A DNA stretch of 36,614 nt. It comes from a virus. Under the pieces are notes generated by a model, which worked only from the letters and a program-made list of their open reading frames with translations, searched no databases and was not told the origin of the DNA. The stretch lies in IMG/VR virus record IMGVR_UViG_3300042804_000010; one strand, written 5' to 3'. The translations under genes were made by a program, and so were the position numbers. This document shows, one piece after another, positions 1 to 36,614 of the stretch. Within the stretch, counting starts at the first letter, position 1. Each line of letters begins with the position of its first letter.

Positions 1-127
1 ATATAACCTTGTTTAACCCACTGGTCATAAGGAATTTTATCTTCTCTGGAACGCTGCTCTAATAAATCTTCTGGCAGCCAATACATAGATAAACAATATA
101 TTGTCGGATCATCTGGAAGCATAAAAA
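1..127. repeat. 127-bp terminal direct repeat identical to 36488-36614 (circularisation overlap of the contig)
   Basis: Direct comparison: window start atataaccttgtttaacccactgg...tggaagcataaaaa reappears at the window end, and the terL reading frame is continuous across it. Confidence 0.9.
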
Positions 128-1403
128 GAACACTACTTGCAGTTAAATCAGTAGTGCTGGATAAGTCAGTTCCTCCGATGCCATAACGGGGATTTAGCTC
201 CCCAACATCAAAGTTTGCTGTATTATTCAATTCTTCAAAGTTTAACCATGCTTCAGAAGATGTTTCTCTGATATTAAAATCTTTAGTTAATAAGTTTTTA
301 ACTAATAAAGGATTATTTTGTGCTTTATGAACCTTAGTTTCTAAGTTGTCGGTTTTCTTAATAGTACCAAGCCCTGGATTAGCTTTTCTCCAGTTTTTTC
401 TGTCAGTCCATTCGGACCTTTTGTCTAACTCATAAATAATTGGTAAAAATCTTTCGTCTTTATAACCTTCTGGATCATCAAATCCATTAATAATCATTTC
501 TGCTTCATCATACTTTAGGTCGTAAACTTGCTCTCTAACAGTCCCAGCAGTTGTGATCATAAATATTAAAGGTTGTTCTCTTGCTGATGTACCGTCTTTG
601 ATAACATCGTAAAGGTTCTTGTCTTTCCATGCGTGTATCTCATCAAGAGAGGCTCCATGCACATTGAGCCCGTCTAATCTATCGCTGTCAGACCCGAGAG
701 GCACAAAAGTTGAATCATTATGTCGGCCCTTTAATTCTTTAACCAAAGGTTTAATGCTTTTCAGTAAGAATGGTGATTTTTTAACCATTTTCTTAGCTTC
801 TGACCATACTATTTTGGCCTGTTTTTCTTTTGTAGCAACCGCATATATTTCGGCCCCTGGTTCATTATCGGCAACTTGAAGATATAAAGAAATCGCCGAT
901 GAAAGAGTTGATTTTCCATTCTTTCTGGCAACGACTAATAATACTTCTCTATATTTTCTTGTTCTGTTAGTTTTATGAATAAACCCAAAAATAGCTGCTA
1001 TAAAAGCCTTCTGCCAGAGTTCTAATTTAAGCGCCTGGCCTCCCCATTTACCTTTTGATTGTTTGCAAAAATTTTCTATAAACTCAATTGCATGATTAGC
1101 GTGGCCGGCACTATACTCCCACTGGCTTTGATCGTCATGAACATCAGCTACAAGTTTTTTATAAACTTTTTTAACTTTTTTGCAGGCTATTATTTCGCCA
1201 GATTGAATTTTATTATTATATTCAATGATTGGATTATAACTCAAAGGATATCTTATATAATTACTGTTGTTTTTCTTAGTTTTTTCTTTTGTTTTTTTAG
1301 GGTGCTGCCAACATCTCCACTCATTTGGTGGATTATCATTAAATTCTTTTTCTCTGCTGCATCTGCTGCCATCGTTTTTAGTTCCTGAGCATCTAACTAT
1401 CAT
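1..1403 (-). CDS. terL: Terminase large subunit, N-terminal (5') portion; gene continues at 36061-36614 across the circular junction (about 609 aa in total)
   Basis: Manual minus-strand translation from ATG 1403..1401 (2 nt after terS stop) gives MIVRCSGTKNDGSRCS...IEYNNKIQSGEIIACKKV...VVARKNGKST (Walker A-like)...LDEIHAW and runs in frame into MLPDDPTIYCLSMYW, the start of the 36061..36609 track ORF. Absent from the ORF track because it has no stop inside the window. Confidence 0.85.
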   Translation of the reverse strand, partial: MIVRCSGTKNDGSRCSREKEFNDNPPNEWRCWQHPKKTKEKTKKNNSNYIRYPLSYNPIIEYNNKIQSGEIIACKKVKKVYKKLVADVHDDQSQWEYSAGHANHAIEFIENFCKQSKGKWGGQALKLELWQKAFIAAIFGFIHKTNRTRKYREVLLVVARKNGKSTLSSAISLYLQVADNEPGAEIYAVATKEKQAKIVWSEAKKMVKKSPFLLKSIKPLVKELKGRHNDSTFVPLGSDSDRLDGLNVHGASLDEIHAWKDKNLYDVIKDGTSAREQPLIFMITTAGTVREQVYDLKYDEAEMIINGFDDPEGYKDERFLPIIYELDKRSEWTDRKNWRKANPGLGTIKKTDNLETKVHKAQNNPLLVKNLLTKDFNIRETSSEAWLNFEELNNTANFDVGELNPRYGIGGTDLSSTTDLTASSVLFMLPDDPTIYCLSMYWLPEDLLEQRSREDKIPYDQWVKQGY

Positions 1404-1405
1404 CT

Positions 1406-1795
1406 TTAATCAGGCCTCGATGCTTCAAACTTTTCTATAATATTTTCGGGATTAGTAACTTCTTCTTTTGGCAACAAGTCAAGCAATTGCTTCATAACAG
1501 CATTATGTCTATTAACTAATGAAATATAGGTGCTTGCTTCTGGAGATTGTTTAGTACCCCATTGGTTTTCTCCATTCTGATACTTTGATACAACTCCATT
1601 AGCATTGATTTCATCCTGCAAGTCCTGGAGAGTTATGGCCATAAATGCTGCATTTGCAATTAATGACTTTGCTATATCCATTCTCTGGCTATCTATATCT
1701 AAATCTTCTAAAATTGCTCTTAATCTTTCTTTTTCTTCTTTAACTCGCCTATCTTTTTCTAAAAACTCGTTATTTTTAGCTGCTGTATTTGACAT
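1406..1795 (-). CDS. terS: Terminase small subunit (P27-family-like)
   Basis: Track ORF 1406..1870 starts at GTG with no RBS; ATG at 1795 is preceded by GAGGGGGGTG. Product MSNTAAKNNEFLEKDRR...NAVMKQLLDLLP resembles P27-type small terminase; sits immediately upstream of terL. Confidence 0.7.
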   Translation of the reverse strand: MSNTAAKNNEFLEKDRRVKEEKERLRAILEDLDIDSQRMDIAKSLIANAAFMAITLQDLQDEINANGVVSKYQNGENQWGTKQSPEASTYISLVNRHNAVMKQLLDLLPKEEVTNPENIIEKFEASRPD

Positions 1796-1890
1796 TTTAT
1801 ACCACACCCCCCTCGTGAGCTTGATATGTATTAATTGTGTATCCCCTCTCGGTCCCCTGGCAGCCACCACCCCGATAAAAACAGGGGGGG
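1796..1890. other. GC-rich island between HNH endonuclease and terS; candidate cos/packaging site
   Basis: C6 tract at 1807-1812 and G7 tract at 1884-1890, with cccctctcggtcccctggcagccaccacccc between, in an otherwise AT-rich genome; HNH-cos-terS is the usual arrangement in HK97-like cos phages. Confidence 0.4.
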
Positions 1891-2205
1891 CTACCTTTCA
1901 ACCAGCTCTCCATGCTTATTAAACTTCAAACCTTGTCTAACTACCTCCGCACTTGCTCCTACTCCATGTTCCTCGTTATGACAGTCTAAGCACAGGTATT
2001 CTAAGTTATCAAAGTTAAGAGTAATCTCTGGATCATTAATGTTGTCAGGAGTTAAGTATTCAATGTGATGAACTATTTTGCCTGGATTAACCTTGCCATT
2101 CTCCAAGCATCTTTCACACAATCCGTTTACTTCAGCAATATAAGCCTCTCTGCACTCCTGCCATTCTTTACTCTTATAAAAACTTTTAGCCCATTCCTTT
2201 GCCAT
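1891..2205 (-). CDS. HNH endonuclease (terminase-associated)
   Basis: 104-aa ORF with CERC...HHIEYL...N...LCLDCHNEEH, an HNH motif with zinc-binding Cys pairs; directly upstream of terS. Confidence 0.8.
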   Translation of the reverse strand: MAKEWAKSFYKSKEWQECREAYIAEVNGLCERCLENGKVNPGKIVHHIEYLTPDNINDPEITLNFDNLEYLCLDCHNEEHGVGASAEVVRQGLKFNKHGELVER

Positions 2206-2380
2206 CTTTCCAATCCTCCAGGCTAATTATTTCATTATCATCAGCAAAAATATATCTATGATAAGCAAGTATGCAATCAAAGCAAAGTTTATGTTTTTTC
2301 ATATCTTCAGTAGCACTCTTAGAGAAATATTTACTTTCGCATTTGCTGCATGTCTTATCGCCTCTAATAATGGCTGGCAT
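2186..2380 (-). CDS. Small zinc-ribbon protein (CxxC...CxxC)
   Basis: Track ORF 2186..2470; probable true start ATG 2380 preceded by GAGGTGA; product MPAIIRGDKTCSKCES...KLCFDCILAYH. Confidence 0.5.
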   Translation of the reverse strand: MPAIIRGDKTCSKCESKYFSKSATEDMKKHKLCFDCILAYHRYIFADDNEIISLEDWKDGKGMG

Positions 2381-2610
2381 CAAATCACCTCTGGCAAATA
2401 TGTAATATAAACCGGCTGGGCTGGCCGGCAGCAGTATATTATAAAAGAGGTATCCAACAGACGCCCACAACGATTTCTGTAATTATTAGTTTTTGGCATA
2501 GAAAAACCCAGCTCGTCTGGTAACAAGCCGGGCAAAACAATAAAGGAGGAAAGTTATTGAAAAAACTTATACTTTCCATGATATTAATATATCATCTTTT
2601 AAAGCCTTAA

Positions 2611-2640
2611 ATGTTTACTAATTGTTTACTAACTGTTTAT
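2611..2640. repeat. Tandem 11-bp repeat (tgtttactaaN x about 2.7)
   Basis: atgtttactaa ttgtttactaa ctgtttat read directly at 2611-2640, abutting the stop of the 2637..3113 gene. Confidence 0.6.
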
Positions 2641-3113
2641 TTTTTTGCATATCCGAGAATTCTTGCTATTTTCTCTATTGCCTGGTCCTTAAAATCATAA
2701 TATTTGTTTCTTCCCCACTCGAATTTTGGGTGAGTATATATGTTCACATCTTTCTCGAATCTTCCTGTCATATACTTTTTTTCCACTACAAATCTTTCTA
2801 TCGTGTCTAGCGCCTTTAGAGCTTCTTCAATTTTTGCTATCATGCACTCTTTACTTCTTAATTCTTCTTTGAGTTCACTTTCATCTCGATTAATTACTGC
2901 ATTTTCTGTAGCTGATCTAAAATCATTGCTGCCTTTAACGTTTACTCCTTCATAACTTACCCCTCGATTTGACTCAATTAATTCGTCTAATTCTATTCTG
3001 ATTACGGCACATCGCTGTTTATATTCTTTGTAGTTAAGCAGCTCCTTAATTACTCTTGAATAATAATCCTGCATCCAATCACCCTTTTTGTTGAAATAGT
3101 TTAGCGAACTCAT
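2637..3113 (-). CDS. Hypothetical protein; position suggests a late-gene transcriptional activator (ArpU/RinA-like), unverified
   Basis: 158-aa ORF, last gene of the early block immediately upstream of the Zn-ribbon/HNH/terS/terL packaging block; assignment is positional only. Confidence 0.3.
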   Translation of the reverse strand: MSSLNYFNKKGDWMQDYYSRVIKELLNYKEYKQRCAVIRIELDELIESNRGVSYEGVNVKGSNDFRSATENAVINRDESELKEELRSKECMIAKIEEALKALDTIERFVVEKKYMTGRFEKDVNIYTHPKFEWGRNKYYDFKDQAIEKIARILGYAKK

Positions 3114-3321
3114 TAAATATTATTTTTTCTAATTCTTCAGTACTATCCGGGATTTCTTTAATTTTAATTGTTATTGGCTCAATCTTTGTAATTAATTCAT
3201 TAGAATGTTTTTCAAAATAAAAAGTTACATTCCAGGAGTCAATAGTTATGCATTCTTTTCTACCGACCATAAACCCAGTAGTATTGGCTGATATTTTAAT
3301 GATTTCAATATTCACCCGCAA
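3079..3321 (-). CDS. Hypothetical protein (80 aa)
   Basis: ORF in the co-directional early gene array, overlapping neighbours by a few codons. Confidence 0.45.
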   Translation of the reverse strand: MRVNIEIIKISANTTGFMVGRKECITIDSWNVTFYFEKHSNELITKIEPITIKIKEIPDSTEELEKIIFNEFAKLFQQKG

Positions 3322-3566
3322 TCACCCCTGTTAGTCCTCATTTTAATATCGGTACCTTTGTGTCTTTCCAGCCAATCAGCTTCCTCTTCCCTCAGAAGCT
3401 CATTAATTGGTTTCTCTCTTCCGCATCTAATGCAAGTGCCTTTATTCTTAACACTATCTAATATCATTGTCCTCCGGTTGCAGTGAGGGCAAATAACCGG
3501 CACTTGAATATGGGTTTTAATTCCTTGATATTCACATATCTTTCTGGCTTCGTCAAGCATACTCAA
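3312..3566 (-). CDS. Small zinc-ribbon protein
   Basis: 84-aa ORF with two Cys pairs, ...VICPHCNRR...GTCIRCGRE... Confidence 0.5.
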   Translation of the reverse strand: MSMLDEARKICEYQGIKTHIQVPVICPHCNRRTMILDSVKNKGTCIRCGREKPINELLREEEADWLERHKGTDIKMRTNRGDCG

Positions 3567-4011
3567 CCACCTCTAAATTATCTTCTAATATCCAATAATG
3601 TTCCATGCTATCTAATTTATAATGGATGTAATTGTTGGTAGCAGAGTTTGATAAGCGCCTTTTTATTATTTTCCCTGTTTTCCCTTTGAAGTGACCATCT
3701 TTTATTATTTTCACTTTATCTTCTAAGCTATATTGAAATGTATTTTCTTCAAGATTTTTTTTAGCAAACAATAAAGAAGCCTGCAAAAAGTAAAACTTTT
3801 CAGATGGTCTGCCTCTATGGATTGTTTCAATTTCATTAATAATTCTATCTAATTGCTTTAAGCAAGTTTTTTTAGTCATTATTTCTTTTAAAACCATTTT
3901 AGTTTCTTTAGATATTTTCATTTCCTTAGTTTCATCTAAAAGCTTATCAATCATATTTTCTTGAAATTCTTTCCCGGTCCCCGGGCCAGCACCTTTATTT
4001 CTATCGCCCAT
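3553..4011 (-). CDS. Hypothetical protein
   Basis: Track ORF 3553..4020 begins at TTG abutting AGGAG; ATG at 4011 lies 9 nt after AGGAG and is the more plausible start. Confidence 0.45.
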   Translation of the reverse strand: MGDRNKGAGPGTGKEFQENMIDKLLDETKEMKISKETKMVLKEIMTKKTCLKQLDRIINEIETIHRGRPSEKFYFLQASLLFAKKNLEENTFQYSLEDKVKIIKDGHFKGKTGKIIKRRLSNSATNNYIHYKLDSMEHYWILEDNLEVVEYA

Positions 4012-4315
4012 TAACTTCAACTCCTATTTTTATAGTATTTTCATTTTTAAACTTACCATTGATTTCTTCTAAAAGCTGATTAATTTTCTCTAATTTGCTT
4101 TCAATTTGAACCAGTTCGGTCATAGCTTCTGAAGTATCAGCATTCACTCTGACAACTAAATTACTAATTGGCTTGCTATTATAGTCTTCCGCAACCAACC
4201 TGTCCTGCAGTTCATCAATTCCCTCCTCCAAAAATGATTTGCCAGTTTTATGACTCATTTTTGCCGATTCTTCCAGCAGTTCCTCTAAAAAACATAACAT
4301 TTCGCTTCTATTCAT
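4001..4315 (-). CDS. Hypothetical protein (104 aa, acidic, helical)
   Basis: ORF with RBS-like AAAGGGG upstream of ATG 4315. Confidence 0.45.
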   Translation of the reverse strand: MNRSEMLCFLEELLEESAKMSHKTGKSFLEEGIDELQDRLVAEDYNSKPISNLVVRVNADTSEAMTELVQIESKLEKINQLLEEINGKFKNENTIKIGVEVNGR

Positions 4316-4368
4316 TATAATTAACCCCTTTCTTTTTCTAATTACCGGGCCAGCGCCCTAAATTTCTT

Positions 4369-4764
4369 CTATTCTAATTTTTCAAGCCACTCAATTGCAT
4401 CATCAGCTCCGAAAGCAATTTTAGTTTGCCAGTTTCTCCATTCTAAAGCTTTTAACCATTCTTTTTGCGATTCTCTAACATCTGACGGTTTTCCATTAGC
4501 TTTTTTTAATTCGATTGCTATTCCACTAAAGTTCATAGTATATTCAGAAGTTGGATCATCAAATATCAGTACATCAGGCACGCCCGGCTTAACTCCCTGC
4601 ATTTTCATTTTCCTGCCGGTCTTAGCATCTCTGTTTCCTCCATTAGGTACATGGCACCACAAATAGCCTTTCATATCCAAATAATTTGCTAACTTAACTT
4701 GCTCATCATATTCTGATAGATCCTTCTTTTTTCTATATTCTGCAGCACTCATTCTCTCTGTCAT
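4369..4764 (-). CDS. VRR-NUC domain nuclease (PD-(D/E)xK superfamily)
   Basis: 131-aa ORF with LANYLDMKGYLWCHVPNGG...PGVPDVLIFD...GIAIELKK...QKEWLKAL, the VRR-NUC pattern; RBS GAGGTGA. Confidence 0.65.
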   Translation of the reverse strand: MTERMSAAEYRKKKDLSEYDEQVKLANYLDMKGYLWCHVPNGGNRDAKTGRKMKMQGVKPGVPDVLIFDDPTSEYTMNFSGIAIELKKANGKPSDVRESQKEWLKALEWRNWQTKIAFGADDAIEWLEKLE

Positions 4765-4789
4765 TATTTCACCTCAAATTACCGGGCCA

Positions 4790-5623
4790 TCACGGATAAA
4801 CAATAGCCTCGACATGATATTTTTTCTTAAATGATTTCCAGCCCATCTGATGAGCTTTATTGTGATATTCAGCTGATAAACATATTTTCTTTAGATTGCT
4901 ATCATCTAACTTTTGTCTGTTTTGCCCCATTCCTATTGCATCAGCATGATGAATATGAACTATTTCACCTGAATTGTCTATATAATAGTTTTTGCCTGGC
5001 TTAGTACTGACAGCACATATTTTCTTATCCAGGCACATTCTTAGCCATCTATCCAGACTGTCTAATCTCTTCCTGGGGTTTTCTTTCCACTCTACTCCCA
5101 GCTCATAACCTAGCCTTATCGCAAAATCTATAAAATCAATTGCTGCTTTCTTAGAACAATCGGATAAACTTATTCTTCCATGCTCAGAGACCTCAGCAAA
5201 CCTCATAACCAGAGCCTCTTTCATTTCTTCCTTTTCATACCCTATTGAGTTACCCATATCTTCAATGACAGCAAATGCTTTATTTCTCTGACTGTTAGTT
5301 ATCATATTCATTAACCTTTGCTGCTCTTTTTTATTTATTTCAAACTTTACTCTGATTTCTTCCATCTCTTTGAATTTTGGTCCAACATTAATCAAAATCC
5401 TTTTACTGTCTTTCCCAGTTATCAATATAACTTCATGATCTCCATTAGCCAACTGTTCTATATTTTTGATTTTAGCTGAGGCCAGGGCCATCTGATTGAA
5501 GTTCACAATTAATGGTTTATCTTCAAATTTATCAAATCCATCTGGTATATCTTTTATGATCAGGCTTACTACTCCTGAGTTTTTTCTAGTCTTCCATTTT
5601 TTTAAGCTGCATCTAAATATCAT
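4790..5623 (-). CDS. Hypothetical early protein with C-terminal His-rich (HNH-like?) motif
   Basis: Track ORF 4790..5644; ATG at 5623 is preceded by GAAGGAGG; C-terminus has IVHIHHADAIG...EYHNKAH. Function unresolved. Confidence 0.45.
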   Translation of the reverse strand: MIFRCSLKKWKTRKNSGVVSLIIKDIPDGFDKFEDKPLIVNFNQMALASAKIKNIEQLANGDHEVILITGKDSKRILINVGPKFKEMEEIRVKFEINKKEQQRLMNMITNSQRNKAFAVIEDMGNSIGYEKEEMKEALVMRFAEVSEHGRISLSDCSKKAAIDFIDFAIRLGYELGVEWKENPRKRLDSLDRWLRMCLDKKICAVSTKPGKNYYIDNSGEIVHIHHADAIGMGQNRQKLDDSNLKKICLSAEYHNKAHQMGWKSFKKKYHVEAIVYP

Positions 5624-5777
5624 TTCTGCCTCCTTCAACATCAAAATTAAATTTTACTTCATCATCTTTATTTTCTACAAATACATAGATATGATTTGTA
5701 TATTCACAAATACAACAACCTTCTTCTGGATCACAATATGGATTTGGGCAAGGTATTCTTTTCTTGATTTTGCTCAT
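5613..5777 (-). CDS. Small Cys-rich protein (54 aa), not in ORF track
   Basis: Manual translation MSKIKKRIPCPNPYCDPEEGCCICEYTNH...; RBS AGAGGGTGA upstream of ATG 5777; stop overlaps the start of the next gene. Confidence 0.45.
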   Translation of the reverse strand: MSKIKKRIPCPNPYCDPEEGCCICEYTNHIYVFVENKDDEVKFNFDVEGGRNDI

Positions 5778-5881
5778 TTAATTTTCACCCTCTAATATAT
5801 CGCTCTCTGTTTAATAAGACCTCAGTTCAAGACCGGCCGGGGGAAGATCTTAAGTTCTTAAGGTCTTAGCTTCCAGTTAGC

Positions 5882-6037
5882 TTAAAATTTCTTTTCAGGC
5901 TGGCCCGCTCGTTGGGCAAACCAACTCATGTCTTTTTCCATACTTCCAGTTTGCTGTCTTTCGTAACATCTACGGCAGACACCTCCTCTACCATCTTCTT
6001 CTGCATACATTGTTTCGCATTCAGGGCATTCTTTCAT
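5882..6037 (-). CDS. Small zinc-ribbon protein (51 aa), not in ORF track
   Basis: Manual translation MKECPECETMYAEEDGRGGVCRRCYERQQ...; RBS AAAGGAG 7 nt upstream of ATG 6037. Confidence 0.5.
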   Translation of the reverse strand: MKECPECETMYAEEDGRGGVCRRCYERQQTGSMEKDMSWFAQRAGQPEKKF

Positions 6038-6067
6038 TTCTTTGCTCCTTTCTGCTGGCCCGGGCCA

Positions 6068-6328
6068 TCACCCTTGATTAAGGCCAGTTAGTCTCTCAAT
6101 TATTTTTATTCCATCTTTCGGATCTATATAGTCTTTACATCCTTCGCAGTTAACATCATCAAATCTTTCTACTTTTTTGTCGCACCACTCAACTGCAGCT
6201 GTCCCAAGTTCTTTATGATAATACCAGGCACATGGCCGGTTAGTTATTGAGCTGTGATAGTGGCAAAGCGTTCCTTTTCTGATTTGTTCCTCACATCCAT
6301 CTATCTCGCAAATATAATAATCTTTCAT
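6068..6328 (-). CDS. Cys/His-rich putative zinc-binding protein
   Basis: Track ORF 6068..6439; RBS GAAAGGAGG precedes internal ATG at 6328; product MKDYYICEIDGCEE...LCHYH...NCEGCKDY. Confidence 0.5.
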   Translation of the reverse strand: MKDYYICEIDGCEEQIRKGTLCHYHSSITNRPCAWYYHKELGTAAVEWCDKKVERFDDVNCEGCKDYIDPKDGIKIIERLTGLNQG

Positions 6329-6592
6329 CTGCCTCCTTTCTGGAAAATTGGAGCAATGTCTAGTTGGAGCCCACTCAACTGTTAGAATTAGAGAAAGTAA
6401 ACATTTTTTATTGCTCCAATCCTCCAATGCCGGGCACAAAAATTCTTAAACTTTTTCTGGTATATAGATTATTTTTAGCTGGCCCGGTCGATCATGCTCT
6501 ATTGTTGTCGGTGACCTCATTTTGATTCCGTCTATGATAAGTATTCCAAACTTTTTTCTGATTACTTTTGAGTTCATTCCAACACCTTCTAT

Positions 6593-6832
6593 TTAATTCG
6601 GATTTTTTAAATCCCAAAGAGATACAAAACCTACCTCTTCTGGCCTAACAGTTGTAAATCTAGCAGCTTCACATTCTTTTTTATCTATTCTTTTCGCATA
6701 CTTAATTTTTGCTTTATAGGAATTTCCAGCTTTTACTATTCCCATAGAATATATTACTGGTTTTTCACCGGCTCTTTTTTGATAATCTAGCACTATATAT
6801 ATTGGTTTTGGGTTTTGCTTAGAACGGAACAT
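6593..6832 (-). CDS. Hypothetical protein
   Basis: Track ORF 6593..6871 overlaps the SSB 3' end; ATG at 6832 lies 9 nt after GAGGGGG. Confidence 0.4.
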   Translation of the reverse strand: MFRSKQNPKPIYIVLDYQKRAGEKPVIYSMGIVKAGNSYKAKIKYAKRIDKKECEAARFTTVRPEEVGFVSLWDLKNPN

Positions 6833-7340
6833 CGAAATCATCCCCCTCAAAGTTATCGTTATACTGTTCATTTACTTGCCGGCCGTTGTTTTTGCTATTA
6901 GATTGCTGGCTATTATTCTTAGAGTGCTGGCCGTTAGAATGCTGGCCCGGTCCCTGGGTTTTACTTTGCTGCTTATTCCCTTTAGCTTGTGAATTATTTC
7001 TCTGATTGTTATTGTTTGCAAAGTCTAAGAATCGGACATTATCTGCATTTACTTCCGGATTAATATAAGTTCTATTGTTATTTTCACTCTTTCTAATCTG
7101 CATGCTGCCATCTACTCCGACAAGCCTTCCTTTACCAAGATGCCTGGCGCAATTTTCTGCCAGACCCCTCCAGGTGACTATGTTAATGAAATCTACATCT
7201 CTATCACCATTGCCATTAGTATAATTTCTTTCTACTGCCAGTGTGAAGTTACAGACTGGGGTTCCATTGCTGGTATATCTAAGTTCAGGATCTTTGGTTA
7301 AGCGGCCTATTAATACAATTCTATTTAATATTTTCACCAT
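6819..7340 (-). CDS. ssb: Single-stranded DNA-binding protein
   Basis: N-terminal OB-fold pattern NRIVLIGRLTKDPELRYTSNGTPVCNFTLAV...IVTWRGLAEN; Q/N/S-rich linker; acidic C-terminal tail DDFDVPF. Confidence 0.85.
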   Translation of the reverse strand: MVKILNRIVLIGRLTKDPELRYTSNGTPVCNFTLAVERNYTNGNGDRDVDFINIVTWRGLAENCARHLGKGRLVGVDGSMQIRKSENNNRTYINPEVNADNVRFLDFANNNNQRNNSQAKGNKQQSKTQGPGQHSNGQHSKNNSQQSNSKNNGRQVNEQYNDNFEGDDFDVPF

Positions 7341-7674
7341 CTCCTTTTTCTCTAATTTCCTTAACTCTTTCCAACCTATCCTCTGCTATCTCAACTGCTT
7401 TTTCGTGAGATTTTGATTGAGCTATTTTTTCTAAACCAGCTAACATAATATCGTGAATTATATTATCTTTAGAAAATTCTTTTGGCTGATATTCTTCATC
7501 ATCATATAAAATTTTATCCATATAATTTGCCATCGTTAACCCTCTCCTTTTTCTTCTCGCAATTTTAGATTTTTCGAAAATATTCATATTTTTTTCTATT
7601 TCTTCTTGAGGCTCTGGCTCGCACCACTGGGTATCATCCTGCATATACAAAAGCATTTCTATATACTTACCCAT
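7321..7674 (-). CDS. Hypothetical protein (117 aa)
   Basis: ORF in early gene array; no recognisable motif. Confidence 0.4.
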   Translation of the reverse strand: MGKYIEMLLYMQDDTQWCEPEPQEEIEKNMNIFEKSKIARRKRRGLTMANYMDKILYDDEEYQPKEFSKDNIIHDIMLAGLEKIAQSKSHEKAVEIAEDRLERVKEIREKGDGENIK

Positions 7675-7879
7675 CTTGATTGCTGCCTTCGGCTTTATTA
7701 ATTGCTAACCTCAATTTTCTTTCCCATTCATGTTTCTTACATGTAAATCCATTGTAAGGATCACACTCACACTCAAGATTTTTAACTATTTTCAAACTAT
7801 ATTTTGCAACATCTAGCAATTCGTCTCGCTGTTTTTTAATTTCTATTTTCTCTAATGCTAAATCACTGCTTGATTTCAT
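7667..7879 (-). CDS. Hypothetical small protein (70 aa)
   Basis: ORF in early array; contains ECECDPYNGFTCKKHEW. Confidence 0.4.
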   Translation of the reverse strand: MKSSSDLALEKIEIKKQRDELLDVAKYSLKIVKNLECECDPYNGFTCKKHEWERKLRLAINKAEGSNQDG

Positions 7880-8145
7880 TGTTCGTCAGCTCCTTTAGCT
7901 TTGTTCATCGCTTCCAAAATTCGATTCATAACCTCACCAATTTCATCTTGGCTTCTAGCATCCCAACTTGATAAACCAGCAAGTGTATCTATCATTTCGT
8001 AGCTTTGTTTGAGTGCCTCCAACAACTCAGGTGCAGCTGCCATCAGTTGAGCTTTCTTTTTCTTTTCGCCGTAAGTTATATCATCAGCAACAAAACATTT
8101 GATAACTTCTTCCTTTTCGTCAATAACTTCTATGATTTTAAACAT
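7876..8145 (-). CDS. Hypothetical protein (89 aa)
   Basis: ORF in early array, overlapping neighbours by one codon. Confidence 0.4.
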   Translation of the reverse strand: MFKIIEVIDEKEEVIKCFVADDITYGEKKKKAQLMAAAPELLEALKQSYEMIDTLAGLSSWDARSQDEIGEVMNRILEAMNKAKGADEQ

Positions 8146-8189
8146 CGAGCGTTCAAATTATCTTAGTTTCCACCTCATGATTTACTCTC

Positions 8190-8450
8190 CTATCTCGCCC
8201 CGCAGATTCCCGACTCGCAATCCGGATCTACTTCTCTATCAAATCCACCGTCGAGACCAACTTTATTTGCTTCCGTTTCAGACTCATTATTTGACTTTTC
8301 CCGGCTTTCTAATATTTTTTCTGGAACCATTTCTTTTTCGCCGCACTCCTGGCAAATTAGAATTTTGTAATCAGAATAACTTGTTAATTCAGTTTCTTTA
8401 ATTCGGTGATCAGTTTCTTTTCGACAACTTTTGCACTCTTTATTAATCAT
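8190..8450 (-). CDS. Small zinc-ribbon protein
   Basis: Track ORF 8190..8507; AGGAGG lies 6 nt upstream of internal ATG 8450; product MINKECKSCRKETDH...ICQECGEKE. Confidence 0.5.
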   Translation of the reverse strand: MINKECKSCRKETDHRIKETELTSYSDYKILICQECGEKEMVPEKILESREKSNNESETEANKVGLDGGFDREVDPDCESGICGAR

Positions 8451-8516
8451 ATTTACCTCCTGCCTATTTTTGTAAACCTCGCTATAAACCAAATTATAAA
8501 TATCCAAAATACAATT

Positions 8517-8639
8517 CTACTGTTCATCTTCTTCCTCTTGCAACTTTCTGTACTTCTCCTCGACAATTTCATCAATTACTGATTCCGGTAGTCCTGGATG
8601 CTCTTTTCTAAGTTTTTCTTTGATGTGATCAAGATTCAT
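8517..8639 (-). CDS. Small acidic protein (40 aa), not in ORF track
   Basis: Manual translation MNLDHIKEKLRKEHPGLPESVIDEIVEEKYRKLQEEEDEQ; strong RBS AAGGAGG 5 nt upstream of ATG 8639. Confidence 0.45.
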   Translation of the reverse strand: MNLDHIKEKLRKEHPGLPESVIDEIVEEKYRKLQEEEDEQ

Positions 8640-8649
8640 GTCGCCCTCC

Positions 8650-8850
8650 TTAGCCGATTTTGTTAATCCACTCAATATTAGTGATTACTAATTTGCTTTT
8701 TTTATTCAATTTTTCTTCTAATTCATCTTCTAATCTCCGCCTTCGCGCTGGAGTTATTCTTTTGGAAGTGCTTATAAGCACGTTTCCTGTATCCTCAACT
8801 GTTTTATAGTGAATTCTATATCTGAAAAAATTTTGTTTTTTAATTTTCAT
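8650..8850 (-). CDS. Hypothetical small basic protein (66 aa)
   Basis: ORF in early array; Arg-rich segment PARRRRLEDE. Confidence 0.4.
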   Translation of the reverse strand: MKIKKQNFFRYRIHYKTVEDTGNVLISTSKRITPARRRRLEDELEEKLNKKSKLVITNIEWINKIG

Positions 8851-8865
8851 CTGTCCCTCCTAACT

Positions 8866-9198
8866 TTAACCAGTATTCCTTTGATTTTTCCAATATTCCC
8901 AGTGATCACAATCCTCCAGTTCAATTTTACAGTTATCTTTTTCTTTGCAGTGACCGCAGAAGTTATCTTCAAGCTTTTTTAGCATTCTTTCTTTCGCGCT
9001 AATTCTTTCAATGCCGAGATATTTGCTTTTGAATTCTGACCATTTCATTCTTTTAATGATAAACCCTATACTCGGTCCGCCAAACTTTTTCTTATATCGC
9101 TTATAGGACCTATAAGTCAAATCTTTTTCTCCACTCCATTTGACTGCAGCCTTTGCAGTTTTTATCGCGTCCTTCATAGACCAAGCCATTTTAAGCAC
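8866..9198 (-). CDS. Hypothetical protein with C-terminal Cys/His cluster
   Basis: 110-aa ORF; C-terminus FCGHCKEKDNCKIELEDCDHWEYW. Confidence 0.4.
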   Translation of the reverse strand: MLKMAWSMKDAIKTAKAAVKWSGEKDLTYRSYKRYKKKFGGPSIGFIIKRMKWSEFKSKYLGIERISAKERMLKKLEDNFCGHCKEKDNCKIELEDCDHWEYWKNQRNTG

Positions 9199-9412
9199 CT
9201 CTCACTTTAATTTCCAGCCTGATTTCTTTGAAACTTTCACTAAGGTCTATCTCAAAGTTTGTATAATTAGAACTTTCTAAAGCTCGCTCAATGACCGGGC
9301 CAGCAAGTTTAATCCTTTTTCCTTCATTTTCCCGCTTTACGCTTTTAATCAAATCTGCCATATCGTCTTTGGTTACCTGATCAACATTTCCAGTTACTAT
9401 TATTGGTTTCAT
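9191..9412 (-). CDS. Hypothetical protein (73 aa)
   Basis: ORF in early array. Confidence 0.4.
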   Translation of the reverse strand: MKPIIVTGNVDQVTKDDMADLIKSVKRENEGKRIKLAGPVIERALESSNYTNFEIDLSESFKEIRLEIKVRGA

Positions 9413-9416
9413 TTCC

Positions 9417-10160
9417 TCACTCCTTAAATCTATCCCAGTCTTCTATGAAATGGTCTTTCCACTTATAGTCGCAATTATCAGGACTGTCTTTGTTTTTAGC
9501 ATTTTTAGCAGCTGTCTTAAGATCGTCAATATCTTCAATGCCTTTTTGGGTCCAATCGTTCAATACTGCTCGACAATATGCCAGGGGTTTATCTTTTTCG
9601 ACTGAAATCTTGCAGGCTTTCAAAATTACTGCCTCTGACATTTGCTGCAGGTAGTTTTCGAACTTATCCACATTTTCTTCAAAGAAAATTTTGAATTTCT
9701 TTTTCTTATTTTCATTATTTTTCATTATTAAATCATTATTAACATTATTGTTTGTGTGTTTTTGATGTGTTTTTGATGTGTTTTGGTTATGCTTTTGATA
9801 TGTTTTTGCGTCGTTTTTACAATTATCTAAACCTTGATAATCGCTATAATTTAGCACCTTAACGACCGTCTTTTTAGTGTCGCTTTTATAACTTATCATT
9901 TCTTGATTGGTCAAAAGTTTTAGAAAGTTTTTAACTTTTGTATTTGACCAACCCCAGCGATCACAAAGTTTTCTAATTGAAGTTATCATTTCCCCTGGCT
10001 CGACCTTTACAACTTCATTCCCCAGCAGAACTTCATTTTCTTTATGATTAACCGAAAGCAGTATATCTATCCAAGCTTGACCTTTCGCAAAAGGTTTATC
10101 CTGCCAGAGAATATTATTCTGCATTTTTCTATGAAGAGAAATCCATCCTTGAGCTCCCAC
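9417..10160 (-). CDS. Replication protein (phage replisome organiser / DnaD-like)
   Basis: N-terminus GWISLHRKMQNNILWQDKPFAKGQAWIDILL...; C-terminus ...AYCRAVLNDWTQKGIEDIDDL resembles a DnaD-type domain; central low-complexity linker is encoded by the iteron-like repeats. Confidence 0.55.
   Translation of the reverse strand: MGAQGWISLHRKMQNNILWQDKPFAKGQAWIDILLSVNHKENEVLLGNEVVKVEPGEMITSIRKLCDRWGWSNTKVKNFLKLLTNQEMISYKSDTKKTVVKVLNYSDYQGLDNCKNDAKTYQKHNQNTSKTHQKHTNNNVNNDLIMKNNENKKKKFKIFFEENVDKFENYLQQMSEAVILKACKISVEKDKPLAYCRAVLNDWTQKGIEDIDDLKTAAKNAKNKDSPDNCDYKWKDHFIEDWDRFKE
9756..9820. repeat. Iteron-like tandem repeats (about 6 copies of an 11-bp unit gtgtttttgat), candidate origin
   Basis: Two perfect tandem copies at 9756-9766 and 9767-9777, followed by degenerate copies gtgttttggtt, atgcttttgat, atgtttttgcg, tcgtttttac; lies inside the linker of the replication gene. 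Confidence 0.55.
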
Positions 10161-10164
10161 CTAA

Positions 10165-10701
10165 TCAACCCCTTGTGTCACCTTCTAAAGCATTTAGCAA
10201 ATCTTTAAGTTCTTTGTTTAATTCAAACCGATCAGGTCTAACTGGCATAACTAAGCCAACCAGATTTCCGTTGTCAGAATAAATTGCGACAATAGAAATT
10301 TCACTCTTGATTTTTAATTGATAACCTTCAAAAATTTGATAATAATTATCTTGCATTACACCAACGCAATTGTTGGTATAATAAAGTCTATATTCATCAT
10401 CAAATATAAACTTAGATGCTTTTGCCGGTTCAAAACTATCTAGTTTTTCAAATAATTCTCCGATATCCGGGCCATCTCCACTCAAAGTCATTCCATAGGT
10501 GGAGCACTTATCTCCAACTTCTAAATCTGGTATATAGGCATTTCTTTTTAATGAAGAATATTTACTCTTGAATCTATTAAACTGATTTTGATTCATCCTA
10601 ATTAAAAAATACGTATTAGTTACCCAATAAGTGTTTTCTTCTTCCCGCCAACAATGAACATTATCTTTCTTTAACTCCTTAATTGCTTTTTTAATTTTCA
10701 T
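10165..10701 (-). CDS. Hypothetical protein (178 aa)
   Basis: ORF in early array downstream of the replication gene. Confidence 0.45.
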   Translation of the reverse strand: MKIKKAIKELKKDNVHCWREEENTYWVTNTYFLIRMNQNQFNRFKSKYSSLKRNAYIPDLEVGDKCSTYGMTLSGDGPDIGELFEKLDSFEPAKASKFIFDDEYRLYYTNNCVGVMQDNYYQIFEGYQLKIKSEISIVAIYSDNGNLVGLVMPVRPDRFELNKELKDLLNALEGDTRG

Positions 10702-11065
10702 TAGGCCTTTCCTCCTCTAATAGTTTTGATTTTCTCAACCTCAGATTACTAAATTTAATCTTTTCTTTCTCCAGTATTTCATTTGCCCGCCAGAATGGAT
10801 TATCGTCACTTCTGAAAAAGAAATACATTGTCTGACCTAATTCCTTATCAAAATAAATGGCCTCGTAAAGTTCCATATTTGCCTCTTTCTCGTCAATCTT
10901 CTTTTCGATAGCCTTTTGTACCTTAATCTCAATCGTCTGCTCGTTTGATACGAGATTATCCAAATATTCGTCGGCTGTTAAGACAGTTCCGACCGCAATT
11001 CCAATAGAAAAGACCATGATGAAAAAACTGAATGCTATTTTTTTGTTAATTGTCATCATTTCCAT
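10691..11065 (-). CDS. Membrane-anchored hypothetical protein
   Basis: N-terminal hydrophobic segment IAFSFFIMVFSIGIAVGTVL followed by a charged domain. Confidence 0.45.
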   Translation of the reverse strand: MEMMTINKKIAFSFFIMVFSIGIAVGTVLTADEYLDNLVSNEQTIEIKVQKAIEKKIDEKEANMELYEAIYFDKELGQTMYFFFRSDDNPFWRANEILEKEKIKFSNLRLRKSKLLEEERPNEN

Positions 11066-11265
11066 CGCTCCAGGTTGTTAATGTTTTTAAATTCTGATAT
11101 ATTATAGTTAGATGTTTTTTCTTGATCAGCTGTTCCTGCAGCTGGTCTTTTTATTTCTCTATACATTTCTTTGATATCCTTCCATAATTCCGGGCCAGCT
11201 TTAAATATAATGAATAACCAGCCAATGAACATGAATAATCTTGCTATAAAGTCTAAGTTTTGCAT
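11056..11265 (-). CDS. Small membrane protein (69 aa)
   Basis: N-terminal hydrophobic helix FIARLFMFIGWLFIIF. Confidence 0.4.
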   Translation of the reverse strand: MQNLDFIARLFMFIGWLFIIFKAGPELWKDIKEMYREIKRPAAGTADQEKTSNYNISEFKNINNLERWK

Positions 11266-11552
11266 TATTTCACTCTCCTAACTTTCTTGAATGGTTTCTT
11301 CTCATTAACATTATTTCCATACCACCAGACGAAAAATGTTTCTTTCGGAATCCTCCAGCCAAAACCTTTGATTTTCTTAGCCCCTGGAATGTCTCCTCGA
11401 TTGAGTGCTTCATAAGTTCTGGCCTGCGAAGTATTCATAATTTCCATAATGTCTGCCGGCTTGAGTGCCGAAGGATAATCGTCTATCTTTTCGTTGATTC
11501 GTTCGTCTAATACTGATTTGACTGCTGATTGAACATTAATTGTTAAGCTCAT
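11265..11552 (-). CDS. Helix-turn-helix DNA-binding protein (excisionase/AlpA-type HTH)
   Basis: 95-aa ORF with ...PADIMEIMNTSQARTYEALNRGDIPGAKKIKGFGWRIPKETF..., a winged-helix pattern. Confidence 0.5.
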   Translation of the reverse strand: MSLTINVQSAVKSVLDERINEKIDDYPSALKPADIMEIMNTSQARTYEALNRGDIPGAKKIKGFGWRIPKETFFVWWYGNNVNEKKPFKKVRRVK

Positions 11553-11564
11553 TGGTTTACCTCC

Positions 11565-12341
11565 TTATTTAAGATACTGAACATTATAATTTCCTCTCTC
11601 AGTCTCAACTCTTTCTGGCTTACCTTTGATAGTTAGCCAACCTCTGACCTTTTCCATTACTGATGGATAATACTGTTCTTGAGAGTATTGATGACTGCCA
11701 TTACTGCCCATTGTGGTCTCAATTTCGTTAGGTTTAAGGTCTAGATCATTAATTATTGCTCCGATTGCCTGATGATGCGGATTGCCAGAGTTACTATAAA
11801 CACCAATTCTTTTTGCTATATCGGTGCAAGTTAATAGATTATCTGGCAACTGCACATGAAAAGGTAGATTAATTCCAGCTTCTTCATATATACTTTTAAT
11901 CGCTGTCATTTTAGATGAAGCGCTTAATTGCAATTCTTCCATCAAGGGCATTAACATTTTTGTAGACTCTAAAGCGAATTGTTTGCCATCAACCGATTGA
12001 TTATTTTGAGCTATACCTCTTGCTCGCTTTTCCACTTCAATAAAGTATTTTCTTATTTTTCTACCTTGCCGATTTCTCTCAACCATTCCAAGTTCTTTCC
12101 CCATATCCAAACTTAAAACATATTCTTTAGGAGGCCTGCCACCTGAACTTTCCCCCAAAAATGTGGAAAAGTCTATTCCTTTTTCAAATCCATAATCAGA
12201 TACTCTTTGACTAATCCAAGTTGAAAAATCTCTTTCGACACCCAAATAGTCATGTAATTCTCTAGCATTCACAACTTTTTCGCCTTCATCGGTTAAATAA
12301 ACTGGAATTAATTTGTTTTCTAAGATTTTTAGAGCATTCAT
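11565..12341 (-). CDS. Phage antirepressor (AntA-domain)
   Basis: N-terminus ...VVNARELHDYLGVERDFSTWISQRVSDYGFEKGIDF matches the AntA-type antirepressor pattern; second gene of the leftward early operon after cro. Confidence 0.65.
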   Translation of the reverse strand: MNALKILENKLIPVYLTDEGEKVVNARELHDYLGVERDFSTWISQRVSDYGFEKGIDFSTFLGESSGGRPPKEYVLSLDMGKELGMVERNRQGRKIRKYFIEVEKRARGIAQNNQSVDGKQFALESTKMLMPLMEELQLSASSKMTAIKSIYEEAGINLPFHVQLPDNLLTCTDIAKRIGVYSNSGNPHHQAIGAIINDLDLKPNEIETTMGSNGSHQYSQEQYYPSVMEKVRGWLTIKGKPERVETERGNYNVQYLK

Positions 12342-12369
12342 TTTACCCCTCCTAATAATTTTGTGTGAT

Positions 12370-12582
12370 TTAGCTGTACTCTATTTCTAAAAAAAGACGA
12401 CTGATCGGAATTTGCAACTCATCAGAAACTTTCCTGAGCGTTTCAATAGATGGGTTACTATCTCCTCTTTCTATCGCTGCTATAGTTGAATGTGCTAACC
12501 CTATCCGGCGTGCCAACTCTCGCTGGCTCCATTCTAAATCTTCTCTATATTTTTTTATAGCCAGCCCGATGTGTTTATCCAT
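12370..12582 (-). CDS. Cro-like XRE-family HTH regulator
   Basis: 70-aa ORF ...WSQRELARRIGLAHSTIAAIERGDSNPSIETLRKV...; divergent from the cI-like gene. Confidence 0.75.
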   Translation of the reverse strand: MDKHIGLAIKKYREDLEWSQRELARRIGLAHSTIAAIERGDSNPSIETLRKVSDELQIPISRLFLEIEYS

Positions 12583-12650
12583 TTTATCACCTCCAAAAAT
12601 CTCGGAATAATCTCTAAAAATTCTCGAAAAATAGCTCTAACTTGTTTATC

Positions 12651-12679
12651 ATTGTATTTTATAACTGCACAAAAATCAA
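12651..12679 (-). promoter_or_regulatory. Candidate leftward early promoter (TTGATT-17-TACAAT on minus strand)
   Basis: Plus-strand aatcaa at 12674-12679 and attgta at 12651-12656 are the reverse complements of the -35 and -10 boxes, 17 bp apart, upstream of the cro-like gene. Confidence 0.45.
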
Positions 12680-12773
12680 GCAAAATATTTCCTTTCTAAA
12701 GCATTTAAGACTTATCAGATTAAATTAACTAATTATTATTAACTTATACTGCTTTATACTCGTACACTCATAC

Positions 12774-12802
12774 TTTACAAAATAATACATTAATATTATA
12801 AT
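12774..12802 (+). promoter_or_regulatory. Candidate repressor promoter (TTTACA-17-TATAAT)
   Basis: -35 at 12774-12779, -10 at 12797-12802, 17-bp spacer; about 45 bp upstream of the cI-like ATG (12846), which is preceded by RBS AAAGGGGGGA. Confidence 0.5.
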
Positions 12803-12845
12803 ATAAGTGTACAGTATTTAAAACACAAAAAAAGGGGGGATTTAG

Positions 12846-13490
12846 ATGACATTAGGTGAAAAGATTAGAGAACTAAGGACAAAAAAGGGCTATTCTCTTC
12901 GAAAATTGTCGAAAATAGTTGGTTCTGCTTCTCACTCCTATATTGCCGCTATAGAACGTGGCGAAAATAACCCATCATTAAACATATTGTCAGATATCGC
13001 AAATGTTCTTGGAGTATCAACAGCTTATTTATTGGACATTTATGATAAAGAAAAGTCTGGAAATGAAAAGTTTAAGATTGATGAACATTCAGGGGAGATT
13101 TCAAAAGAGGAGATGATTAGTGTGCCGATTGTCGGAGATGTAGCAGCAGGTGAACCAATACTCGCAGACGAACATATAGAAGGATATAGACAAATGCCCG
13201 CAAAAGACATCAATGGGGAATGTTTTTTGCTCAAAATTAAAGGCGATAGCATGATCAATGCAGGGATTCATGAAAACGATTTGGTATTAATCAGACAGCA
13301 GGCAAAAGTTGAGACCGGAGATATTGCAGCTGTAATGATTGATAATGAAAATGCGACATTAAAAAGAGTTTATTTTCATGACAATTCAGTTTTGCTGCAG
13401 TCTGAAAACTTGAAATATAAGCCGATGAATATTAATAATGAAAGAGTTAAAATTATTGGTAAAGCAATAGAAGTTATTCACAAACTATAA
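12846..13490 (+). CDS. CI-like repressor (N-terminal XRE HTH plus C-terminal S24/LexA-like peptidase domain)
   Basis: N-terminus LRKLSKIVGSASHSYIAAIERGENNPSLNIL; C-terminus ...PIVGDVAAGEPILA...KGDSMINAGI...KRVY with Ser/Lys dyad spacing typical of autocleaving repressors. Confidence 0.8.
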   Translation: MTLGEKIRELRTKKGYSLRKLSKIVGSASHSYIAAIERGENNPSLNILSDIANVLGVSTAYLLDIYDKEKSGNEKFKIDEHSGEISKEEMISVPIVGDVAAGEPILADEHIEGYRQMPAKDINGECFLLKIKGDSMINAGIHENDLVLIRQQAKVETGDIAAVMIDNENATLKRVYFHDNSVLLQSENLKYKPMNINNERVKIIGKAIEVIHKL

Positions 13491-13502
13491 AGGAGGAGAA
13501 TT

Positions 13503-14192
13503 ATGAAGAAAATTTTAATTGTTTTTTTAATTTTATTTATTTTATCTAGCTCAGCAACTGCGGCTAGAAACTGGGAGAAGCAATATACATTAGATAATTT
13601 ATTTATTGATTCTACAGCAAACGGCGAACTTTGGGAAACAATAGATAAAGCTGACCGAATAAATACAGCTTTAGTTTACAATAAAGTAAAAATAGGCCAG
13701 CCGCTATTAATTTCTTATTCAAGGTATGGTGCAAATGCAGAAATCAGCGAGTATTACAAAAATGAAGAATTTATAAAAGAAAACCAGCGATTTTATCCTA
13801 CGGGTTCATATTTGAAAATGGTGTACATGGGGCAAGACGCACAAAATAATATTAGATTAAAGGTTTATGATCATTATTATGGCAACGAAAAGAAACTTTA
13901 TAAAAGAATCAATTCGCTAATTGAAGAAGATTATCCCTCAGAGGAAGATAAAGAGGGAATGCTTGAGAGAACCGGCATTGAAAGTGAAAAAAAGTTGAAA
14001 GAGGTTATAGTTAAGATAATCACTTTAGATAGTGATTATTATTATTTTGACTTAGACACCGATTCAGCCCCTTATGATGATTTTCAATTATCTTCTAATA
14101 AAATTTTAAAATTTTGGGATGAATCAATACCACCGATCAAGATTAAAACAAATATGATAGACTCAACAATAAAAGTTGAAATAGTCAACTAG
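13503..14192 (+). CDS. Secreted protein with signal peptide (candidate lysogenic-conversion/exclusion factor)
   Basis: N-terminus MKKILIVFLILFILSSSATAA is a signal-peptide-like segment; sits between the repressor and integrase; RBS AGGAGGAG. Confidence 0.55.
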   Translation: MKKILIVFLILFILSSSATAARNWEKQYTLDNLFIDSTANGELWETIDKADRINTALVYNKVKIGQPLLISYSRYGANAEISEYYKNEEFIKENQRFYPTGSYLKMVYMGQDAQNNIRLKVYDHYYGNEKKLYKRINSLIEEDYPSEEDKEGMLERTGIESEKKLKEVIVKIITLDSDYYYFDLDTDSAPYDDFQLSSNKILKFWDESIPPIKIKTNMIDSTIKVEIVN

Positions 14193-14209
14193 AAAGGAAG
14201 GTTAAATTT

Positions 14210-14476
14210 ATGACAGATGTAATTATAGCGATACTTTGGTTTGTCGCAGGAGGGAATTGGTTATTATCAGCCGTAGTTTTTTATTTAGCTTTCAATGGAA
14301 TGCATTCAATGGCCCTTGCGGGTTCTAATTACGGCTTATTTGGAGCCTTTCAAGGCATAGCTCTTGGGGTTGCGCTTATTATAGTCGGCACTATTTTTGG
14401 AGCTGTGGCAGTTTTAATTTCAGAAGTTCGTGATTCAAAACAATTATTACAAAATATAATCAAAGAAGGTGATTAA
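14210..14476 (+). CDS. Small integral membrane protein (2-3 TM helices)
   Basis: 88 aa, Gly/Ala-rich hydrophobic segments (IIAILWFVAGGNWLLSAVVFYLAF; GIALGVALIIVGTIFGAVAVLI); stop abuts the integrase start. Confidence 0.5.
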   Translation: MTDVIIAILWFVAGGNWLLSAVVFYLAFNGMHSMALAGSNYGLFGAFQGIALGVALIIVGTIFGAVAVLISEVRDSKQLLQNIIKEGD

Positions 14477-15622
14477 ATGCCTCATATTGAAAAAACTGCA
14501 AATGGAAAGTATAAAGCTGTCATTGAAGTTGGCGCCGGCGCCAGGCGAAAAAGAAGAACAAAAACATTCGAAAGAAAAAAAGATGCAAAAAGCTGGCAAG
14601 CTAATATGTTAGTTGATCAAGAAAAAGGCAGATATGTTTCTTCCGCATCATTAACTGTCGGTGATCATATGCTTGACTGGCTGGATAACGAGAAGAAACC
14701 GCACATCGCCACAACTACTTATGATAATTACAAAAACCGTATAAAAACTTATATTATACCCGAAATAGGATATATTCCATTGCAGGAACTGGAGCCCTTC
14801 CATATTAGCCGATTTATGGGCTATTTAAGAAAGAATGGAAGTGTCAGGAATGATGGCGGCCTGTCTGAAAATACTCTCAAGAAAATATATGTAGTGCTTA
14901 ATTCAGCGATGGAAAAGGCAGTCCAGTGGCGGTTAATAAAATATAACCCAGTCCAGGCGATTGAATCACCACAACCGAAAAAGAAAGAAGCTAAGTCAAT
15001 GAGCTTTGAGGAAGTTCAAAAATTACTTGATTCAGTTAACGATAAATTTATGCACACATTTTTGAGTTTTGCTGTCCTTACCGGAATGAGAAAAAGTGAA
15101 ATGCTTGGCCTAGAGTGGTCAGAAGTTGATTTAGAGAATGAAACTGTCGAAGTAAAAAAGCGATTAGTTGTTAATCAAAATAGTGATCAGGGAATTGAGC
15201 ATGAAGAAGCGACAAAGCGAGAAGCCAGCAGAAGAGTGATTGCGATTCCTTCGAAACTGGCAAAAATATTGAAAAATTATAAGGTCCATCAAACAGAATT
15301 AAGGCTGCAGCTGGCGGATGAATATAATGATGAAAAGCAATTTGTTTTCTGTAAGTCTGACGGGAATCCTTATTATCCGTCAACAATTACTAGAAATGCA
15401 AAAAAGGCCATACTCAGAGCTGATTTAAGCTCCGAATACAGCCTTCATACATTGCGCCATACATTCGCTACCTTGCAACTTAAAACCGGGACAGATGCCA
15501 AAACTATACAAGAAATGCTCGGTCATGGGAATATCTCCACTACTATGGATATATACTCTCATGTTGATATTGACATGCAGAAAGAAGCCGCAAAGAAATT
15601 AGAAAATGAGATTGTTATTTAG
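14477..15622 (+). CDS. int: Tyrosine integrase (site-specific recombinase)
   Basis: C-terminal catalytic pattern ...HTLRHTFATLQL...LGHGNISTTMDIYSHV (R...HxxR...Y) and N-terminal SAM-like domain. Confidence 0.85.
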   Translation: MPHIEKTANGKYKAVIEVGAGARRKRRTKTFERKKDAKSWQANMLVDQEKGRYVSSASLTVGDHMLDWLDNEKKPHIATTTYDNYKNRIKTYIIPEIGYIPLQELEPFHISRFMGYLRKNGSVRNDGGLSENTLKKIYVVLNSAMEKAVQWRLIKYNPVQAIESPQPKKKEAKSMSFEEVQKLLDSVNDKFMHTFLSFAVLTGMRKSEMLGLEWSEVDLENETVEVKKRLVVNQNSDQGIEHEEATKREASRRVIAIPSKLAKILKNYKVHQTELRLQLADEYNDEKQFVFCKSDGNPYYPSTITRNAKKAILRADLSSEYSLHTLRHTFATLQLKTGTDAKTIQEMLGHGNISTTMDIYSHVDIDMQKEAAKKLENEIVI

Positions 15623-15646
15623 ACCCCTATTCGGGGTCTTTTTTAT
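15622..15646 (+). terminator. Rho-independent terminator after int
   Basis: gacccc-tattc-ggggtc hairpin immediately followed by ttttttt, overlapping the int stop codon. Confidence 0.7.
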
Positions 15647-15678
15647 TTATTATTTTTTAAAAAAGATTGATAAAACTC

Positions 15679-15707
15679 TTGACAGTACCACGCTATCGTG
15701 GTATAAT
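15679..15707 (+). promoter_or_regulatory. Near-consensus sigma70-type promoter (TTGACA-17-TATAAT) with a palindrome in the spacer
   Basis: TTGACA at 15679-15684, TATAAT at 15702-15707; the 17-bp spacer contains ccacg-ctat-cgtgg (5-bp inverted arms); followed by RBS AAAGGAGGA and ATG 15754. Confidence 0.65.
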
Positions 15708-15753
15708 TAAGTTGTAATAAAGAAAGGGAACAAAAATCAAAGGAGGAAAGATA

Positions 15754-16083
15754 ATGAAAAAACAAAAAAGAGTTGTTGGTGAAGTTTATATAGCAATAGG
15801 CAGAAATACACAGAAAGTTGTAGCGGTCGGGGAAAAGAATACTTATGAAAATAAAGAAAAATTAAAAGAGGCTGGTTACAAGTGGGATGCAAGCCAAAAA
15901 GAATGGATAAAAGAAGTTAAAATTGATATGACAGATATAGACCCAAAAAGTAAAGAAGACAATTTAAAAGTAGCAAAAAGAGCAGTTGAAATTTTAAGAG
16001 AACTACAAAAACCAGAATTTATTAACTTAATTGCCGATGAGCAAAGAACAAAAAAGATTATAGAATTTGCTGACAATCACTAA
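15754..16083 (+). CDS. Hypothetical protein (109 aa), first gene of post-int cassette
   Basis: ORF with strong RBS directly downstream of the consensus promoter; no recognisable family. Confidence 0.5.
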   Translation: MKKQKRVVGEVYIAIGRNTQKVVAVGEKNTYENKEKLKEAGYKWDASQKEWIKEVKIDMTDIDPKSKEDNLKVAKRAVEILRELQKPEFINLIADEQRTKKIIEFADNH

Positions 16084-16132
16084 TAAATTTTAGCTCTGCC
16101 GGTGGCTTAATAACCGGCAAAGGAGGATAAAA

Positions 16133-16507
16133 ATGATTATCAAATTAATTTTAGAACAATTCAAAAGCATTGAGCGGAATTATCAAGGTTCAGAAAATTA
16201 TCATCAAAATGAGATTGTGAAGGTTGTTGACCCAGATAGTGAATTTTATGGAGCAACAGGAAAATACAAAGGGTTAAAAGAAAGAAAAATACCACAAGAT
16301 ATTTACGAAGTTGAAATTATATCTTACCTCTGGAAAGTTATGACTTTCAAAGAGGCTTCAGAAAAATATGATGTGGCAGTATCAACATTAAGACATAGAG
16401 CCTCAGACGGAAGATTCGAAGATGGTGATATTAGGAAGTCGGGCAAAACTTGGTTAGTCACAAAATCAGCAATGGACCGGATATACGGAGGTGCAAAAAA
16501 TGACTGA
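16133..16507 (+). CDS. HTH-containing protein (possible excisionase-like DNA-binding domain)
   Basis: RBS AAAGGAGGA; C-terminal ...MTFKEASEKYDVAVSTLRHRASDGRFEDGDIRKSGKTWLV resembles excisionase/MerR-type HTH; lies between int and the candidate attP. Confidence 0.45.
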   Translation: MIIKLILEQFKSIERNYQGSENYHQNEIVKVVDPDSEFYGATGKYKGLKERKIPQDIYEVEIISYLWKVMTFKEASEKYDVAVSTLRHRASDGRFEDGDIRKSGKTWLVTKSAMDRIYGGAKND

Positions 16508-16721
16508 GTTCGAAAAAGCGGCTAAAGATTTACCTGTAGAAGTTAGATATGACCCCATTGACCAAAAGACAGTTGAAGATTTAGTTTTTGCAGCAGAGCT
16601 AGAATTAGATATAGTAGAAGGCAACGAAATACATTACAGAGATATGGACGGCAGAACAAAAAGAGGGGTAAAAATCAGGCTTAGAAATTTCATAGAGGAA
16701 TATAAAGACAACTCAGTTTAG
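16491..16721 (+). CDS. Hypothetical small acidic protein (76 aa)
   Basis: ORF overlapping the previous gene by 17 nt (translational coupling). Confidence 0.45.
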   Translation: MQKMTEFEKAAKDLPVEVRYDPIDQKTVEDLVFAAELELDIVEGNEIHYRDMDGRTKRGVKIRLRNFIEEYKDNSV

Positions 16722-16746
16722 CAGCTAGATTTTCCTTTTCTAAAAC

Positions 16747-16769
16747 TTTTCGGCACTAGCTCGGCACTT
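16747..16769. repeat. Direct repeat copy 1 (ttttcggcactagctcggcactt) flanking the tRNA-like core
   Basis: Shares TTTT-GGCAC-n4-TCGGCACTT with 17018-17040; contains two CGGCACT units 11 bp apart. Confidence 0.5.
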
Positions 16770-16788
16770 TAGCCGGGCTTTTATTTTT
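16760..16788 (+). terminator. Candidate terminator for the plus-strand cassette
   Basis: ctcggc-acttta-gccggg stem (one G-U pair) followed by cttttattttt. Confidence 0.35.
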
Positions 16789-16789
16789 G

Positions 16790-16825
16790 CAAATAAAAAA
16801 AGGACAACCACGAAGGCTGTCCTGT
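16790..16825 (-). terminator. Rho-independent terminator (minus strand) downstream of the tRNA-like fragment
   Basis: Hairpin aggacaacc/ggctgtcct (9-bp stem, one mismatch, 5-nt loop) at 16801-16823, followed on the minus strand by tttttttattt. Confidence 0.6.
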
Positions 16826-16837
16826 TAGTATTCTTAA

Positions 16838-16887
16838 TGGTGCGCCCGACAGGATTCGAACCTGTGGCCTACGGATTAGAAGTCCGT
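16838..16887 (-). other. 3' half of a tRNA-Arg(UCU)-like sequence (anticodon arm, variable loop, T-arm, acceptor 3' strand, CCA); candidate attP core
   Basis: Minus-strand read ACGGA-CTTCTAA-TCCGT AGGCC ACAGG-TTCGAAT-CCTGT CGGGCGC A CCA; the upstream 5' part has only weak acceptor complementarity (GCGCAAG) and no D-arm, so it is not a complete tRNA. Confidence 0.6.
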
Positions 16888-16939
16888 AAGAGGTGAAATC
16901 TTGCGCTTTCTTATGTTTTCTTTTGTTGCGACATTTAGT

Positions 16940-16968
16940 AGTATATCAACACTTTTTGGAGTTGTCAA
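16940..16968 (-). promoter_or_regulatory. Near-consensus promoter on minus strand (TTGACA-17-TATACT) directed into the tRNA-like fragment
   Basis: Plus-strand tgtcaa at 16963-16968 and agtata at 16940-16945 are reverse complements of the -35 and -10 boxes with a 17-bp spacer. Confidence 0.45.
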
Positions 16969-17017
16969 GACTTTTTGAAAAAATATTTATTCTGATGTTT
17001 TCTTAAATTTTGGCACG

Positions 17018-17040
17018 AACTCGGCACTTCCTACATTATA
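17018..17040. repeat. Direct repeat copy 2 (ttttggcacgaactcggcacttc)
   Basis: About 19 of 22 positions identical to copy 1, with an exact TCGGCACTT 9-mer; the two copies bracket the promoter, tRNA fragment and terminator. Confidence 0.5.
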
Positions 17041-17187
17041 TATAGTGATTAATTGTGCTTGTTATATTCTTTAGCAGCATCAATCAGCTTTTGCTCAAAG
17101 TCTAACTTTTTCTTACCGAGCAATTCTCTACTGGTACGCGGCCTGTATTCAGCTTTTAGATTTTCTCCAAACTCATCATAATCGAAT

Positions 17188-17493
17188 TTATTTTGACTTG
17201 CTTCGAAACTGGCCTACCACATTCATTAGATCAACTATGACATCTATAGCTTTGTCGACTAACCCCATCACAGTCTCTTTTTTGAAAGGAAGATCTACAG
17301 TATTATCTGCTGCATCATAGACGGCTTCGACTAATTCAACAATTGCTCTCTTCTTTTCCGGCCCATGCTTCTTCCCATCGTCAGTGTCAGCCTCTTCAAA
17401 AATTTCAACGAGTTCTTTAACTTCTTTAAGTACTCCAAAAGCCACCTGAAAAACAGTCCAAATTTTACTAATTGTAGTTAACATATTTAACAT
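17188..17493 (-). CDS. Putative holin (N-terminal TM helix, charged C-terminal domain)
   Basis: 101-aa ORF with N-terminal hydrophobic LTTISKIWTVFQVAFGVL; last gene of the lysis cassette. Confidence 0.5.
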   Translation of the reverse strand: MLNMLTTISKIWTVFQVAFGVLKEVKELVEIFEEADTDDGKKHGPEKKRAIVELVEAVYDAADNTVDLPFKKETVMGLVDKAIDVIVDLMNVVGQFRSKSK

Positions 17494-17511
17494 CTCCTTT
17501 TAGTTTGATAA

Positions 17512-17904
17512 TTATCTATTATCCCATCTTGCTTTGTAACCGCGAACATCACAATGAACAAAACTATTATATTTTCCTATACCATCAAAACCAGCTTTTT
17601 CAGCAAAACTTGCCATTACATCTGCATCAACCCCAGCTGGCAACCTTACATCAGCTGCAGTTCCTTCCAGATGTTGAGATTTTTTTGCACCTCCTATCTT
17701 TTGATTATAAGCTGGAGTTCTGTAGCCTGAGTTAATTATAAGCGGTGTATCTTTACCTTTGTGATCAGAAACTAGCCCTCTCAGTATTTCTAGCTTTTTT
17801 GGAAGCTCTGGGTCTAGCTTAACTGATTGGGTTTCATCCCGGCATTGAAATTCCCTTAAATTAAAATGTTTAGTTATTTGAAAATCATTTACTGACATTT
17901 GCAT
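17512..17904 (-). CDS. Endolysin, peptidase M15 family (zinc D-Ala-D-Ala carboxypeptidase-like)
   Basis: ...FNLREFQCRD...INSGYRTPAYNQKIGGAKKSQHLEGTAADV...HCDVR: His/Asp zinc-ligand pattern of M15 peptidases. Confidence 0.75.
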   Translation of the reverse strand: MQMSVNDFQITKHFNLREFQCRDETQSVKLDPELPKKLEILRGLVSDHKGKDTPLIINSGYRTPAYNQKIGGAKKSQHLEGTAADVRLPAGVDADVMASFAEKAGFDGIGKYNSFVHCDVRGYKARWDNR

Positions 17905-18143
17905 TAACCTCCCATCAATTTTACAGCCATCCCAACAATCATACTAGACATTACAGTTATCATTACTGTAATAGTCCAAGTTGGTCTGCCCTGTAAATTA
18001 TCAATAATTTTAGCTATGTCTTGTTTCATATTTTGTATATCTCCCTCATCAATATTGTTAATATCTTTTTTTAATGATCTTCCAAACTCACATCCTTCTT
18101 TGTTTAGCGTTTCTGGATTGATTTCTGCGTGTCCATTCGCCAT
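17904..18143 (-). CDS. XhlA-like holin-associated membrane protein
   Basis: 79 aa; N-terminal charged/coiled region and C-terminal TM helix WTITVMITVMSSMIVGMAV; abuts the endolysin gene. Confidence 0.55.
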   Translation of the reverse strand: MANGHAEINPETLNKEGCEFGRSLKKDINNIDEGDIQNMKQDIAKIIDNLQGRPTWTITVMITVMSSMIVGMAVKLMGG

Positions 18144-18237
18144 AATTTCACCTCAAAATTTGTTTATTATCTATTTGTTAATTATTTACTTTTAAGTAAA
18201 TAAGTCCGCTTAAAAAGTTTATTTCCACTGGGTAAAT

Positions 18238-19332
18238 CTATATGCTTTTTAATTTTAGCCGGTCGCCTAAATCCAATTGCTCCAGTATATGATCATCTAG
18301 TTTGTTTATCACTGACATTTTTAAATTATAACTATCGCAATGTTTAATTATTCCCAAGTAGGAATTAACACTGGCATTAATATCCTCGATATCCACCTTC
18401 CCTTCAAAATATTTTTTATTAAGATATTTAAATCGCTTTTTCATTTTCTTTTTAGTACTTTTCCTCAATTTGCTATAACTCGGATATAGAACATATCCGC
18501 AAAAATCTATTCCTTCATTCACATGTCCAACAGTAGTTTTATTATTAAGCTGCAGCTGGAGATAATCTTCTAAAAATATTTCTATTTCCTGTCTGATTGT
18601 ATGAAGCTTCTTTTTATCTTTTCCCAAAAGTACAAAGTCATCCATATACCGGACATAGTATTTTACTTTCAAGGTGTGCTTTACAAACTTATCTAAAAAA
18701 TCAAGATAAATATTTGCAAAAAGCTGGCTCATTAAGTTGCCGATTGGTGTGCCAATCCCTTTAACTTTTTTATTTTCAAAGAAGTGATCACCTAACTGGA
18801 TACCAAACTCACCATCTTCACTTTTGATTATCTGCCAGATTAATTCCAATGTATCTCTGCAGCTAATTTTCCTTTTTATTAACTGAAATAATCTTTTATG
18901 AACTATCCTGTAAAAATATTTTGAAACGTCTGCTTTTAAAAAATATGTTTTTCCGGGCTTTCGGTCCATTATCCTTAACTTGTCCTGTAATTGATATGCA
19001 GTGAAATGAGTACCCTTTCCTCTGCGACAAGCCCCGCTATATCTGTAAAATGCCTTATCAAATATCGGGTAAAGCTTTCGATATATGCTCCACTGGACCA
19101 CTCTGTCTTTAAAAGGCAAAGCCATGATCAGTCTTTTCTTTGGCTCATAGACATAAAACTGCCTGTATTTTCCCTGTTCATATGTTTTCCACATTAATTC
19201 ATTCTGTATCTCAATTAAATTTCTCTCTAAATTATAATTAAATTTCAGCACTTCCGGTTTGTATCTTTTCCTCTTTTGAGCTTTTTGAGTTGCTATTTCT
19301 AAATTATGATAATCAGTAATTTTCTCAAACAA
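18238..19332 (-). CDS. Diversity-generating retroelement reverse transcriptase
   Basis: RT motifs FYVYEPKKRLIMALPFKDRVVQ, GTHFTAY, IGTPIGNLMSQLFANIYL (DGR-type SQ in place of the usual QGxxxSP), YVRYMDDFVLLG (YxDD); about 360 aa, as for Bordetella phage Brt; apparent TTG start at 19332. Confidence 0.9.
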   Translation of the reverse strand: MFEKITDYHNLEIATQKAQKRKRYKPEVLKFNYNLERNLIEIQNELMWKTYEQGKYRQFYVYEPKKRLIMALPFKDRVVQWSIYRKLYPIFDKAFYRYSGACRRGKGTHFTAYQLQDKLRIMDRKPGKTYFLKADVSKYFYRIVHKRLFQLIKRKISCRDTLELIWQIIKSEDGEFGIQLGDHFFENKKVKGIGTPIGNLMSQLFANIYLDFLDKFVKHTLKVKYYVRYMDDFVLLGKDKKKLHTIRQEIEIFLEDYLQLQLNNKTTVGHVNEGIDFCGYVLYPSYSKLRKSTKKKMKKRFKYLNKKYFEGKVDIEDINASVNSYLGIIKHCDSYNLKMSVINKLDDHILEQLDLGDRLKLKSI

Positions 19333-19586
19333 ATTTTTGACTGTCTTAGGAATAAATAATCACCACTCTCTATATATTAGGTGAAATATTCAAGCCCGCT
19401 CAAATGAGAACGGGCTCATAACTAATCGTGACAGCTTTCGATATTTCGCTACTTGCTATCTAATTAGTAATTCATATGTTTTCCTGGAGGGACCTCAAAA
19501 TGTATCTCAGGAAGGACTAAAGGCCTGTTCATCTTTTTGAACACTGCAGCAGAGGCCTTGACCCCATACTGTCTGATAAATTTGTA

Positions 19587-19703
19587 GATGAGCACAGGCG
19601 CCACGCACGCCAATGTTAGTGTTCACGTTCCACGGGTTATTGTTCGAGTTGACCGTCCGAGCACCGCAGATGCTACCATTGTTGAAGTTGCCACCGGCGA
19701 GGA
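19587..19703 (-). repeat. DGR template repeat (TR), 117 bp
   Basis: 102 of 117 positions identical to VR (20143-20259); all 15 differences are at TR adenines on the coding strand; carries 11 AAY codons in the VR frame. Confidence 0.9.
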
Positions 19704-19727
19704 CCAACGCCCTTAGCCCTATAAAAT

Positions 19728-20081
19728 TTATTTTTTATTTTCACAAGACTTAATCCAGCCACCCAGAAGGCGGCCAATTTCGTCTATTTTTTTGACTACA
19801 ATTTCATGTTTTCTTATAGATAAAAAATGCATATCTTTAGCAAGTCTAATTTTAACTTTTAGCTTTTTAAGTTCATCATCTATCCGGTTTAAAAATCTTA
19901 TCTTACTTCCTCGAGCTTCATTTGCATCTATTATCAATTCCATAATTCTATCTAATTTATTTTTGATTTTTGTACACATTGCAAACTTTTCTCTTTTTGG
20001 AAAATTATCAATTACTGGGTAAAAATAAAGAGTAAAGTCATAATGTTTTCTAAATATCACGAGATCATCTGTGTCTGCCAA
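19728..20081 (-). CDS. avd: DGR accessory variability determinant (Avd)
   Basis: 117-aa basic helical protein located between the target gene and TR, as in canonical DGRs; TTG start preceded by AAGGAG with a 7-nt spacer. Confidence 0.75.
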   Translation of the reverse strand: MADTDDLVIFRKHYDFTLYFYPVIDNFPKREKFAMCTKIKNKLDRIMELIIDANEARGSKIRFLNRIDDELKKLKVKIRLAKDMHFLSIRKHEIVVKKIDEIGRLLGGWIKSCENKK

Positions 20082-20131
20082 ATCATCACTCCTTCAAGTT
20101 CTAAACCTAACCAAAAACCATTATCAGATTA

Positions 20132-21169
20132 TCAGGCACTCTGATGAGCACAGGCGCCACGCACGCCAACGCTAGTGTTCACGTCCCACGGGCGAAAGTC
20201 CGAGCTGACCGTCCGAGCACCGCAGAGGCCACCACTGCTGAAGCCGCCACCGGCGAGGAGGCCAATAATAGCCACATTATTTTGCATGTAAGCTTCACCA
20301 TGCTGATAACCGCTGTCTTTACCTGCATTAAGCACATCATACCAACTGAATGAAGTTGAGCCAGTATTTCTATAAGTATACTCGTCTAATCTTTCCCAAA
20401 GGTTACCAGCGCAATCTACAAGGTTATAGCAAGAAACTGCTTGTTCTACAGTTCCAGTTGAAGTTCGACCTGAATTACTTGAACTAGACCAAGCGGCATT
20501 ATTATCATTTTCGTGGCCTTCTGGGCTACCATAGGCAGCCATTAACCATTCCTGCCTGGTTAATTTTCTTTTGTTGACATTTGCAAGACCCCTAATGAAA
20601 TCATAATCATTATAACCCTCAGTTCCTGAGACCGGGGTCGCATTGTATTCACTCACAAGTTCAGTTTCCGGCCAGGTTCCGCTGCCTTCACTTGCAATAT
20701 ATATATCAGCCCAAAAGTTTGATACCTTGACCATTCCAGTAGGGTCACAGGCAGGTCTGTAGTTCAATGACCAGACTGAGTTTGGCAGTATATTAACTGC
20801 AATTGAGGCTGTATCATCATATCTTTGAGCGTTTGTTCTGATGCGGCCATAATGAAAACCACCAATTTTTCTGCTATTATTTTCTGTATACCCGTCTGGA
20901 TAAGTAGAGTTGATAGAAATAACAAAATCGGGCTCTGCATCAGCTGATGGCTGCAAAGCATATATATAATAGTTTTCGCCAAGCGTGAAACTTACAAAAC
21001 TGCCGTCGCTATCAGCTTCAGTCAAAATAGTATCAGTTTCTTTTTTGAGATTCTGTCTATCAATTCTCAAAGCTAATGGAGGTACTGTAACTTCATCAGC
21101 TGCACTCTTTTCAATATGGCCTTTGAAATTGTAGAATGAAGGTGAATCAGCTCCAACAAAAGTTAACAT
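20132..21169 (-). CDS. DGR target protein: distal tail/receptor-binding protein with C-terminal C-type-lectin/FGE-like fold carrying the VR
   Basis: C-terminal ...SCYNLVDCAGNLWERLDEY...LLAGGGFSSGGLCGARTVSSDFRPWDVNTSVGVRGACAHQSA; VR occupies the last about 39 codons; last gene of the tail module. Confidence 0.85.
   Translation of the reverse strand: MLTFVGADSPSFYNFKGHIEKSAADEVTVPPLALRIDRQNLKKETDTILTEADSDGSFVSFTLGENYYIYALQPSADAEPDFVISINSTYPDGYTENNSRKIGGFHYGRIRTNAQRYDDTASIAVNILPNSVWSLNYRPACDPTGMVKVSNFWADIYIASEGSGTWPETELVSEYNATPVSGTEGYNDYDFIRGLANVNKRKLTRQEWLMAAYGSPEGHENDNNAAWSSSSNSGRTSTGTVEQAVSCYNLVDCAGNLWERLDEYTYRNTGSTSFSWYDVLNAGKDSGYQHGEAYMQNNVAIIGLLAGGGFSSGGLCGARTVSSDFRPWDVNTSVGVRGACAHQSA
20143..20259 (-). 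repeat. DGR variable repeat (VR), 117 bp, at the 3' end of the target gene
   Basis: Aligns to TR 19587-19703; the coding-strand 3' end is a GC-rich invariant segment ggcgtgcgtggcgcctgtgctcatc (IMH-like). Confidence 0.9.
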
Positions 21170-21474
21170 TGATCAATCACCTCCTGGACTTCATCAATTG
21201 TAAAACCTAATCGAAATATTTTTCCGTTTGGGTTATCAACAAGTTTGAATTGCACTATCTTTTCTGTCCCTTTTTCTTCCTGAGTCATAACCTTGTACTC
21301 AGGCTCAGGACCAGTTCTATCAGATTCTGCAGCAAGTTCTTTGTCAAACTCGTATTTTTTGGCTGTATTAAACAGCCCCTGGTATGCTCTTTTGACTTTC
21401 GCTGTATAACCAAAATCACTAATTATATTTTCATAGTCTTGTCTTGAGTTAAGCACTTTCGGGAATCCTCTCAT
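21163..21474 (-). CDS. Hypothetical tail-associated protein (103 aa)
   Basis: ORF between the tail tip genes and the DGR target; stop overlaps the target start. Confidence 0.45.
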   Translation of the reverse strand: MRGFPKVLNSRQDYENIISDFGYTAKVKRAYQGLFNTAKKYEFDKELAAESDRTGPEPEYKVMTQEEKGTEKIVQFKLVDNPNGKIFRLGFTIDEVQEVIDQC

Positions 21475-21477
21475 ATA

Positions 21478-22179
21478 TTATCTAACCTCCATTGCTAATG
21501 AGCCGTCAATCATTTTTAGCTCGTAAATATCGCCTGTTGTCTCATCTATCAAGTTGTTTTCTGGATTTGAGCCGTCCGGGCCAGCCTTCACAAGCCCATA
21601 TTCGACTTTCTGAATTGTTGCATCTATCACTGTATCAAACAGCACTATAGTTGTTTCATCATTGACTCCATCATAATTTGCTGATTCTACAGCTGAATAA
21701 ACTGAGCTTGCGTCTAGAGTTGCTTTGATTTTTCTATTAGTGACGAATGTATCTATATAGTCACCAGGCACTGTAAAAGTATCAGCGCTTACATAAGTTG
21801 CAGTTAATGCGCTGTCAATCCATTCAGTCATATTTTCAGCAAGGTCAGATTTGATAGTTCCGTCTTCATTAAGAGCAACTTCTAGCCGCTCCCAGAGAGT
21901 GTTTTTTGTTCCTCTCGAAACTCTTAAATCCTTAATATAAGGATTATATTCATTCTGCAGCACCCACTCAGACCCATTCCAAAACTTCATTTTTGCATTT
22001 GCCCAACCTTCCGAAATGTCTAACCAGGGCATCCCTTGATAAGTATCAGTTGGCGCTGTTTCTCCTGCAAATTGAGTAACAATAGCTAAAAAGTTGCCAT
22101 ATAAAACTTGTTTAAGGCCGGGACCATTAGCGTCAAGCCCCTCTTTATTTGTCGTTCTTATATCAAAATCTTGAGACAT
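21478..22179 (-). CDS. Hypothetical tail fibre/baseplate-associated protein (233 aa)
   Basis: ORF immediately downstream of the J-like gene; structural role inferred from position only. Confidence 0.45.
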   Translation of the reverse strand: MSQDFDIRTTNKEGLDANGPGLKQVLYGNFLAIVTQFAGETAPTDTYQGMPWLDISEGWANAKMKFWNGSEWVLQNEYNPYIKDLRVSRGTKNTLWERLEVALNEDGTIKSDLAENMTEWIDSALTATYVSADTFTVPGDYIDTFVTNRKIKATLDASSVYSAVESANYDGVNDETTIVLFDTVIDATIQKVEYGLVKAGPDGSNPENNLIDETTGDIYELKMIDGSLAMEVR

Positions 22180-22191
22180 GTCACCACTCCT

Positions 22192-24933
22192 TTAATATCC
22201 TTCGATTATAATCTTTTCTGCAGTTCCTCCAACATCATTATTGTTAATGTCAAATATCTGCACATCTACACTATCATTTGTTTTATTCGTGAAATTAGCA
22301 TATTTCATTGTTGATCCATCTTGTAGCAAGTAGTAATTATATGATCTTGGCACTTCATAATACTCTACTCCGTAATCACTGTAATTAATTGTTGTTCCGC
22401 CTACGGGTACTGACAGATTATCAATTTCTAACTCTAAATCAGGCACATCAAAAAATTGTTTAATTTCATTAAGCTCAAATTCAGCAGTTTCAGTTTCCAG
22501 CTGAAAATTAAATTTAAACTGGCAGTATCTAAATTTGTATTCTCCAGTCATGTATTCTTGCCAGTCCGACCATTCAACATTATCGTCAGAAAATCTAACA
22601 TATATTTCAGTCTCATAGATAGCAGGTGGATTGTCTAAACTGTTATTAGGAAAATCATCCAATCCACGATTGGGGAAACTCAACAAGCTTAATCCTAAGT
22701 CTTGGAAAAACCAATCTTTTTTGAGCCTTATATCTGTTCGGCCAACTCTGACTGTATCAATAATTTCTGTCATATATTCAGCGCTAAAATCATAATCAGG
22801 CAAACCGTCTGCAAAAGCAGGAATATCAGGCCAATCATCAAGATTATAGCCGGCTAAGTCTTCTAAATTATACATGTGGAAGAATGCTATCTTGCCGTTA
22901 ATATTATCTATATTATCTAGTGTTGCATTATCTATATAATCAAGTTCATTTCTTTCGATAATTATATTAAGCTCCTGGCCAGTACCTGAAACTTCAAAAA
23001 TTACTGATGTGAAATCACTTGAATACTGTCTAACTCTATCAATTGTCTTAATCATATACATATGTGTTCCATCAATTTCATTTTCAGAAGTCCATCTGTC
23101 TCCAGTAAGTTTAGTCCCGAGAACTTCTCCATTATCCCAGTCTGTTCCTTTTCTAATTTCATAACCTAAAACATCTGGCTCATTTACTTCCTGCCATTTG
23201 AATATTAATTTTGCACCTTTTTGAGCGACTTGGAAGGTGCCAGGTGCTGCAGGTTTATTATCTTTACCTGATATAACTATTTTTCTTGAAGTAACTCCAG
23301 AACTTGTAATACCTCTATATTTTGAAACTGTCCGGACTCTTACAATATAATGAGAATTAACTTTTAAATTAGATATTTCAAAGCTGTCAGCTTCTGTTTC
23401 TCCGGCTATTCTATAACTTTTACCATCTTCTGAATAATCAATTACTGCATGATCAACTCTTTCATCATCAGGAATATCAAAATCTACGATTAAATTACTG
23501 ATTAAATTCCCATCCATGGTAGTATAACCGTATTCAGAAACAGAAAGATTATTTACTTCATTAGGAGCTTCAAAAGGATTCTTAAATTCAGAGCCGTAAT
23601 TCTCCTGCTGCACAACTCCATCATCAGTATAAATAGATTCATTATATTCAAGAGCAGTAATAGTCATATTATGATCTTCGGCTTCTTCTATTTCCATAAT
23701 TCGGAAAGGTTTATCAACCCAACCTGGTCTTTTATGGGTAACTAATATTTTATCGCCGACTTCTGCTTCAATATCTTTTATGCTTGCTCCAAAACTGATT
23801 ATTTGAGTGCAAAACTTTGATTTCTTTTGATAATATCTAGCTTCTCGCCCTGCTTGACTAAAACGATTAATACCATTAAGAGTTATGGTTTTAATCGATT
23901 CTCCAGGAACACTATTATCAATAAATCTCGCTCCAATAGTTTCAAAATTTTCAGCTGGATCTGTATATTCAACGACTACTTCTCTAAGTCTTTCTTTGCG
24001 TGATGTTCCGCGCCTTGCAAAACTGCCTACAATTATATTGTCAGTTTCTTCATTATCTGAAAATACAAAGCTTTGAGTTGCTATATCTGGCTTATCTATT
24101 TTAATTTTTAATTTTCCATCGGACCAAATTAAAAACGCTCTAAAAGTTGATAACATTTCATTTAGAATGTCTAATGCTGAACTTTTAGCATCAATGACAA
24201 AATCTAATTCAAACCTTTTTTTTCCATCGACAAGCTGATCAGCATATTCTGCAGCTTCTTTGAAACTTTCTAGATCGATAAAAGCATCAGAAACACCAAA
24301 ACCAAATCTCATTTTGCTTATAAAATCTAAAATACACCACGCGGGATTATTACTATATTTAGTAACCCAACTGCTGCCAGTCCAAACTCTTACATGCCTA
24401 CCCTTGATTATTGCGGTCATAGTTGGAGTTCCTGATGTTTCTAATTTATTAGCGTCAAGAGTTGTCGAATAGTGGGCAAGGAAAGGAAATGTTTGACCGC
24501 GTTCATTTTTCGACCAGGCAGATTGTTTTCTGTAACCTAATTTAGTTTCTGCGCTAATTGTTTTATCGTCAGCTTTAATTTCTTCTATTGATTCAATTGG
24601 CCCTTCTGAAATTCCAACCTGAATGTCCATAAGGTTATCATTTTCGCCGCTGATTTTTTGATTAATTATGTTACCAGCTACAAGATTTCTGCCATAGACA
24701 ACCGGAACTGGTATCTGGTGACTTTTGGTATTGCTTATCGGTCCAAACGAATATGTTGGCGAATTCTTTGATTGATTCATACTTTCTTGAAATTCTTTGG
24801 CCTCTTTATAATTATCGTAAGAGTTACCGACTGAAAAACCTAACATTGCTCCGGCTGCTATAGTCATCCCTCCGACTGTCGATGCAGCTGCTGCAGCTCC
24901 TGCTGCTATTCCGACTAGTGCTCCTACTCCCAT
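22192..24933 (-). CDS. Host-specificity protein J-like central tail fibre/tip protein
   Basis: 913 aa; follows the M/L/K-like genes as in lambda-type tail tips; Gly/Ala-rich hydrophobic N-terminus, large beta-rich body. Confidence 0.6.
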   Translation of the reverse strand: MGVGALVGIAAGAAAAASTVGGMTIAAGAMLGFSVGNSYDNYKEAKEFQESMNQSKNSPTYSFGPISNTKSHQIPVPVVYGRNLVAGNIINQKISGENDNLMDIQVGISEGPIESIEEIKADDKTISAETKLGYRKQSAWSKNERGQTFPFLAHYSTTLDANKLETSGTPTMTAIIKGRHVRVWTGSSWVTKYSNNPAWCILDFISKMRFGFGVSDAFIDLESFKEAAEYADQLVDGKKRFELDFVIDAKSSALDILNEMLSTFRAFLIWSDGKLKIKIDKPDIATQSFVFSDNEETDNIIVGSFARRGTSRKERLREVVVEYTDPAENFETIGARFIDNSVPGESIKTITLNGINRFSQAGREARYYQKKSKFCTQIISFGASIKDIEAEVGDKILVTHKRPGWVDKPFRIMEIEEAEDHNMTITALEYNESIYTDDGVVQQENYGSEFKNPFEAPNEVNNLSVSEYGYTTMDGNLISNLIVDFDIPDDERVDHAVIDYSEDGKSYRIAGETEADSFEISNLKVNSHYIVRVRTVSKYRGITSSGVTSRKIVISGKDNKPAAPGTFQVAQKGAKLIFKWQEVNEPDVLGYEIRKGTDWDNGEVLGTKLTGDRWTSENEIDGTHMYMIKTIDRVRQYSSDFTSVIFEVSGTGQELNIIIERNELDYIDNATLDNIDNINGKIAFFHMYNLEDLAGYNLDDWPDIPAFADGLPDYDFSAEYMTEIIDTVRVGRTDIRLKKDWFFQDLGLSLLSFPNRGLDDFPNNSLDNPPAIYETEIYVRFSDDNVEWSDWQEYMTGEYKFRYCQFKFNFQLETETAEFELNEIKQFFDVPDLELEIDNLSVPVGGTTINYSDYGVEYYEVPRSYNYYLLQDGSTMKYANFTNKTNDSVDVQIFDINNNDVGGTAEKIIIEGY

Positions 24934-24937
24934 TTCC

Positions 24938-25324
24938 TCACCTCACTCTCCATATACTATGCAATCGCTTTTCCCATTTTAAAAATTTACTAATTCTCGC
25001 TTTTGAATTATCAAAAATATGAATAAATCTATAGTTATCAACTAAAACACCCGCATGTCTTGGCATTCCTCCGACTTCAAAAACAACAACATCTAAGGGC
25101 TGCTTATTTTTTTTATTTATCTGATCACAATATAAACTTAATCCTTCGGGCAGTCTATTTGGATTTTCTTTCATCCAGTCAGGTGGCAAAATTTCTCCAT
25201 CGTTATCTGGGAGATTAATATTATTATCTGCTAAAACATCGACAACCAGTCCTAAACAGTCATAACCTTCTTCCCCTCGGCCGTTAAACTTATATTCTTT
25301 ACCTAAATACTTTTCTAAATCCAT
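24938..25324 (-). CDS. NlpC/P60-family tail peptidase (lambda K-like)
   Basis: 128 aa with catalytic Cys context EGYDCLGLVVDV and downstream His (PRHAGVLV). Confidence 0.6.
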   Translation of the reverse strand: MDLEKYLGKEYKFNGRGEEGYDCLGLVVDVLADNNINLPDNDGEILPPDWMKENPNRLPEGLSLYCDQINKKNKQPLDVVVFEVGGMPRHAGVLVDNYRFIHIFDNSKARISKFLKWEKRLHSIWRVR

Positions 25325-26163
25325 CAGTCAACACGCCTCACATTTCTAATTTTCGGAATGTCTAAGAAACCGCCATAAAACTGAGTGTTATTCCAGTATT
25401 TACACCCATGACCACCGTTATAGGTTAAATCACAGCCGGCTTCTAAATGATAACTGTCGCCCGCCTGAGCATTTTGAAAAGGATATTCAACATCTACAAA
25501 ACCACTTGCAGAATAAATTATTTTTCTGCTTTCATTTCCAACCTTTATAATTCCATGTTTCCAGCGATCAGCCGGCTGATTCATTGCACTATCATATATT
25601 CTGTTATTAGATATGCTGTCAATGGTCCCATTTAAAGTTGGGATATTGTAACCGCAACCTTCTCCACCAAATCCACCAGGCCATCTGCAATTAACCCCGT
25701 AACTTCTGCGAGGTAATTCGACTTCTAAAGCATCAAGATTAGACACAAGCTCAGCAGTTAAATTATATTCATCAGTTGAAATTGAATCGATAACTGAGTC
25801 AGTGAACATTTCTATTTTGTTTTCAAATTTGTCTAAGTGATTTCGAAATACTTTCCAGATCGTTACTTTTCTACCCTCGAATTGAGTATTAGCAATATAG
25901 GCCGAAAAGTTTTTATTGACATTATCAAAGGTGACTGTCACACTATCTGGAGCTGTCTTGTTATTCTTTTTGATTTTGCTTCTACTGATACTTGCTGCAT
26001 AATAGGTTTGTTCATTCCCCTGCTCATCAAAAAACGCTATATTCTCAGGGAACATAGCGTAGTACAAAGTTTCTTCATCTAATTTTATTTGATATAGTTC
26101 TATCGGCCAGTTATAATCTTTATCTTTTTCTGCAATTACATCAGGGCTGAGAGTTCGGGGCAT
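25324..26163 (-). CDS. Minor tail protein L-like (conserved Cys cluster)
   Basis: C-terminal ...NCRWPGGFGGEGCGY...GCDLTYNGGHGCKYWNNTQFYGGFLDI resembles the Cys-containing C-terminus of lambda gpL-type proteins (recalled from memory). Confidence 0.55.
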   Translation of the reverse strand: MPRTLSPDVIAEKDKDYNWPIELYQIKLDEETLYYAMFPENIAFFDEQGNEQTYYAASISRSKIKKNNKTAPDSVTVTFDNVNKNFSAYIANTQFEGRKVTIWKVFRNHLDKFENKIEMFTDSVIDSISTDEYNLTAELVSNLDALEVELPRRSYGVNCRWPGGFGGEGCGYNIPTLNGTIDSISNNRIYDSAMNQPADRWKHGIIKVGNESRKIIYSASGFVDVEYPFQNAQAGDSYHLEAGCDLTYNGGHGCKYWNNTQFYGGFLDIPKIRNVRRVD

Positions 26164-26520
26164 TTAAACCAGCTCCTTTAATTCAATTGAAAATGAGTGA
26201 GCTTTATTGTCATATACTTCATCGCTTAATTTAGACTGGTTGAATCTAACTTTTATGTCAGACTCAATTATGTTTCCTTCTGAGTCTTTATAATCCCAGA
26301 GAAAAGGTTCATATTCGCCCTTTCTGGCATAGAAAAAGTTTGCTATTTCTTCTGCATCATTGTTATAATTGCTTGTTTTGTCAAATTCTAGTTTGAACAC
26401 TCTGAAAGGCAAACCTTTGGGGCGCCTCTGTTCTCTACCGCCTTCCATTTTGGTGATAAGAGTATTGGTGTTAATATCAACAACCCATGCTTTTTTGTAC
26501 TTGTAATCAAATTTTTCCAA
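26164..26520 (-). CDS. Minor tail protein M-like
   Basis: 118 aa directly after the tape measure gene; ...EPFLWDYKDSEG...KVRF...SFSIELKEL pattern. Confidence 0.5.
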   Translation of the reverse strand: MEKFDYKYKKAWVVDINTNTLITKMEGGREQRRPKGLPFRVFKLEFDKTSNYNNDAEEIANFFYARKGEYEPFLWDYKDSEGNIIESDIKVRFNQSKLSDEVYDNKAHSFSIELKELV

Positions 26521-26532
26521 AAGCTCACCTCC

Positions 26533-29463
26533 TTAAGATTTTTTAATAGCTTGTCTAAGAGTTCCATTTCTCATAATATCTCGGCCTACAACATTGATAA
26601 TTGCATCCGGATTTCTACTAACATATTCAGCAAATGATTGAGTATCAATGGCAGTAATGTCGAATATATTTATTGGCGCTGAACCACCACCATTTTGTAA
26701 TCCTTTTACCTGGTCTTTATTTAGCACATATTCGCCATTTTCTAAAATTGCAGGCACTTCATTACTTTTAAGGCCGATTCCTCCACCTTCGTGATACCTC
26801 TGCATTTTTGCAATAGCATTAGCTGGGCTAACAAAACCTCCTTCATGGAAGGTTGGAAGATTTAAACCGCCTAAAGCATAATTAACTATAGGGCCAACAA
26901 CAGCTTTTTGTAATACCATTGAAGCAATTTGATCAGCTATATTGTCGAATACATCTCCTAAGTCTTCGCCTCTAGCTATTGCATCTGATAAGCCAGTTAT
27001 TAAATCATCTTTCCAATCAACAAATTTCTGGTTAGCTTCTTCGATTTCTAGTCCTAAATCAACAAAAGCATCAGTCATCCAGTTGATAGATTTGGCTCCT
27101 TCTTTTGAATCGCTTTCTCCAGTATAGCCAGTAGCTGCATTTCTTCCCATTCTTCCGAGATTGGCAAGATTAGTTGAAAAGTCATTAGGATCGCTTTCTG
27201 CTTTTAATGTTTCATTTATTTTTTCTCTAATTCGCCGCCATTCATCAGTGTCTTTTTCATATTGTTTTAGACGCTCTCTTAAATATTTTCGATATTGAGT
27301 TTCAGATATTTTACCCATTTCAAAGCGGTTTTCCATTTTCTCTCTTTCAAGTTGAAGTTCTTTTTTATTATATTTTTCAATAATATCTAATCTTTTTTCT
27401 CGATAAATTTTTGTGAGAGTGGCTGTATCCTGGCCTTTTTCCTGCATCAATTCTTTTTCAGCTTCATACTGCTGCTCTAATTGAGCAAGTTCTCTTTCTT
27501 TACCATCTTTTTTGAGAAGCTCAAGCTCATTTTGCAATTGTTCTTCCCTTTCAATAGCAGCCTCTTTGCGGCGCTCTGCTTCCTCTTCTTCCTGTTCGTT
27601 AACTTCTTCAAGATAATCTTTATACTGGTTATTGTAGAATTGCTCAACCATTTCTTTTAATTTTTCTTTTTGTTCAGCTGTTGCATCTTTGAGATTATCA
27701 ATTCTTTCAAATTCACCATACATTTTATTTTCTAATTTAGCCCAGGCTTTTTCTGAGTCATTAGACATATTTTCTACTTCTTGCTCAAAATTATATGATT
27801 CTATTTCAGCTCTTAATTCATCAATGTAATTTTTGTAATCGCTTTGATCAGATGTTGAACCTCCGCCACCGCCACCAGATAAATCTACTTCTTCTAATTC
27901 ATTGTTAGTTTCTTCAATTTCTTGCAAAGCCTTTTCAGTCTCATCTAAATCTTTTTTTAGATTATTCAATCTGTTTTGTGATTCGCTTATAGAATATTTT
28001 TCACCTATTATGGAATCTTCGCTTGCCCCATTTCTGCGAGCCTCTAATCTCCGTTCTTCTTTTTGGATGTCAGATTCAAGTAGGTCTTTTCTTCTTTTAA
28101 GTTCGGCTTCGTTTAGCGATTTAACATTTCGCTCCATAAATTTAAGCTGCTTGTTTCCCTCGTAAATTCTTTTTGCAAGAAGGCCAAAGCCTACTATAAC
28201 AGCTCCGCCGATCATATAAGGATTTAAAGCTGCAGTTAATCCGCCGGCTCCGTTAATTACATTTGTTAAAGAGCTCAATGTAAGAGATAAGTTTCCGGTA
28301 ATGCTTAATACTGGTCCTAAAGCAGCCGCCACTCCTGCACCAAAAATAACCATGTCTTGCTCTTCTTCTGATAAGTCATTGAAAGCATCTACTACATCTA
28401 TGACATTTTCCTTTATTTGAGTCATTATTGGTTCTAGTTCTGCACCTAATTCAGCTAAAGATTGCTCTAAATCATAATTAGCTTCTGCACTTTCTACAAG
28501 TGCTTCATTATTATCTTTATACTGCTCATATACATCTGATAGTCCGGTATTGGCAAGAGTCTGCATTACATAATCAGTTGCTTTGCCGTTTTCTTTTGCA
28601 GTCTGCAGCCCTTCATTAAAATCATCTAAATTAATACCTAATCTTGACAGCATTTCATCAAATTGACCAACTGACTGTCCCGATCCAATAGTTTCCTGGA
28701 TTGATTCAGATAAATTTTCAAACTTCAATGTGTCTGGGAACTGTATAACAGCACCAGCTATATCATCAATAACACTTGATAATTGTTCATCTCTGAAACC
28801 TGCAGCTAACAAACTGGATAATCCCTCAACGTTAGAATCTAATTCGCCAGTAACGGCGTTAAGATCTGACATATATCCGTGCATTTCATCAATACTTACA
28901 TTTGCAGTTCGAGCGTTATTTTCAAGAGTCGAAACTTCTTTTCTAAAATCTCTTGTTCCTTCTGTAAGCGCAAAAAAGGCAGCTGTAATAGGTAAAGTGA
29001 CATGAGTATTAAGGTTATCACCGATTCCTTTCATTCTATTCCCGAACTTTTCCATGCCGTCCGCAGCTTTTTGCATCTTTCTGCTAAATTCATTCGCTTT
29101 TCTTTGGGTTTTCTCGAGTTCATCTGTAAAACTTTCAAGCTGATCTTCAGTTTTAATCAGCTCTCTGCGATATTCCCGGTATTCCTTTTCTCCAACATCT
29201 CCAGACTTATATTGTTTCTGCATGTCTTTTTCAGCTTGTTTTAATACATCAAGTTTTTCTTTAGTTTGCTCAACTCTTTCTGTAAGAATATCCTGTTTTT
29301 GAGCCCAGAGTTCAACTGAGTCTGGATTGAATTTTAATGCTCGATTAACCTGGTATAATTCCCGGCCAATTTTCCTTGATTGAGAGCGAATATCTTTAAG
29401 AGCTTTGTCAAGACCTTTCGTCGATGCTCCAATTTCTACAGTTATACCTTTTTTCTGAGCCAC
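26533..29463 (-). CDS. Tail tape measure protein
   Basis: 976 aa, long coiled-coil/charged central region, GGGGGG linker, hydrophobic segments; GTG start preceded by GGGAGGTGA; sits between chaperone and tip genes. Confidence 0.85.
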   Translation of the reverse strand: MAQKKGITVEIGASTKGLDKALKDIRSQSRKIGRELYQVNRALKFNPDSVELWAQKQDILTERVEQTKEKLDVLKQAEKDMQKQYKSGDVGEKEYREYRRELIKTEDQLESFTDELEKTQRKANEFSRKMQKAADGMEKFGNRMKGIGDNLNTHVTLPITAAFFALTEGTRDFRKEVSTLENNARTANVSIDEMHGYMSDLNAVTGELDSNVEGLSSLLAAGFRDEQLSSVIDDIAGAVIQFPDTLKFENLSESIQETIGSGQSVGQFDEMLSRLGINLDDFNEGLQTAKENGKATDYVMQTLANTGLSDVYEQYKDNNEALVESAEANYDLEQSLAELGAELEPIMTQIKENVIDVVDAFNDLSEEEQDMVIFGAGVAAALGPVLSITGNLSLTLSSLTNVINGAGGLTAALNPYMIGGAVIVGFGLLAKRIYEGNKQLKFMERNVKSLNEAELKRRKDLLESDIQKEERRLEARRNGASEDSIIGEKYSISESQNRLNNLKKDLDETEKALQEIEETNNELEEVDLSGGGGGGSTSDQSDYKNYIDELRAEIESYNFEQEVENMSNDSEKAWAKLENKMYGEFERIDNLKDATAEQKEKLKEMVEQFYNNQYKDYLEEVNEQEEEEAERRKEAAIEREEQLQNELELLKKDGKERELAQLEQQYEAEKELMQEKGQDTATLTKIYREKRLDIIEKYNKKELQLEREKMENRFEMGKISETQYRKYLRERLKQYEKDTDEWRRIREKINETLKAESDPNDFSTNLANLGRMGRNAATGYTGESDSKEGAKSINWMTDAFVDLGLEIEEANQKFVDWKDDLITGLSDAIARGEDLGDVFDNIADQIASMVLQKAVVGPIVNYALGGLNLPTFHEGGFVSPANAIAKMQRYHEGGGIGLKSNEVPAILENGEYVLNKDQVKGLQNGGGSAPINIFDITAIDTQSFAEYVSRNPDAIINVVGRDIMRNGTLRQAIKKS

Positions 29464-29467
29464 TTAA

Positions 29468-29682
29468 TCACCTCCCGAAATGGTTTTGGAAACTTTGCGG
29501 AGTTCCTTGGGGTTCAGATATTTTCTTTTCTTCTTCAATATCTTCGCCAAAATAAATTCTTTGTAATCTTAAAAAATCTAATAAATGTATATAATTTAAT
29601 TCATCGATAGAATAATTCAATCTTTTAGCAATAGATAATATATATAAGTCTAATCTATCTATGTTTTTTTCAGTTTTTTTTT
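29468..29682 (-). CDS. Candidate -1 frameshift extension of the tail assembly chaperone (GT-like product)
   Basis: Slippery A-run (plus-strand T9 at 29674-29682); the -1 frame is open for 70 codons (KKTEKNIDRLDLYILSIAKRLNYSIDELN...PQSFQNHFGR) and ends at TGA 29468-29470, overlapping the tape measure RBS and start. Confidence 0.5.
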
Positions 29683-30099
29683 ACTCTTTTTTTCATCTTT
29701 ATTGTCTTCAAATTCTTTACCACTGAAATTTTCTTCTAATCTTATAACTAGATCCACAAGCCAGTTGAGATTAAGTAAGTTCGGTTTATCAAATTGATTA
29801 AGCCACTCATCATAAGTAGGAAATTTAAAAATGTCATTATCTGCTTTGTTGAGACAATAAACAAATTCTAGCAGCTCATCAGATATTTTTTTGATTTCAT
29901 CCTGCTCTTTTTTAATTTCTCTAAAATCTCCAGTTTCATAATTTTTATATTTTTCTTGAATGCCGCCAACTTTGGCGACCGCTTTCCCTACTTCTTCTAA
30001 AAAGTTTTTATCAAAATTATCTCTGTAAAGTTTTGGGACTAAGGCGGAAAACCTCAGTCCCAAAGTATGATCCCATATATTAATCTTTTCCTGCAGCAT
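29659..30099 (-). CDS. Tail assembly chaperone (G-like)
   Basis: 146-aa acidic protein between major tail and tape measure genes; ends with a Lys run encoded by an A9 tract four codons before the stop. Confidence 0.65.
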   Translation of the reverse strand: MLQEKINIWDHTLGLRFSALVPKLYRDNFDKNFLEEVGKAVAKVGGIQEKYKNYETGDFREIKKEQDEIKKISDELLEFVYCLNKADNDIFKFPTYDEWLNQFDKPNLLNLNWLVDLVIRLEENFSGKEFEDNKDEKKSKKKLKKT

Positions 30100-30109
30100 T
30101 AATTATCAC

Positions 30110-31009
30110 CTACACATCAGTAGTTGAAGGAACTGAATCAAAGAAGTTGGCATAACCAGGGTCATTTTCGAATATTTCTCCCATGACTCTGCGTGCTGAT
30201 TCTTCAACAAACATTGTCAAGTTAAGAGTTTCTGTATCAAATGTAACTGAGTCTTCATTAGTATTATTATCTTTTGAAGGTCTAGAAGCTTTAGTTCTCC
30301 AAAAAACAAATCTCATATCTTCTTCATTTCCGTTTATTTGAGCCATTAAAGCAAATTCTTTTGGCTCATCATCTGCGGATTCAACAATCATTCCATTGGA
30401 GAAAACTGTTTTTCCGAGCATTTCAGCTTGAATTTCTCTAGGGATGAAACCAGCTTCAATAGAGCCTGTGTATCCATTGTTAGTTTCTTCTTCGAGTTGT
30501 TTAGTGTCATCTCCAAATAATTCAGCTGTGTCACCTTCTGGATCTGCTGCAAAGTTAATAACCCCTGGGATTTGTTTCACTTTACCATATCCAGTTGTTC
30601 CAGCAGTGACAGCTGCAGAACTCCCCATTGTAGCTCCGGTTGTTCCCGTGTCAGTGAATGCAATTTCTAAAGTAGAATCATTTTCTTGCACTACTTTAGT
30701 TTTAAGGTATATAACACCTTTATCGTTTCTAGCATCAAAAACTGGACTAATGATATCATCATTGTTTAAAACATTGACAATTGCAGATGCAACTTTGCTC
30801 ACTGTAGTATGAGTTTCACTTGCTAACGGAACTACTACAGAATGAGGAGAATCTGCTCCAAGCAAAGTCCCTGCTGTAACTTGAATCTCTATTTCTCCAT
30901 CTGTAGAAGGTGCCGCGGTAACTTCAATTTTTTCAGCCTGCGCTTCTCCTTTAAAAGCTATGTGGAGATTTCTTAATCCCCATGTACCTTTATTTGACAT
31001 AAATTTCAC
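30110..31009 (-). CDS. Major tail protein
   Basis: 299 aa, Thr/Gly-rich beta protein immediately upstream of the chaperone and tape measure genes. Confidence 0.7.
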   Translation of the reverse strand: MKFMSNKGTWGLRNLHIAFKGEAQAEKIEVTAAPSTDGEIEIQVTAGTLLGADSPHSVVVPLASETHTTVSKVASAIVNVLNNDDIISPVFDARNDKGVIYLKTKVVQENDSTLEIAFTDTGTTGATMGSSAAVTAGTTGYGKVKQIPGVINFAADPEGDTAELFGDDTKQLEEETNNGYTGSIEAGFIPREIQAEMLGKTVFSNGMIVESADDEPKEFALMAQINGNEEDMRFVFWRTKASRPSKDNNTNEDSVTFDTETLNLTMFVEESARRVMGEIFENDPGYANFFDSVPSTTDV

Positions 31010-31013
31010 TCCT

Positions 31014-31325
31014 TTATATTATTGATATTTCATAAACTGTCTGATACAAATCTTCATCGTCTAAAAATTCTTGTGATTTCTGATAAGCAATCCCTAAACT
31101 TTTAAATAAATTTTCGATTTCTTTTTCAACTGGCGGATTCCACTTTTTTGTATATAGTTCAACATTAAAATATTCAACTCCAACATAATTAATATTATCC
31201 GCCATAAAATCATTGTTATACCGATAAACAATTAGAATAAATGGAGGAGATTGAGGTTCTTTAAACTTTCGATAAGCTGTTGGGTATAAAGTTTTGAGTT
31301 CAGCCAGTAATTCTTGATAAATCAT
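31014..31325 (-). CDS. Putative tail terminator/neck protein
   Basis: 103-aa ORF between the gp10-like gene and the major tail gene; role inferred from synteny. Confidence 0.4.
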   Translation of the reverse strand: MIYQELLAELKTLYPTAYRKFKEPQSPPFILIVYRYNNDFMADNINYVGVEYFNVELYTKKWNPPVEKEIENLFKSLGIAYQKSQEFLDDEDLYQTVYEISII

Positions 31326-31329
31326 TCAA

Positions 31330-31722
31330 TCAACCTCCATTCTCTAGTATTTTGTTAATATTTCTTTGGTACTCAGCAATATATTTCTTCTCAGCCGGTC
31401 CGATATGCGGTATTCCTTCGACTCTACCAGTTCCACCATCAATTGCATGTCCATTCTCAAGTAAATGAGTTAGCTGCGGTTTATCTTTGTTATATACTGT
31501 AATAACAATTTTCCCGTACTTTTTGCTTGTAGAATAGCTCCAGCCGTTAGCATATTCACCCGTTTCTTTAGGAGAATTACTTTTAATTTCTCTTTTCATT
31601 TTACGAGCAGTTGAACGAGTTTCTTTTTCAATTGCATCTTTAACAGGTTCAGTATAATCCTGGACTGAGTTAACTATTTCATCTGCGAGCTGGTCAATGC
31701 TAACTGTTTTAGACATCGCCAT
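31330..31722 (-). CDS. HK97 gp10-family tail-completion/neck protein
   Basis: 130 aa with ...LTHLLENGHAIDGG... near the C-terminus and conserved synteny. Confidence 0.6.
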   Translation of the reverse strand: MAMSKTVSIDQLADEIVNSVQDYTEPVKDAIEKETRSTARKMKREIKSNSPKETGEYANGWSYSTSKKYGKIVITVYNKDKPQLTHLLENGHAIDGGTGRVEGIPHIGPAEKKYIAEYQRNINKILENGG

Positions 31723-32011
31723 TCACCCTCTCGCAAGTGAGAATAGTTCTTGCGCCCATCTTTTGGCTGCGGATAATATTATAAATTGTTCCATCAAATT
31801 TAATTTCTTTCTCGCCATCATATTCAACTGAGCGAATTTCAAATTTAACTTCTGGTCTTAATCCCTGGCTAGCTGCATTATAATATTCAGATGATCCAAT
31901 AGAATTTTCATTTGCAAAGACTTTTCTTTCGGTTCGAGTTTCAATCTCATTTCCCCACTCGTCTTGAGTAATTGTAGTTGAAATAAGATGAATAATTTTG
32001 TTATATCTCAT
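31709..32011 (-). CDS. Head-tail adaptor (head closure) protein
   Basis: 100-aa ORF between the connector and gp10-like genes. Confidence 0.55.
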   Translation of the reverse strand: MRYNKIIHLISTTITQDEWGNEIETRTERKVFANENSIGSSEYYNAASQGLRPEVKFEIRSVEYDGEKEIKFDGTIYNIIRSQKMGARTILTCERVNGDV

Positions 32012-32015
32012 TCAA

Positions 32016-32471
32016 TCACCCACTTATCGTTATGTCGCCAGTAACATCAGTATATTGAATTTCGCCGTCTGCAATTTTGTAAGCGACTTTATTCTTTGGC
32101 CTGCTATAAAAAATAACTTCTCCCGAAGCGTCAGTTTCTTTTTCTTCTCCATCAAAAATAACTGCACATTGCTCAGAAGCATTAATAGTTATTTTGTAGC
32201 TGTTATATTCTCTAAGCTGAGACAATTTATTTGCAATCGATTCATATATCTTTAAAAACCTTTCTGCTTCCGGATTGTCATAACCAAAGTTAGCTTTGCA
32301 ATATAAAACAATAGCCTGGATAGTTAACTGGTCAGTTTCATCTACCTTTAGAACACCCTTAGTATCAAGATCGCTTTTGGCTGCTTCAATTAGCCCGGTT
32401 ATTTCTGAATTAAAAGCGGTATTTGTTTCGCTTATTCTTAATTGTGGCTTAACATCTTCTAAGAGAGCCAT
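32016..32471 (-). CDS. Head-tail connector protein (gp6-like)
   Basis: N-terminus MALLEDVKPQLRISETNTAFNSEITGLIEAAKSDL resembles gp6-type connectors. Confidence 0.6.
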   Translation of the reverse strand: MALLEDVKPQLRISETNTAFNSEITGLIEAAKSDLDTKGVLKVDETDQLTIQAIVLYCKANFGYDNPEAERFLKIYESIANKLSQLREYNSYKITINASEQCAVIFDGEEKETDASGEVIFYSRPKNKVAYKIADGEIQYTDVTGDITISG

Positions 32472-32482
32472 TTAATCGCCCC

Positions 32483-33070
32483 CTAAACAATCAGATATAT
32501 ATTAACATTAGTGCCGTTCATCGCGCTGTCTAATAATGCTGTGTTGTTTTCAATATTAGCAGAATCAACAGTAACAGTTGGGGCAGTTCCTTCAAGAGTG
32601 TTGTCGCGATAAGCTTTTAAAATTGTATTTCTTTCAAGTTTGTAAGGTAAACCTAACTTGTTTGCTACCCCTACTTGAATCTCATCAGCTCCGGCATTTG
32701 TTTCAACAGGCAACTCAATGCTTGTAACTGTTTTAAAAGCTTTATTTCCCTGAACTTCTACATCTCCATTAAGAACAAATGTTTCGCTTATTGCGTTATC
32801 ATCAATGTCTGTTCCATTAACTACAATGTTGCCAACAACAGTTGCTGCATTTGCTTTTACTTTTAAGTTTCTGGGAATATCAGGATCGGTGATGTTTTCT
32901 GTAATTGTTTGAGTTTCAGCAGTTAATGCAGTGGTTCCTAAAACTCCTGCAATGTCTTGAGCTTCTACTAATCCTAAATCTAATTCAGCAATAGCTTTTA
33001 GTTTTTCGCTAGTTCCGGCATCATTTTTAACTTTTCTATCAAGTTTATGATTCAATGCTACATAACTCAT
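32483..33070 (-). CDS. Hypothetical capsid-associated protein (possible decoration/fibre)
   Basis: 195-aa Thr/Asn/Val-rich beta protein directly downstream of the major capsid gene. Confidence 0.4.
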   Translation of the reverse strand: MSYVALNHKLDRKVKNDAGTSEKLKAIAELDLGLVEAQDIAGVLGTTALTAETQTITENITDPDIPRNLKVKANAATVVGNIVVNGTDIDDNAISETFVLNGDVEVQGNKAFKTVTSIELPVETNAGADEIQVGVANKLGLPYKLERNTILKAYRDNTLEGTAPTVTVDSANIENNTALLDSAMNGTNVNIYLIV

Positions 33071-33132
33071 TTATTTATCACTCCCTTAAAAAAGGACTGA
33101 CATTTGCCAGCCCTTTAATTATTTTTAATTAT

Positions 33133-34275
33133 TTATCCTTTTTTGACTCTTAAGAAACCATTTTTAGCTGTAACATTACCGCCAGAAAATACTACTCCTC
33201 TATGAGCAATCATACCTTCTTTAAATTTATAATCTGTGGAACGCTTAACTTCCATTTCAGAGAAAATAGCCATTGTGTAATTACTTAATGGACCATAAGC
33301 CATGGAATACTGTCCAGCTGTTACAGCACCATCGGAAATAGCATTACAAGCGCTATTAATAACATATGGAACTCCATCAATTGTTCCAGTATTGCCATTA
33401 TGAACTACATCGTAAACTTTTGTACCATCAGTATGTCTTAATGTAGCAAATTCTTTTAAATCTAATTTATTTAAAATTAATACAGCTTGATCTTCTACAT
33501 CTTCATCTCCACCAAAGCTATAAATAATTTCATCAAGAGTATTTTCGTCGATAGAAGCCATCGATTTATCAGTTGCTCCATCAATAGCAGTTGCTCCATC
33601 ATCAAAAATTCCTACAAAATGACCAGTAGTTCCATTACCAATAAGAATTTCTTTAGTAATTTTCTTTCTAGTCGCAGTAGAAATTCCTTTCATTACTTCT
33701 GCATCATAATCAGCTGCAGGTAACTTTTGAAGTTCTTCTGTATCTTCAGCATAAGCTGTAATTTTAGTTTTATTAATTGTAGCATAATTAAAAGAAGGCT
33801 CAGCATCAGTAGGCAATCCTTCTTCATCAGTGTATCCGCCTTCGCCATAACCAACTAGATAAGGCTGTTCATAGCTTTCTCCGCCCATTAAAGGCTTAAT
33901 GTTAACTCTATCAATTAAGCTTGAAACTTCATTAAAAGTCGGCTTAATATCGGTAGCTTTATGTTCTGGCAATAGAACATTAGAAGTGCTGACTGTAACA
34001 GATCTTTTTTCCATTAAGTCCTTGCCTCTTTTTTCAGCTTTATCAACTTCTGGAGGCTCTTCTTTGCCTTCTGCAATAAATCTGCCTTCAATTTCACCAT
34101 CTTTAATTTTTTTTGCTATTTTTTGGCGCTTTTCTTTCTCAATTAAGTCCGCTTTTTCATCCTGAAGCTCTCTCACTTCTTTTTCTAAAGCATCAATATC
34201 AACATTTTCATCTTCAGCAGTTAACTTTTCCCTAATCTCTGCTAATCTTTTTTCAATTTCTTTTAATCTATCCAT
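33133..34275 (-). CDS. Major capsid protein (HK97 fold)
   Basis: 380 aa; N-terminal coiled-coil delta-like region followed by a capsid domain; follows the prohead protease gene. Confidence 0.85.
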   Translation of the reverse strand: MDRLKEIEKRLAEIREKLTAEDENVDIDALEKEVRELQDEKADLIEKEKRQKIAKKIKDGEIEGRFIAEGKEEPPEVDKAEKRGKDLMEKRSVTVSTSNVLLPEHKATDIKPTFNEVSSLIDRVNIKPLMGGESYEQPYLVGYGEGGYTDEEGLPTDAEPSFNYATINKTKITAYAEDTEELQKLPAADYDAEVMKGISTATRKKITKEILIGNGTTGHFVGIFDDGATAIDGATDKSMASIDENTLDEIIYSFGGDEDVEDQAVLILNKLDLKEFATLRHTDGTKVYDVVHNGNTGTIDGVPYVINSACNAISDGAVTAGQYSMAYGPLSNYTMAIFSEMEVKRSTDYKFKEGMIAHRGVVFSGGNVTAKNGFLRVKKG

Positions 34276-34290
34276 TATTTAATCATCTCC

Positions 34291-34890
34291 TTAAATTTTT
34301 GTTAGTAACTTAACTTTTCTTTTTTTCCTTTTCAACTTTTCTTTTTCTTTTTCAAGCTTTTCGAATGATCTAGCCGCAACTGATGTTGAATCATAGGCCG
34401 GAATGTCAACAGCTGATACATCATAAAGCCTTTTAACTTTTCTGACTGTCCTCAGATGTTCATCGGTATCATAACTATCTTCTTGAACAGAAAAAGCAAA
34501 AGACATCTTATCAATATATCCGCCTTTTATTTCTTCATAAAGTTTTCTGCCTTCTTCGGTGCCATCTAATTTAGCTTTGACATAAAGCCCATCTTCTTTG
34601 ACATTGAGTTCCAAAGTATCATTGCGAGTTCTAGCAACTACTTTGCCGCCATGGTTATAATTAAAGATTACATCTTCCATTTCGGCATCTTCAAAAGCTC
34701 TGGAGTCAATTTGCTCTTTGTAATCAATACCATTAAAGGAATAGAGAACTGTCGGATCGTCAAAAGAGCAGGCTTTCCCTTCAACAAACAATTCTTCATT
34801 TTCTTCATCAGCTCTGATTTCAAAACTAGCAAAATTGCGATAATCTCTATTTTGTTTAAGTTTCTCCTTCATCTTCTTCGGTATCGTCAT
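34291..34890 (-). CDS. Prohead protease (HK97 family)
   Basis: 199 aa, position between portal and major capsid genes; basic C-terminal tail; start may be an internal Met (overlaps the portal 3' end). Confidence 0.75.
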   Translation of the reverse strand: MTIPKKMKEKLKQNRDYRNFASFEIRADEENEELFVEGKACSFDDPTVLYSFNGIDYKEQIDSRAFEDAEMEDVIFNYNHGGKVVARTRNDTLELNVKEDGLYVKAKLDGTEEGRKLYEEIKGGYIDKMSFAFSVQEDSYDTDEHLRTVRKVKRLYDVSAVDIPAYDSTSVAARSFEKLEKEKEKLKRKKRKVKLLTKI

Positions 34891-36049
34891 CTACAAATTC
34901 ACCCCCTTCTACTGGTGCTGTATCTAATCGTCTAACTGGTTCGTCTCCGCCTTTGATTGGCCCTAAGTTCATAACACGCCTCCATTCATTCGGAGTTAAT
35001 GCTCCGCGGTCAACCATATTTAGTAAGTTAAGTTTTGTTTTCATCGAAGCATACTGTAAATTGGAAGCTTCAAAAATAATCTCGTTCCCGTAACCTCTTT
35101 CCCGTCTAGTAAAAAATATTTTTGTGAAAGCATTAGACAACTGAATTGCTATTGGTTCAATTTCAGATTCATAAAAGGAATTCCATTCATCTTCATCGTA
35201 GTTATTCATTACAATGTTTTCATTTACACCAAAATAAGCATATAGCCGCTTAATCGAACGGTCCATTTGAGCTGCGTTAGGAACATAGTCATTTGGCTCA
35301 ACTTGTTCTGCATCATAAGAAGGATCTGTGGCTGCAGCACCAACTTCATTTTCAACAGATAAATAGTTGTTAACAAACTCTTCAAGCTCGACTTTTTTAT
35401 CTTCTGGCCTAATCTTTGATTTGAACTTTAATAGCCAGCGAATAACTGCTCCATTTTTAATTGCATTTATGACTGAGTTATCTGTATTAGTTATTACATC
35501 CATTAAATTTTGCAAAGCTTGATAATGGCCATCTCCAAAAATGTCATTCTCATTAAAATCTTTTCTTAAATGAATAACATCTTCATAAGGCACAACTACA
35601 TACTTTCCAATTTGAAACCATAGCTTTAAATACATTTCATTTTGATGTTCAACTAATTGGACCTGGCTTGCTGGGATCGGATATAATGCCTCAACTCTTT
35701 GTTGATCGTCTCTATCTACATAAGCAAAAGCATTATGATTTAACTCTCTTTGAATAACCATTTTAGAGAGAAAATCCTGCATGCTCATATAAGGATTAGG
35801 ATTCTGCAAAACTTCTCTTATCTTTGGCCTGTCATTAACTTTTATATTTTCGCCACTTCCCTCAATGTGTTTTGGATTAAGTTTTCCTATTGCATCTGAT
35901 TTTGGCCTTATACAAGCCCTTACTATATCGTTCTGCCAAACATCACCAGACCAGGGAGAAAAATAATTATTAGATGAACTGATTAACTTAAAAGCTTGAG
36001 TGGTTTTATTAGTTTTCCCGCCTCCGAATATCTTGTCAAATAACCCCAA
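34856..36049 (-). CDS. Portal protein (HK97 family)
   Basis: 397 aa immediately downstream of terL; acidic C-terminus DDDTEEDEGET. Confidence 0.85.
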   Translation of the reverse strand: MGLFDKIFGGGKTNKTTQAFKLISSSNNYFSPWSGDVWQNDIVRACIRPKSDAIGKLNPKHIEGSGENIKVNDRPKIREVLQNPNPYMSMQDFLSKMVIQRELNHNAFAYVDRDDQQRVEALYPIPASQVQLVEHQNEMYLKLWFQIGKYVVVPYEDVIHLRKDFNENDIFGDGHYQALQNLMDVITNTDNSVINAIKNGAVIRWLLKFKSKIRPEDKKVELEEFVNNYLSVENEVGAAATDPSYDAEQVEPNDYVPNAAQMDRSIKRLYAYFGVNENIVMNNYDEDEWNSFYESEIEPIAIQLSNAFTKIFFTRRERGYGNEIIFEASNLQYASMKTKLNLLNMVDRGALTPNEWRRVMNLGPIKGGDEPVRRLDTAPVEGGEFVDDDTEEDEGET

Positions 36050-36060
36050 ATAATCACCTC

Positions 36061-36614
36061 CTAAATCATGTTTTCATACTCTTGCATTTTGTCTTGGAGT
36101 ATCACATAAGCATTAAGCATTGCAGCTGTACCATCAATTCTTTTTCTTTGATTACGCTGCTTTGCGGGTTGTATATTAAGATTTTTATCTATATCAACTG
36201 AGGTATTACTCAAACACCATTTAGTTATTGGATTGTTGTCATAATTAATTTTATGAGCTTTTAAATCAGCCCCCAGTTGTTTCATTGGTCCTGATAATGT
36301 TTTTTTACCCTGGATAACTGGAATCATTGCTTCTTTACCAAAATGACCTTGCATTTCCTCAACCCAGTAATTAGCACTCCAGGAGTCATAACCAATCCAG
36401 GGAATATAAATATCTAATTCATTTTGGACCTCTAAATACCACCGAGTAACAAATTTCGGATGCACTTTGTTGCCTGGAGTGGTTCTCATATAACCTTGTT
36501 TAACCCACTGGTCATAAGGAATTTTATCTTCTCTGGAACGCTGCTCTAATAAATCTTCTGGCAGCCAATACATAGATAAACAATATATTGTCGGATCATC
36601 TGGAAGCATAAAAA
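36061..36614 (-). CDS. terL: Terminase large subunit, C-terminal (nuclease) portion; 5' part is at 1-1403
   Basis: Track ORF 36061..36609 is in frame with the manually translated ORF ending at window position 1; 36488-36614 duplicates 1-127. Confidence 0.85.
   Translation of the reverse strand, partial: FMLPDDPTIYCLSMYWLPEDLLEQRSREDKIPYDQWVKQGYMRTTPGNKVHPKFVTRWYLEVQNELDIYIPWIGYDSWSANYWVEEMQGHFGKEAMIPVIQGKKTLSGPMKQLGADLKAHKINYDNNPITKWCLSNTSVDIDKNLNIQPAKQRNQRKRIDGTAAMLNAYVILQDKMQEYENMI

What the first reader, a model, noticed from the sequence alone, without database searches (positions are those of the whole stretch)
13503..14476. Secreted protein plus small membrane protein between repressor and integrase: candidate superinfection-exclusion or conversion pair
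A 229-aa protein with a clear signal peptide and an 88-aa Gly/Ala-rich multi-TM protein are co-transcribed with the repressor on the lysogenic strand, so they are probably expressed in the prophage state. Neither resembles structural or replication proteins.
Basis: inference. Interest (0 to 1): 0.5.

Follow-up and report, generated by a model that had tools for sequence, protein, structure and literature searches.

The report
Two prophage envelope-protein cargo genes
Between the repressor and integrase of a complete temperate phage lie two real, separately exchangeable cargo genes, one for an exported soluble protein of a rare family with no known relatives in sequence or fold and one for a tiny two-helix membrane protein; they most likely alter the lysogen's cell envelope, for example to keep out other phages, but this is unproven.

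Summary
ORF229 (13503-14192) and ORF88 (14210-14476) are real genes under purifying selection. They sit 12, 17 and 0 nt from their neighbours in a repressor-ORF229-ORF88-integrase unit, with a promoter-like site upstream and the first terminator right after the integrase. ORF229 has a conserved Sec signal peptide with a signal-peptidase-I type site and no lipobox, LPXTG motif or cysteine. ORF88 is a Gly/Ala-rich hairpin of two hydrophobic segments. Neither matches Pfam, PHROGs, NCBIfam, PADLOC or deposited phages, and neither is homologous to Ltp or Sie2009, which occupy the same slot in model phages. A confident ORF229 model (pLDDT 81) has no significant structural neighbour. The pair is not obligate: each gene occurs without the other in sister phages, with cassette-precise boundaries. 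However, another ORF229-family member is translationally coupled to a different small two-TM protein. Unexpectedly, distant ORF229 relatives are the fourth cistron of gerA germinant-receptor operons, and others sit beside integrases of satellite-like elements. Best reading: independent lysogeny-module envelope cargo genes, probably for superinfection exclusion. A germination-related role for ORF229 is a live alternative. Function is inferred, not shown.

The parts
12774..12802 (+). Promoter-like site (TTTACA-17-TATAAT) for the lysogenic-strand operon, in the divergent region facing the cro-like gene (12370-12582, minus strand)
   Evidence: 11 of 12 consensus matches. A consensus match only; function is inferred.
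12846..13490 (+). CI/LexA-type repressor (HTH_3 + Peptidase_S24), first gene of the unit
   Evidence: PF00717 2.6e-31; PF01381 5.1e-14; phrog_4 7.4e-41
13503..14192 (+). ORF229: Sec-exported soluble alpha/beta protein. Signal peptide is about codons 1-20 (13503-13562). Founding phage member of a rare, unannotated Firmicute family
   Evidence: No family hit. Cassette homology to the sister phage spans 13489-14207 at 70% nt identity.
14210..14476 (+). ORF88: Gly/Ala-rich small membrane protein with two hydrophobic segments, conserved GxxxG motifs (G49/G53, G60/G64) and a charged C-terminal tail
   Evidence: It is a precise presence/absence cassette (14208-14470 is missing in sister phage L001).
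14465..14473 (+). Integrase Shine-Dalgarno (GAAGGTGAT) embedded in the last ORF88 codons (K-E-G-D). ORF88 stop and integrase start abut (TAAATG)
   Evidence: The same KEGD end occurs on the unrelated 76-aa protein that precedes the integrase in L019.
14477..15622 (+). Tyrosine integrase, last gene of the unit
   Evidence: 91% nt and 94% aa identity to the sister-phage integrase.
15621..15639 (+). Intrinsic-terminator-like hairpin plus T-run that closes the unit
   Evidence: 7-bp stem, 5 GC pairs, TTTTTTATTT tail

Best explanation
ORF229 and ORF88 are two independently exchangeable accessory ('moron') cassettes in the variable slot between the immunity genes and the integrase of a complete, roughly 36.5-kb temperate siphovirus that carries a DGR and probably infects an uncultured Firmicute. 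They are read from the repressor promoter, so a lysogen would make them (inferred). ORF229 is exported by Sec, cleaved by signal peptidase I and released as a soluble acidic alpha/beta protein of about 25 kDa outside the cytoplasmic membrane. It has no conserved catalytic-type residues, so it most likely binds an envelope component. ORF88 inserts as an N-in/C-in two-helix hairpin that probably oligomerises through its GxxxG motifs. The most likely purpose of both, separately, is to alter the lysogen's envelope so that other phages cannot adsorb or deliver DNA (superinfection exclusion). They are positional and functional analogues of Sie2009 and Ltp, not homologues. ORF88 is the stronger exclusion candidate. 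For ORF229 I commit only to extracytoplasmic binding of an envelope component, the same kind of partner its gerA-operon relatives presumably meet in the spore. Shown here: gene reality, export and membrane features, operon layout, cassette mobility, absence of known homologues. Inferred: expression in lysogens, topology, and any anti-phage effect.
For: Gene reality and selection: dN/dS 0.15-0.44. Operon layout: gaps of 12, 17 and 0 nt, promoter at 12774-12802, first terminator at 15621-15639, integrase SD inside ORF88. Export: signal peptide with a -3/-1 site conserved family-wide, no lipobox or LPXTG. Membrane hairpin with invariant G49, G53, G60 and the ISEVR tail. Same slot as proven exclusion genes: Tuc2009 int-sie2009-repressor and TP-J34 int-ltp-metalloprotease-CI (PMC7693887; PMC3952083). 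The sister phage reproduces the TP-J34 order exactly: HTH_3 repressor, ImmA-like metalloprotease (phrog_87 1.9e-36), ORF230, integrase. Cassette behaviour: flanks are 91-99% identical while ORF229 is 58% aa / 70% nt identical with saturated dS, ORF88 is a clean indel, and ORF88 pairs with three repressor alleles and two integrase types. Other family members sit next to integrases of satellite-like elements behind their own TATAAT promoter. No match to regulatory, excision, structural or replication families.
Against: There is no sequence or structural similarity to any known exclusion or defence protein, so the function rests on position and localisation. ORF229 has no anchor; known Sie proteins are nearly always tethered, with periplasmic Glo as the cited exception (PMC3952083), and in a single-membrane host a soluble protein would diffuse away. 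Distant relatives in gerA operons suggest a non-defence biochemical role. The host and its envelope type are unknown. The unit also contains the integrase, so it may be most active at establishment rather than during maintenance of lysogeny. The promoter and terminator calls are consensus matches only (29 promoter-like sites found versus 18 expected).
Confidence: 0.4

Rival explanations
1. ORF229 is a captured germinant-receptor accessory or spore-envelope protein. The prophage (and satellites) use it to change spore germination or spore-envelope properties of a spore-forming host, which would be lysogenic conversion of dormancy rather than phage exclusion.
For: Three full-length family members (91-103 bits against the family HMM) lie 27-57 nt after gerAC on the same strand, with an RBS and no terminator, in gerAA-gerAB-gerAC operons (GerA 2.3e-192, Spore_permease 9.5e-66, Spore_GerAC). 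The synteny holds across members only 42-63% identical to each other. Phages of spore-formers are known to carry sporulation genes (PMC10294663). Some germinant-receptor operons do carry modulating extra subunits (PMC12554149).
Against: The window protein is only about 25% identical to the ger-linked clade and belongs to a different clade. In the phage it is driven by the repressor operon, and in satellites by a sigmaA-like TATAAT promoter, whereas germinant-receptor operons are forespore sigmaG-dependent (PMC12554149). The ger linkage is a single evolutionary lineage of loci. No other sporulation gene is in the phage. It is not shown that the phage's host sporulates.
Confidence: 0.2
2. The two genes form a functional two-component unit after all. 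The small membrane hairpin tethers or receives the otherwise unanchored secreted protein at the membrane surface, analogous to the two-component lactococcal SieF7/2AB.
For: ORF229 lacks any anchor. A second independent context couples an ORF229-family member (P0007, 39% identical) by a 4-nt overlap to a different 82-aa two-TM protein. That second membrane family also travels with ORF88 homologues. The ger loci carry an adjacent 76-77-aa membrane protein. Two-component Sie systems in this slot are known (PMC7693887).
Against: ORF229 homologues occur without any ORF88-family or 76/82-aa-family gene in sister phages and satellites, and ORF88 homologues occur without ORF229. The small membrane families are not demonstrably homologous to each other (hhalign 17% and below 7%). 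Gene order is reversed between the two coupled contexts. Small membrane ORFs are common in cargo-gene loci.
Confidence: 0.2
3. ORF88 is a holin-like or RexB-like membrane effector of abortive infection (or a lysis-timing or toxin element) rather than an entry blocker.
For: Its architecture of two TM segments, GxxxG motifs and a charged cytoplasmic C-tail resembles class II holins or pinholins (own knowledge). The order cI, large protein, small membrane protein echoes lambda cI-rexA-rexB (own knowledge). Data.
Against: No match to holin or Abi models. It lies in the lysogeny operon, while the lysis cassette is elsewhere (17188-18143). The would-be RexA position is filled by an exported protein and is empty in other phages. 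Constitutive expression of a lethal pore in lysogens is unlikely.
Confidence: 0.1
4. ORF229 is a diffusible secreted factor with a function directed at the host's ecology, such as an adhesin, a binding protein for a hydrophobic ligand or lipid, or a toxin or immunity-related protein, unrelated to phages or spores.
Confidence: 0.1

Closest known systems
Ltp, the superinfection-exclusion lipoprotein of Streptococcus thermophilus phage TP-J34
   Same: Same slot and order in the lysogeny module: CI repressor, metalloprotease-motif protein, ltp, integrase. The sister phage's arrangement of HTH_3, ImmA-like protein, ORF230, integrase is identical in layout. Ltp is exported to the outer face of the membrane and transcribed in the prophage (PMC3952083).
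   Different: Ltp is a 142-aa lipid-anchored protein with a lipobox Cys, whereas ORF229 has no Cys and is unanchored. There is no homology (hhalign probability 0.7%, signal peptide only). In the TP-J34 record a terminator and a separate integrase promoter follow ltp; here the genes abut the integrase.
Sie2009 of Lactococcus phage Tuc2009 and related lactococcal Sie proteins, including the two-component SieF7/2AB
   Same: A gene between integrase and repressor, membrane-associated, expressed from the prophage, which blocks DNA injection of heterologous phages (PMC7693887). SieF7/2AB shows that two-gene systems exist in this slot.
   Different: Sie2009 is a 173-aa protein with one N-terminal anchor. 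ORF88 is an 88-aa two-segment hairpin and ORF229 a cleaved secreted protein. No homology (hhalign probabilities 0.2-0.5%).
T4 Imm and Sp, HK97 gp15 (small inner-membrane exclusion proteins) and Vibrio Glo (soluble periplasmic exclusion protein)
   Same: Small membrane proteins that block genome entry are the nearest mechanistic analogue for ORF88 (own knowledge). Glo is the cited precedent for a soluble, unanchored exclusion protein (PMC3952083).
   Different: Those are from Gram-negative systems in other genomic positions. Homology was not tested here because no reference sequences were fetched, and no PHROG or Pfam model of them matched.
Lambda cI-rexA-rexB operon
   Same: A repressor promoter drives a larger protein and a small membrane protein in the lysogen (own knowledge).
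   Different: RexA is cytoplasmic and RexB has four TM segments (own knowledge). ORF229 is exported, ORF88 has two hydrophobic segments, and the two genes are separable.
Accessory ('D') subunits of GerA-family germinant receptors (YfkS, GerUD)
   Same: An extra cistron attached to a gerA-type operon that may modulate germination (PMC12554149). ORF229-family members occupy such a fourth-cistron position.
   Different: To my knowledge the described D subunits are small membrane proteins. The ger-linked ORF229 relatives are secreted soluble proteins of about 205 aa with no Pfam match, and the window gene itself is not in a ger operon.

Membership tests
Ltp-type exclusion lipoproteins | Lipobox with an invariant Cys for the lipid anchor | tested here: not met
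   ORF229 has no Cys, and no lipobox occurs in any of 17 family members. Ltp has LTAC.
Ltp-type exclusion lipoproteins | Sequence homology to Ltp | tested here: not met
   hhalign of the family profile against Ltp gives probability 0.7% with 11 aligned columns in the signal peptide. ORF88 against Ltp gives 0.1%.
Ltp-type exclusion lipoproteins | Location in the lysogeny module between the immunity genes and the integrase | tested here: met
Ltp / Sie2009 (function) | Blocks DNA injection of a superinfecting phage | not testable with these tools
   Needs plaque, adsorption and DNA-entry assays. The host is unknown.
Sie2009-type lactococcal Sie | Sequence homology to Sie2009 (about 170 aa with a single N-terminal membrane anchor) | tested here: not met
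   hhalign probability is 0.5% for the ORF229 family and 0.2% for the ORF88 family. The architectures differ.
Known anti-phage defence systems (PADLOC-DB v2) | Match to any defence-protein model | tested here: not met
   ORF229's best hit is E 0.033 (LeoBC, 11 bits). ORF88 has none.
Lambda Rex-like two-component abortive infection | Cytoplasmic sensor plus four-TM channel, inherited together | tested here: not met
   ORF229 is exported. ORF88 has two hydrophobic segments. The genes occur separately.
Class II holin / pinholin | Two TM segments with a charged C-terminus | tested here: inconclusive
   The architecture is compatible, but no holin model matches.
Class II holin / pinholin | Encoded in the lysis cassette next to the endolysin | tested here: not met
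   The lysis cassette is at 17188-18143 on the other strand. ORF88 is in the lysogeny operon.
   No such domain in either protein. The excisionase-like HTH_59 protein is a different gene at 16133-16507.
ORF229 family (new, unnamed; includes the gerA-operon fourth cistrons) | Signal peptide, then W...LWE, YP...Y.G.D..GNI.L.VY, and the C-terminal K.I.F...LIPP.KI.TN..S.I.VEI.N motifs | tested here: met
   Alignments A3 and A5. The profile search found 15 representatives among 1.84 billion. HMM scores are 91-232 bits across contexts.
Germinant-receptor operon component | Encoded within a gerA-type operon | tested here: not met
   True for L035-L037 but not for the window gene, which lies between the repressor and the integrase.

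The most novel reading that the evidence does not exclude
The ORF229 family is an undescribed exported accessory component of GerA-type germinant receptors that temperate phages, satellite-like islands and a ParA-bearing element have repeatedly captured. In lysogens the phage copy, alone or tethered by a small hairpin membrane protein, would re-tune when spores of the host germinate (or mask the same envelope partner in vegetative cells). That would be the first germination-receptor-linked gene used for lysogenic conversion.
Probability: 0.12. Interest if true: 0.75.

Novelty: new variant of a known kind. Interest (0 to 1): 0.4.

Why it matters
Prophage genes between the repressor and the integrase are a proven source of exclusion proteins in dairy phages. 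This locus shows the same slot in an uncultured Firmicute phage lineage, probably from anaerobic digesters (one relative comes from a biogas-reactor assembly). The slot is filled combinatorially by at least three unrelated envelope-protein cassettes, none known to current databases. If they exclude phages, they are new exclusion families, one of them unusually unanchored. The link between the secreted family and gerA operons gives a concrete, testable handle on two questions: an uncharacterised fourth germinant-receptor cistron, and whether phages tamper with germination. The practical value is modest until a host is found.

Tried and rejected
- **Family libraries.** Pfam, PHROGs, NCBIfam and PADLOC gave nothing significant for either protein. 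tblastn against 50,697 phage records gave no match.
- **Host identification failed.** Two genome-contig scans gave no ORF229 relative and only a 28%-identity integrase hit in a Bacteroidetes MAG. No tRNAs were found. Cluster look-ups returned only metagenome sources. Searches for SRA and assembly accessions in the literature found nothing.
- **Wider scans.** Viral-contig scans with wider family alignments found nothing new, and the broadest alignment was too diverse to scan with.
- **Sporulation-sigma promoters.** Regex searches upstream of family members gave no hits.
- **Rejected: obligate pair**.
- **Rejected: homology of ORF88 with the 76/82-aa family or the ger-locus 77-aa protein**.
- **Rejected: the conserved KEGD tail as a functional protein motif.** It is the integrase Shine-Dalgarno site.
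- **Rejected: tandem paralogues in L041**.
- **No sporulation-related genes elsewhere in the phage**.

Full report
**1. What is in the sequence.** The window is a complete, circularly assembled temperate phage. It has an exact 127-nt terminal direct repeat, so the genome is about 36.49 kb. It carries an HK97-type capsid and portal, a tape-measure protein, a lambda/GTA-like tail tip and a working diversity-generating retroelement.

On the + strand, between a divergent cro/antirepressor early region and the late genes, the ORF listing finds four genes:
- a 214-aa repressor, 12846-13490
- ORF229, 13503-14192
- ORF88, 14210-14476
- a 381-aa integrase, 14477-15622

The repressor is HTH_3 + Peptidase_S24 and the integrase is a tyrosine recombinase. 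Both small genes have strong Shine-Dalgarno sites.

**2. Are they real genes, and are they co-transcribed?** Both proteins have homologues in other metagenomes. Nei-Gojobori comparisons give dN/dS of 0.15-0.20 for ORF229 and 0.18-0.44 for ORF88, which indicates purifying selection on the protein products.

Several signals point to one transcription unit:
- The intergenic gaps are 12, 17 and 0 nt.
- A TTTACA-17-TATAAT site lies at 12774-12802.
- No terminator-like structure occurs before a clean hairpin plus T-run at 15621-15639, one base before the end of the integrase.
- A separate perfect TTGACA-17-TATAAT promoter follows at 15679-15707 and starts another cassette.

The integrase Shine-Dalgarno GAAGGTGAT lies inside the last four ORF88 codons (K-E-G-D). 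The same KEGD ending occurs on an unrelated 76-aa protein wherever that protein precedes the integrase. This supports translational coupling, and it means the tail similarity is nucleotide-level. Co-transcription with the repressor is therefore well supported. Expression in the prophage state remains an inference.

**3. The proteins.**

*ORF229.* It starts with a textbook n/h/c signal peptide, MKK-ILIVFLILFIL-SSSATA|A. It has no other hydrophobic stretch and no cysteine. The mature protein is predicted to be acidic and about 24.7 kDa. The signal peptide, with small residues at -3/-1 just before a conserved Trp, is kept across the family. No member has a lipobox or an LPXTG motif. The protein should therefore be secreted and soluble, neither a lipoprotein nor wall-anchored.

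*ORF88.* It is 25% Gly+Ala and has two hydrophobic segments, about residues 4-27 and 42-71. G49, G53 and G60 are invariant (GxxxG motifs), as is the ISEVR junction. Its only basic residues lie in the C-terminal tail. I read this as an N-in/C-in hairpin that is prone to oligomerise. The topology is inferred.

**4. Homology and fold.**
- Neither protein matches Pfam, PHROGs, NCBIfam or PADLOC or any of 50,697 deposited phages by tblastn.
- Among 5.8 billion protein clusters each has only three close clusters.
- An exhaustive profile search of 1.84 billion representatives found 15 ORF229-family representatives. All are about 200-232 aa with signal peptides. They share W...LWE, YP...Y.G.D..GNI.L.VY and the C-terminal K.I.F...LIPP.KI.TN..S.I.VEI.N motifs.
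- With 21 sequences AlphaFold gives a confident model (pLDDT 80.9, pTM 0.78). It shows an N-terminal antiparallel beta-sheet (residues 25-123), three helices (129-175) and a small C-terminal sheet.
- Foldseek against PDB and BFVD finds nothing at E <= 0.001.
- No conserved His/Cys/Ser constellation suggests an enzyme.

The fold is either new or only remotely related to those carriers. I treat that resemblance as a lead only.

**5. Pair or independent cassettes?** Context look-ups settle this.
- **Sister phages (L001-L008, L017, L018).** These carry an HTH_3 repressor, an ImmA-type metalloprotease (phrog_87, 1.9e-36) and an ORF230 homologue, followed directly by the integrase. ORF88 is absent.
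- **Other relatives (L016, L019-L023).** These carry an S24 repressor, then an ORF88 homologue, then in some cases a 76-aa two-TM protein, then a different 390-aa integrase. ORF229 is absent.
- **Nucleotide boundaries.** Window against L001 is 96% identical up to 11563. It is unrelated across the immunity genes. It is 70% identical over exactly 13489-14207, which is the RBS plus ORF229. L001 has nothing matching 14208-14470, which is ORF88. The integrase is 91% identical. L001 has nothing matching 15619-16739. From 16740 the two are 99.4% identical.
- **Recombination.** ORF229 alleles differ at saturated synonymous sites (dS 1.2-2.0) while the adjacent integrase has dS 0.38. The alleles were therefore swapped by recombination and did not diverge in place.

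A family-HMM scan of all fetched loci finds ORF229-family and ORF88-family genes together only in the window-type phage. They are not an obligate pair.

There is a caveat. P0007, the nearest outgroup of the phage clade at 39% identity, overlaps by 4 nt with an upstream 82-aa two-TM protein. That protein is a 57%-identical homologue of the 76-aa protein that accompanies ORF88 in L019-L021. The locus carries a ParA-type ATPase and an HTH_17 gene. The two small membrane families are not demonstrably homologous (hhalign 17%, tail only). A looser, recurrent association between the secreted protein and some small hairpin protein therefore remains possible.

**6. Wider contexts of the ORF229 family.**
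- P0023 (about 28% identical to the window protein) lies just downstream of the integrase of an integrative element of about 9 kb. That element has HTH_3, HTH_17, a DUF3987/Toprim primase and ERCC4, and no structural genes, so it is satellite-like. P0023 sits behind its own terminator and a conserved TATAAT box.
- P0020 is in an element with a D5_N primase.
- P0016 is in a region rich in mobile-element genes in an NCBI MAG.
- Most unexpectedly, three full-length members (L035, L036, L037; 91-103 bits against the family HMM) lie 27-57 nt downstream of gerAC. They are on the same strand, have an RBS and are not preceded by a terminator. The operons are complete gerAA-gerAB-gerAC germinant-receptor operons (GerA 2.3e-192; Spore_permease 9.5e-66; Spore_GerAC_N and _C).
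- These three are only 42-63% identical to each other, so the synteny is maintained across diverged lineages. They form their own clade, about 25% identical to the window protein.
- One of them comes from the biogas-reactor assembly LSQX (PMC5985405).

Germinant-receptor operons are usually tricistronic, with an occasional modulating D subunit (PMC12554149). A secreted fourth cistron of about 205 aa is not among the described subunits, as far as I could find.

**7. Comparison with known systems.** The annotated records of Tuc2009 (int, sie2009, repressor, then divergent cro and antirepressor) and TP-J34 (int, ltp, metalloprotease-motif protein, CI, then cro and antirepressor) show the same module logic. 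The sister-phage layout matches TP-J34 gene for gene.

The literature states three relevant points:
- Extra genes between integrase and repressor often encode Sie functions, including two-component ones (PMC7693887).
- Ltp is a prophage-expressed surface lipoprotein that blocks DNA injection (PMC3952083).
- Sie proteins are normally anchored by a TM helix or a lipid, and soluble periplasmic Glo is the exception (PMC3952083).

Direct tests show no homology of either window protein to Ltp or Sie2009 (hhalign probabilities 0.1-0.7%). They are positional analogues, not family members. ORF229's lack of an anchor departs from the norm.

**8. Host.** The host remains unidentified.
- Firmicute affinity is indicated by portal identity of about 54% to Bacillus phage B13 and *C. 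difficile* phages, nucleotide-level similarity of the antirepressor to Listeria, Bacillus and Clostridioides phages, a DnaD-type replication protein, strong SD usage and about 35% GC.
- The lambda/GTA-type tail tip and the compact single-domain endolysins (M15 here, GH108 in relatives) are more typical of phages of two-membrane hosts. I could not decide whether ORF229 ends up in a periplasm or outside a single membrane.

My best-supported account, at confidence about 0.4: two independent lysogeny-module cargo cassettes encode envelope proteins, most likely for superinfection exclusion. ORF88 is the better exclusion candidate. ORF229 is an extracytoplasmic binding protein.

The main rivals are a germination or spore-envelope role for ORF229 (0.2), a tethering two-component unit (0.2), a holin/Rex-like role for ORF88 (0.1) and a diffusible factor acting in the host's environment (0.1).

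This is the familiar kind of locus filled with unfamiliar proteins, so I class it as a new variant of a known kind. Interest is moderate, raised mainly by the gerA-operon connection and the combinatorial cassette slot.

Noticed in passing
window 18238-21169 (RT 18238-19332 -, TR 19587-19703, bAvd 19728-20081 -, VR 20143-20259 inside the mtd-like gene 20132-21169 -): A complete diversity-generating retroelement. TR and VR are 117 nt and 87% identical, and all 15 mismatches fall at TR adenines on the coding strand, so it looks active.
   Followed up: yes
window 1-127 and 36488-36614: An exact 127-nt terminal direct repeat. The window is a circularly assembled complete genome of about 36,487 bp, and contigs of 36,610-36,628 nt recur in other samples.
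   Followed up: partly
window 15679-16779: A second cargo-like cassette after the integrase, with its own perfect sigma70-type promoter (15679-15707) and terminator (16758-16779). It holds a 109-aa ORF, a 124-aa HTH_59/excisionase-like ORF (phrog_2655 3e-15; weak PADLOC mad1 6e-6) and a 76-aa ORF. It is absent from sister phage L001 and replaced by 119+123-aa genes in L012-L014.
   Followed up: partly
L035:726-5481, L036:19-1330, L037:12-1796: gerAA-gerAB-gerAC germinant-receptor operons carrying an ORF229-family secreted protein as a fourth cistron, followed (in L035 and L036) by a convergent 76-77-aa multi-TM protein. This is an undescribed germinant-receptor-linked gene.
   Followed up: partly
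L024:5234-14621 (also L025-L028): A satellite-like integrative element of about 9 kb: integrase, ORF229-family gene P0023, a 295-aa ORF on the opposite strand, HTH_3, HTH_17, a DUF3987/Toprim primase and ERCC4, ending at a second integrase. It is flanked by host dynamin-like and RpiR genes.
   Followed up: partly
L019:6871-7101; L042:1435-1683; L043:585-833: A third small cassette family: two-TM proteins of 76-82 aa. It is found after the ORF88 homologue in some phages, and overlapping an ORF229-family gene (P0007) by 4 nt in a locus with a ParA-type ATPase. It is not demonstrably homologous to ORF88.
   Followed up: yes
window 11564-13488 versus L001:4054-5986: A whole immunity-module swap between otherwise 91-99% identical phages. 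The S24 repressor, cro and AntA antirepressor here are replaced there by an ImmR-like HTH_3 repressor, an ImmA-type metalloprotease and a Bro-N/ANT antirepressor.
   Followed up: yes
window 21478-26520 and 17188-18143: Mixed host-envelope signals. The tail tip is lambda/GTA-like (DUF2460/gpM-like, BR0599, NlpC/P60, Phage-tail_3 + fn3) and the 130-aa M15 endolysin has no wall-binding domain (GH108 + PG_binding_3 in relatives). Replication, portal and antirepressor genes are Firmicute-like. A two-membrane Firmicute host is possible but untested.
   Followed up: partly
window 14465-14476: The conserved C-terminal K-E-G-D of whichever protein precedes the integrase is the integrase Shine-Dalgarno (GAAGGTGAT) read as codons. 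This is an overlap constraint that mimics protein-motif conservation.
   Followed up: yes

Follow-up and report, generated by a model that had tools for sequence, protein, structure and literature searches.

Type II toxin-antitoxin systems whose toxin gene comes first and whose antitoxin carries a C-terminal DNA-binding domain include HigBA, MqsRA, HicAB and GraTA. The binding sites of Tn916 Xis, RdfS, Pukovnik Xis and BldC are direct repeats, arranged head to tail, that lie in att arms or promoters. Promoters controlled by MerR regulators have over-long spacers of 19–20 bp and are activated through DNA untwisting.

The DUF4160/DUF2442 pair corresponds to DhiT/DhiA of Dickeya dadantii, a toxin-first toxin-antitoxin system of type II that has been validated by experiment and whose complex represses its own promoter (PMC8198452). 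In anti-defence operons of the acr-aca type, the −35 and −10 elements match the consensus, the core promoter contains an inverted repeat, and an HTH repressor gene follows small variable genes. Acr-Aca fusions are known, and the paper that covers Aca1-Aca10 mentions HigA2 and GraA and makes no mention of excisionase- or MerR-type Aca proteins (PMC9410906).

Here, we compare with these systems a three-gene cassette that lies between the integrase gene and attP in a 36.6-kb window (the whole stretch of DNA that was analysed). Its best explanation, which we hold with about even confidence, is a self-repressed accessory operon with a toxin-antitoxin-like ORF1/ORF2 pair and ORF3 as an add-on, and not an excision module. 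The features to which we refer are as follows (position, strand where one applies, description).

14477–15622: tyrosine integrase gene, int (Phage_integrase, 9.5e-31)
15621–15647, + strand: upstream intrinsic terminator with a 7-bp stem (5 GC pairs), a 5-nt loop and a T-run
15679–15707, + strand: sigma-70 promoter, TTGACA at 15679–15684, 17-nt spacer, TATAAT at 15702–15707, TG at 15699–15700
15686–15703: dyad and putative operator, TACCACG-CTAT-CGTGGTA, a perfect 7-4-7 palindrome of 18 bp
15708–15753, + strand: conserved leader, whose ribosome-binding site is GGAGG (15742–15746)
15754–16083, + strand: ORF1, 109 aa, basic (pI 9.2), with a DUF5710-like module at residues ~17–64 and then a helical tail
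16094–16125, + strand: stem-loop in the ORF1-ORF2 spacer whose pairing takes in some of the ORF2 ribosome-binding site
16133–16507, + strand: ORF2, 124 aa, with a good ribosome-binding site
16133–16327, + strand: variable N-terminal half of ORF2 (aa 1–65), which swaps with gene 1; proposed partner-binding (neutralising) domain
16328–16507, + strand: C-terminal HTH_59 winged helix of ORF2 (aa 66–122) and stop codon; proposed operator-binding autorepressor domain
16500–16721, + strand: ORF3, 73 aa, acidic (pI 4.7); listed as 16491–16721, 76 aa, with a GTG start
16758–16789, + strand: closing intrinsic terminator with an 8-bp stem (6 GC pairs) and then a T-run, overlapping the P-arm GGCAC repeat
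16829–16880, − strand: attP core, the 3′ half of tRNA-Arg(UCU), 52 nt, read from the sequence and matching annotated tRNA-Arg genes in phage records

The promoter, which had been described as near-perfect, in fact matches the sigma-70 consensus at 12 of 12 positions and is the sole perfect sigma-70 promoter of the window. TTGACA-N16-18-TATAAT occurs there once on both strands taken together, against ~0.01 copies expected per window in first-order Markov simulations, and the consensus is kept in the relatives L009, L013, L027, L028 and L029. Host sigma-70 RNA polymerase should therefore fire from it without any phage factor. The hairpin at 15621–15647 is the end of the transcription unit that comprises cI, a lipoprotein gene, a membrane protein gene and int, and it insulates the cassette from upstream; it also precedes the cassette in L009, L013 and L029, and the closing terminator is kept in L009 and L013. 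The cassette would thus be an independent transcription unit, a "moron" in the order terminator, promoter, genes and terminator, controlled by its own product.

The original prediction placed the cassette in an int-proximal accessory hotspot and proposed a comparison of cargo among homologous phages. This comparison bears the idea out. Where Int C-terminus, terminator, promoter and leader are all shared (L009, L013 and L029), three unrelated versions of gene 1 with the N-terminal half of gene 2 are found, together with either no third gene or one unrelated third gene. The cassette therefore has what defines a moron, namely its own promoter and terminators and different cargo in relatives. Exchange affects gene 1 and the gene 2 N-half jointly, as a single block between the leader and the HTH domain (types A, B and C). 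Among Halanaerobium-type phages, the N-half comes in at least three unrelated versions, and each goes with a single type of gene 1. Over its 3′ 40 nt (15722–15760), the leader is ~95% identical ahead of three unrelated first genes (L007/8, L009); on this comparison, the conserved leader is the left border of the exchangeable block. No second copy of the conserved leader or promoter was found across the window. Block swapping of gene 1 and the N-half could also merely mark recombination breakpoints.

The source is a Halanaerobium-type temperate phage. In a nucleotide comparison of 14400–17100 with 50,697 phage records, the tRNA-Arg fragment alone was matched, with no close sequenced phage, and word-indexed protein searches with ORF1, ORF2 and ORF3 returned near-identical homologues only.

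With such a layout, a plain lysogenic-conversion or defence moron has to be considered, in which ORF1 and/or ORF3 would benefit the lysogen (by phage exclusion or altered host physiology) and ORF2 would be a dedicated transcriptional regulator only, with no toxin-antitoxin-like protein-protein relationship. The promoter and terminators set between conserved genes agree with it, as does the site at the prophage end near probable exclusion genes (a lipoprotein at 13503–14192 and a membrane protein at 14210–14476). L007 and L008 carry an additional membrane-anchored 215-aa protein after the HTH gene, and many HTH_59 proteins in IMG/VR loci are stand-alone regulators of 66–74 aa behind tiny membrane peptides; the latter also indicates that the conserved promoter-leader/HTH chassis serves cargo that could not be neutralised through an N-domain. 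However, PADLOC finds no defence protein in the cassette, whose small products have no enzymatic or membrane domains, and a plain moron explains neither why gene 1 co-varies with the N-half nor the DUF2442-HTH_59 fusions described below. We consider this reading decidedly unlikely as a whole; cargo for lysogenic conversion, defence or anti-defence is possible.

The three ORFs are real genes under strong purifying selection (dN/dS 0.06, 0.07 and 0.07 for ORF1, ORF2 and ORF3, respectively, against relatives with near-saturated synonymous sites). Three tightly packed genes with strong ribosome-binding sites had been predicted, which holds, but the length of 76 aa for the third does not: its true start is almost certainly the ATG at 16500, giving 73 aa, as indicated by a GGAGG 8 nt upstream, the ATGACTGA overlap with the ORF2 stop and homologues of 70–73 aa. 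This overlap makes ORF3 translationally coupled to ORF2. At the cassette position, ORF3 is missing in L013 and L003 and is replaced by an unrelated 45-aa ORF in L009, and in the early operons of other phages (L001 and L010), homologues with 77% identity stand between Bro-N and a Cro-like HTH gene, the latter directly preceding them. ORF3 may thus be an optional, translationally coupled passenger.

For ORF1, an exhaustive HMMER search returned domain-level relatives but no annotated family, and a PDB sequence search gave no match. Its similarity to Pfam DUF5710 (E 0.0016, 18.5 bits) lies below the gathering cut-off of 26.5, and it resembles the C-terminal region of the NF006615 exonuclease family (8.5e-6). 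With phmmer, 20 other proteins carry the same module at E ≤ 1e-3; in 5 of the 10 that were checked, the whole-protein DUF5710 score reaches or exceeds the gathering threshold, clearly in four (P0019, P0020, P0025 and P0028) and weakly in P0026. Proteins with SprT-like, RNase_T, helicase and SAP domains also carry the module, often in repeats, and it is probably nucleic-acid-binding. It is not a known toxin fold. The structure model of ORF1 (mean pLDDT 55) is too poor to interpret, and Foldseek on it yields noise. The full-length homologue P0024 (~44% identical, in L020) likewise comes first in its operon, preceded by a terminator and by a TTGACA-17-TATAAT promoter whose spacer contains a palindrome, and downstream the operon encodes a small protein that looks ribbon-helix-helix-like by eye from its sequence.

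Between ORF1 and ORF2, the stem-loop (−15.7 kcal/mol, z −2.7) shows a compensatory change in L004 (GCCGGT/ACCGGC to GCTGGT/ACCAGC), and L013 has an unrelated hairpin at the same position between gene 1 and gene 2. No Rfam family was detected in the leader or in this spacer. Masking of the ORF2 ribosome-binding site by the hairpin suggests that the ORF1:ORF2 ratio may be tuned.

It had been stated that only the middle ORF has an HTH, and ORF2 is indeed the sole product with a recognised one: Pfam HTH_59 (PF20038) at residues 66–122, which scores 64.8 bits where the cut-off is 27 (E 7e-18). The relatives L013, L009, L015, L034, L032 and L109 also pass the HTH_59 threshold, and the "mad1" match in the PADLOC and NCBIfam searches reflects generic HTH similarity only. 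In the AlphaFold model of ORF2, pLDDT is 81–90 over this domain and <50 in the N-half. Residues 66–121 resemble BldC, the N-domains of MerR proteins, Tn916 Xis, RdfS and Pukovnik Xis in Foldseek, with probabilities of 0.96–0.97 to the last three at weak E-values of 0.15–0.3, and BldC and the MerR N-domains match as well as the Xis folds do. The C-terminal domain is thus confidently modelled as a predicted DNA-binding winged helix of the MerR/Xis/BldC type. Its amino acids are ~92% conserved (dN/dS 0.04–0.10 at dS 0.8–1.3), and since synonymous sites are near saturation, this conservation is held by selection and not by recent exchange. Pfam HTH_59 has next to no literature, with a single paper that mentions it in a full-text search, and databases call its members "excisionase".

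What would the domain bind? A palindrome ccacg-ctat-cgtgg had been noted in the promoter spacer; it is real and longer than noted. The dyad fills the space between the −35 and −10 elements and overlaps the first two bases of the latter. CCACG-N4-CGTGG occurs once in the window even with one mismatch permitted (0.09 expected). Palindromes of any 7-4-7 type number 5 in the window against 4 expected, the other ones being AT-only, so the significance of the dyad rests on its position and conservation. Genes with HTH_59 are preceded by the dyad, in unchanged register, in phages from Halanaerobium, Clostridium and IMG/VR. Across the window and 29 loci, CACG-N4-CGTG is found only at HTH_59-cassette promoters, namely those of the window, L009, L013 and L015 (twice). 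Two further copies are present in the Clostridium phage CWou-2020a; the Clostridium cassettes have the HTH_59 domain alone in common with that of the window, at ~33% identity.

The arms of the dyad follow the HTH variant. STLRHRASDG..SGKTW pairs with the arm CGTGGTA (window, L009, L013 and L029), and STLRNRAADG..SGNTW with TACAACG-CATT-CGTTGTA, in which both arms are changed symmetrically (L027/L028; the copy in L008 is cut). The pairing does not track cargo: type B occurs with both HTH variants (L009 against L027), as does type C (L013 against L008).

The association was examined in two directions in IMG/VR. In the forward test, a scan for TTGACA-N5-ACG-N4-CGT-N2-TATAAT returned 103 loci (58 distinct sequences), with 7-nt arms that are perfect in 12 and have one mismatch in 13. 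An HTH_59 gene is present in 12 loci, directly downstream in 11 and directly upstream in one (L099). The control pattern, with AGC/GCT, gave 31 loci, 0 perfect arms and 0 HTH_59 genes. For the reverse test, 65 loci were chosen by HTH_59 protein similarity alone, with a sub-family alignment as the query, since an alignment of diverse HTH_59 domains varied too much for such a search; in IMG/VR, a narrow alignment of the Halanaerobium HTH had no match. Promoter and dyad were found in 43 of the 65, in the same register, on the same strand and 355–594 nt upstream, against 0/65 downstream and 0/65 on the opposite strand. Genome and metagenome scans gave 1 and 3 loci, respectively.

Thus, the palindrome called "operator-like" behaves as a real operator in comparative data: it keeps its register, is associated with HTH_59 and changes symmetrically in its arms. 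These results point to an autorepressor with a promoter-embedded operator rather than to an "excisionase", and we consider it likely that ORF2 represses its own promoter through binding of its HTH_59 domain to the dyad. The C-terminal winged helix, placed on TACCACG-N4-CGTGGTA, would occlude the polymerase, which would produce a burst of operon expression on entry and then a low, self-limited level in the lysogen. Autorepression through the dyad is not universal, as L004-6 carry an ORF1/ORF2 pair that is 91% and 83–84% identical, beside a PAPS-reductase gene, but with a promoter spacer without the dyad. Dyad and HTH lie ~0.9 kb apart on the same DNA, and shared ancestry could explain part of their co-occurrence. 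Control of the cassette by the cI repressor was rejected, as the cI/cro intergenic region (12583–12845) has no copy of the dyad. No comparable dyad was found upstream of the HTH_59 gene of Geobacillus phage E2, where the stretch appears to be unannotated coding sequence; the Geobacillus phages are therefore uninformative for the operator model.

The original prediction also allowed for the HTH protein being the excisionase. As an excision module, the cassette would provide Xis for the adjacent Int (perhaps self-repressing, like P2 Cox and P4 Vis), with ORF1 as an accessory DNA-bending or DNA-binding factor. The Rfam tRNA model matches 16841–16906, and direct repeats GGCAC-N6-GGCAC flank the attP core at 16748–16769 and 17008–17029, on both arms, as expected for putative Int arm sites; lysis genes on the far side of the core indicate that the window shows the attP (phage) form. 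In favour of an excision role, ORF2 adjoins int and attP, its C-domain has the Xis fold and matches phrog_2655 "excisionase" (3e-15), ORF1 probably binds nucleic acid, and in a Halanaerobium MAG (L003) the HTH_59 gene is the last prophage gene before a tRNA-Leu.

The motif linked to HTH_59 is, however, the promoter dyad and not a set of direct repeats in an att arm, and no copy of it with ≤1 mismatch is present in attP (16722–17100) or elsewhere in the window. An HTH domain 86% identical serves prophages at both tRNA-Arg and tRNA-Leu. Association with integrases is inconsistent as well: the relatives in L004-6 follow the PAPS-reductase gene, away from int; the circular, ParM-bearing CWou-2020a has its only recombinase in a 200-aa gene elsewhere and its cassettes after the lysis genes; IMG/VR loci with HTH_59 lie just upstream of terminase genes; and Geobacillus phages with HTH_59 use serine integrases. 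A consensus promoter for xis would, moreover, destabilise the lysogen, and a canonical Xis-like HTH_17 gene is present as the third gene of the early lytic operon (11265–11552). The "excisionase" names in PHROG and RefSeq are similarity annotations of the shared winged-helix fold, and the GenBank record of the Geobacillus E2 gene reads "putative regulatory protein". ORF2 thus has the fold of the Xis class, but neither an att-arm site nor a consistent integrase association, and an excisionase role for it appears unlikely. Nor do all three products match excision proteins. The excision module as a whole seems to us highly improbable.

An addiction module was among the functions first suggested for the cassette, and of these it has the best comparative support. 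The co-variation that marks matched partners is seen twice: the N-half type follows the gene 1 type, and DUF2442-HTH_59 follows DUF4160. In 23–26 of 67 IMG/VR loci, DUF4160 is followed by a DUF2442-HTH_59 fusion on the same chassis. As this is a toxin-antitoxin pair, ORF1/ORF2 is most likely toxin-antitoxin-like among the options for its cargo. The anatomy of type II systems is present, with two adjacent small genes in one operon and a palindrome in the promoter, from which we infer repression. ORF1 and the variable N-half of ORF2 would be matched interacting partners, as in toxin-first type II systems, ORF1 being the effector and ORF2 combining a neutraliser (N-domain) with an operator-binding repressor (C-domain). 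If ORF2 were lost or inactivated, the promoter would be derepressed and ORF1 set free, and the prophage would be stabilised or a competing infection aborted. That ORF1 and the ORF2 N-domain form such a pair is a proposal to which we assign slightly less than an even chance; the hairpin over the ORF2 ribosome-binding site and the layout of the P0024 operon also speak for it. ORF1, the ORF2 N-half and ORF3 had no match among known toxin, antitoxin, defence and anti-defence families in Pfam, NCBIfam, PHROGs and PADLOC.

The same anatomy fits the promoter and HTH gene layout of acr-aca operons (PMC9410906). Host immunity would then be inhibited by ORF1, ORF3 and possibly the N-domain of ORF2, made in a burst from the strong promoter right after DNA entry, and the ORF2 HTH would shut this promoter down as Aca does. 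Highly variable cargo at a fixed position is in keeping with this, and so are the small acidic products (ORF3, pI 4.7; the type B and C first genes, pI ~5.3) and the early-operon location of ORF3 homologues in other phages. The Clostridium cassettes sit just after lysis genes, and Listeria acr loci likewise do. ORF1, however, is basic and its module probably binds DNA. An anti-defence operon gives no account of a regulator N-half that swaps with gene 1. The best-characterised cargo of the chassis is the toxin-antitoxin pair DUF4160/DUF2442 and another common one is tiny membrane peptides, neither of which resembles known anti-defence proteins. We regard the acr-aca explanation as unlikely.

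The arrangement of HTH_59 and dyad is reused, with widely differing cargo, in Halanaerobium, Clostridium and gut-phage lineages. A broader proposal, which we put forward as tentative and hold to be less likely than not, is that HTH_59 and the spacer dyad (TA-NN-ACG-N4-CGT-NN-TA in a consensus promoter) serve Firmicute phages as a widespread and portable autoregulatory chassis, as yet undescribed, that takes up exchangeable effector/neutraliser pairs, and that ORF1 with the ORF2 N-domain may be a new toxin-antitoxin or effector-immunity family, the effector being a DUF5710-like DNA-binding protein. If so, the chassis would be a guilt-by-association handle for unknown effector families, as aca genes are for anti-CRISPRs. 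Confirmation of the autorepressor role would correct the common mis-annotation of HTH_59 as "excisionase", provide a simple sequence signature by which accessory modules under their own control (toxin-antitoxin pairs, membrane peptides or unknown effectors) could be located in phage genomes, and define a new candidate pair of effector and neutraliser, ORF1 with the N-domain of ORF2. For the phage of the window, the int-attP junction would hold a stabilisation or conflict module, and the real Xis candidate would be the gene at 11265–11552.

Set beside the described systems, the proposed self-repressed ORF1/ORF2 operon shares with DhiT/DhiA two small co-transcribed genes, effector first. The phage DUF4160/DUF2442-HTH_59 versions are closer, with the HTH_59 C-domain seen in ORF2, a partner-specific N-domain, a consensus-type promoter and a dyad of the same class (TCACG-N4-CGTGA) in the same register. 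Pfam, however, detects no resemblance of ORF1 or of the ORF2 N-half to DUF4160 or DUF2442; a coupled third gene, ORF3, is present here, and DhiA of Dickeya lacks an HTH_59 domain. HigBA, MqsRA, HicAB and GraTA are similar in gene order, in the modular antitoxin (neutralising and DNA-binding parts) and in the palindromic promoter operator, but the DNA-binding domain of ORF2 is a predicted winged helix of the MerR/Xis type and not XRE or ribbon-helix-helix, the cassette shows no RNase-type toxin fold, and its dyad lies wholly within the 17-bp spacer.

The likeness to acr-aca operons consists in the strong consensus promoter, the inverted repeat in the core promoter, the conserved HTH gene after variable genes and the occasional effector-HTH fusions, whereas HTH_59 is not known to be among the described Aca families, no homologue of an Acr protein was found and the N-half of the regulator co-varies with gene 1. 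MerR-family regulators have a related winged-helix N-domain fold and a dyad between −35 and −10, but ORF2 lacks their coiled coil and effector-binding domain, and the spacer here has the optimal length of 17 bp, so that binding should repress. With the Xis class and BldC, ORF2 shares the small winged-helix fold and, in the phage of the window, the position at int and attP; it differs in that the site associated with HTH_59 is a promoter dyad absent from attP and in that the family is widespread away from integrases. Finally, the cassette resembles morons of the Hendrix type in its own promoter and terminators, its place between conserved genes (int and attP) and its variable content. It is distinguished from them by a dedicated putative autorepressor and by the chassis of promoter-leader and HTH, which is conserved while the cargo is exchanged within it.

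The original prediction described a near-perfect promoter with a palindrome in its spacer, followed by three ORFs, and our analysis confirmed it with three adjustments. The TTGACA-17-TATAAT promoter scores 12/12 and has a TG upstream; the window holds no second site of this kind (expected number, 0.01). The palindrome proved longer than reported: it is a perfect 7-4-7 dyad, TACCACG-CTAT-CGTGGTA, at 15686–15703 and unique in the window. All three ORFs are real genes (dN/dS 0.06–0.07 for each, measured against relatives with near-saturated synonymous sites), but ORF3 starts at the ATG at 16500, which overlaps the stop of ORF2, and thus encodes 73 aa rather than 76 aa.

ORF2 matches the Pfam family HTH_59 over aa 66–122 (64.8 bits), and its C-terminal half gives a confident model of a small winged helix of the MerR/BldC/Xis type. 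Comparative evidence supports well the view that the dyad would be the operator of this HTH_59 protein acting as an autorepressor. In all DNA of the window and 29 fetched loci, CACG-N4-CGTG was found nowhere but at promoters belonging to HTH_59 cassettes. L015, a distant contig of Clostridium type, carries one copy at the -35/spacer and another at +1, and the related Clostridium phage CWou-2020a also has two; their cassettes have only the HTH_59 domain in common with the window's, at about 33% identity. In Halanaerobium-type phages the dyad arms covary, tracking the HTH sequence. The variant STLRHRASDG..SGKTW accompanies the arm CGTGGTA (window, L009, L013, L029), and STLRNRAADG..SGNTW accompanies TACAACG-CATT-CGTTGTA (L027/28; partially L008).

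In a forward test, IMG/VR was scanned for the promoter with the spacer fixed solely at ACG-N4-CGT, with AGC/GCT as the control. The scan returned 103 loci (control, 31) and 58 distinct 29-mers (13); perfect 7-nt arms numbered 12 (0), one-mismatch arms 13 (1) and loci with an HTH_59 gene 12 (0). In L099 this gene lay immediately upstream of the promoter; in the other 11 loci it followed the promoter directly. In the reverse test, HTH_59 protein similarity was the sole criterion for choosing 67 IMG/VR loci, 65 of them with at least 400 nt upstream. The promoter and dyad, in the same register and strand, were located 355–594 nt upstream in 43/65, and in none of the 65 downstream or on the opposite strand. 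Where a dyad fills a spacer of the optimal length, 17 bp, the expected outcome is repression by occlusion; activation of the MerR type needs spacers of 19–20 bp. Aca repressors and type II antitoxins are documented to use the same promoter-dyad arrangement (PMC9410906). An acr-aca-like anti-defence operon is an unlikely identity for the cassette.

As an exception, in L004-6 the ORF1/ORF2 pair stands behind another promoter, without the dyad. A second promoter family lacking the CACG dyad (CTTGACAAGTGCAAG...TATACT plus a conserved leader; L004 700–770 and 1590–1660, L010 606–632) lies to either side of the type A cassette in L004-6 and is seen again in L010.

Perfect TA-NN-ACG-N4-CGT-NN-TA spacer dyads, such as TATAACG-TATA-CGTTATA and TACTACG-CTAG-CGTAGTA, were also observed in many IMG/VR consensus promoters. 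A narrow HMM detected an HTH_59 gene near none of these loci (L030, L041, L044, L052-L054, L059, L061, L067, L079, L083, L084, L091, L096, L100, L101, L110, L117, L123 and L130). The arms of L079 (TACCACG..CGTGGTA) are identical to the window's. The genes downstream are diverse (in L067, a 244-aa HTH_17-containing protein), and a 'GSEKQVAWAE.IR' motif is common to L101 and L015.

The cassette lies in the circular (attP) form of a temperate siphovirus-type phage, whose host is probably Halanaerobium, because one ORF2 homologue belongs to a Halanaerobium MAG. Its relevant features are as follows.

11265–11552, minus strand: Xis-like protein, 95 aa, excisionase-type HTH_17 (E 8.4e-6; 26.4 bits vs a cut-off of 27)
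12370–12582, minus strand: cro-like gene, where the leftward early genes start
12846–13490, rightward: cI-like S24 repressor
13503–14476 region, rightward, between cI and int, lysogenic operon: 229-aa lipoprotein-signal protein; small 88-aa protein with several membrane-spanning segments
14477–15622, rightward: tyrosine integrase
15621–15639: intrinsic terminator after int, upstream of the cassette
16758–16779: second intrinsic terminator, downstream of the cassette
16823–16801, minus strand: terminator after the tRNA-like element
16829–16880, minus strand: 3' half of tRNA-Arg(UCU), attP core
beyond the attP core, minus strand: lysis, DGR, tail and head genes
18238–19332, minus strand: DGR reverse transcriptase (RVT_1, 1.6e-21)
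19587–19703, minus strand: DGR template repeat
19728–20081, minus strand: DGR bAvd (5e-28)
20143–20259, minus strand: DGR variable repeat, at the 3' end of a 345-aa gene (20132–21169)

The 229-aa and 88-aa proteins had no family match and are plausible superinfection-exclusion genes. The diversity-generating retroelement (DGR; 18238–21169, minus strand) is complete, and 15/15 differences between its repeats fall at template-repeat adenines.

The HTH protein had also been proposed as a possible excisionase, and PHROGs indeed labels its family so, a name that traces to similarity-based annotation. This idea was not supported, and an excision module is now an improbable account of the cassette. 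No copy of the motif associated with HTH_59 lies in attP, the same HTH occurs in prophages at tRNA-Arg and at tRNA-Leu, relatives are found without a neighbouring integrase, and a promoter of constitutive strength would be a poor means of Xis expression. Geobacillus and Parageobacillus phages carry the gene behind ArpU, close to the packaging genes; phage NIIg3.2 has a serine recombinase as integrase, and its HTH_59 protein was named a putative regulator by the authors. The gene at 11265–11552, third in the early lytic operon behind cro and an AntA-type antirepressor, is a canonical HTH_17 Xis-like gene and the more conventional Xis candidate. By analogy with P2 Cox, ORF2 might combine repression with a directionality role, but this is just as improbable.

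Direct repeats TTTYGGCAC-N5-TCGGCACTT, of the form GGCAC-N6-GGCAC, flank the attP core (16748–16769 and 17008–17029) and are probably arm-type Int sites. The GGCAC-N6-GGCAC motif also adjoins tRNA-Leu in a Halanaerobium MAG prophage (L003 298–320), and such repeats occur at L009 1282–1300; L027 has other repeats at the att position, ATCCTGCAC, twice. A near-consensus promoter with TG (TTGACA-17-TATACT; 16968–16940, minus strand) reads into a tRNA-like element holding the core. The Rfam tRNA model matches this element at 16841–16906 (32.5 bits; cut-off 29), and ARAGORN called no tRNA there (16826–16968); it folds with an acceptor stem of 4 bp, an anticodon arm that reads UCU, and a T-arm, and lacks a D-arm. 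The promoter-leader-core unit is kept in L013 and L027. It might give rise to a functional RNA or, once the phage has integrated, drive transcription beyond the prophage.

The expectation that this position is an accessory hotspot was borne out among short metagenomic contigs. L009, L013 and L029 share the Int C-terminus, terminator, promoter and leader with the window but carry different genes; L007/L008 and L027/L028 retain the promoter/leader and HTH ends, with the upstream gene outside the visible sequence. In type A cargo (window, L004-6) gene 1 is the 109-aa ORF1. Type B (L009, L026-L029) has a gene 1 of 155 aa that is unrelated but likewise ends in a DUF5710-like motif, and in type C (L007/8, L013) gene 1 is again unrelated, with 119–121 aa. 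Each type has its own unrelated version of the gene 2 N-terminal half, while the C-terminal HTH is about 90% identical across types; types B and C are each seen with both HTH variants. The exchangeable block thus runs from the conserved leader to mid-gene 2, and the cassette is a conserved chassis for swappable cargo. The HTH conservation reflects selection and not recent exchange, because dS is 0.8–1.3 with dN/dS of 0.04–0.10. A third gene is confined to the window (73 aa), L009 (unrelated, 45 aa) and L026; L013 and L003 lack it.

Compared with window 16722–16968, the promoter-leader-tRNA-Arg-3'-half unit downstream of the cassette is reversed in L027 (990–1376); therefore, the cassette can occupy either side of the att core. 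L007 1–16 and 1690–1764 and L015 1–45 and 1465–1498 are Illumina/Nextera adapter (CTGTCTCTTATACACATCT..., AGATCGGAAGAGCACACGTCTGAAC...), and these contig-end bases are non-biological.

Pfam, NCBIfam, PHROGs and PADLOC linked no cargo protein to any described family of toxins, antitoxins or defence proteins, which counts against the toxin-antitoxin-like reading given below; the ORF2 N-terminal half gave no match. ORF1 is basic (pI 9.2), and its roughly 45-residue module, G-x-TY-x2-KE-x-LK-x2-G-x-W-D-x3-K-x-W, scores under the DUF5710 cut-off. An exhaustive phmmer search recovered this module, frequently as tandem copies, from proteins that contain SprT-like, RNase_T, helicase and SAP domains, so it is probably nucleic-acid-associated. 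ORF3 is small and acidic and had no family; other prophages have homologues of it (77% identical) in their early operons, directly behind a Cro-like HTH gene and ahead of Bro-N. A plain conversion or defence moron seems rather doubtful, slightly more so than the acr-aca-like operon but less so than the excision module.

The best single hypothesis, tentative though it is, is that ORF1 and ORF2 may form a toxin-antitoxin-like partner pair. A conserved hairpin covers the ORF2 ribosome-binding site, with a compensatory change in L004, as would fit a tuned ratio of the two products. In L020, a full-length ORF1 homologue again opens the operon, preceded by a terminator and by a consensus promoter whose spacer contains a palindrome, and a ribbon-helix-helix-like protein (assigned by eye from sequence) is encoded downstream. 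Among IMG/VR loci with the HTH_59 chassis, 26 carry one or two tiny membrane peptides and a stand-alone HTH_59 protein, 23–26 carry DUF4160 and then a DUF2442-HTH_59 fusion, and the remainder carry assorted unknown genes.

DUF4160/DUF2442 correspond to DhiT/DhiA, a type II toxin-antitoxin system with the toxin gene in front; it has been validated by experiment, and the complex shuts down the system's promoter (PMC8198452). Its phage versions are the nearest documented analogue of the window's small gene 1 and N-domain-HTH_59 gene 2: in both, gene 2 joins a partner-specific N-domain to HTH_59. Such a partner-pair layout would account for gene 1 always being exchanged along with the N-half of gene 2. 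Among autoregulated accessory modules, the cassette represents a form of its own: the DNA-binding family on which it is built is uncharacterised and has a clear and reusable promoter-operator signature.

What the first reader, a model, noticed from the sequence alone, without database searches (positions are those of the whole stretch)
16747..17040. Near-identical 23-bp direct repeats bracket the candidate attP core
ttttcggcactagctcggcactt (16747-16769) and ttttggcacgaactcggcacttc (17018-17040) share TTTT-GGCAC-n4-TCGGCACTT, each with two GGCAC units about one helical turn apart. They flank the tRNA-like core by about 70 and 130 bp, an arrangement reminiscent of integrase arm-type sites; copy 1 also overlaps a possible plus-strand terminator stem.
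Basis: seen in the sequence. Interest (0 to 1): 0.5.

Follow-up and report, generated by a model that had tools for sequence, protein, structure and literature searches.

The report
Integrase arm-type sites flanking phage attP
Two pairs of short GGCAC repeats on either side of a phage's tRNA-derived attachment site are most likely docking sites for the small N-terminal domain of its integrase, an ordinary but well-conserved example of a known arrangement.

Summary
The repeats are real. Copy 1 is at 16747-16769 as stated. Copy 2 is at 17008-17030, not 17018-17040. Each copy holds two T(C/T)GGCAC units 11 bp apart. They flank a 50-nt block identical to nucleotides 27-76 of tRNA-Arg(UCU), which lies on the minus strand at 16838-16887.

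The phage encodes a tyrosine integrase (14477-15622). Its first ~50 residues model as a three-strand-plus-helix, AP2-like arm-binding domain.

In six near-identical relatives the units are invariant, while the 4-nt spacers and the flanks diverge. Fourteen of 15 integrase lineages (41-95% identity) carry a dyad, across five tRNA targets. The dyad is GGCAC in 10 lineages and GGAAC, GGCTA or GGCGAC in the rest.

Its position is the same wherever the anticodon loop can be read:
- about -130/-119 from the anticodon-loop centre;
- where the other arm is present, about +119..+133 and +130..+144;
- always on the strand antisense to the tRNA, whichever side the int gene lies.

Binding itself is inferred, not shown. 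A sigma-54 promoter, an operator or a purely terminator origin fit poorly.

This is a new member of a known kind, like the paired 11-bp arm sites of mycobacteriophages. Interest is moderate to low.

The parts
14477..15622 (+). Tyrosine integrase, 381 aa. Residues ~1-50 form the presumed arm-binding N-terminal domain, ~60-160 the SAM-like core-binding domain, and 174-364 the catalytic domain.
16748..16769 (+). Left arm dyad, on the tRNA-3' side and proximal to int. Units TCGGCAC (16750-16756) and TCGGCACTT (16761-16769), 11 bp apart. GGCAC starts lie at -127 and -116 from the anticodon-loop centre.
   Evidence: The units are conserved and the spacer varies in relatives. A PWM built only from relatives scores both units in the top 4 of all window positions.
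16758..16779 (+). Plus-strand intrinsic terminator whose 5' stem is formed by the second left unit. It ends the int operon in relatives and the inserted cassette in this window.
16801..16823 (-). Minus-strand intrinsic terminator just downstream of the tRNA 3' end. It would serve the reconstituted tRNA gene after integration.
   Evidence: 9-pair stem plus T7 tail; -16.8 kcal/mol, z = -4.9.
16838..16887 (-). attP identity block, equal to nucleotides 27-76 of tRNA-Arg(UCU): anticodon stem-loop, variable loop, T arm, 3' acceptor strand and CCA.
   Evidence: ARAGORN finds no complete tRNA. The Rfam tRNA model matches here. The block is 48/50 identical to the complete tRNA-Arg next to the integrase in prophage locus L178, and similarity stops exactly at the 5' end of the anticodon stem. 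There are 86-92% matches to argU-type attP and tRNA-Arg sequences in GenBank phages.
16871..16887 (-). Anticodon stem-loop (stems 16871-16875 and 16883-16887, loop 16876-16882). Inferred crossover region with inverted core-type half-sites.
   Evidence: This is an inference. It is the innermost part of the identity block, and the arm dyads keep a constant distance to it rather than to the tRNA 3' end across class I and class II tRNAs.
17008..17029 (+). Right arm dyad, on the tRNA-5' side. Units TTGGCAC (17010-17016) and TCGGCACTT (17021-17029), 11 bp apart. GGCAC starts lie at +133 and +144 from the anticodon-loop centre.
   Evidence: In the L001 haplotype the units are 7/7 and 9/9 identical, while the spacer is 0/4, the inner flank 45/64 and the outer flank 42/92.

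Best explanation
The two repeats are the arm-type (P and P') binding sites of the phage attP. Each arm carries a dyad of two T(C/T)GGCAC units one helical turn apart, giving four units in all.

The integrase (14477-15622) is a heterobivalent tyrosine recombinase. Its core-binding and catalytic domains act at the anticodon stem-loop of the tRNA-Arg(UCU)-identical core. Its small N-terminal three-strand-plus-helix domain binds the GGCAC units about 120-140 bp away on either side. The AT-rich arms, probably helped by a host bending protein, fold back so that Int protomers bridge arm and core sites. This assembles the intasome that recombines attP with the host tRNA gene. Four units would match the four protomers of an Int tetramer.

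Shown here:
- the repeats and their statistics;
- selective conservation of the units;
- the fixed geometry across many lineages and five tRNA targets;
- the domain make-up of Int;
- prophage junctions in relatives.

Inferred: that Int's N domain is the protein that binds the units, the crossover position, arm folding, and the one-unit-per-protomer stoichiometry.
For: 1. The repeats are non-random. Exact TCGGCACTT and GGCAC-N4-TCGGCAC occur only here in 36.6 kb.

2. Conservation is selective in 93-95% relatives. The units are invariant, the right spacer is 0/4 identical and the flanks are 46-70% identical. The 260-bp spacing is exact despite a 10-bp indel just outside the right dyad.

3. The pattern holds across the family. 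In 14 of 15 integrase lineages (41-95% identity) a dyad or triplet of units with 10-12 bp period lies on the tRNA-3' side. Wherever the anticodon loop is in the contig, the dyad sits at -132..-127 / -121..-116 from the loop centre. The six lineages caught as attP have a second dyad at +119..+133 / +130..+144.

4. The distance is constant to the anticodon loop, not to the tRNA 3' end. The distance to the 3' end ranges from 78 to 91 bp and is shortest for the long-arm tRNA-Ser lineages.

5. In L022 and L185 the tRNA fragment and the units are both inverted relative to int. In the tRNA frame the geometry is then the same to the base: -131/-120, +124/+135 and -129/-118, +133/+144. The motif there is GGAAC. 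L173 mixes GGCAC and GGAAC arms.

6. Int has an N-terminal beta-beta-beta-alpha domain resembling AP2 and arm-binding domains. Many homologues carry precomputed Pfam Arm-DNA-bind_4 hits.

7. L017 and L178 show the int-proximal dyad next to a complete tRNA-Arg, which is the expected prophage junction.

8. Precedent exists. Two pairs of 11-bp repeats flank the core in Cluster K, Giles and L5 mycobacteriophages (PMC3203893). In lambda, a heterobivalent Int makes four arm-core bridges (PMC4880445).
Against: There is no binding or recombination data.

The link between N-domain residues and motif is imperfect. Residue 13 is Lys in the nine other GGCAC lineages, and Ile or Arg in the GGCTA, GGCGAC and GGAAC lineages, but L186 has Arg13 with GGCAC.

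Two IMG/VR att-like regions (L012, L009) carry the same GGCAC dyads next to integrases whose N-terminal regions show no similarity to this family. The motif is therefore not uniquely tied to this N domain.

The second left unit also forms a terminator stem, so part of its conservation could reflect that role.

The host genome and true attB were not found.
Confidence: 0.8

Rival explanations
1. The dyads are binding sites for an accessory protein rather than for Int. Candidates are a recombination directionality factor (excisionase-like HTH) or a host architectural protein that shapes the attP arms.
For: Tandem direct repeats with about 10-11 bp period are also typical of Xis-type sites. HTH_17 or excisionase-like genes occur in the window (16133-16507, phrog_2655 E=3e-15) and in several relatives. 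The same GGCAC dyads occur beside integrases with unrelated N-terminal regions in L012 and L009.
Against: The dyads sit in both arms at near-symmetric distances, whereas RDF sites are normally confined to one arm (established knowledge for lambda and L5). The window's excisionase-like gene lies in a cassette that is absent from L001-L005 and L093, which keep both dyads unchanged. The motif varies between lineages (GGCAC, GGAAC, GGCTA, GGCGAC), which does not fit a single conserved host factor.
Confidence: 0.1
2. The repeats are sigma-54 (-24/-12) promoters. TGGCAC-N5-(T)CGGCA gives the GG-N10-GC spacing.
For: The right copy reads TGGCACGAACTCGGCA. That is a perfect -24 TGGCACG with GC at the -12 position. 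In L012 the int-proximal dyad lies about 25 bp upstream of the int start codon.
Against: Unit spacing in the family is 10, 11 or 12 bp (L017 and L186: 10; L178 and L180: 12). Sigma-54 promoters need a fixed spacing. The T's of the -12 TTGC and the T before GG are not conserved; variants include CAGGCAC, TAGGCAC and TGGGCAC. Some lineages have GGAAC or GGCTA instead. In the window the left copy would fire straight into a terminator and antisense to the tRNA block. The right copy would fire antisense to the late operon.
Confidence: 0.03
3. The similarity is a by-product of other signals (terminator stem on the left, -35-like TTGGCA on the right), or a chance or duplication remnant with no function of its own.
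For: Left unit 2 is the 5' half of a good terminator. The same happens in L094 and L173. The right copy gives a weak sigma-70-like match, TTGGCA-16-TACATT, 9 of 12.
Against: The right copy has no terminator. Many lineages have left dyads with no hairpin (L017, L176, L178). A 10-bp insertion between the right dyad and the putative -10 in the L001 haplotype breaks that promoter reading but leaves the dyad intact. Chance cannot explain the same dyad at the same offset in 14 lineages.
Confidence: 0.04
4. The repeats are operators for the phage repressor (LexA/CI-like, 12846-13490) or another transcription regulator.
For: The phage encodes an HTH plus S24 peptidase repressor. Isolated TCGGCAC units occur at 14385, 13118(-) and 11461(-), in the lysogeny region.
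Against: No dyad lies in the repressor/cro intergenic region. The isolated units are single. No GGCAC unit lies within 3 kb upstream of int in the five close relatives scanned, so the unit at 14385 is not conserved. Repressor operators are normally palindromic, and these repeats are direct. The position tracks the tRNA anticodon loop, not any promoter.
Confidence: 0.03

Closest known systems
Paired arm-type sites of mycobacteriophage attP sites (L5, Giles, Cluster K such as CrimD; PMC3203893)
   Same: Two pairs of ~11-bp repeats flank a tRNA- or tmRNA-derived common core next to a tyrosine integrase gene. In L5 and Giles the pairs are in direct orientation. A stem-loop terminator lies inside the attP. 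Small motif changes accompany N-domain substitutions between relatives.
   Different: The motif (T(C/T)GGCAC) is different, and so are the integrase lineage (Tn916/Tn1549-like, Bacillota-type) and the hosts. In CrimD one pair is inverted. L5 has additional arm sites, whereas only four units are seen here. The L5 sites were footprinted (from memory); these were not.
Bacteriophage lambda attP arm-type sites P1, P2, P'1-P'3 (PMC4880445; Ross and Landy 1982, as cited there)
   Same: A heterobivalent Int whose N-terminal domain binds repeats in both arms far from the crossover site. Adjacent sites are about one helical turn apart. Int makes four bridges between arm and core sites during integration.
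   Different: Lambda has five sites arranged asymmetrically, plus mapped IHF, Xis and Fis sites. Its core is not a tRNA gene. Here there are two symmetric dyads, and no accessory sites have been identified.
Tn916/Tn1545 integrase N-terminal domain and its DR2 arm repeats (established knowledge; the Tn1549 Int structure 6en0 is the closest solved relative)
   Same: Same integrase branch by catalytic-domain sequence. A three-stranded-sheet-plus-helix N domain binds direct repeats near both element ends.
   Different: Those are conjugative transposons with AT-rich, non-tRNA targets, and the repeat sequence is different. The solved Tn1549 chains match only residues 123-373 of the query profile, so no structural comparison of the N domain was possible.

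Membership tests
Arm-type Int-binding sites of a heterobivalent tyrosine integrase | The element encodes a tyrosine recombinase with a catalytic domain and a SAM-like core-binding domain | tested here: met
   Pfam Phage_integrase E=9.5e-31 and Phage_int_SAM_3 E=1.5e-10. PDB profile hits to Tn1549 Int, XerA and lambda Int.
Arm-type Int-binding sites of a heterobivalent tyrosine integrase | Int carries an additional small N-terminal arm-binding domain | tested here: met
Arm-type Int-binding sites of a heterobivalent tyrosine integrase | Repeated motif in both arms, outside the core and unrelated in sequence to it | tested here: met
   Dyads at 16748-16769 and 17008-17029, lying 68 and 120 bp from the tRNA-identical block.
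Arm-type Int-binding sites of a heterobivalent tyrosine integrase | Motif conserved among elements that share the integrase, while the surrounding sequence drifts | tested here: met
   Units are 7/7 and 9/9 identical, against spacer 0/4 and flanks 45/64 and 42/92. A dyad is present in 14 of 15 integrase lineages.
Arm-type Int-binding sites of a heterobivalent tyrosine integrase | Position fixed relative to the crossover region, as required by intasome geometry | tested here: met
   Offsets are -132..-127 / -121..-116 and +119..+133 / +130..+144 from the anticodon-loop centre. This holds across Arg, Ser, Ala, Cys and Leu tRNA targets, including loci where int lies on the other side.
Arm-type Int-binding sites of a heterobivalent tyrosine integrase | Specific binding by the Int N-terminal domain, and a requirement for recombination | not testable with these tools
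   This needs EMSA or footprinting and integration assays.
attP with a tRNA 3'-part core (anticodon-loop sublocation) | The phage carries a block identical to the tRNA from the crossover region to the 3' end, but no complete tRNA | tested here: met
   No ARAGORN tRNA. The Rfam tRNA match covers 16841-16906. The block is 48/50 identical to tRNA nucleotides 27-76 of L178, with similarity ending at the anticodon stem.
attP with a tRNA 3'-part core (anticodon-loop sublocation) | The integrated form shows int - arm - complete tRNA at one junction | tested here: met
   Seen in relatives L017, L178/L179, L094, L183 and L186. Not seen for this phage itself.
attP with a tRNA 3'-part core (anticodon-loop sublocation) | A matching attB in the host genome, with the crossover mapped | not tested
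   The one genome-contig scan found only a 28% identical integrase in a Bacteroidetes MAG. The host remains unidentified.
Sigma-54 promoter | Fixed GG-N10-GC spacing, a conserved TGGCAC / TTGCW, and a sensible downstream transcription unit | tested here: not met
   Unit spacing is 10-12 bp across the family. The -12 T's and the -26 T are not conserved. The left copy faces a terminator.
Intrinsic terminator | A G+C-rich hairpin followed by a T run | tested here: inconclusive
   Met for the second unit of the left copy (16758-16779). Not met for the right copy or for the left dyads of L017, L176 and L178. A terminator role is therefore an add-on, not the explanation of the repeat.

The most novel reading that the evidence does not exclude
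The dyads may reveal an undescribed, rigid and modular attP design used by a whole family of Tn916-like phage integrases. In this design four arm units are set at about -130/-119 and +125..+133/+135..+144 from the anticodon loop. The family has retargeted to at least five different tRNA genes by swapping only the core, and the arm code drifts by single bases (GGCAC, GGAAC, GGCTA). If one unit serves each Int protomer, this would be a simpler intasome than lambda's and a convenient scaffold for designing retargetable integrases.
Probability: 0.35. Interest if true: 0.5.

Novelty: new member of a known kind. Interest (0 to 1): 0.35.

Why it matters
It delimits the functional attP of an uncultured DGR-carrying temperate phage to roughly 16748-17029 and predicts its target, the anticodon-loop region of a tRNA-Arg(UCU) gene.

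The family comparison gives a directly testable rule: GG(C/A)AC dyads at fixed distances from the anticodon loop, antisense to the tRNA. That rule could be used to find att sites and prophage ends for this integrase family in metagenomes, and to design minimal attP substrates.

It does not change the current understanding of tyrosine-integrase recombination.

Tried and rejected
- GenBank phage search (blastn, distant mode) with 14400-18200 matched only the ~50-nt tRNA-Arg block, so no described relative was found.
- The single genome-contig scan gave only a 28% identical integrase in a Bacteroidetes MAG, so the host and attB were not found.
- The single metagenome scan was saturated by generic catalytic-motif patterns and added only L093 and L094.
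- A pattern scan of IMG/VR for two dyads 225-255 bp apart returned L011, a G+C-rich coding tandem repeat, which I discarded. It also returned L012 and L009. These look like att regions but have integrases whose N-terminal regions show no detectable similarity to this family. I treat them as convergence within a motif-selected sample, not as family members.
- I tested a simple recognition code in which residue 13 is Lys for GGCAC. It held in the first 12 lineages, then L186 (Arg13 with GGCAC) broke it. I report it only as a hint.
- The best PWM hit in the window outside attP (TCGGCACTATT at 14385, 90 bp upstream of int) has no counterpart in the close relatives, where no GGCAC lies upstream of int, so it is probably chance.
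- A profile search of the N domain against PDB sequences found nothing useful.
- Literature searches for GGCAC arm-type sites and for Tn916 DR2 found nothing relevant.
- L187 (44% identical integrase) has neither a tRNA nor a dyad next to int.

Full report
**Observation**

Copy 1 (ttttcggcactagctcggcactt) is at 16747-16769, exactly as reported. The sequence given for copy 2 (ttttggcacgaactcggcacttc) is at 17008-17030, so the reported 17018-17040 is shifted by 10 bases.

The repeat finder gives the ungapped pair 16748-16769 / 17008-17029: 22 nt, 86% identity, 260 bp start to start. Each copy is itself a dyad, with GGCAC at 16752 and 16763 and at 17012 and 17023, an 11-bp period.

The exact 9-mer TCGGCACTT occurs only twice in the window, both times here. 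GGCAC-N4-TCGGCAC occurs exactly only at these two places.

**Setting**

The window is a temperate phage genome with about 35% G+C. Its layout is as follows:
- A LexA/CI-like repressor lies at 12846-13490 and a tyrosine integrase at 14477-15622, both on the plus strand.
- The late genes run on the minus strand from 17188 onward, starting with an M15 endolysin at 17512-17904.
- Between them, on the minus strand, 16838-16887 equals nucleotides 27-76 of tRNA-Arg(UCU). That covers the anticodon stem-loop, T arm, 3' acceptor strand and CCA.

ARAGORN finds no complete tRNA, while the Rfam tRNA model matches this block. Known phages that integrate at argU-type tRNAs match only this block.

Compared with the complete tRNA-Arg beside the integrase in prophage locus L178, the window is 48/50 identical. 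Similarity stops exactly at the 5' end of the anticodon stem. This is the usual signature of an attP whose crossover lies in the anticodon-loop region.

A minus-strand terminator (16823-16801) follows the tRNA 3' end. A plus-strand terminator (16758-16779) uses the second left unit as its 5' stem.

**Close relatives**

Six metagenomic contigs encode 93-95% identical integrases: L001-L005 and L093. All carry the same tRNA block. All contigs that reach the right arm carry both dyads at identical offsets of -127/-116 and +133/+144.

Conservation is selective. Against the L001 haplotype the figures are as follows:

| Segment | Identity to the window |
|---|---|
| Right unit 1 | 7/7 |
| Right unit 2 | 9/9 |
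| 4-nt spacer between the right units | 0/4 |
| Inner flank, 16946-17009 | 45/64 |
| Outer flank | 42/92 |

The L001 haplotype also has a 10-bp insertion just outside the right dyad. On the left, the spacer reads TAGC, CAGC or GAGC in different contigs.

In these relatives the left dyad begins 18 bp after the int stop codon. The window has an extra 1.1-kb cassette (15623-16746) inserted between int and the dyad.

**Wider family**

Integrase homologues of 41-56% identity were traced to their contigs. A dyad or triplet with 10-12 bp period lies on the tRNA-3' side in 14 of 15 lineages.

GGCAC units occur in 10 lineages:
- the window group;
- L017 (TTCGGCACTT x2 plus a GGCAT unit);
- L178/L179;
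- L094 (TGGGCAC x2);
- L173;
- L176;
- L180;
- L181/L182;
- L183 (three units);
- L186.

Variant units occur in the same place in the other four:
- L184: TCGGCT x3 on the left and TGGCTAAAA x2 on the right;
- L177: GGCGAC x2;
- L020-L022 and L185: GGAAC x2 in both arms.

The tRNA targets differ. Read from the anticodon loops, they are Arg(UCU), Ser(UGA), Ala(GGC), Cys(GCA) and Leu(CAA).

**Geometry**

Wherever the anticodon loop lies inside the contig, the geometry is constant. Unit starts are at -132..-127 and -121..-116 from the loop centre. In the six lineages caught as attP, a second dyad lies at +119..+133 and +130..+144.

The distance to the tRNA 3' end ranges from 78 to 91 bp. It is shortest for the three tRNA-Ser lineages, which have a long variable arm. 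The distance to the anticodon loop stays at about 130 bp.

In L185 and L022 the tRNA fragment is on the same strand as int. When those loci are flipped into the tRNA frame, the offsets become -131/-120, +124/+135 and -129/-118, +133/+144. The geometry and unit orientation therefore follow the tRNA core, not the int gene. The units always lie antisense to the tRNA.

L173 has GGCAC-type units in one arm and TGGGAAC units in the other. GGCAC and GGAAC therefore look like variants of one code.

**The protein**

Residues 1-64 of Int, modelled with a 30-sequence alignment, give three strands (3-6, 12-18, 25-31) and a helix (34-50), with block-mean pLDDT 85-92 over residues 1-40.

Pfam Arm-DNA-bind_4 matches residues 12-51 at E=1.4e-3, below its cutoff. 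Several homologues carry the precomputed hit. By sequence, the closest solved structure is Tn1549 Int.

Residue 13 is Lys in the nine other GGCAC lineages. It is Ile or Arg in the GGCTA, GGCGAC and GGAAC lineages. L186 has Arg13 with GGCAC, so this is only a hint.

**Interpretation**

The best explanation is that the four units are arm-type sites bound by the Int N-terminal domain. Int protomers would bridge them to core-type sites at the anticodon stem-loop after the AT-rich arms fold back.

The repeats, their selective conservation, the geometry, the domain architecture and the prophage junctions in relatives (L017, L178) are shown. Binding by Int, the crossover point and a one-unit-per-protomer stoichiometry are inferred. 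The stoichiometry idea draws on the four Int bridges in lambda integration (PMC4880445).

Paired 11-bp repeats flanking a tRNA- or tmRNA-derived core are well precedented in mycobacteriophages CrimD, Giles and L5 (PMC3203893).

**Rivals**

- **Sigma-54 promoter.** This is suggested by TGGCACG-N4-CGGC. It is contradicted by the 10-12 bp variation in spacing, the poor -12 element, motif variants such as GGAAC, and the orientation into a terminator.
- **Terminator or sigma-70 by-product.** This explains only the second left unit and fails in lineages without hairpins.
- **Accessory-protein (RDF) sites.** These cannot be excluded, but they fit poorly with symmetric occupancy of both arms. The excisionase-like gene is also missing from relatives that keep the dyads.
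- **Repressor operators.** These do not fit direct repeats positioned relative to a tRNA.

One loose end remains. L012 and L009, found by a motif scan of IMG/VR, have the same GGCAC dyads around tRNA fragments, but their integrases show no N-domain similarity. The scan selected for the motif, so convergence is plausible, but it is unproven.

**Verdict**

This is a new member of a known kind. Its added value is a sharply defined, tRNA-referenced attP geometry for an uncharacterised integrase family.

Noticed in passing
window 18238-21169 (minus strand): A complete diversity-generating retroelement. The reverse transcriptase is at 18238-19332 (RVT_1) and Avd at 19728-20081 (phrog_3206). The template repeat is at 19587-19703 and the variable repeat at 20143-20259, at the 3' end of a tail-protein gene (20132-21169). 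Within the 117-nt repeat every TR/VR mismatch falls at an adenine of the template.
   Followed up: partly
window 15623-16746: A 1.1-kb cassette is inserted between the int stop codon and the left arm dyad, and is absent from L001-L005 and L093. It has its own terminator after int, a consensus TTGACA-17-TATAAT promoter (~15680-15708) and three ORFs. One ORF is an excisionase-like HTH protein (16133-16507; HTH_59, phrog_2655).
   Followed up: partly
window 16940-16968 (minus strand), reading towards 16800: A strong sigma-70-like promoter lies inside the right arm: TTGACA-17-TATACT with an upstream TG, 11 of 12 matches. Its hexamers are conserved although the spacer has diverged in the L001 haplotype. 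It points at the tRNA fragment and the minus-strand terminator, so it could make an RNA of about 130 nt. Rfam scores 16841-16906 as a D-arm-less tRNA (32.5 bits), but the 5' part is not conserved in L184.
   Followed up: partly
L012 1498-1770 and L009 4781-5057 (IMG/VR contigs): These are unrelated att-like regions with GGCAC-N4-TCGGCAC dyads on both sides of tRNA 3' fragments. They sit next to integrases with only 21% catalytic-domain identity or less, and no detectable N-domain similarity to the window's Int. The cause may be convergence, chance in a motif-selected sample, or a shared reader.
   Followed up: partly
L173 4255-4580: This attP has mixed arms: TCGGCAC/TGGGCAC at -131/-120 and TGGGAAC x2 at +119/+130. 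Inverted GTTCC units lie further out at +169/+181. It may be a transitional arm code or the remnant of a second element.
   Followed up: no
window 14385, 13118(-), 11461(-): Isolated TCGGCAC units occur in the lysogeny region. The one at 14385, 90 bp upstream of int, is the best PWM hit in the window. No GGCAC lies upstream of int in the close relatives, so it is probably chance.
   Followed up: yes

What the first reader, a model, noticed from the sequence alone, without database searches (positions are those of the whole stretch)
16790..16968. Promoter, tRNA-Arg(UCU) 3' half and terminator form a compact unit: likely attP core
A 50-nt segment reproduces the anticodon arm, variable loop, T-arm and acceptor 3' strand plus CCA of a tRNA-Arg(UCU) but lacks a proper 5' acceptor strand and D-arm, as expected for a tRNA-integrating phage. 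It is preceded on the minus strand by TTGACA-17-TATACT and followed by a strong terminator, so it may also be transcribed as a small tRNA-like RNA.
Basis: partly seen in the sequence, partly recalled or inferred. Interest (0 to 1): 0.65.

Follow-up and report, generated by a model that had tools for sequence, protein, structure and literature searches.

The report
Phage attP in tRNA-Arg operon
This is the attachment site of a temperate Halanaerobium phage: it carries the last 50 bases of the host tRNA-Arg(UCU) gene so that integration rebuilds the tRNA, and it also brings a terminator and a host-tRNA-style promoter that probably keep the split tRNA operon (including tRNA-His) working.

Summary
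On the minus strand there is a near-consensus promoter (16968-16940), a 3' tRNA-Arg(UCU) fragment with no D-arm (16887-16838) and a strong terminator (16823-16801). ARAGORN finds no tRNA.

The attP reading is supported. All four att forms were recovered from public assemblies:
- attP in about 20 phage contigs.
- attB in 11 Halanaerobium contigs.
- attL in L131, where an intact tRNA-Arg is followed by the phage terminator and int.
- attR in L173, which reads phage promoter, pseudo-5' half, core, tRNA-His.

Phage/host identity runs from the first base of the anticodon stem to CCA+TT (52 nt, 16836-16887). Paired GGCAC repeats flank it at 16748-16769 and 17008-17029. A tyrosine integrase lies at 14477-15622.

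The target is the third gene of a Pro-Gly-Arg-His tRNA operon with a single promoter. The phage promoter's best matches in 82 kb of host DNA are host tRNA promoters. I infer (about 0.55, untested) that the phage terminator ends the Pro-Gly-Arg transcript and the phage promoter re-drives tRNA-His in lysogens.

The acceptor-like GCGC 5' strand is not beyond chance. This is a known kind of element with a possibly new twist. Interest is moderate.

The parts
14477..15622 (+). Tyrosine integrase (381 aa), reading towards attP
   Evidence: Pfam PF00589 (E 9.5e-31) plus SAM-like core-binding domains. Homologues of 93% identity sit next to the same att core. Homologues of 51-56% identity sit next to a near-identical tRNA-Arg(UCU) core.
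16748..16769 (.). Int-proximal pair of arm-type repeats (TTTCGGCACTAGCTCGGCACTT)
   Evidence: Direct-repeat family D2. The pattern GGCACNNNCTCGGCACT occurs only twice in the window, with 0 expected by chance. Both copies flank the core. The same GTGCC repeats are found in relatives. Binding by Int is inferred.
16758..16779 (+). Terminator-like hairpin closing the int-side (+) transcription unit, overlapping the arm repeats
   Evidence: Conserved in L124.
16801..16823 (-). Intrinsic terminator 14 nt after the CCA. At attL it follows the rebuilt tRNA-Arg
   Evidence: 9-bp stem, 5-nt loop, T7. Present in all variants. In the L166 variant one stem pair changes from G-U to G-C and another from G-C to G-U, so the hairpin is kept. 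Seen directly after the intact tRNA-Arg in attL contig L131.
16836..16887 (-). att core: 52 nt shared with the host tRNA-Arg(UCU) gene (tRNA positions 27-76 plus TT)
   Evidence: The identity boundaries come from comparing attP, attB, attL and attR. The discriminator (16841) is A here and in host L165, and G in most hosts and phage variants.
16876..16882 (-). Anticodon loop CTTCTAA, the probable 7-nt overlap (crossover) region. It is flanked by the inverted repeat TACGGA/TCCGTA
   Evidence: The identity block starts exactly at the 5' base of the anticodon stem. This corresponds to the anticodon-centred 'A' subsite of PMC4383910. The crossover itself has not been mapped.
16888..16906 (-). Phage-specific pseudo-5' half (GCGCAAGATTTCACCTCTT): a 5-of-7 acceptor-like match and no D-arm
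   Evidence: Identical in all close phage variants and absent in the distant relative L169. The chance of such a match is about 0.11.
16907..16939 (-). Initial transcribed region and leader (ACTAAATGTCGCAACAAAAGAAAACATAAGAAA)
   Evidence: Resembles the -10/+1 region of the host Pro-Gly-Arg-His operon promoter (TATACTAnTAAnTGTCG; 16 of 17 with L165).
16940..16968 (-). Sigma-70-type promoter TTGACA-17-(TG)TATACT, facing the core. At attR it faces the host tRNA-His
   Evidence: 11 of 12 positions plus TG. Both hexamers, the TG and the 17-nt spacing are kept in the L124-type variant although only 8 of 17 spacer bases agree. The best hit in host DNA is the tRNA-Leu promoter (E 8e-6). Seen upstream of tRNA-His in attR contig L173.
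17008..17029 (.). Lysis-side pair of arm-type repeats (TTTTGGCACGAACTCGGCACTT)
   Evidence: Together with 16748-16769 it delimits an attP of about 280 bp (16748-17029).

Best explanation
Window 16748-17029 is the attP site of a temperate siphophage of Halanaerobium, about 36.6 kb long. Its tyrosine integrase (14477-15622) recombines a 52-nt core (16836-16887) with the identical stretch of the host tRNA-Arg(UCU) gene. The crossover is most likely in the anticodon loop. Paired GGCAC arm repeats on both sides would serve as accessory integrase sites.

Shown: integration leaves an intact tRNA-Arg whose 3' part and terminator come from the phage (attL). It also leaves a displaced 3' fragment fused to the phage pseudo-5' half (attR).

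Inferred (about 0.55): the target is the third gene of a single-promoter operon, tRNA-Pro-Gly-Arg-His. The phage terminator would therefore end the Pro-Gly-Arg transcript. The outward-facing, host-tRNA-type promoter at 16968-16940 would then restart transcription across the dead fragment into tRNA-His, cancelling the polar effect of a 36-kb insertion. In the circular phage form the same promoter and terminator would yield only a short tRNA-like RNA of about 135 nt, probably a by-product.
For: attP identity:
- The phage segment is an exact 50-52-nt match to full tRNA-Arg(UCU) genes.
- attL contig L131 reads tRNA-Gly 3' end, then an intact tRNA-Arg (ARAGORN; Rfam 73.6 bits), then the phage terminator, arm repeats and int.
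- attR contig L173 reads phage late gene, arm repeats, promoter, pseudo-5' half, core, host spacer, tRNA-His.
- Both junction contigs are k=141 assemblies, so they cannot be chimeras made across a 52-nt repeat.
- The metagenome scan found 11 attB and 10 attP contigs.
- Logan k=31 contigs stop exactly 30 nt inside the core boundaries, as expected at a graph branch.
- The arm repeats occur twice against 0 expected.
- The integrase domains are present.
- Relatives of 51-56% identity sit at the same tRNA-Arg.

Host: Halanaerobium, from the trigger-factor cluster and from the names given to integrase homologues.

Promoter role:
- The host operon has one promoter before tRNA-Pro, and only 22-25 nt separate tRNA-Arg from tRNA-His.
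- The promoter hexamers, TG and spacing are conserved despite a diverged spacer.
- The best matches of both promoter variants in 82 kb of host DNA are the tRNA-Leu promoter (E 8e-6 and 2e-5) and the -10/+1 region of the Pro operon.
- No gene lies downstream of the promoter in the phage form.
- The L124-type phage has a terminator between its last late gene and the promoter, so read-through from late genes cannot supply tRNA-His.
- tDNAs internal to operons are normally avoided by integrating elements (preprint 10.1101/2020.11.02.365908).
Against: - No transcription data are available, so promoter and terminator are consensus matches only.
- It is unknown whether tRNA-His(GUG) is single-copy in the host. 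A second copy would remove the need for compensation.
- A more distant phage with the same core (L169, integrase 56% identical) shows no consensus promoter upstream of its core. A tRNA-Ser-targeting relative (L181) has only weak promoter-like sites. An attP promoter is therefore not universal in this integrase family.
- The close phage variants are identical from the -10 box to the core, so that stretch carries no covariation information.
- The crossover point is not mapped.
- attL and attR come from a variant phage (integrase 93% identical), not from the window phage itself.
Confidence: 0.88

Rival explanations
1. The promoter, pseudo-tRNA and terminator form a phage small-RNA gene in their own right. 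It would be a D-arm-less tRNA-like RNA made during infection, for example as a decoy for a tRNA-Arg-directed nuclease or as a processing or regulatory RNA. The attP role would merely overlap it.
For: - In the phage form the unit is a self-contained transcription unit of about 135 nt.
- Rfam's tRNA model just passes its gathering score (32.5 against 29).
- The fold is more stable than shuffled sequences (z = -3.5).
- The leader and pseudo-5' half are invariant among close variants.
Against: - Nearly all of the Rfam score comes from the host-identical 3' half. L169, which has no acceptor-like strand, still scores 25.4 bits.
- The acceptor-like GCGC has a chance probability of about 0.11.
- There is no D-arm, and ARAGORN rejects the sequence.
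- The pseudo-5' half is not conserved in the more distant phage with the same core.
- The invariance among close variants can be explained by recent shared ancestry.
Confidence: 0.1
2. The promoter and pseudo-5' half are a decaying relic of a complete host tRNA-Arg gene, with its own promoter, that an ancestor phage once captured. On this view the promoter has no present function.
For: - The promoter resembles host tRNA promoters.
- In one Halanaerobiaceae genome (L107), tRNA-Arg(UCU) is a stand-alone gene with its own TTGACA promoter.
- The GCGC start is what a degraded acceptor strand would look like.
Against: - A relic under no selection should not keep 11 of 12 hexamer positions, the TG and an exact 17-nt spacing in two variants whose spacers agree at only 8 of 17 bases, while the adjacent tRNA 5' half has been obliterated.
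- An origin by capture and a present function are not mutually exclusive.
Confidence: 0.15
3. The promoter acts on recombination or on phage gene control. For example, transcription through attP could modulate integrase access, or read-through antisense RNA could damp int and the neighbouring ORFs only in the circular form.
For: - The promoter faces the core and, beyond the terminator, the convergent int-side genes.
- Regulation that depends on the element's state (integrated or circular), acting through promoters close to att sites, is known for ICEs (PMC13023037, listed).
Against: - A strong terminator (9-bp stem, T7) sits between the promoter and the int-side genes.
- The promoter looks like a stable-RNA promoter rather than a regulated phage promoter.
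Confidence: 0.07

Closest known systems
tRNA-gene attachment sites of tyrosine-integrase prophages and genomic islands, anticodon-centred ('A') subsite (Reiter 1989; Williams 2002; Islander database PMC4383910). Examples recalled from memory: P22, P4, HP1, pSAM2, T12.
   Same: - A tyrosine integrase lies beside an attP of about 250-300 bp.
- The attP contains the 3' fragment of the target tDNA.
- Integration restores the tRNA and displaces a 3' fragment.
- The identity block runs from the anticodon stem to the 3' end.
- Arm repeats lie on both sides of the core.
   Different: - The target is an internal gene of a four-tRNA operon, a position that integrating elements were reported to avoid in Klebsiella (10.1101/2020.11.02.365908).
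- The attP carries a near-consensus, host-tRNA-like promoter pointing out of the prophage towards the next tRNA gene.
- I found no description of such a promoter in the searchable library. Older subscription literature could not be searched.
tRNA-dependent lysogeny of actinobacteriophages (Guerrero-Bustamante & Hatfull 2024, PMC10865867)
   Same: - A tyrosine integrase targets a tRNA gene.
- The phage carries sequence that compensates for damage done to host tRNA supply.
   Different: - In that system the common core is only about 10 bp, the host tRNA is not rebuilt, and a complete phage tRNA gene complements it.
- Here the core is 52 nt, the tRNA is rebuilt, and the phage has no complete tRNA.
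- The compensation proposed here concerns transcription of the next gene, not replacement of the disrupted one.
Listeria phage PSA and other Firmicutes phages that integrate at tRNA-Arg genes (recalled from memory, not tested)
   Same: A temperate siphophage of a Firmicute, of similar genome size, using a tRNA-Arg gene as attB.
   Different: - There is no detectable DNA similarity to any phage in INPHARED.
- The integrase is at most 38% identical to any phage integrase there.
- The core is longer and anticodon-centred.

Membership tests
tRNA-targeting attP of a tyrosine-integrase temperate phage | A tyrosine recombinase gene lies adjacent to the site | tested here: met
   PF00589 with E 9.5e-31, plus SAM-like domains, at 14477-15622. 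This is 1.2 kb from the core.
tRNA-targeting attP of a tyrosine-integrase temperate phage | The attP contains a terminal fragment of the target tRNA gene, identical to the host | tested here: met
   A 50-52-nt exact match to host tRNA-Arg(UCU) positions 27-76.
tRNA-targeting attP of a tyrosine-integrase temperate phage | Integration regenerates an intact tRNA at one junction and leaves a displaced fragment at the other | tested here: met
   attL contig L131 has an intact tRNA-Arg (ARAGORN; 73.6 bits). attR contig L173 has the pseudo-5' half plus the 3' fragment, and ARAGORN calls only tRNA-His there. Both junctions were observed for a variant whose integrase is 93% identical, not for the window phage itself.
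tRNA-targeting attP of a tyrosine-integrase temperate phage | Arm-type integrase binding repeats flank the core within about 250-300 bp | tested here: inconclusive
   Repeats are present (16748-16769 and 17008-17029; 2 copies against 0 expected) and recur in relatives. Protein binding cannot be tested here.
Anticodon-loop ('A') crossover subsite | Strand exchange occurs within the 7-nt anticodon loop, flanked by the symmetric anticodon stem | not testable with these tools
   The identity block starts exactly at the 5' base of the anticodon stem, which fits this subsite. attP and attB are identical across the core, so the crossover cannot be located from sequence.
Functional phage-encoded tRNA gene | A complete cloverleaf with a 7-bp acceptor stem and a D-arm | tested here: not met
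   ARAGORN finds none. The Rfam alignment has 9 nt in place of the D-arm and two acceptor mismatches, at 32.5 bits against 73.6 for the real gene.
tRNA-dependent lysogeny (PMC10865867) | A short common core (about 10 bp) so that the host tRNA is not rebuilt, plus a complete phage tRNA of the same isotype | tested here: not met
   The core is 52 nt, the tRNA is rebuilt at attL, and the window contains no tRNA gene.
Bacterial sigma-70 promoter / intrinsic terminator | Consensus hexamers with 17-nt spacing; a GC-rich hairpin followed by a T-run; activity in vivo | tested here: inconclusive
   The sequence criteria are met (11 of 12 positions plus TG; 9-bp stem plus T7) and are conserved in variants. 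Activity cannot be tested here.

The most novel reading that the evidence does not exclude
A temperate phage can use an internal gene of an essential tRNA operon as its attachment site because its attP is a complete 'operon repair kit'. The kit has three parts: the 3' tRNA half rebuilds tRNA-Arg, a terminator closes the upstream transcript, and a promoter copied from or modelled on host tRNA promoters restarts transcription into tRNA-His. If tRNA-His is single-copy, lysogen viability would depend on this phage promoter. That would be a transcriptional counterpart of tRNA-dependent lysogeny.
Probability: 0.5. Interest if true: 0.55.

Novelty: new variant of a known kind. Interest (0 to 1): 0.4.

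Why it matters
The attP itself is textbook, but it has practical value. It fixes the host (Halanaerobium), the integration site and the prophage ends for a family of uncultured phages that carry diversity-generating retroelements (DGRs).

The wider point concerns site choice. Integrating elements were reported to avoid tRNA genes that have co-transcribed genes downstream. This phage sits in such a gene and carries an outward, tRNA-type promoter exactly where one is needed. If that promoter is functional, it shows how mobile elements can neutralise polar effects and so widen the set of usable attachment sites. It would also mean that outward promoters at prophage ends should be considered when predicting att sites and designing integration vectors.

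Tried and rejected
- The single genome-contig scan used a 29-nt T-arm/acceptor pattern that proved too generic. It returned more than 120 hits, mostly Sphingomonadales and Acidobacteriota, and was capped. Only 3 loci shared the full 50 nt, one of them a Halanaerobiaceae MAG. No isolate genome with the prophage could therefore be retrieved.\n- INPHARED searches found no DNA match, and integrase identity there is at most 38%. There is no named phage relative.\n- I tested whether the acceptor-like GCGCAAG 5' strand is significant. A match of at least 5 of 7 with the first four positions paired arises in about 11% of random upstream sequences. I therefore do not treat it as evidence for a tRNA-like function.\n- The lookup of the window's last late gene and the first viral-contig scan gave only attP forms or contigs broken in the core. 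attR was found only through the variant phage's 74-aa protein.\n- viral-contig scans for the opposite ends of the more distant lineages and a profile-based locus search gave nothing usable. Whether those lineages also carry an outward promoter remains open, apart from L169 and L181, which lack a strong one.\n- A link between the tRNA-like piece and the nearby DGR reverse transcriptase (tRNA as primer) was considered and dropped. From my own knowledge, DGR cDNA synthesis is self-primed. In addition, the piece is fully explained as the att core.\n- Literature searches found no prior description of an attP promoter that re-drives downstream tRNAs. Williams 2002 could not be read.

Full report
**Observation**

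On the minus strand the region reads as follows:
- promoter TTGACA-17-(TG)TATACT at 16968-16940;
- a leader of about 27 nt;
- GCGCAAGATTTCACCTCTT at 16906-16888;
- 50 nt that form the anticodon arm (UCU), variable loop, T-arm, 3' acceptor strand, discriminator A and CCA, at 16887-16838;
- 14 nt later, a 9-bp hairpin followed by T7, at 16823-16801.

ARAGORN finds no tRNA in the window. Rfam's tRNA model gives a marginal hit of 32.5 bits against a gathering score of 29. In that hit 9 nt stand in place of the D-arm and the acceptor stem has two mismatches.

**Context**

The window is a complete, circularly permuted temperate phage of about 36.6 kb. It corresponds to JGI contig Ga0079286_100032. 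An independent ENA contig of 36,628 bp has different ends.

Gene order around the site is:
- a LexA-like repressor at 12846-13490;
- a tyrosine integrase at 14477-15622;
- three small ORFs, all on the + strand;
- the att region;
- the lysis genes, a diversity-generating retroelement (DGR) and the structural genes, on the minus strand.

Nothing in INPHARED is similar at the DNA level.

**All four att forms**

attB:
- A 29-nt scan of species-representative genomes was too generic. It did show three full tRNA-Arg(UCU) genes identical to the phage over 50 nt, one of them from a Halanaerobiaceae MAG. In each, identity stops exactly at the 5' base of the anticodon stem.
- A degenerate pattern that accepts either the phage or the host 5' context found 21 JGI metagenome contigs, 10 attP and 11 attB.
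- In the attB contigs the tRNA-Arg is the third gene of a cluster tRNA-Pro(UGG), Gly(UCC), Arg(UCU), His(GUG).
- The attB contigs are Halanaerobium. The trigger factor encoded on one of them falls in a 90% cluster with H. saccharolyticum.

attL:
- Contig L131 carries an integrase 93% identical to the window's.
- It reads tRNA-Gly 3' end, TTTTAT, an intact tRNA-Arg (ARAGORN; Rfam 73.6 bits), then the phage flank with terminator, repeats and int.

attR:
- Contig L173 reads phage late gene, repeats, promoter, leader, pseudo-5' half, core, host spacer TTAAAATTAAAACCTAATAT, tRNA-His.

Reliability of the junctions:
- Both junction contigs are k=141 assemblies. A 52-nt repeat cannot create them artefactually.
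- Logan (k=31) contigs end exactly 30 nt inside the core boundaries, as a de Bruijn graph branch predicts.

The shared core is 16836-16887, that is tRNA positions 27-76 plus TT. The discriminator is polymorphic in both phage and host: A in the window and in host L165, G elsewhere.

**Anatomy of attP**

- A 22-nt unit holding two GGCAC half-sites occurs at 16748-16769 and 17008-17029 and nowhere else in the window (0 expected).
- Equivalent GTGCC repeats flank the core in relatives whose integrases are 93%, 51% and 52% identical.
- A relative whose integrase is 56% identical has the same core but different repeats, TTTTAGCC.
- These are probably arm-type integrase sites, giving an attP of about 280 bp. 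That is the usual size (PMC4383910).
- The identity block begins at the anticodon stem, and the phage extends the stem's symmetry to TACGGA-N7-TCCGTA. This fits the anticodon-centred subsite used by about half of the islands catalogued in Islander.
- The crossover itself cannot be located, because attP and attB are identical across the core.

**What the terminator and promoter are for**

The host operon has one promoter, TTGACC-17-TATACT, before tRNA-Pro. The gaps between the tRNA genes are only 6-25 nt, and an AT-rich hairpin follows tRNA-His. A 36-kb insertion into tRNA-Arg therefore cuts tRNA-His off from its promoter.

At attL the phage hairpin sits 14 nt after the rebuilt tRNA-Arg. Every related lineage examined at that junction also supplies a terminator there.

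At attR the phage promoter points at tRNA-His with no terminator in between.

The promoter shows signs of constraint and of kinship with host stable-RNA promoters:
- Window-type and L124-type phages keep both hexamers, the TG and the 17-nt spacing, although only 8 of 17 spacer bases agree.
- In 82 kb of host DNA, the best matches of both variants are the tRNA-Leu(UAG) promoter (31 of 38, E 8e-6; 25 of 27, E 2e-5) and the -10/+1 region of the Pro-Gly-Arg-His operon (TATACTAnTAAnTGTCG).
- In the phage form there is no gene downstream of the promoter.
- In the L124-type phage a terminator separates the last late gene from the promoter, so read-through from late genes cannot serve tRNA-His.

A Klebsiella survey reported that tDNAs with co-transcribed downstream genes are not used by integrating elements, and attributed this to polarity (10.1101/2020.11.02.365908).

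I infer that this attP carries a polarity-compensating promoter. I put the probability at about 0.55.

Caveats:
- No expression data are available.
- The copy number of tRNA-His in the host is unknown.
- The 56%-identity relative L169 has the same core but no consensus promoter.
- The tRNA-Ser-targeting relative L181 has only weak promoter-like sites.

**The tRNA-like RNA idea**

In the circular form, promoter and terminator delimit an RNA of about 135 nt. It folds into the anticodon and T arms plus a 4-bp GCGC/GCGC helix.

Several points argue against a function of its own:
- Almost all of the Rfam score comes from the host-identical half. L169, which lacks any acceptor-like strand, still scores 25.4 bits.
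- A 5-of-7 acceptor-like match with the first four positions paired arises by chance in about 11% of random upstream sequences.
- The pseudo-5' half is not conserved in L169.

I regard the transcript as a likely by-product. A function of its own is not excluded (about 0.1).

**Comparison with known systems**

This is a member of the large class of tyrosine-integrase elements that target tRNA genes and restore them. The defining features I could test are met, as listed in the membership table.

It is not a phage tRNA gene. It is also not tRNA-dependent lysogeny (PMC10865867), where the core is about 10 bp, the tRNA is destroyed, and a whole phage tRNA compensates.

Two things may be new: the use of an internal operon gene as the target, and the attP-borne tRNA-type promoter.

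**Verdict**

- The interpretation (attP core) is supported with near certainty.
- The promoter's proposed role is a reasonable, testable inference.
- The finding is ordinary in kind, with one moderately interesting architectural twist. Interest is 0.4.

Noticed in passing
window 18238-21169 (minus strand): A complete diversity-generating retroelement (DGR). It comprises a reverse transcriptase (18238-19332), template repeat TR (19587-19703), an Avd-like gene (19728-20081), and an Mtd-like target gene (20132-21169) with variable repeat VR at 20143-20259. All 15 differences within the 117-nt repeat fall at TR adenines. In the variant phage, the RT-Avd spacer gives an Rfam RT-14 RNA hit just under threshold (46.7 against 48.1 bits).
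   Followed up: partly
window 15754-16721 (+): Three small ORFs lie between int and attP. They are absent from the L124-type variant, where int abuts attP, so they look like an inserted cargo module. One of them (16133-16507) has an HTH_59 domain and could be an excisionase-like protein.
   Followed up: no
L173 1847-5494: In the attR contig, the host sequence after tRNA-His differs from all attB contigs. It encodes another tyrosine recombinase (313 aa) and a DnaB-like helicase. A second integrative element appears to occupy the 3' end of tRNA-His, next to the prophage.
   Followed up: no
window 16836-16887 and loci L134, L145, L148, L149, L159: The two attP arms reassort among phage variants. 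Window-type lysis-side arms are joined to different int-side arms, and the switch occurs at the core. The discriminator base is A or G in both phages and hosts. The att core seems to act as a recombination joint between phage lineages.
   Followed up: partly
L180, L182-L185, L169, L181: Integrases 50-56% identical to the window's target the same tRNA-Arg(UCU) in Pro-Gly-Arg or Pro-Arg clusters (L180, L182-L185, L169). One targets tRNA-Ser(UGA) (L181). Each lineage has its own arm repeats and, except L169, its own terminator after the tRNA 3' end.
   Followed up: partly
one search hit list (P0010, P0028, P0046): Several close integrase homologues are labelled 'Candidatus Woesearchaeota archaeon' in NCBI MAGs. 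Given the bacterial tRNA operon target and the Halanaerobium host, these contigs are probably mis-binned.
   Followed up: no
L153 2199-2248; L161; window 16940-17000: Halanaerobium tRNA promoters share an A-rich upstream tract, TTGACA, a CAAAAAG-type spacer and a TATACTAnTAAnTGTCG start region. This may be a genus-specific signature of stable-RNA promoters.
   Followed up: partly

What the first reader, a model, noticed from the sequence alone, without database searches (positions are those of the whole stretch)
18238..21169. Complete diversity-generating retroelement (target-VR, avd, TR, RT) at the distal end of the tail module
Four co-oriented minus-strand elements occur in the canonical BPP-1-type order: a 345-aa target gene whose last 117 bp is a VR, a 117-aa Avd-like gene, a 117-bp TR 25 bp downstream, and a 364-aa RT with DGR-type motifs (IGNLMSQ, YVRYMDDF). 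It sits between the tail genes and the lysis cassette, where it could reprogram receptor specificity.
Basis: partly seen in the sequence, partly recalled or inferred. Interest (0 to 1): 0.9.

Follow-up and report, generated by a model that had tools for sequence, protein, structure and literature searches.

The report
Complete phage diversity-generating retroelement, confirmed
This is a real, complete and apparently active diversity-generating retroelement that rewrites the tip of a tail receptor-binding protein in a temperate phage (probable host Halanaerobium); it is a well-understood kind of system, so it is a solid but ordinary find with a few unusual details.

Summary
All elements lie on the minus strand. 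They are an Mtd-like target gene (21169-20132) with a 117-nt VR (20259-20143), an Avd gene (20081-19728), a 117-nt TR (19703-19587), a 254-nt spacer and a reverse transcriptase (19332-18238). TR and VR differ at 15 positions. All 15 are TR adenines at codon positions 1 or 2 (P = 2.4e-12). The RT, Avd and target each find the Bordetella phage BPP-1 proteins as their best solved-structure relatives.

I add four points:
- Seven related contigs carry the identical TR but seven different VRs, with 77 adenine-site changes against 2 others. Their flanking genes are only 82-98% identical, so homing is recent or ongoing.
- The spacer holds the BPP-1-type RNA elements: a stop duplex, an Avd-binding stem-loop, a template:primer duplex and an RT-binding stem-loop. 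These are supported by covariation and by a covariance model trained only on distant relatives (one window hit, E = 3.7e-16).
- The GC-rich hairpin usually found downstream of VR is absent.
- The RT probably starts at an AUU codon (19353).

Verdict: a new member of a known kind. Interest is modest.

The parts
20132..21169 (-). Target (variable) gene, 345 aa. It is an Mtd-like tail receptor-binding protein.
   Evidence: Pfam mtd_2nd, E = 7.8e-25. PDB Mtd 1yu4, E = 1.5e-12, aligned over residues 52-342, which includes the VR. PHROG 11262 'tail protein', E = 8e-51.
20143..20259 (-). Variable repeat (VR), 117 nt. It encodes the C-terminal 38 residues and ends 8 nt before the stop codon.
   Evidence: 15 of 15 differences from TR fall at TR adenines; seven different VRs occur in relatives that share the same TR.
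20118..20136 (-). CCTGATAATCTGATAATGG, a VR-specific sequence just 3' of VR. [quoted passage not shown]
   Evidence: ATCTG occurs 1.8 times per 75 nt downstream of VR in 68 loci, against a background of 0.087, with spacings of 7-8 nt or multiples. The functional assignment is an inference.
20106..20119 (-). Conserved G-rich motif GGTTTTTGGTTAGG, at the place where relatives carry a GC-rich hairpin with a GRNA loop. Its function is unknown.
   Evidence: there is no GC-rich inverted repeat within about 190 nt downstream of VR. The motif is conserved in L089 and L023 (GGTTTTGGGTTGGGG).
19728..20081 (-). avd, the accessory variability determinant, 117 aa. It has a TTG start with an AGGAG ribosome-binding site 7 nt upstream.
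   Evidence: NCBIfam DivGenRetAVD, E = 2e-30, 105 bits against a cut-off of 80. Pfam bAvd, E = 5e-28. PDB 4dwl and 8ub7_B. PHROG 3206 'Avd protein of DGR'.
19709..19720 (-). AGGGCTAAGGGC, the 5' strand of the long-range duplex with the spacer. This duplex is the analogue of the BPP-1 duplex that stops reverse transcription (the 'cPRT Stop').
   Evidence: helix 1: 98.8% of cells are paired in 54 sequences, and 9 of 12 pairs show changes on both sides.
19587..19703 (-). Template repeat (TR), 117 nt, with 26 adenines. It has 15 variable codons, 10 of them AAY. None of them can mutate to a stop codon. About 6e14 protein variants are possible.
   Evidence: TR is 100% identical in relatives whose flanking genes are 82-89% identical.
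19586..19595 (-). Predicted first templated base (G109 of TR, at 19595), followed by the template strand UGCUCAUCU of the template:primer duplex (19594-19586).
   Evidence: 8 of 9 pairs form, with three compensatory double changes relative to L089, L023 and L090. The region is homologous to BPP-1 TR G117/UGCCCAUC. A115 (19589) never varies in the 7 VRs. The initiation site is an inference.
19547..19571 (-). Analogue of the Avd-binding stem-loop. It has a stem of about 10 bp with one bulged U and a CAAG tetraloop.
   Evidence: helix 3: all 8 pairs covary; the single-sequence minimum-energy fold recovers it; alignment to the covariance model. The analogy is to Sp3-33 of BPP-1.
19526..19534 (-). 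Primer strand AGAUGAACA. The predicted priming adenosine is at 19526 (spacer position 61) and is followed by a G, as for A56/G57 in BPP-1.
   Evidence: and for the BPP-1 model. Which nucleotide primes is inferred, not shown.
19513..19524 (-). GCCTTTAGTCCT, the 3' strand of the stop duplex.
   Evidence: helix 1.
19482..19512 (-). Stem-loop that directly follows the stop duplex. It ends in an A-run (AAAACA), which is a candidate for A-minor contacts.
   Evidence: helix 4 (89.8% paired). fold. for the BPP-1 counterpart.
19469..19481 (-). Conserved single-stranded stretch AAACAUAUGAAUU, the analogue of the BPP-1 'Thumb Ring'.
   Evidence: The sequence is conserved across alignments A2 and A3 (consensus AAAAAAnUGAAUU). 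The role is inferred.
19421..19468 (-). Long stem-loop with internal loops, the analogue of the RT-binding element.
   Evidence: helices 5-7: the outer stem is 99.4% paired and all 6 of its pairs covary..
19392..19417 (-). Extra hairpin of about 10 bp (GAGCCCG...CGGGCTT), specific to this clade, between the spacer RNA core and the RT start. It is not followed by a T-run.
   Evidence: fold. There are compensatory changes in L018 (G-C to A-U) and a wobble pair in L002. The scan did not call it a terminator. It is absent from relatives with spacers of 172-214 nt.
19351..19364 (-). GGTGA ribosome-binding site (19364-19360) and, 6 nt later, an in-frame ATT (19353-19351), the probable non-canonical start codon of the RT.
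   Evidence: The codons between ATT and TTG 19332 are conserved as protein (IPKTVKN), and the differences in L003 are all synonymous. L089 and L083 have no canonical start codon at all. Relatives have ATG or TTG at the homologous codon.
18238..19332 (-). DGR reverse transcriptase. It is 364 aa from TTG 19332, or 371 aa if translation starts at ATT 19353.
   Evidence: PDB bRT 8ub7_A, E = 2.3e-52. Pfam RVT_1. PHROG 1423, E = 1e-130. In the alignment, window residues match bRT K29, F66, R74, I76, D138, I181, G182, Q187, D215 and D216.
21163..24933 (-). Upstream context: a J-like central tail fibre or tip protein (22192-24933) and two small ORFs of unknown function (21478-22179 and 21163-21474). 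The second overlaps the start of the target gene.
17188..18143 (-). Downstream context, the lysis region: a 79-aa protein with a C-terminal hydrophobic segment (17904-18143), an M15 peptidase endolysin (17512-17904) and a 101-aa ORF (17188-17493).

Best explanation
This is a complete BPP-1-type diversity-generating retroelement in a temperate siphovirus. The probable host is Halanaerobium.

Proposed mechanism, with each step marked as shown or inferred:
1. An RNA is transcribed that spans the last bases before TR, TR itself and the roughly 165-nt spacer core. This step is inferred.
2. The RNA folds. The stretch just upstream of TR pairs with the spacer to form the stop duplex. The 3' end of TR pairs with the spacer to form the template:primer duplex. 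One stem-loop docks on the Avd pentamer and a long stem-loop docks on the RT. The helices are shown by covariation. The docking is inferred from the BPP-1 cryo-EM structure.
3. The RT-Avd complex primes cDNA synthesis from a spacer adenosine, predicted at 19526. It starts copying at TR G109 (19595), misincorporates opposite template adenines, and stops at the stop duplex. This step is inferred by homology.
4. The cDNA replaces VR in the target gene. This recodes up to 15 codons at the C-terminal lectin-fold tip of the tail receptor-binding protein, giving about 6e14 possible variants while TR stays unchanged. The outcome is shown by comparison with relatives. The integration mechanism is unknown.

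The benefit is rapid change of receptor specificity.
For: Anatomy and adenine-only TR/VR differences.

Protein identities:
- RT to bRT, E = 2.3e-52, with the catalytic residues and the residues that contact the template base conserved.
- Avd above the curated cut-off.
- Target homologous to Mtd through the VR.

Activity:
- Seven contigs with an identical TR carry seven different VRs. There are 77 changes at adenine sites against 2 elsewhere, and 23 of the 26 adenine sites vary.
- The non-VR part of the target gene is only 82-98% identical between these contigs. The non-adenine positions of VR are therefore being kept identical to TR.

RNA:
- A structure of 44 pairs tested on 54 sequences is 88.8% paired, against 38-50% for slid controls. 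The covariation score is 0.64 against 0.10-0.18, and 0 of 500 shuffles reach it.
- A covariance model built only from relatives with RT identity of 65% or less gives a single full-length hit in the window, at 19418-19593(-), 55.7 bits, E = 3.7e-16.
- The template:primer duplex has 8 of 9 pairs, with three compensatory double changes.
- The single-sequence fold has a z-score of -3.3 and recovers the same helices.

Gene order matches BPP-1. The mechanistic model comes from bioRxiv 10.1101/2023.10.23.563531.
Against: - There is no GC-rich inverted repeat with a GRNA loop downstream of VR. In BPP-1 this element is needed for efficient homing (PMC3240598), and nearly all relatives have it.
- The RT has no canonical start codon with a ribosome-binding site.
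- No promoter can be assigned. Promoter-like sites are no more frequent than in shuffled sequence.
- Activity is inferred by comparing different contigs, not from variation among reads within one population.
- The priming nucleotide and the initiation site are assigned by homology only.
- The family RNA model does not detect the BPP-1 spacer. The RNA correspondence with BPP-1 is therefore architectural and does not extend to sequence.
Confidence: 0.92

Rival explanations
1. The element is a fossil DGR. The parts are recognisable, but homing no longer occurs, for example because the target-site hairpin was lost and the RT start codon decayed. On this view the VR differences are historical.
For: The GC-rich hairpin is absent. 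The RT has no canonical start codon with a ribosome-binding site. In the same genus, the Halanaerobium salsuginis locus L117 holds only the C-terminal third of a related RT and gives no spacer RNA hit.
Against: - All three ORFs are intact and the catalytic residues are conserved.
- TR is 100% identical and the spacer 95-98% identical across contigs whose neighbouring genes are 82-89% identical.
- Each lineage has its own VR, with 77 adenine-site changes against 2 others. At the background divergence of about 18% seen in the most diverged of these contigs, a dead VR would have collected about 16 non-adenine changes.
- The ATT or ATC codon and its ribosome-binding site are conserved through the whole clade, and the differences in the codons downstream of them are synonymous (L003). 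That pattern indicates use, not decay.
Confidence: 0.06
2. The RT belongs to a different retroelement (group II intron, retron, or a defence RT such as Drt or Abi), and the 117-nt repeat is an ordinary duplication of the end of a tail gene.
For: NCBIfam lists group_II_RT_mat, Drt3a, retron St85 and Drt5 as the only named RT hits. The library returned no DGR RT model.
Against: - All those hits are far below their curated cut-offs: 122 against 300, 54 against 200, 42 against 235, and 30 against 550.
- bRT scores 182 bits against 67 for the best group II RT.
- No intron RNA or retron RNA family was found at Rfam gathering thresholds.
- An Avd gene lies between VR and TR.
- An ordinary duplication would not place 15 of 15 differences on adenines (P = 2.4e-12).
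Confidence: 0.01
3. The DGR is active, but this clade recognises its target in a different way. A VR-specific linear motif (the phased ATCTG repeats, the G-rich element, or both) replaces the DNA hairpin or cruciform.
For: The hairpin is absent from both the window clade and the Halanaerobium prophage clade, yet VRs are diversified. The ATCTG array is about 21-fold enriched downstream of VR across the family. The G-rich motif is conserved between clades that share 72% RT identity.
Against: This is correlation only. Published work calls the hairpin stimulatory, not essential (PMC5758913), so its loss may simply lower efficiency. The window keeps only about two of the repeats. The conserved motifs could instead be transcription or translation signals for avd.
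Confidence: 0.2

Closest known systems
Bordetella phage BPP-1 DGR (mtd-avd-TR-brt), the prototype
   Same: - Gene order and genomic position are the same: tail fibre, target, avd, TR, spacer, RT, small ORFs, endolysin, then a tRNA-related attachment site.
- RT, Avd and target each have the BPP-1 protein as their best solved relative.
- The 3' ends of the two TRs are nearly the same sequence (GGCGCCTGTGCTCATC against GGCGTCTGTGCCCATC), with the same G as predicted initiation site and the same CA|G primer context.
- The set and order of spacer RNA elements are the same.
   Different: - RT identity is only moderate, and Avd similarity is weak at sequence level (E = 5e-4).
- The spacer is 254 nt against 140 nt, with an extra 3' hairpin.
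- avd ends 24 nt before TR, so the upstream strand of the stop duplex is intergenic instead of lying in the last avd codons.
- There is no CGGGGCC-GAAA-GGCCCCG type hairpin after VR.
- The family RNA model does not hit the BPP-1 spacer.
- The host is a low-GC Bacillota anaerobe and the virion is a siphovirus, whereas BPP-1 is a podovirus of a proteobacterium. The BPP-1 morphology is from my own knowledge.
DGRs of Bacillota prophages and phages with the same RT/Avd/spacer-RNA lineage, for example Bacillus phage BalMu-1 and prophages of Desulfotomaculum-group, Caloramator, Thermoanaerobacterium and Halanaerobium saccharolyticum
   Same: RT identity is 45-72%. The layout is the same: avd, TR, spacer, RT. 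The spacer RNA family is the same (model R1). ATCTG repeats follow VR in these relatives as well.
   Different: Most of these relatives diversify an FGE-sulfatase or TaqVP-type lectin-fold protein (PDB 5vf4, E = 1e-111; 31 of 41 targets). Only the window clade and the Halanaerobium prophage clade carry an Mtd-type target (7 of 41). Most relatives have the GC-rich hairpin with a GRNA loop and a canonical ATG or TTG start for the RT, which the window lacks.
Group II intron reverse transcriptases and maturases
   Same: They are the closest non-DGR RTs. They share the N-terminal extension, fingers, palm and thumb.
   Different: The score is far below the family cut-off. There is no intron RNA, no maturase, DNA-binding or endonuclease domain. 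The RT has the IGxxxSQ motif, and the element has Avd, TR and VR.

Membership tests
Diversity-generating retroelement (DGR) | A TR/VR repeat pair whose differences are confined to adenines of TR. | tested here: met
   Over 117 nt, 15 of 15 mismatches fall at TR adenines, P = 2.4e-12. Across 7 VRs that share one TR, there are 77 adenine-site changes against 2 others.
Diversity-generating retroelement (DGR) | An RT of the DGR clade, with the I/LGxxxSQ motif in place of QGxxxSP, a YMDD motif, and closer similarity to bRT than to group II or retron RTs. | tested here: met
   bRT 8ub7_A scores E = 2.3e-52, against 1.5e-17 for the best group II RT. IGNLMSQ and YMDD are present. Window residues match bRT K29, F66, R74, I76, D138, I181, G182 and Q187. 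No explicit phylogeny was built.
Diversity-generating retroelement (DGR) | An Avd accessory protein (four-helix bundle) encoded next to TR. | tested here: met
   NCBIfam DivGenRetAVD, an equivalog model, scores 105 bits against a cut-off of 80. Pfam bAvd, E = 5e-28. PHROG 'Avd protein of DGR'.
Diversity-generating retroelement (DGR) | VR lies at the C-terminus of a target protein with a C-type lectin fold, and the variable codons are AAY-type. | tested here: met
   Sequence homology to Mtd crystal structures runs through the VR. 10 of the 15 variable codons are AAY, and no stop codon is reachable. The fold itself was not modelled.
Diversity-generating retroelement (DGR) | A GC-rich IMH (initiation of mutagenic homing) segment at the 3' end of VR, with a differing counterpart after TR. 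| tested here: met
   The last 27 nt of TR and VR are identical and GC-rich (GGCGTGCGTGGCGCC...). The sequences diverge completely immediately after CTCATC. Functional IMH activity cannot be tested here.
Diversity-generating retroelement (DGR) | A GC-rich inverted repeat of 7-10 bp with a 4-nt GRNA loop, 4-34 bp downstream of VR (Guo et al. 2011, PMC3240598). | tested here: not met
   Only a 6-bp AT-rich repeat with an 11-nt loop is present. The fold z-score is -0.45. Most relatives have the hairpin. Published work describes it as stimulatory, not essential, so this does not exclude membership.
Diversity-generating retroelement (DGR) | Cis-acting RNA around TR: an upstream:spacer stop duplex, an Avd-binding stem-loop, a template:primer duplex and an RT-binding stem-loop (Handa et al., bioRxiv 10.1101/2023.10.23.563531). 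| tested here: met
   Covariation test. Independent covariance model hit, E = 3.7e-16. Template:primer duplex with compensatory changes.
Diversity-generating retroelement (DGR) | Demonstrated mutagenic retrohoming, meaning cDNA synthesis and VR replacement. | not testable with these tools
   Only comparative evidence is available.
Group II intron | An RT/maturase above the family cut-off together with an intron ribozyme RNA. | tested here: not met
   TIGR04416 scores 122 bits against a cut-off of 300. No group II intron RNA was found in the Rfam scan of the window.
Retron or defence RT (Drt) | An RT above the family cut-off, together with an msr/msd RNA or effector partners. | tested here: not met
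   Retron St85 scores 42 against 235, Drt3a 54 against 200, and Drt5 30 against 550. No retron RNA was found.

The most novel reading that the evidence does not exclude
In this Halanaerobium-phage clade, the DGR homes efficiently without the DNA hairpin or cruciform thought to be a near-universal part of DGR target sites. It would instead use a linear VR-specific signal: the phased ATCTG heptads that follow VR throughout this DGR family, the conserved G-rich motif at 20106-20119, or both. If so, the ATCTG array would be a previously undescribed target-recognition element of a large family of Bacillota phage DGRs.
Probability: 0.2. Interest if true: 0.5.

Novelty: new member of a known kind. 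Interest (0 to 1): 0.3.

Why it matters
The element shows how a temperate phage, probably of Halanaerobium, can keep changing its receptor-binding protein. That bears on phage-host dynamics wherever these hosts dominate.

For DGR biology, the locus and its roughly 120 relatives offer four things:
- A natural series of seven VR variants written from one unchanged TR.
- A covariation-supported RNA model showing that the RNA architecture solved for BPP-1 is conserved in a distant Bacillota lineage.
- A natural case of an apparently active element without the target-site hairpin.
- Evidence that one RT/Avd/RNA lineage has been combined with two different kinds of target protein.

None of this changes the current understanding of DGRs.

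Tried and rejected
- Near-identity DNA search of 17000-22500 against the phage collection found nothing.
- ARAGORN found no tRNA, although Rfam did find one.
- Testing the template:primer duplex by duplex energy against mononucleotide shuffles was uninformative, with a median z of +0.3. Pairing between a purine-rich and a pyrimidine-rich strand survives shuffling. Explicit pairing with compensatory changes settled the question instead.
- In the sequence-based alignment A2 the template:primer helix scored only 66% paired because of register shifts.
- My first guess at the middle stem of the RT-binding hairpin was one column out of register and was corrected.
- The promoter and terminator scans gave counts no higher than in shuffles. 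They did not call the clade-specific 3' spacer hairpin a terminator.
- The family RNA model did not reach the BPP-1 spacer.
- Literature searches for Halanaerobium DGRs and for the AATCTG motif found nothing relevant. A term search within the 2017 genomic survey for multiple TRs also found nothing.
- I did not model the structure of the target protein.
- I rejected a third, remote VR in the window.
- I rejected GTG or TTG codons overlapping the ribosome-binding site as RT starts in L025 and L023.


Full report
**1. The observation**

The ORF map of 16-24 kb shows four co-oriented elements on the minus strand:
- a 345-aa ORF at 21169-20132
- a 117-aa ORF at 20081-19728
- a 364-aa ORF at 19332-18238
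- a 117-nt direct repeat between them, at 19587-19703 and 20143-20259

The two repeat copies align without gaps. They differ at 15 positions, and at every one the copy next to the RT (TR) has an adenine. With 26 adenines in 117 nt, the chance that 15 of 15 differences fall on adenines is 2.4e-12. All 15 are at first or second codon positions of the 345-aa frame. A TR pattern with every A replaced by N matches only these two places in the window, and none of 100 shuffles gave a match.

There are three trivial corrections. VR ends 8 nt before the stop codon. The gap between avd and TR is 24 nt. The RT probably starts 21 nt further upstream (section 5).

**2. The proteins**

- RT. It has Pfam RVT_1. 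Its best solved relative is bRT of the BPP-1 DGR (8ub7_A, E = 2.3e-52, 182 bits). Group II intron RTs reach about 67 bits. NCBIfam models for group II, retron St85, Drt3a and Drt5 are all far below their cut-offs. In the alignment, bRT K29, F66, R74, I76, D138, I181, G182, Q187, D215 and D216 all have identical counterparts. The paper describes these as the catalytic aspartates and the residues that contact the template base or the incoming nucleotide. The IGNLMSQ and YMDD motifs are among them.
- Avd. The 117-aa protein passes the curated NCBIfam equivalog model for DGR Avd (105 bits against a cut-off of 80) and Pfam bAvd. It also finds the BPP-1 Avd structures.
- Target. The 345-aa protein has the Pfam 'Mtd second domain'. 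It aligns to the Mtd crystal structures over residues 52-342, through the VR and up to the shared C-terminal ...RG-C-H.

**3. Context**

The window is a temperate siphovirus genome. It encodes:
- a CI-like repressor (12846-13490)
- an integrase (14477-15622)
- an excisionase-like protein (16133-16507)
- an anti-repressor
- a DnaD-like helicase loader
- a tape measure protein (26533-29463)
- a J-like tail tip protein (22192-24933)
- an M15 endolysin (17512-17904)

BPP-1 has the same order: tail fibre, mtd, avd, TR, brt, small ORFs, endolysin, and then an attachment site derived from a tRNA.

No near-identical phage is in the reference phage collection. The nearest cultured phage RT is Bacillus phage BalMu-1 at 53% identity. 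The nearest genomes are Halanaerobium saccharolyticum and a Halanaerobiales MAG, both at 72% RT identity. This, together with the 35% GC content, points to a Halanaerobium host. That assignment is an inference.

**4. Evidence of activity**

IMG/VR holds about 14 contigs with 92-98% identical RTs, plus dozens of more distant relatives with the same layout and adenine-only TR/VR differences.

Among contigs that carry exactly the window's TR there are seven different VRs, counting the window's own. They differ from TR at 5-15 adenine sites each and from one another at 10-18 sites. In total there are 77 changes at adenine sites and 2 elsewhere. 23 of the 26 adenine sites vary.

These contigs are not clones. 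The non-VR part of the target gene is 82-98% identical to the window, avd 88-99.8%, and the RT gene about 78-89%. TR, by contrast, is 100% identical and the spacer 95-98%. If VR evolved like the rest of the gene it would carry about 16 non-adenine changes in the more diverged contigs. It carries 0-2. The non-adenine positions of VR are therefore being repeatedly reset from TR, which is the signature of ongoing or recent mutagenic homing.

TR has 15 variable codons, 10 of them AAY. None can mutate to a stop codon. About 6e14 protein variants are possible.

**5. The RNA**

The cryo-EM study of the BPP-1 RT-Avd-RNA complex (bioRxiv 10.1101/2023.10.23.563531) defines these elements:
- an Avd-binding stem-loop at the start of the spacer
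- a duplex between the 3' end of TR and the spacer, which presents the priming adenosine
- a duplex between the spacer and the bases upstream of TR, which stops reverse transcription
- a short stem-loop followed by adenosines
- a single-stranded 'thumb ring'
- a long RT-binding stem-loop

I aligned 54 non-redundant loci from 35 nt upstream of TR to the RT start (A2) and tested an explicit 44-pair structure.
- Overall, 88.8% of cells are paired, against 38-50% when the partners are slid by 1-3 columns. The covariation score is 0.64 against 0.10-0.18, and 0 of 500 shuffles reach it.
- The long-range duplex is 98.8% paired, with changes on both sides at 9 of 12 pairs. In the window it joins 19709-19720 with 19513-19524.
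- The outer stem of the RT-binding hairpin is 99.4% paired, and all 6 of its pairs covary.

As an independent test, I built a covariance model from 39 relatives with RT identity of 65% or less. This excluded the window's clade and the Halanaerobium prophages. The model gives exactly one hit in the 36.6-kb window on either strand: 19418-19593(-), full length, 55.7 bits, E = 3.7e-16. The single-sequence fold of the window spacer recovers the same helices (z = -3.3).

The template:primer duplex was blurred by register shifts in the sequence alignment. Written out explicitly, it is spacer AGAUGAACA (19534-19526) against UGCUCAUCU (19594-19586), with 8 of 9 pairs. Three pairs change on both sides in the Halanaerobium prophage clade.

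This segment of TR is nearly identical to that of BPP-1. In BPP-1, cDNA synthesis starts at the G preceding UGCCCAUC and is primed by A56, which is followed by G57. By homology I predict priming from A19526, which is followed by a G, and initiation at G19595. In agreement with this, the one adenine downstream of that point (A115, 19589) never varies in the seven VRs. These last assignments are inferences.

Two features are specific to the clade. First, an extra 10-bp hairpin at 19392-19417 carries compensatory changes in close relatives but has no T-run. Second, the RT start is unusual. TTG 19332 has no ribosome-binding site. The seven codons upstream of it are conserved as protein (IPKTVKN), with only synonymous differences in L003. 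L089 and L083 have no canonical start codon at all. An ATT or ATC codon sits exactly where relatives have ATG or TTG, 6 nt after a GGTGA. An AUU or AUC start is the most economical reading. It would keep RT synthesis low.

**6. What is missing or different**

In BPP-1 and 'nearly always' elsewhere, VR is followed within 4-34 bp by a 7-10 bp GC-rich inverted repeat with a GRNA loop, which is needed for efficient homing (PMC3240598). Most relatives of the window have exactly this, typically with a GATA loop. In these relatives it is preceded by two to four phased copies of (N)ATCTG. ATCTG occurs 1.8 times per 75 nt, against 0.087 in the background, at spacings of 7-8 nt or multiples.

The window clade and the Halanaerobium prophage clade have no such hairpin. 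They keep only CCTGATAATCTGATAATGG, followed by a conserved G-rich motif. The 2017 genomic survey calls the hairpin stimulatory, not essential (PMC5758913), so its absence does not remove the element from the family. It is nevertheless the one defining feature that was tested and not met.

The target also differs from the rest of the lineage. 31 of 41 targets in this RT/Avd/RNA lineage are FGE-sulfatase-type proteins like TaqVP (PDB 5vf4, E = 1e-111). Only the window's clade and the Halanaerobium prophage clade carry an Mtd-type target. So one diversification machine has been combined with different target proteins.

**7. Verdict**

The element is a complete DGR of the BPP-1 type, very probably active, in an undescribed temperate phage. 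It is a new member of a known kind. I found no paper describing DGRs of Halanaerobium phages. Large surveys of public metagenomes have probably counted relatives of this element, but I did not check that.

The most novel reading not excluded is hairpin-independent target recognition through a linear VR-specific motif. I give that a probability of about 0.2.

Interest: 0.3.

Noticed in passing
L108 3830-4963; L109 3671-4971; also L059, L060, L061, L063, L064, L068: In several Lachnospiraceae-type prophages (Enterocloster aldenensis, 'Bacterium 1XD42-1'), one RT is preceded by 3-5 tandem modules with a period of about 210-315 nt. Each module is a TR-like segment plus a full-scoring spacer RNA (58-122 bits). 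The modules share the invariant scaffold segments and differ in the same patches that vary in a VR. In L108 only module 2 matches the VR with adenine-only differences (9 adenine-site, 0 other). In L109 module 1 is nearly identical to the VR. A term search of the 2017 genomic survey for multiple TRs found no mention of such arrays.
   Followed up: partly
window 16841-16906 (-): Rfam finds a tRNA-like sequence here (32.5 bits against a gathering score of 29) that ARAGORN does not call. The anticodon loop reads UCU (Arg). The D-arm is shortened and two acceptor-stem pairs are mismatched. It lies between the integrase/excisionase genes and the lysis genes, so it is probably the phage attachment site carrying the 3' part of a host tRNA gene. 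BPP-1 has a comparable site.
   Followed up: partly
window 19351-19364 (-): The RT probably starts at a non-canonical AUU codon, which is AUC in some relatives, 6 nt after a GGTGA ribosome-binding site. Relatives L089 and L083 have no ATG, GTG or TTG at all at the N-terminus.
   Followed up: yes
68 related loci, first 75 nt downstream of VR; window 20118-20136: Phased (N)ATCTG heptads, 2-4 copies with a period of 7-8 nt, lie between VR and the GC-rich hairpin throughout this DGR family. This is a 21-fold enrichment. The BPP-1 IMH contains a similar cCTGattCTTG. A literature search for the motif found nothing relevant.
   Followed up: partly
alignment A4: targets of 41 related loci: Within one RT/Avd/spacer-RNA lineage the diversified protein is of two unrelated types, sharing only about 20-25% identity. 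It is Mtd-like in the window clade and the Halanaerobium prophage clade, and FGE-sulfatase/TaqVP-like (PDB 5vf4) in the rest. The target gene and its TR have therefore been exchanged as a unit.
   Followed up: partly
L117 (Halanaerobium salsuginis ATCC 51327), match at 5001-5399: Only the C-terminal third (aa 231-363) of a closely related RT (83% identity) is present in the middle of a contig, and the spacer RNA model gives no hit. It is probably a decayed DGR remnant.
   Followed up: no
L013, L018, L019, L021: These contigs have RTs 93-98% identical to the window and spacers 94-98% identical. Their TR, however, is only about 70-73% identical, and their target is 72-75% identical and shorter (337 aa). 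This is a second target/TR allele on nearly the same RT-spacer backbone, which points to recombination at the TR-spacer boundary.
   Followed up: no
window 21163-22179 (-): Two ORFs (233 aa and 103 aa) lie between the J-like tail protein and the DGR target. They have no hit in Pfam, NCBIfam or PHROGs. The second overlaps the start of the target gene by 7 nt, which suggests translational coupling. They may be adaptor or chaperone proteins for the receptor-binding protein.
   Followed up: no

What the first reader, a model, noticed from the sequence alone, without database searches (positions are those of the whole stretch)
19333..20100. avd and the RT both appear to start at TTG; the TR-RT spacer contains two hairpins
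No in-frame ATG is available upstream of the conserved RT N-terminus (an in-frame stop lies at 19360-19362), and avd begins at TTG after an AAGGAG RBS, suggesting deliberately low translation. The 254-bp spacer between TR and RT contains agcccgctcaaatgagaacgggct (19393-19416, stem with a 2-nt bulge) and aaggcct...aggcctt (19520-19526 / 19552-19558), candidates for the structured DGR RNA that primes cDNA synthesis.
Basis: seen in the sequence. Interest (0 to 1): 0.5.

Follow-up and report, generated by a model that had tools for sequence, protein, structure and literature searches.

The report
DGR spacer RNA; reverse transcriptase starts at AUU
The stretch between the template repeat and the reverse-transcriptase gene of this phage's diversity-generating retroelement is a known type of structured priming RNA (Rfam RT-14), not the two hairpins proposed, and the reverse transcriptase most likely starts at a rare AUU codon behind a terminator-like hairpin, which suggests it is made in very small amounts.

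Summary
The window holds a complete phage DGR on the minus strand: an Mtd-like target gene with VR, then avd, TR, a spacer and the RT. All 15 TR/VR differences fall at TR adenines.

- **avd start:** UUG (20081), 7 nt after AAGGAG, is confirmed and conserved in relatives.
- **RT start:** probably not UUG (19332). The seven codons upstream (AUU CCU AAG ACA GUC AAA AAU) change only synonymously in relatives. They follow a strong Shine-Dalgarno site and line up with residues 1-7 of the solved Bordetella bRT. UUG is replaced by AUU, UUA or AUA in relatives, whereas AUU/AUC-CCN is kept. The likely start is AUU at 19353.
- **Spacer 19589-19422:** a divergent Rfam RT-14 RNA. Covariation supports a hairpin next to TR, a helix between the TR 3' end and the spacer, a 12-bp long-range duplex with the sequence just upstream of TR, a short hairpin followed by an A-run, and a long 3' stem-loop. 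This is the architecture solved for the Bordetella phage DGR RNA.
no comparative support.
real and covarying, but outside the conserved RNA. It is specific to this clade and terminator-like.

This is a new member of a known kind. The non-canonical RT start is the one modest novelty.

The parts
20143..20259 (-). VR at the 3' end of the Mtd-like target gene (21169..20132)
   Evidence: The VR and TR repeats are 117 nt with 15 mismatches, all at TR adenines. The target protein matches Pfam Mtd second domain.
20089..20094 (-). Shine-Dalgarno AAGGAG of avd
   Evidence: It lies 7 nt upstream of the UUG. Predicted pairing with the 16S tail is -12.7 kcal/mol.
19728..20081 (-). avd, starting at UUG 20081..20079
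   Evidence: NCBIfam DivGenRetAVD scores 105 bits (cut-off 80) and Pfam bAvd matches. The UUG and the SD are kept in clade members down to 69% Avd identity, with synonymous changes just after the start.
19709..19720 (-). AGGGCUAAGGGC, the 5' strand of the long-range duplex. It sits between the avd stop and TR and corresponds to the 'cPRT stop' duplex of the Bordetella phage DGR RNA.
   Evidence: It pairs with 19524..19513. Across 29 loci the 12 pairs are 98.6% paired and 9 pairs show changes on both sides. The MFE fold of the 341-nt RNA recovers it independently.
19587..19703 (-). TR (template repeat)
19586..19599 (-). GCCUGU-gc-UCAUCU at the 3' end of TR, the 5' strand of the putative template:primer helix
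   Evidence: It pairs with 19534..19523 in the MFE fold of the spacer. The equivalent helix covaries in relatives: cognate -7.8 against non-cognate -4.9 kcal/mol, with 0 of 20000 permutations as good.
19547..19571 (-). P1 hairpin, CAGUA(u)GGGGU-CAAG-GCCUCUGCUG, just 3' of TR. Its position and shape match the Avd-binding stem-loop.
   Evidence: It is the inner stem of Rfam RT-14. All 8 pairs covary across relatives.
19523..19534 (-). AGAUGAACAGGC, the putative primer strand of the spacer
   Evidence: The priming nucleotide itself is not identified.
19513..19524 (-). GCCUUUAGUCCU, the 3' strand of the long-range duplex
   Evidence: (helix 1)
19482..19512 (-). P2 short hairpin (CCUG...CAGG), carrying a clade-specific insertion of about 19 nt
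   Evidence: (helix 3)
19468..19482 (-). Conserved A-run and single-stranded AAAACAUAUGAAUUA. In position it is analogous to the A-minor adenosines and 'thumb ring' of the Bordetella RNA.
   Evidence: AAAAA.UGAAUU is conserved across relatives. The assignment rests only on analogy.
19422..19467 (-). P3 long stem-loop with internal loops, positionally equivalent to the RT-binding stem-loop
   Evidence: All 11 counted pairs covary, and the 5 closing pairs are 100% paired. It marks the end of the Rfam RT-14 hit and of the custom-model hit.
19392..19417 (-).
   Evidence: 100% paired in 12 distinct sequences, with 3 pairs showing compensatory changes. It is absent from L016, L076 and all more distant relatives. 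In Halanaerobium relatives it is followed by UUUUCUUUU.
19380..19384 (-). UCACC, complementary to the RT Shine-Dalgarno core (putative anti-SD)
   Evidence: It pairs with 19364..19360 in MFE folds of the window and its relatives. It is invariant in the clade, so covariation cannot test it.
19360..19364 (-). GGUGA, core of the RT Shine-Dalgarno site (GAGAGUGGUGAU). It contains the in-frame UGA stop.
   Evidence: Predicted pairing with the 16S tail is -15.2 kcal/mol upstream of AUU and -1.6 upstream of the UUG.
18238..19353 (-). RT gene, with AUU 19353..19351 as the proposed initiation codon (371 codons)
19330..19332 (-). It is most likely internal Leu codon 8.
   Evidence: It has no SD. Relatives carry AUU, UUA or AUA here.

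Best explanation
The region is the non-coding core of a phage DGR, probably from a phage of Halanaerobium-like hosts. The order on the minus strand is avd, TR, a spacer RNA, then the RT.

**The spacer RNA.** The spacer (19589..19422) is a divergent member of the Rfam RT-14 family. It has the same set of elements, in the same order, as the Bordetella phage BPP-1 DGR RNA solved by cryo-EM:
1. a hairpin directly 3' of TR (the Avd-binding position);
2. a helix between the 3' end of TR and a spacer strand, which would place the spacer as cis-primer on the template;
3. a 12-bp long-range duplex between the next spacer strand and the 12 nt just upstream of TR (the 'stop' duplex that brackets the template);
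4. a short hairpin followed by an A-run;
5. a conserved single-stranded stretch;
6. a long stem-loop (the RT-binding position).

The helices are shown by covariation. Protein binding and 2'-OH cis-priming are inferred by analogy.

**Three features between this RNA and the RT coding sequence.** Together they should keep RT synthesis low:
- a UCACC element able to pair with the RT Shine-Dalgarno core;
- initiation at AUU (19353), a near-cognate start codon, not at the UUG seven codons downstream.

avd starts at UUG behind a good Shine-Dalgarno site.
For: **It is a DGR.**
- All 15 TR/VR mismatches are at TR adenines.
- Avd scores above its NCBIfam cut-off, the target has an Mtd domain and the RT matches RVT_1.
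- The RT matches the solved bRT (8ub7) at E = 6e-54.

**The spacer is an RT-14 RNA.**
- Rfam RT-14 hits 19589..19422 with 44.2 bits, E = 6.5e-4.
- 15 of 20 RT-homologue loci carry RT-14 above its gathering score at the same place, starting where the TR homology ends.
- A model built only from 14 relatives, excluding the window clade, finds exactly one hit in the 36.6-kb window: the same coordinates, 56.4 bits, E about 8e-14.

**The structure is supported.**
- 93.5% of cells are paired, 31 of 35 pairs show changes on both sides, and the covariation score is 0.744 against 0.253 in shuffles (0/500) and at most 0.18 when the partner is slid.
- This count includes the long-range duplex.
- The helix between the TR end and the spacer is supported by a permutation test, 0 of 20000.
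- The MFE fold of the 341-nt RNA recovers the long-range duplex, P1, P2, P3 and hairpin 1.
- The architecture was compared (bioRxiv 10.1101/2023.10.23.563531).

**The start is AUU.**
- The codons AUU-CCU-AAG-ACA-GUC-AAA-AAU change synonymously in L011 (AUC CCG AAA), and the Pro codon varies among CCU, CCG and CCA across relatives.
- In-frame stops, or reading frames with no canonical start codon, lie just upstream in every lineage.
- AUU/AUC-CCN is kept down to 64% RT identity, while position 8 is UUG, AUU, UUA or AUA.
- SD pairing is -15.2 kcal/mol for AUU against -1.6 for UUG.
- More distant homologues have AUG-CCA-AAG at the same position.
- bRT residue 3 aligns with residue 3 of the AUU-started protein.

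**Hairpin 1:**
Against: - The Rfam RT-14 score is below the curated gathering cut-off (44.2 against 48.1 bits).
- The outer seven pairs of the Rfam outer stem are mostly unpaired in the window (five of seven are non-standard). The equivalent helix is displaced by about 7 nt.
- In the 341-nt MFE fold a local hairpin (GUUCA/UGAAC) replaces the helix between the TR end and the spacer.
- The primer strand and the long-range strand overlap by 2 nt. The priming nucleotide cannot be named.
- No direct evidence exists for initiation at AUU. UUG 19332 is conserved in all clade members that are at least 92% identical.
- The U-tract after hairpin 1 is poor in the window (UUGAAUAUUU), and the terminator scan did not flag it.
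- The anti-SD pairing is invariant, so covariation cannot test it.
Confidence: 0.75

Rival explanations
1. The RT starts at UUG 19332. The seven upstream codons are untranslated leader.
For: It is the first canonical start codon after the in-frame stop. It is conserved in all clade members that are at least 92% identical.
Against: - There is no Shine-Dalgarno site: -1.6 kcal/mol, against -11 to -18 for other genes in the window.
- Relatives at 64-73% identity carry AUU, UUA or AUA at this position and have no other canonical start.
- The upstream codons show synonymous-only change, and the peptide (I)PK[TK][VIF][KR]N is conserved.
- A UUG start would remove residues that align with bRT residues 1-7.
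Confidence: 0.12
2. Hairpin 1 (19417..19392) is not a terminator. It is instead an extra structural element of the ribonucleoprotein, an RNA 3'-end stabiliser, or an insulator that keeps ribosomes and the RT leader from disturbing the folded spacer RNA.
For: - The U-tract is degenerate throughout the window clade, yet the stem is strictly maintained with compensatory changes.
- The terminator scan does not call it.
Against: - In L014, L080, L081, L082 and L107 the homologous hairpin is followed by UUUUCUUUU, a canonical intrinsic terminator.
- Half of the more distant relatives have a U-run directly after P3, which suggests that termination at this position is a shared theme.
- The hairpin is absent from most family members, so it is not part of the core RNP.
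Confidence: 0.3
3. The AAGGCCU/AGGCCUU hairpin (19559..19553 with 19526..19520) forms and acts as part of the priming structure or as an alternative conformer.
For: It is a perfect 7-bp complement in the window and its close clade.
Against: - 50.7% of cells are paired across relatives, the same as shuffles, with no covariation.
- The complement is lost in L016 and L076.
- It is never chosen in the MFE or centroid folds.
- It is mutually exclusive with P1, the primer strand and the long-range duplex, all of which covary.
- A 7-nt inverted repeat is expected by chance.
Confidence: 0.04

Closest known systems
Rfam RT-14 RNA (RF02921; Weinberg et al. 2017, PMC5737381)
   Same: Same position, immediately upstream of an RT gene. 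Same P1, P2 and P3 layout and the same conserved single-stranded blocks. Relatives of this RT carry RT-14 above the gathering score.
   Different: The window scores 44.2 bits, below the 48.1-bit cut-off. It has a bulged U in P1, an insertion of about 19 nt in P2, and a displaced outer helix. The 2017 paper gave RT-14 no function; it assigned only RT-10 to a DGR. Here RT-14 is shown to begin exactly where the TR homology ends in DGRs, and to have a partner strand upstream of TR that lies outside the Rfam model.
Bordetella phage BPP-1 DGR RNA (avd 3' end + TR + 140-nt spacer; Handa et al., bioRxiv 10.1101/2023.10.23.563531; Rfam RT-10)
   Same: The same order of elements after TR: a hairpin at the Avd-binding position, a TR:spacer helix, a spacer duplex with the sequence upstream of TR, a short hairpin plus adenosines, a single-stranded stretch, and a long stem-loop next to the RT gene. 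Total length is similar (about 165 nt against 140 nt). The RT is 371 residues and aligns from residue 3 with bRT.
   Different: There is no detectable sequence similarity to RT-10: no Rfam hit. The upstream partner of the long-range duplex lies in the 24-nt gap between the avd stop and TR, not inside the avd coding sequence. An additional terminator-like hairpin and about 40 nt separate the long stem-loop from the RT start. Priming, protein binding and termination of cDNA synthesis are untested here.
Genes initiated at AUU (the infC type; from general knowledge, not tested here)
   Same: A near-cognate AUU start behind a good Shine-Dalgarno site, conserved across relatives. This implies low translation that is sensitive to initiation-factor discrimination.
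   Different: There is no evidence of IF3-linked autoregulation. Relatives use AUC as well as AUU. The protein is a retroelement RT, not a translation factor.
Rho-independent (intrinsic) terminators
   Same: A 10-bp G+C-rich stem of -17.5 kcal/mol with a 6-nt loop. Homologues are followed by UUUUCUUUU.
   Different: In the window the tail is UUGAAUAUUU, so termination is expected to be weak at best.

Membership tests
Diversity-generating retroelement (DGR) | TR/VR repeat pair whose differences fall at TR adenines | tested here: met
   The repeats are 117 nt, with 15 of 15 mismatches at TR adenines.
Diversity-generating retroelement (DGR) | DGR-clade reverse transcriptase next to TR | tested here: met
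   The best PDB match is BPP-1 bRT (8ub7_A), E = 6.3e-54, colinear from residue 3. Pfam RVT_1 matches. The IGxxxSQ and YMDD motifs are visible in the translation.
Diversity-generating retroelement (DGR) | Accessory protein Avd | tested here: met
   NCBIfam DivGenRetAVD scores 105.2 bits against a cut-off of 80. Pfam bAvd scores 98 bits.
Rfam RT-14 (RF02921) | Covariance-model score at or above the gathering cut-off (48.1 bits) | tested here: not met
   The score is 44.2 bits, E = 6.5e-4 in a 4.5-kb search. L014, a close relative of the window clade, scores 50.4.
Rfam RT-14 (RF02921) | Homologous RNA at the same locus, recognised by a model built from undisputed members | tested here: met
   A model built from 14 loci that pass Rfam's cut-off gives a single hit in the whole window, at 19589..19422, with 56.4 bits and E about 8e-14.
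Rfam RT-14 (RF02921) | P1, P2 and P3 helices maintained by covariation | tested here: met
BPP-1-type DGR RNA architecture | Hairpin immediately 3' of TR (Avd-binding stem-loop) | tested here: met
   P1 at 19571..19547 begins 15 nt after the end of the TR homology, and all 8 pairs covary. Avd binding itself cannot be tested.
BPP-1-type DGR RNA architecture | Duplex between the 3' end of TR and a spacer strand (template:primer) | tested here: met
   The window helix is GCCUGU/UCAUCU paired with AGAUGA/ACAGGC. Cognate pairs beat non-cognate pairs in the permutation test, 0 of 20000. With wide sequence windows the test was only marginal (p = 0.048).
BPP-1-type DGR RNA architecture | Duplex between the spacer and the sequence upstream of TR ('cPRT stop') | tested here: met
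   12 pairs, 98.6% paired, 9 of them covarying. The MFE fold recovers it.
BPP-1-type DGR RNA architecture | cis-priming from a spacer 2'-OH and RT-Avd dependence | not testable with these tools
   Requires biochemistry. The priming nucleotide was not identified.
Intrinsic terminator | G+C-rich hairpin directly followed by a U-tract | tested here: inconclusive
   The stem criterion is met. The tail is UUGAAUAUUU in the window and the scan did not call it. Homologues have UUUUCUUUU.
Non-AUG (AUU/AUC) initiated gene | Shine-Dalgarno site at correct spacing, no usable canonical start, coding conservation beginning at the AUY codon | tested here: met
   Actual initiation cannot be tested here.

The most novel reading that the evidence does not exclude
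In this Halanaerobium-associated DGR lineage the RT is deliberately throttled at three levels: an attenuating terminator after the spacer RNA, an anti-SD element, and an AUU/AUC start codon kept over more than 35% protein divergence. In some relatives avd appears to be started at AUU as well. More speculatively, assembly of the RT-Avd RNP on the stem-loop just upstream of the RBS might feed back on RT translation, as group II intron proteins do at their DIVa binding site. The near-cognate start would also make RT output sensitive to the cell's initiation-factor state, which would tie the rate of diversification to host physiology.
Probability: 0.2. Interest if true: 0.6.

Novelty: new member of a known kind. 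Interest (0 to 1): 0.35.

Why it matters
- It assigns a function to an orphan Rfam motif. RT-14 is the spacer RNA of a large group of DGRs, mostly from Bacillota and their phages. Its helices extend to a partner strand upstream of TR that the Rfam model does not cover.
- It supports the claim that the BPP-1 RNP architecture is general.
- Gene callers will place the start of this RT at the wrong codon, or truncate it. The conserved AUU/AUC start, with the terminator-like hairpin, gives a concrete and testable handle on how DGRs keep a mutagenic reverse transcriptase at low levels.

Tried and rejected
- **Nucleotide search of phage genomes** with the whole cassette gave only short hits of about 71% identity inside RT genes (Bacillus phage BalMu-1 and Pseudoalteromonas phages), so it supplied no useful context.
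- **RNAduplex test with wide sequence windows** for the helix between the TR end and the spacer was only marginal (p = 0.048). G/C-rich conserved TR sequence pairs promiscuously. Narrowing the windows to the segments flanking P1 gave a clear result.
- **RNAalifold on the MAFFT alignment** proposed a local GGG/CCC hairpin inside the long-range strand. It never varies, so I replaced it with the covarying long-range duplex.
- **P1 with the window's bulge register** does not transfer to relatives, so I used the majority register.
- **Literature searches** for start-codon usage in DGR RTs, and for Halanaerobium DGRs, found nothing relevant.
- **SNORD52 and sR5 hits** are chance matches.
- **A 9-codon AUG ORF inside hairpin 1** (MSPFSFERA) is not conserved in L001 or L014, so I dismissed it as a leader peptide.
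- **No sigma-70-like promoter** was found between hairpin 1 and the RT.

Full report
**Context.** All relevant genes lie on the minus strand. In order they are:
- an Mtd-like target gene, 21169..20132, which matches Pfam Mtd second domain;
- VR, 20259..20143;
- avd, 20081..19728;
- a 24-nt gap;
- TR, 19703..19587;
- a non-coding spacer;
- the RT ORF, ending at 18238.

TR and VR are 117 nt and differ at 15 positions, all of them adenines in TR. Avd scores above the NCBIfam DivGenRetAVD cut-off. The best solved relative of the RT is the Bordetella phage bRT, 8ub7, at E = 6e-54. This is a bona fide DGR. The closest RT genes in genomes are in Halanaerobium saccharolyticum and a Halanaerobiales MAG, at 69-73% identity.

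**Checking the observation.** The in-frame stop (19362..19360), the absence of an ATG, the TTG at 19332, the avd TTG at 20081 after AAGGAG, and the 254-nt distance are all confirmed. Hairpin 1 is better than described. It is a 10-bp stem that includes two G-U pairs, needs no bulge, and has a free energy of -17.5 kcal/mol. Hairpin 2 is a 7-nt inverted repeat around GGCC, and 59% of shuffles of the spacer contain at least one such repeat.

**What the spacer is.**
- A scan of Rfam gave one meaningful hit: RT-14 (RF02921) at 19589..19422 on the minus strand, 44.2 bits, E = 6.5e-4. This is just below the 48.1-bit gathering cut-off.
- I collected 79 viral, 18 genomic and 61 metagenomic loci that encode relatives of the RT.
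- In 15 of 20 diverse viral loci, RT-14 scores above its cut-off directly upstream of the RT. Its first position coincides, to within a few bases, with the end of the TR/VR homology, which I mapped independently in each locus.
- A covariance model built only from 14 of those loci, with no member of the window clade, finds a single hit in the whole 36.6-kb window. The hit has the same coordinates, 56.4 bits and E about 8e-14.
- The spacer is therefore a divergent RT-14 RNA. Weinberg et al. described RT-1 to RT-19 as motifs near RT genes. They linked only RT-10 to a DGR, that of BPP-1, and speculated that others might also work in DGRs.

**Structure.** I concatenated three pieces for each of 29 distinct loci and aligned them: the 40 nt upstream of TR plus the first 4 nt of TR, the last 22 nt of TR, and the spacer.
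- A structure was tested that combines P1, P2, the two lower helices of P3, and a 12-bp long-range duplex. The duplex joins the segment just upstream of TR (window AGGGCUAAGGGC, 19720..19709) to the spacer strand just 5' of P2 (GCCUUUAGUCCU, 19524..19513).
- This structure is 93.5% paired. Changes on both sides occur in 31 of 35 pairs. The covariation score is 0.744, against 0.253 in shuffles (0/500) and at most 0.18 when the partner is slid.
- The long-range duplex alone is 98.6% paired, and 9 of its 12 pairs covary.
- A further helix joins the sequence at the 3' end of TR to the spacer strand that follows P1. In the window it is GCCUGU-gc-UCAUCU (19599..19586) paired with AGAUGA-ACAGGC (19534..19523). 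Its register shifts between clades, so I tested it by duplex energies. Cognate partners average -7.8 kcal/mol and non-cognate partners -4.9, and none of 20000 permutations did as well.
- Thermodynamic folding of the full 341-nt RNA independently recovers the long-range duplex, P1, P2, P3 and hairpin 1.

**Comparison with the solved DGR RNA.** In the BPP-1 RNP the spacer provides, in order:
1. an Avd-binding stem-loop right after TR;
2. a primer strand paired to the 3' end of TR;
3. a strand paired to the sequence upstream of TR (the 'cPRT stop');
4. a short stem-loop followed by adenosines that make A-minor contacts;
5. a single-stranded 'thumb ring';
6. a long RT-binding stem-loop next to the RT gene.

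The window's RNA has an element at each of these positions in the same order. P2 is followed by AAAA, then by the conserved single strand AUAUGAAUUA, then by P3. Handa et al. had already predicted Avd-binding hairpins and stop duplexes in 207 DGRs, including some from Bacillota, so this is confirmation rather than discovery. What is shown here is the set of helices. Protein binding, 2'-OH priming and termination of cDNA synthesis are inferred. I could not name the priming nucleotide, and the primer strand and the long-range strand overlap by 2 nt.

The arms of hairpin 2 are the loop and 3' arm of P1 on one side and the junction of the primer strand with the long-range strand on the other. Across relatives it is 50.7% paired, the same as shuffles (49.6%), with no covariation. 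It is absent in L016 and L076. It is not supported.

Hairpin 1 lies outside RT-14, between P3 and the RT ribosome-binding site. It occurs only in the window clade and its Halanaerobium relatives. There it is 100% paired in 12 distinct sequences, and three pairs show compensatory changes. In L014, L080, L081, L082 and L107 it is followed by UUUUCUUUU, which makes it a canonical intrinsic terminator. In the window the tail is UUGAAUAUUU, and the consensus scan did not call it. In 13 of 26 more distant lineages a U-run of four or more follows P3 directly, so attenuation between the spacer RNA and the RT may be common. My best reading is a leaky terminator, with a confidence of about 0.5.

Just downstream, UCACC (19384..19380) can pair with the SD core GGUGA (19364..19360). 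This pairing is invariant and so cannot be tested by covariation. MFE folds of L017 and L021 also pair the RT SD with an upstream complementary stretch.

**Start codons.**
- *avd:* UUG 20081, 7 nt after AAGGAG, has a predicted SD pairing of -12.7 kcal/mol. It is conserved in clade members down to 69% Avd identity, with synonymous changes right after it. The Avd profiles begin at residue 7. This start is confirmed.
- *RT, distant homologues:* they start six or seven codons upstream of the position of the window's UUG, for example M-K-K-L-K-N-L-Y or M-P-K-....
- *RT, window:* the corresponding codons are AUU CCU AAG ACA GUC AAA AAU. L011 differs there only by three synonymous changes (AUC CCG AAA). 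The Pro codon is CCU, CCG or CCA in different lineages. The peptide (I)PK[TK][VIF][KR]N[LI][FY] is conserved.
- *RT, upstream frame:* immediately upstream there is either an in-frame stop or an open frame with no ATG, GTG or TTG.
- *RT, position 8:* the UUG becomes AUU, UUA or AUA in relatives at 64-73% identity.
- *RT, SD:* pairing is -15.2 kcal/mol before the AUU and -1.6 before the UUG. Other genes in the window range from -11 to -18.5.
- *RT, solved homologue:* bRT aligns residue 3 to residue 3 of the AUU-started protein.

I conclude that translation starts at AUU 19353 (confidence about 0.8), and at AUC in some relatives. Across about 66 distinct N-terminal groups of this RT family the inferred starts are ATG 31, TTG 18 and ATT/ATC 12, plus one group each with CTG, GTA and ATA as the best-scoring candidate. 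All 12 ATT/ATC groups lie in the window's lineage. In L014, L080 and L082 avd also appears to start at AUU.

**Verdict.** This is an ordinary, complete DGR whose spacer is a known RNA class with the expected architecture. Of the two proposed hairpins, one is a chance palindrome and the other is a real, clade-specific, terminator-like element. The RT start codon was mis-assigned. The conserved AUU/AUC start is, as far as my literature searches show, undescribed for DGRs and is the only mildly novel point.

Noticed in passing
window 20082-20142 (minus strand, between VR and avd): There is no G+C-rich hairpin/cruciform with a GRNA loop downstream of VR. The region folds no better than shuffles (z = 0.11) and instead carries a tandem CTGATAAT CTGATAAT. 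Most relatives have, for example, GGGCGGGCGATAGCCCGCCC at this position. Guo et al. 2011 (PMC3240598) report that such hairpins are nearly always present and are needed for efficient homing.
   Followed up: partly
L014:1344-1420, L080:910-990, L082:2292-2370: In these Halanaerobium DGRs the avd reading frame opens after a TGA stop with ATT AAG AAC TTA (IKNLTIQ...), behind GGGGTG. No ATG, GTG or TTG occurs near the conserved N-terminus; L080 even lacks the downstream ATG. avd may therefore also start at AUU there.
   Followed up: partly
L039:2960-3001: GTA occupies the conserved RT start position (GTA AAA AAA CTA AAG GGA) after the SD GGCGGTGA. The only canonical alternative is a TTG five codons upstream with no SD.
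   Followed up: no
loci L017, L019, L021, L039, L049, L068, L070 and others, just 3' of the RT-14 hit: In 13 of 26 distinct lineages a U-run of at least 4 follows the 3' end of the long P3 stem within 12 nt (mean U content 37%, against 21% in the RNA body). P3 may therefore double as an intrinsic terminator in front of the RT. MFE folds of L017 and L021 also pair the RT SD with an upstream complementary stretch (CCUCU/AGAGG and CACCUU/AAGGUG).
   Followed up: partly
window 19490-19506 (P2 insertion): The window clade, L014, L016, L076 and a few other relatives carry an insertion of roughly 10-25 nt in the loop of the short P2 hairpin. Within the window clade there is a GAG insertion/deletion polymorphism (UUUUGAGGUCC against UUUUGUCC).
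   Followed up: no
window 20035-20093 (minus strand): A sub-threshold Rfam 'SNORD52' match (24.7 bits) covers the avd SD and start. It is caused by the sequence GGAGUGAUGAUUUGGCAGAC, which resembles a C box, and is a chance match in a phage.
   Followed up: yes
window 14477-15622 (+) and 17512-18143 (-): An integrase-like ORF (381 aa) and, directly downstream of the RT, two small ORFs (130 and 79 aa) that may be lysis genes suggest a temperate phage with the DGR at the end of the tail-fibre module. Related contigs are viral contigs of 30-47 kb.
   Followed up: no
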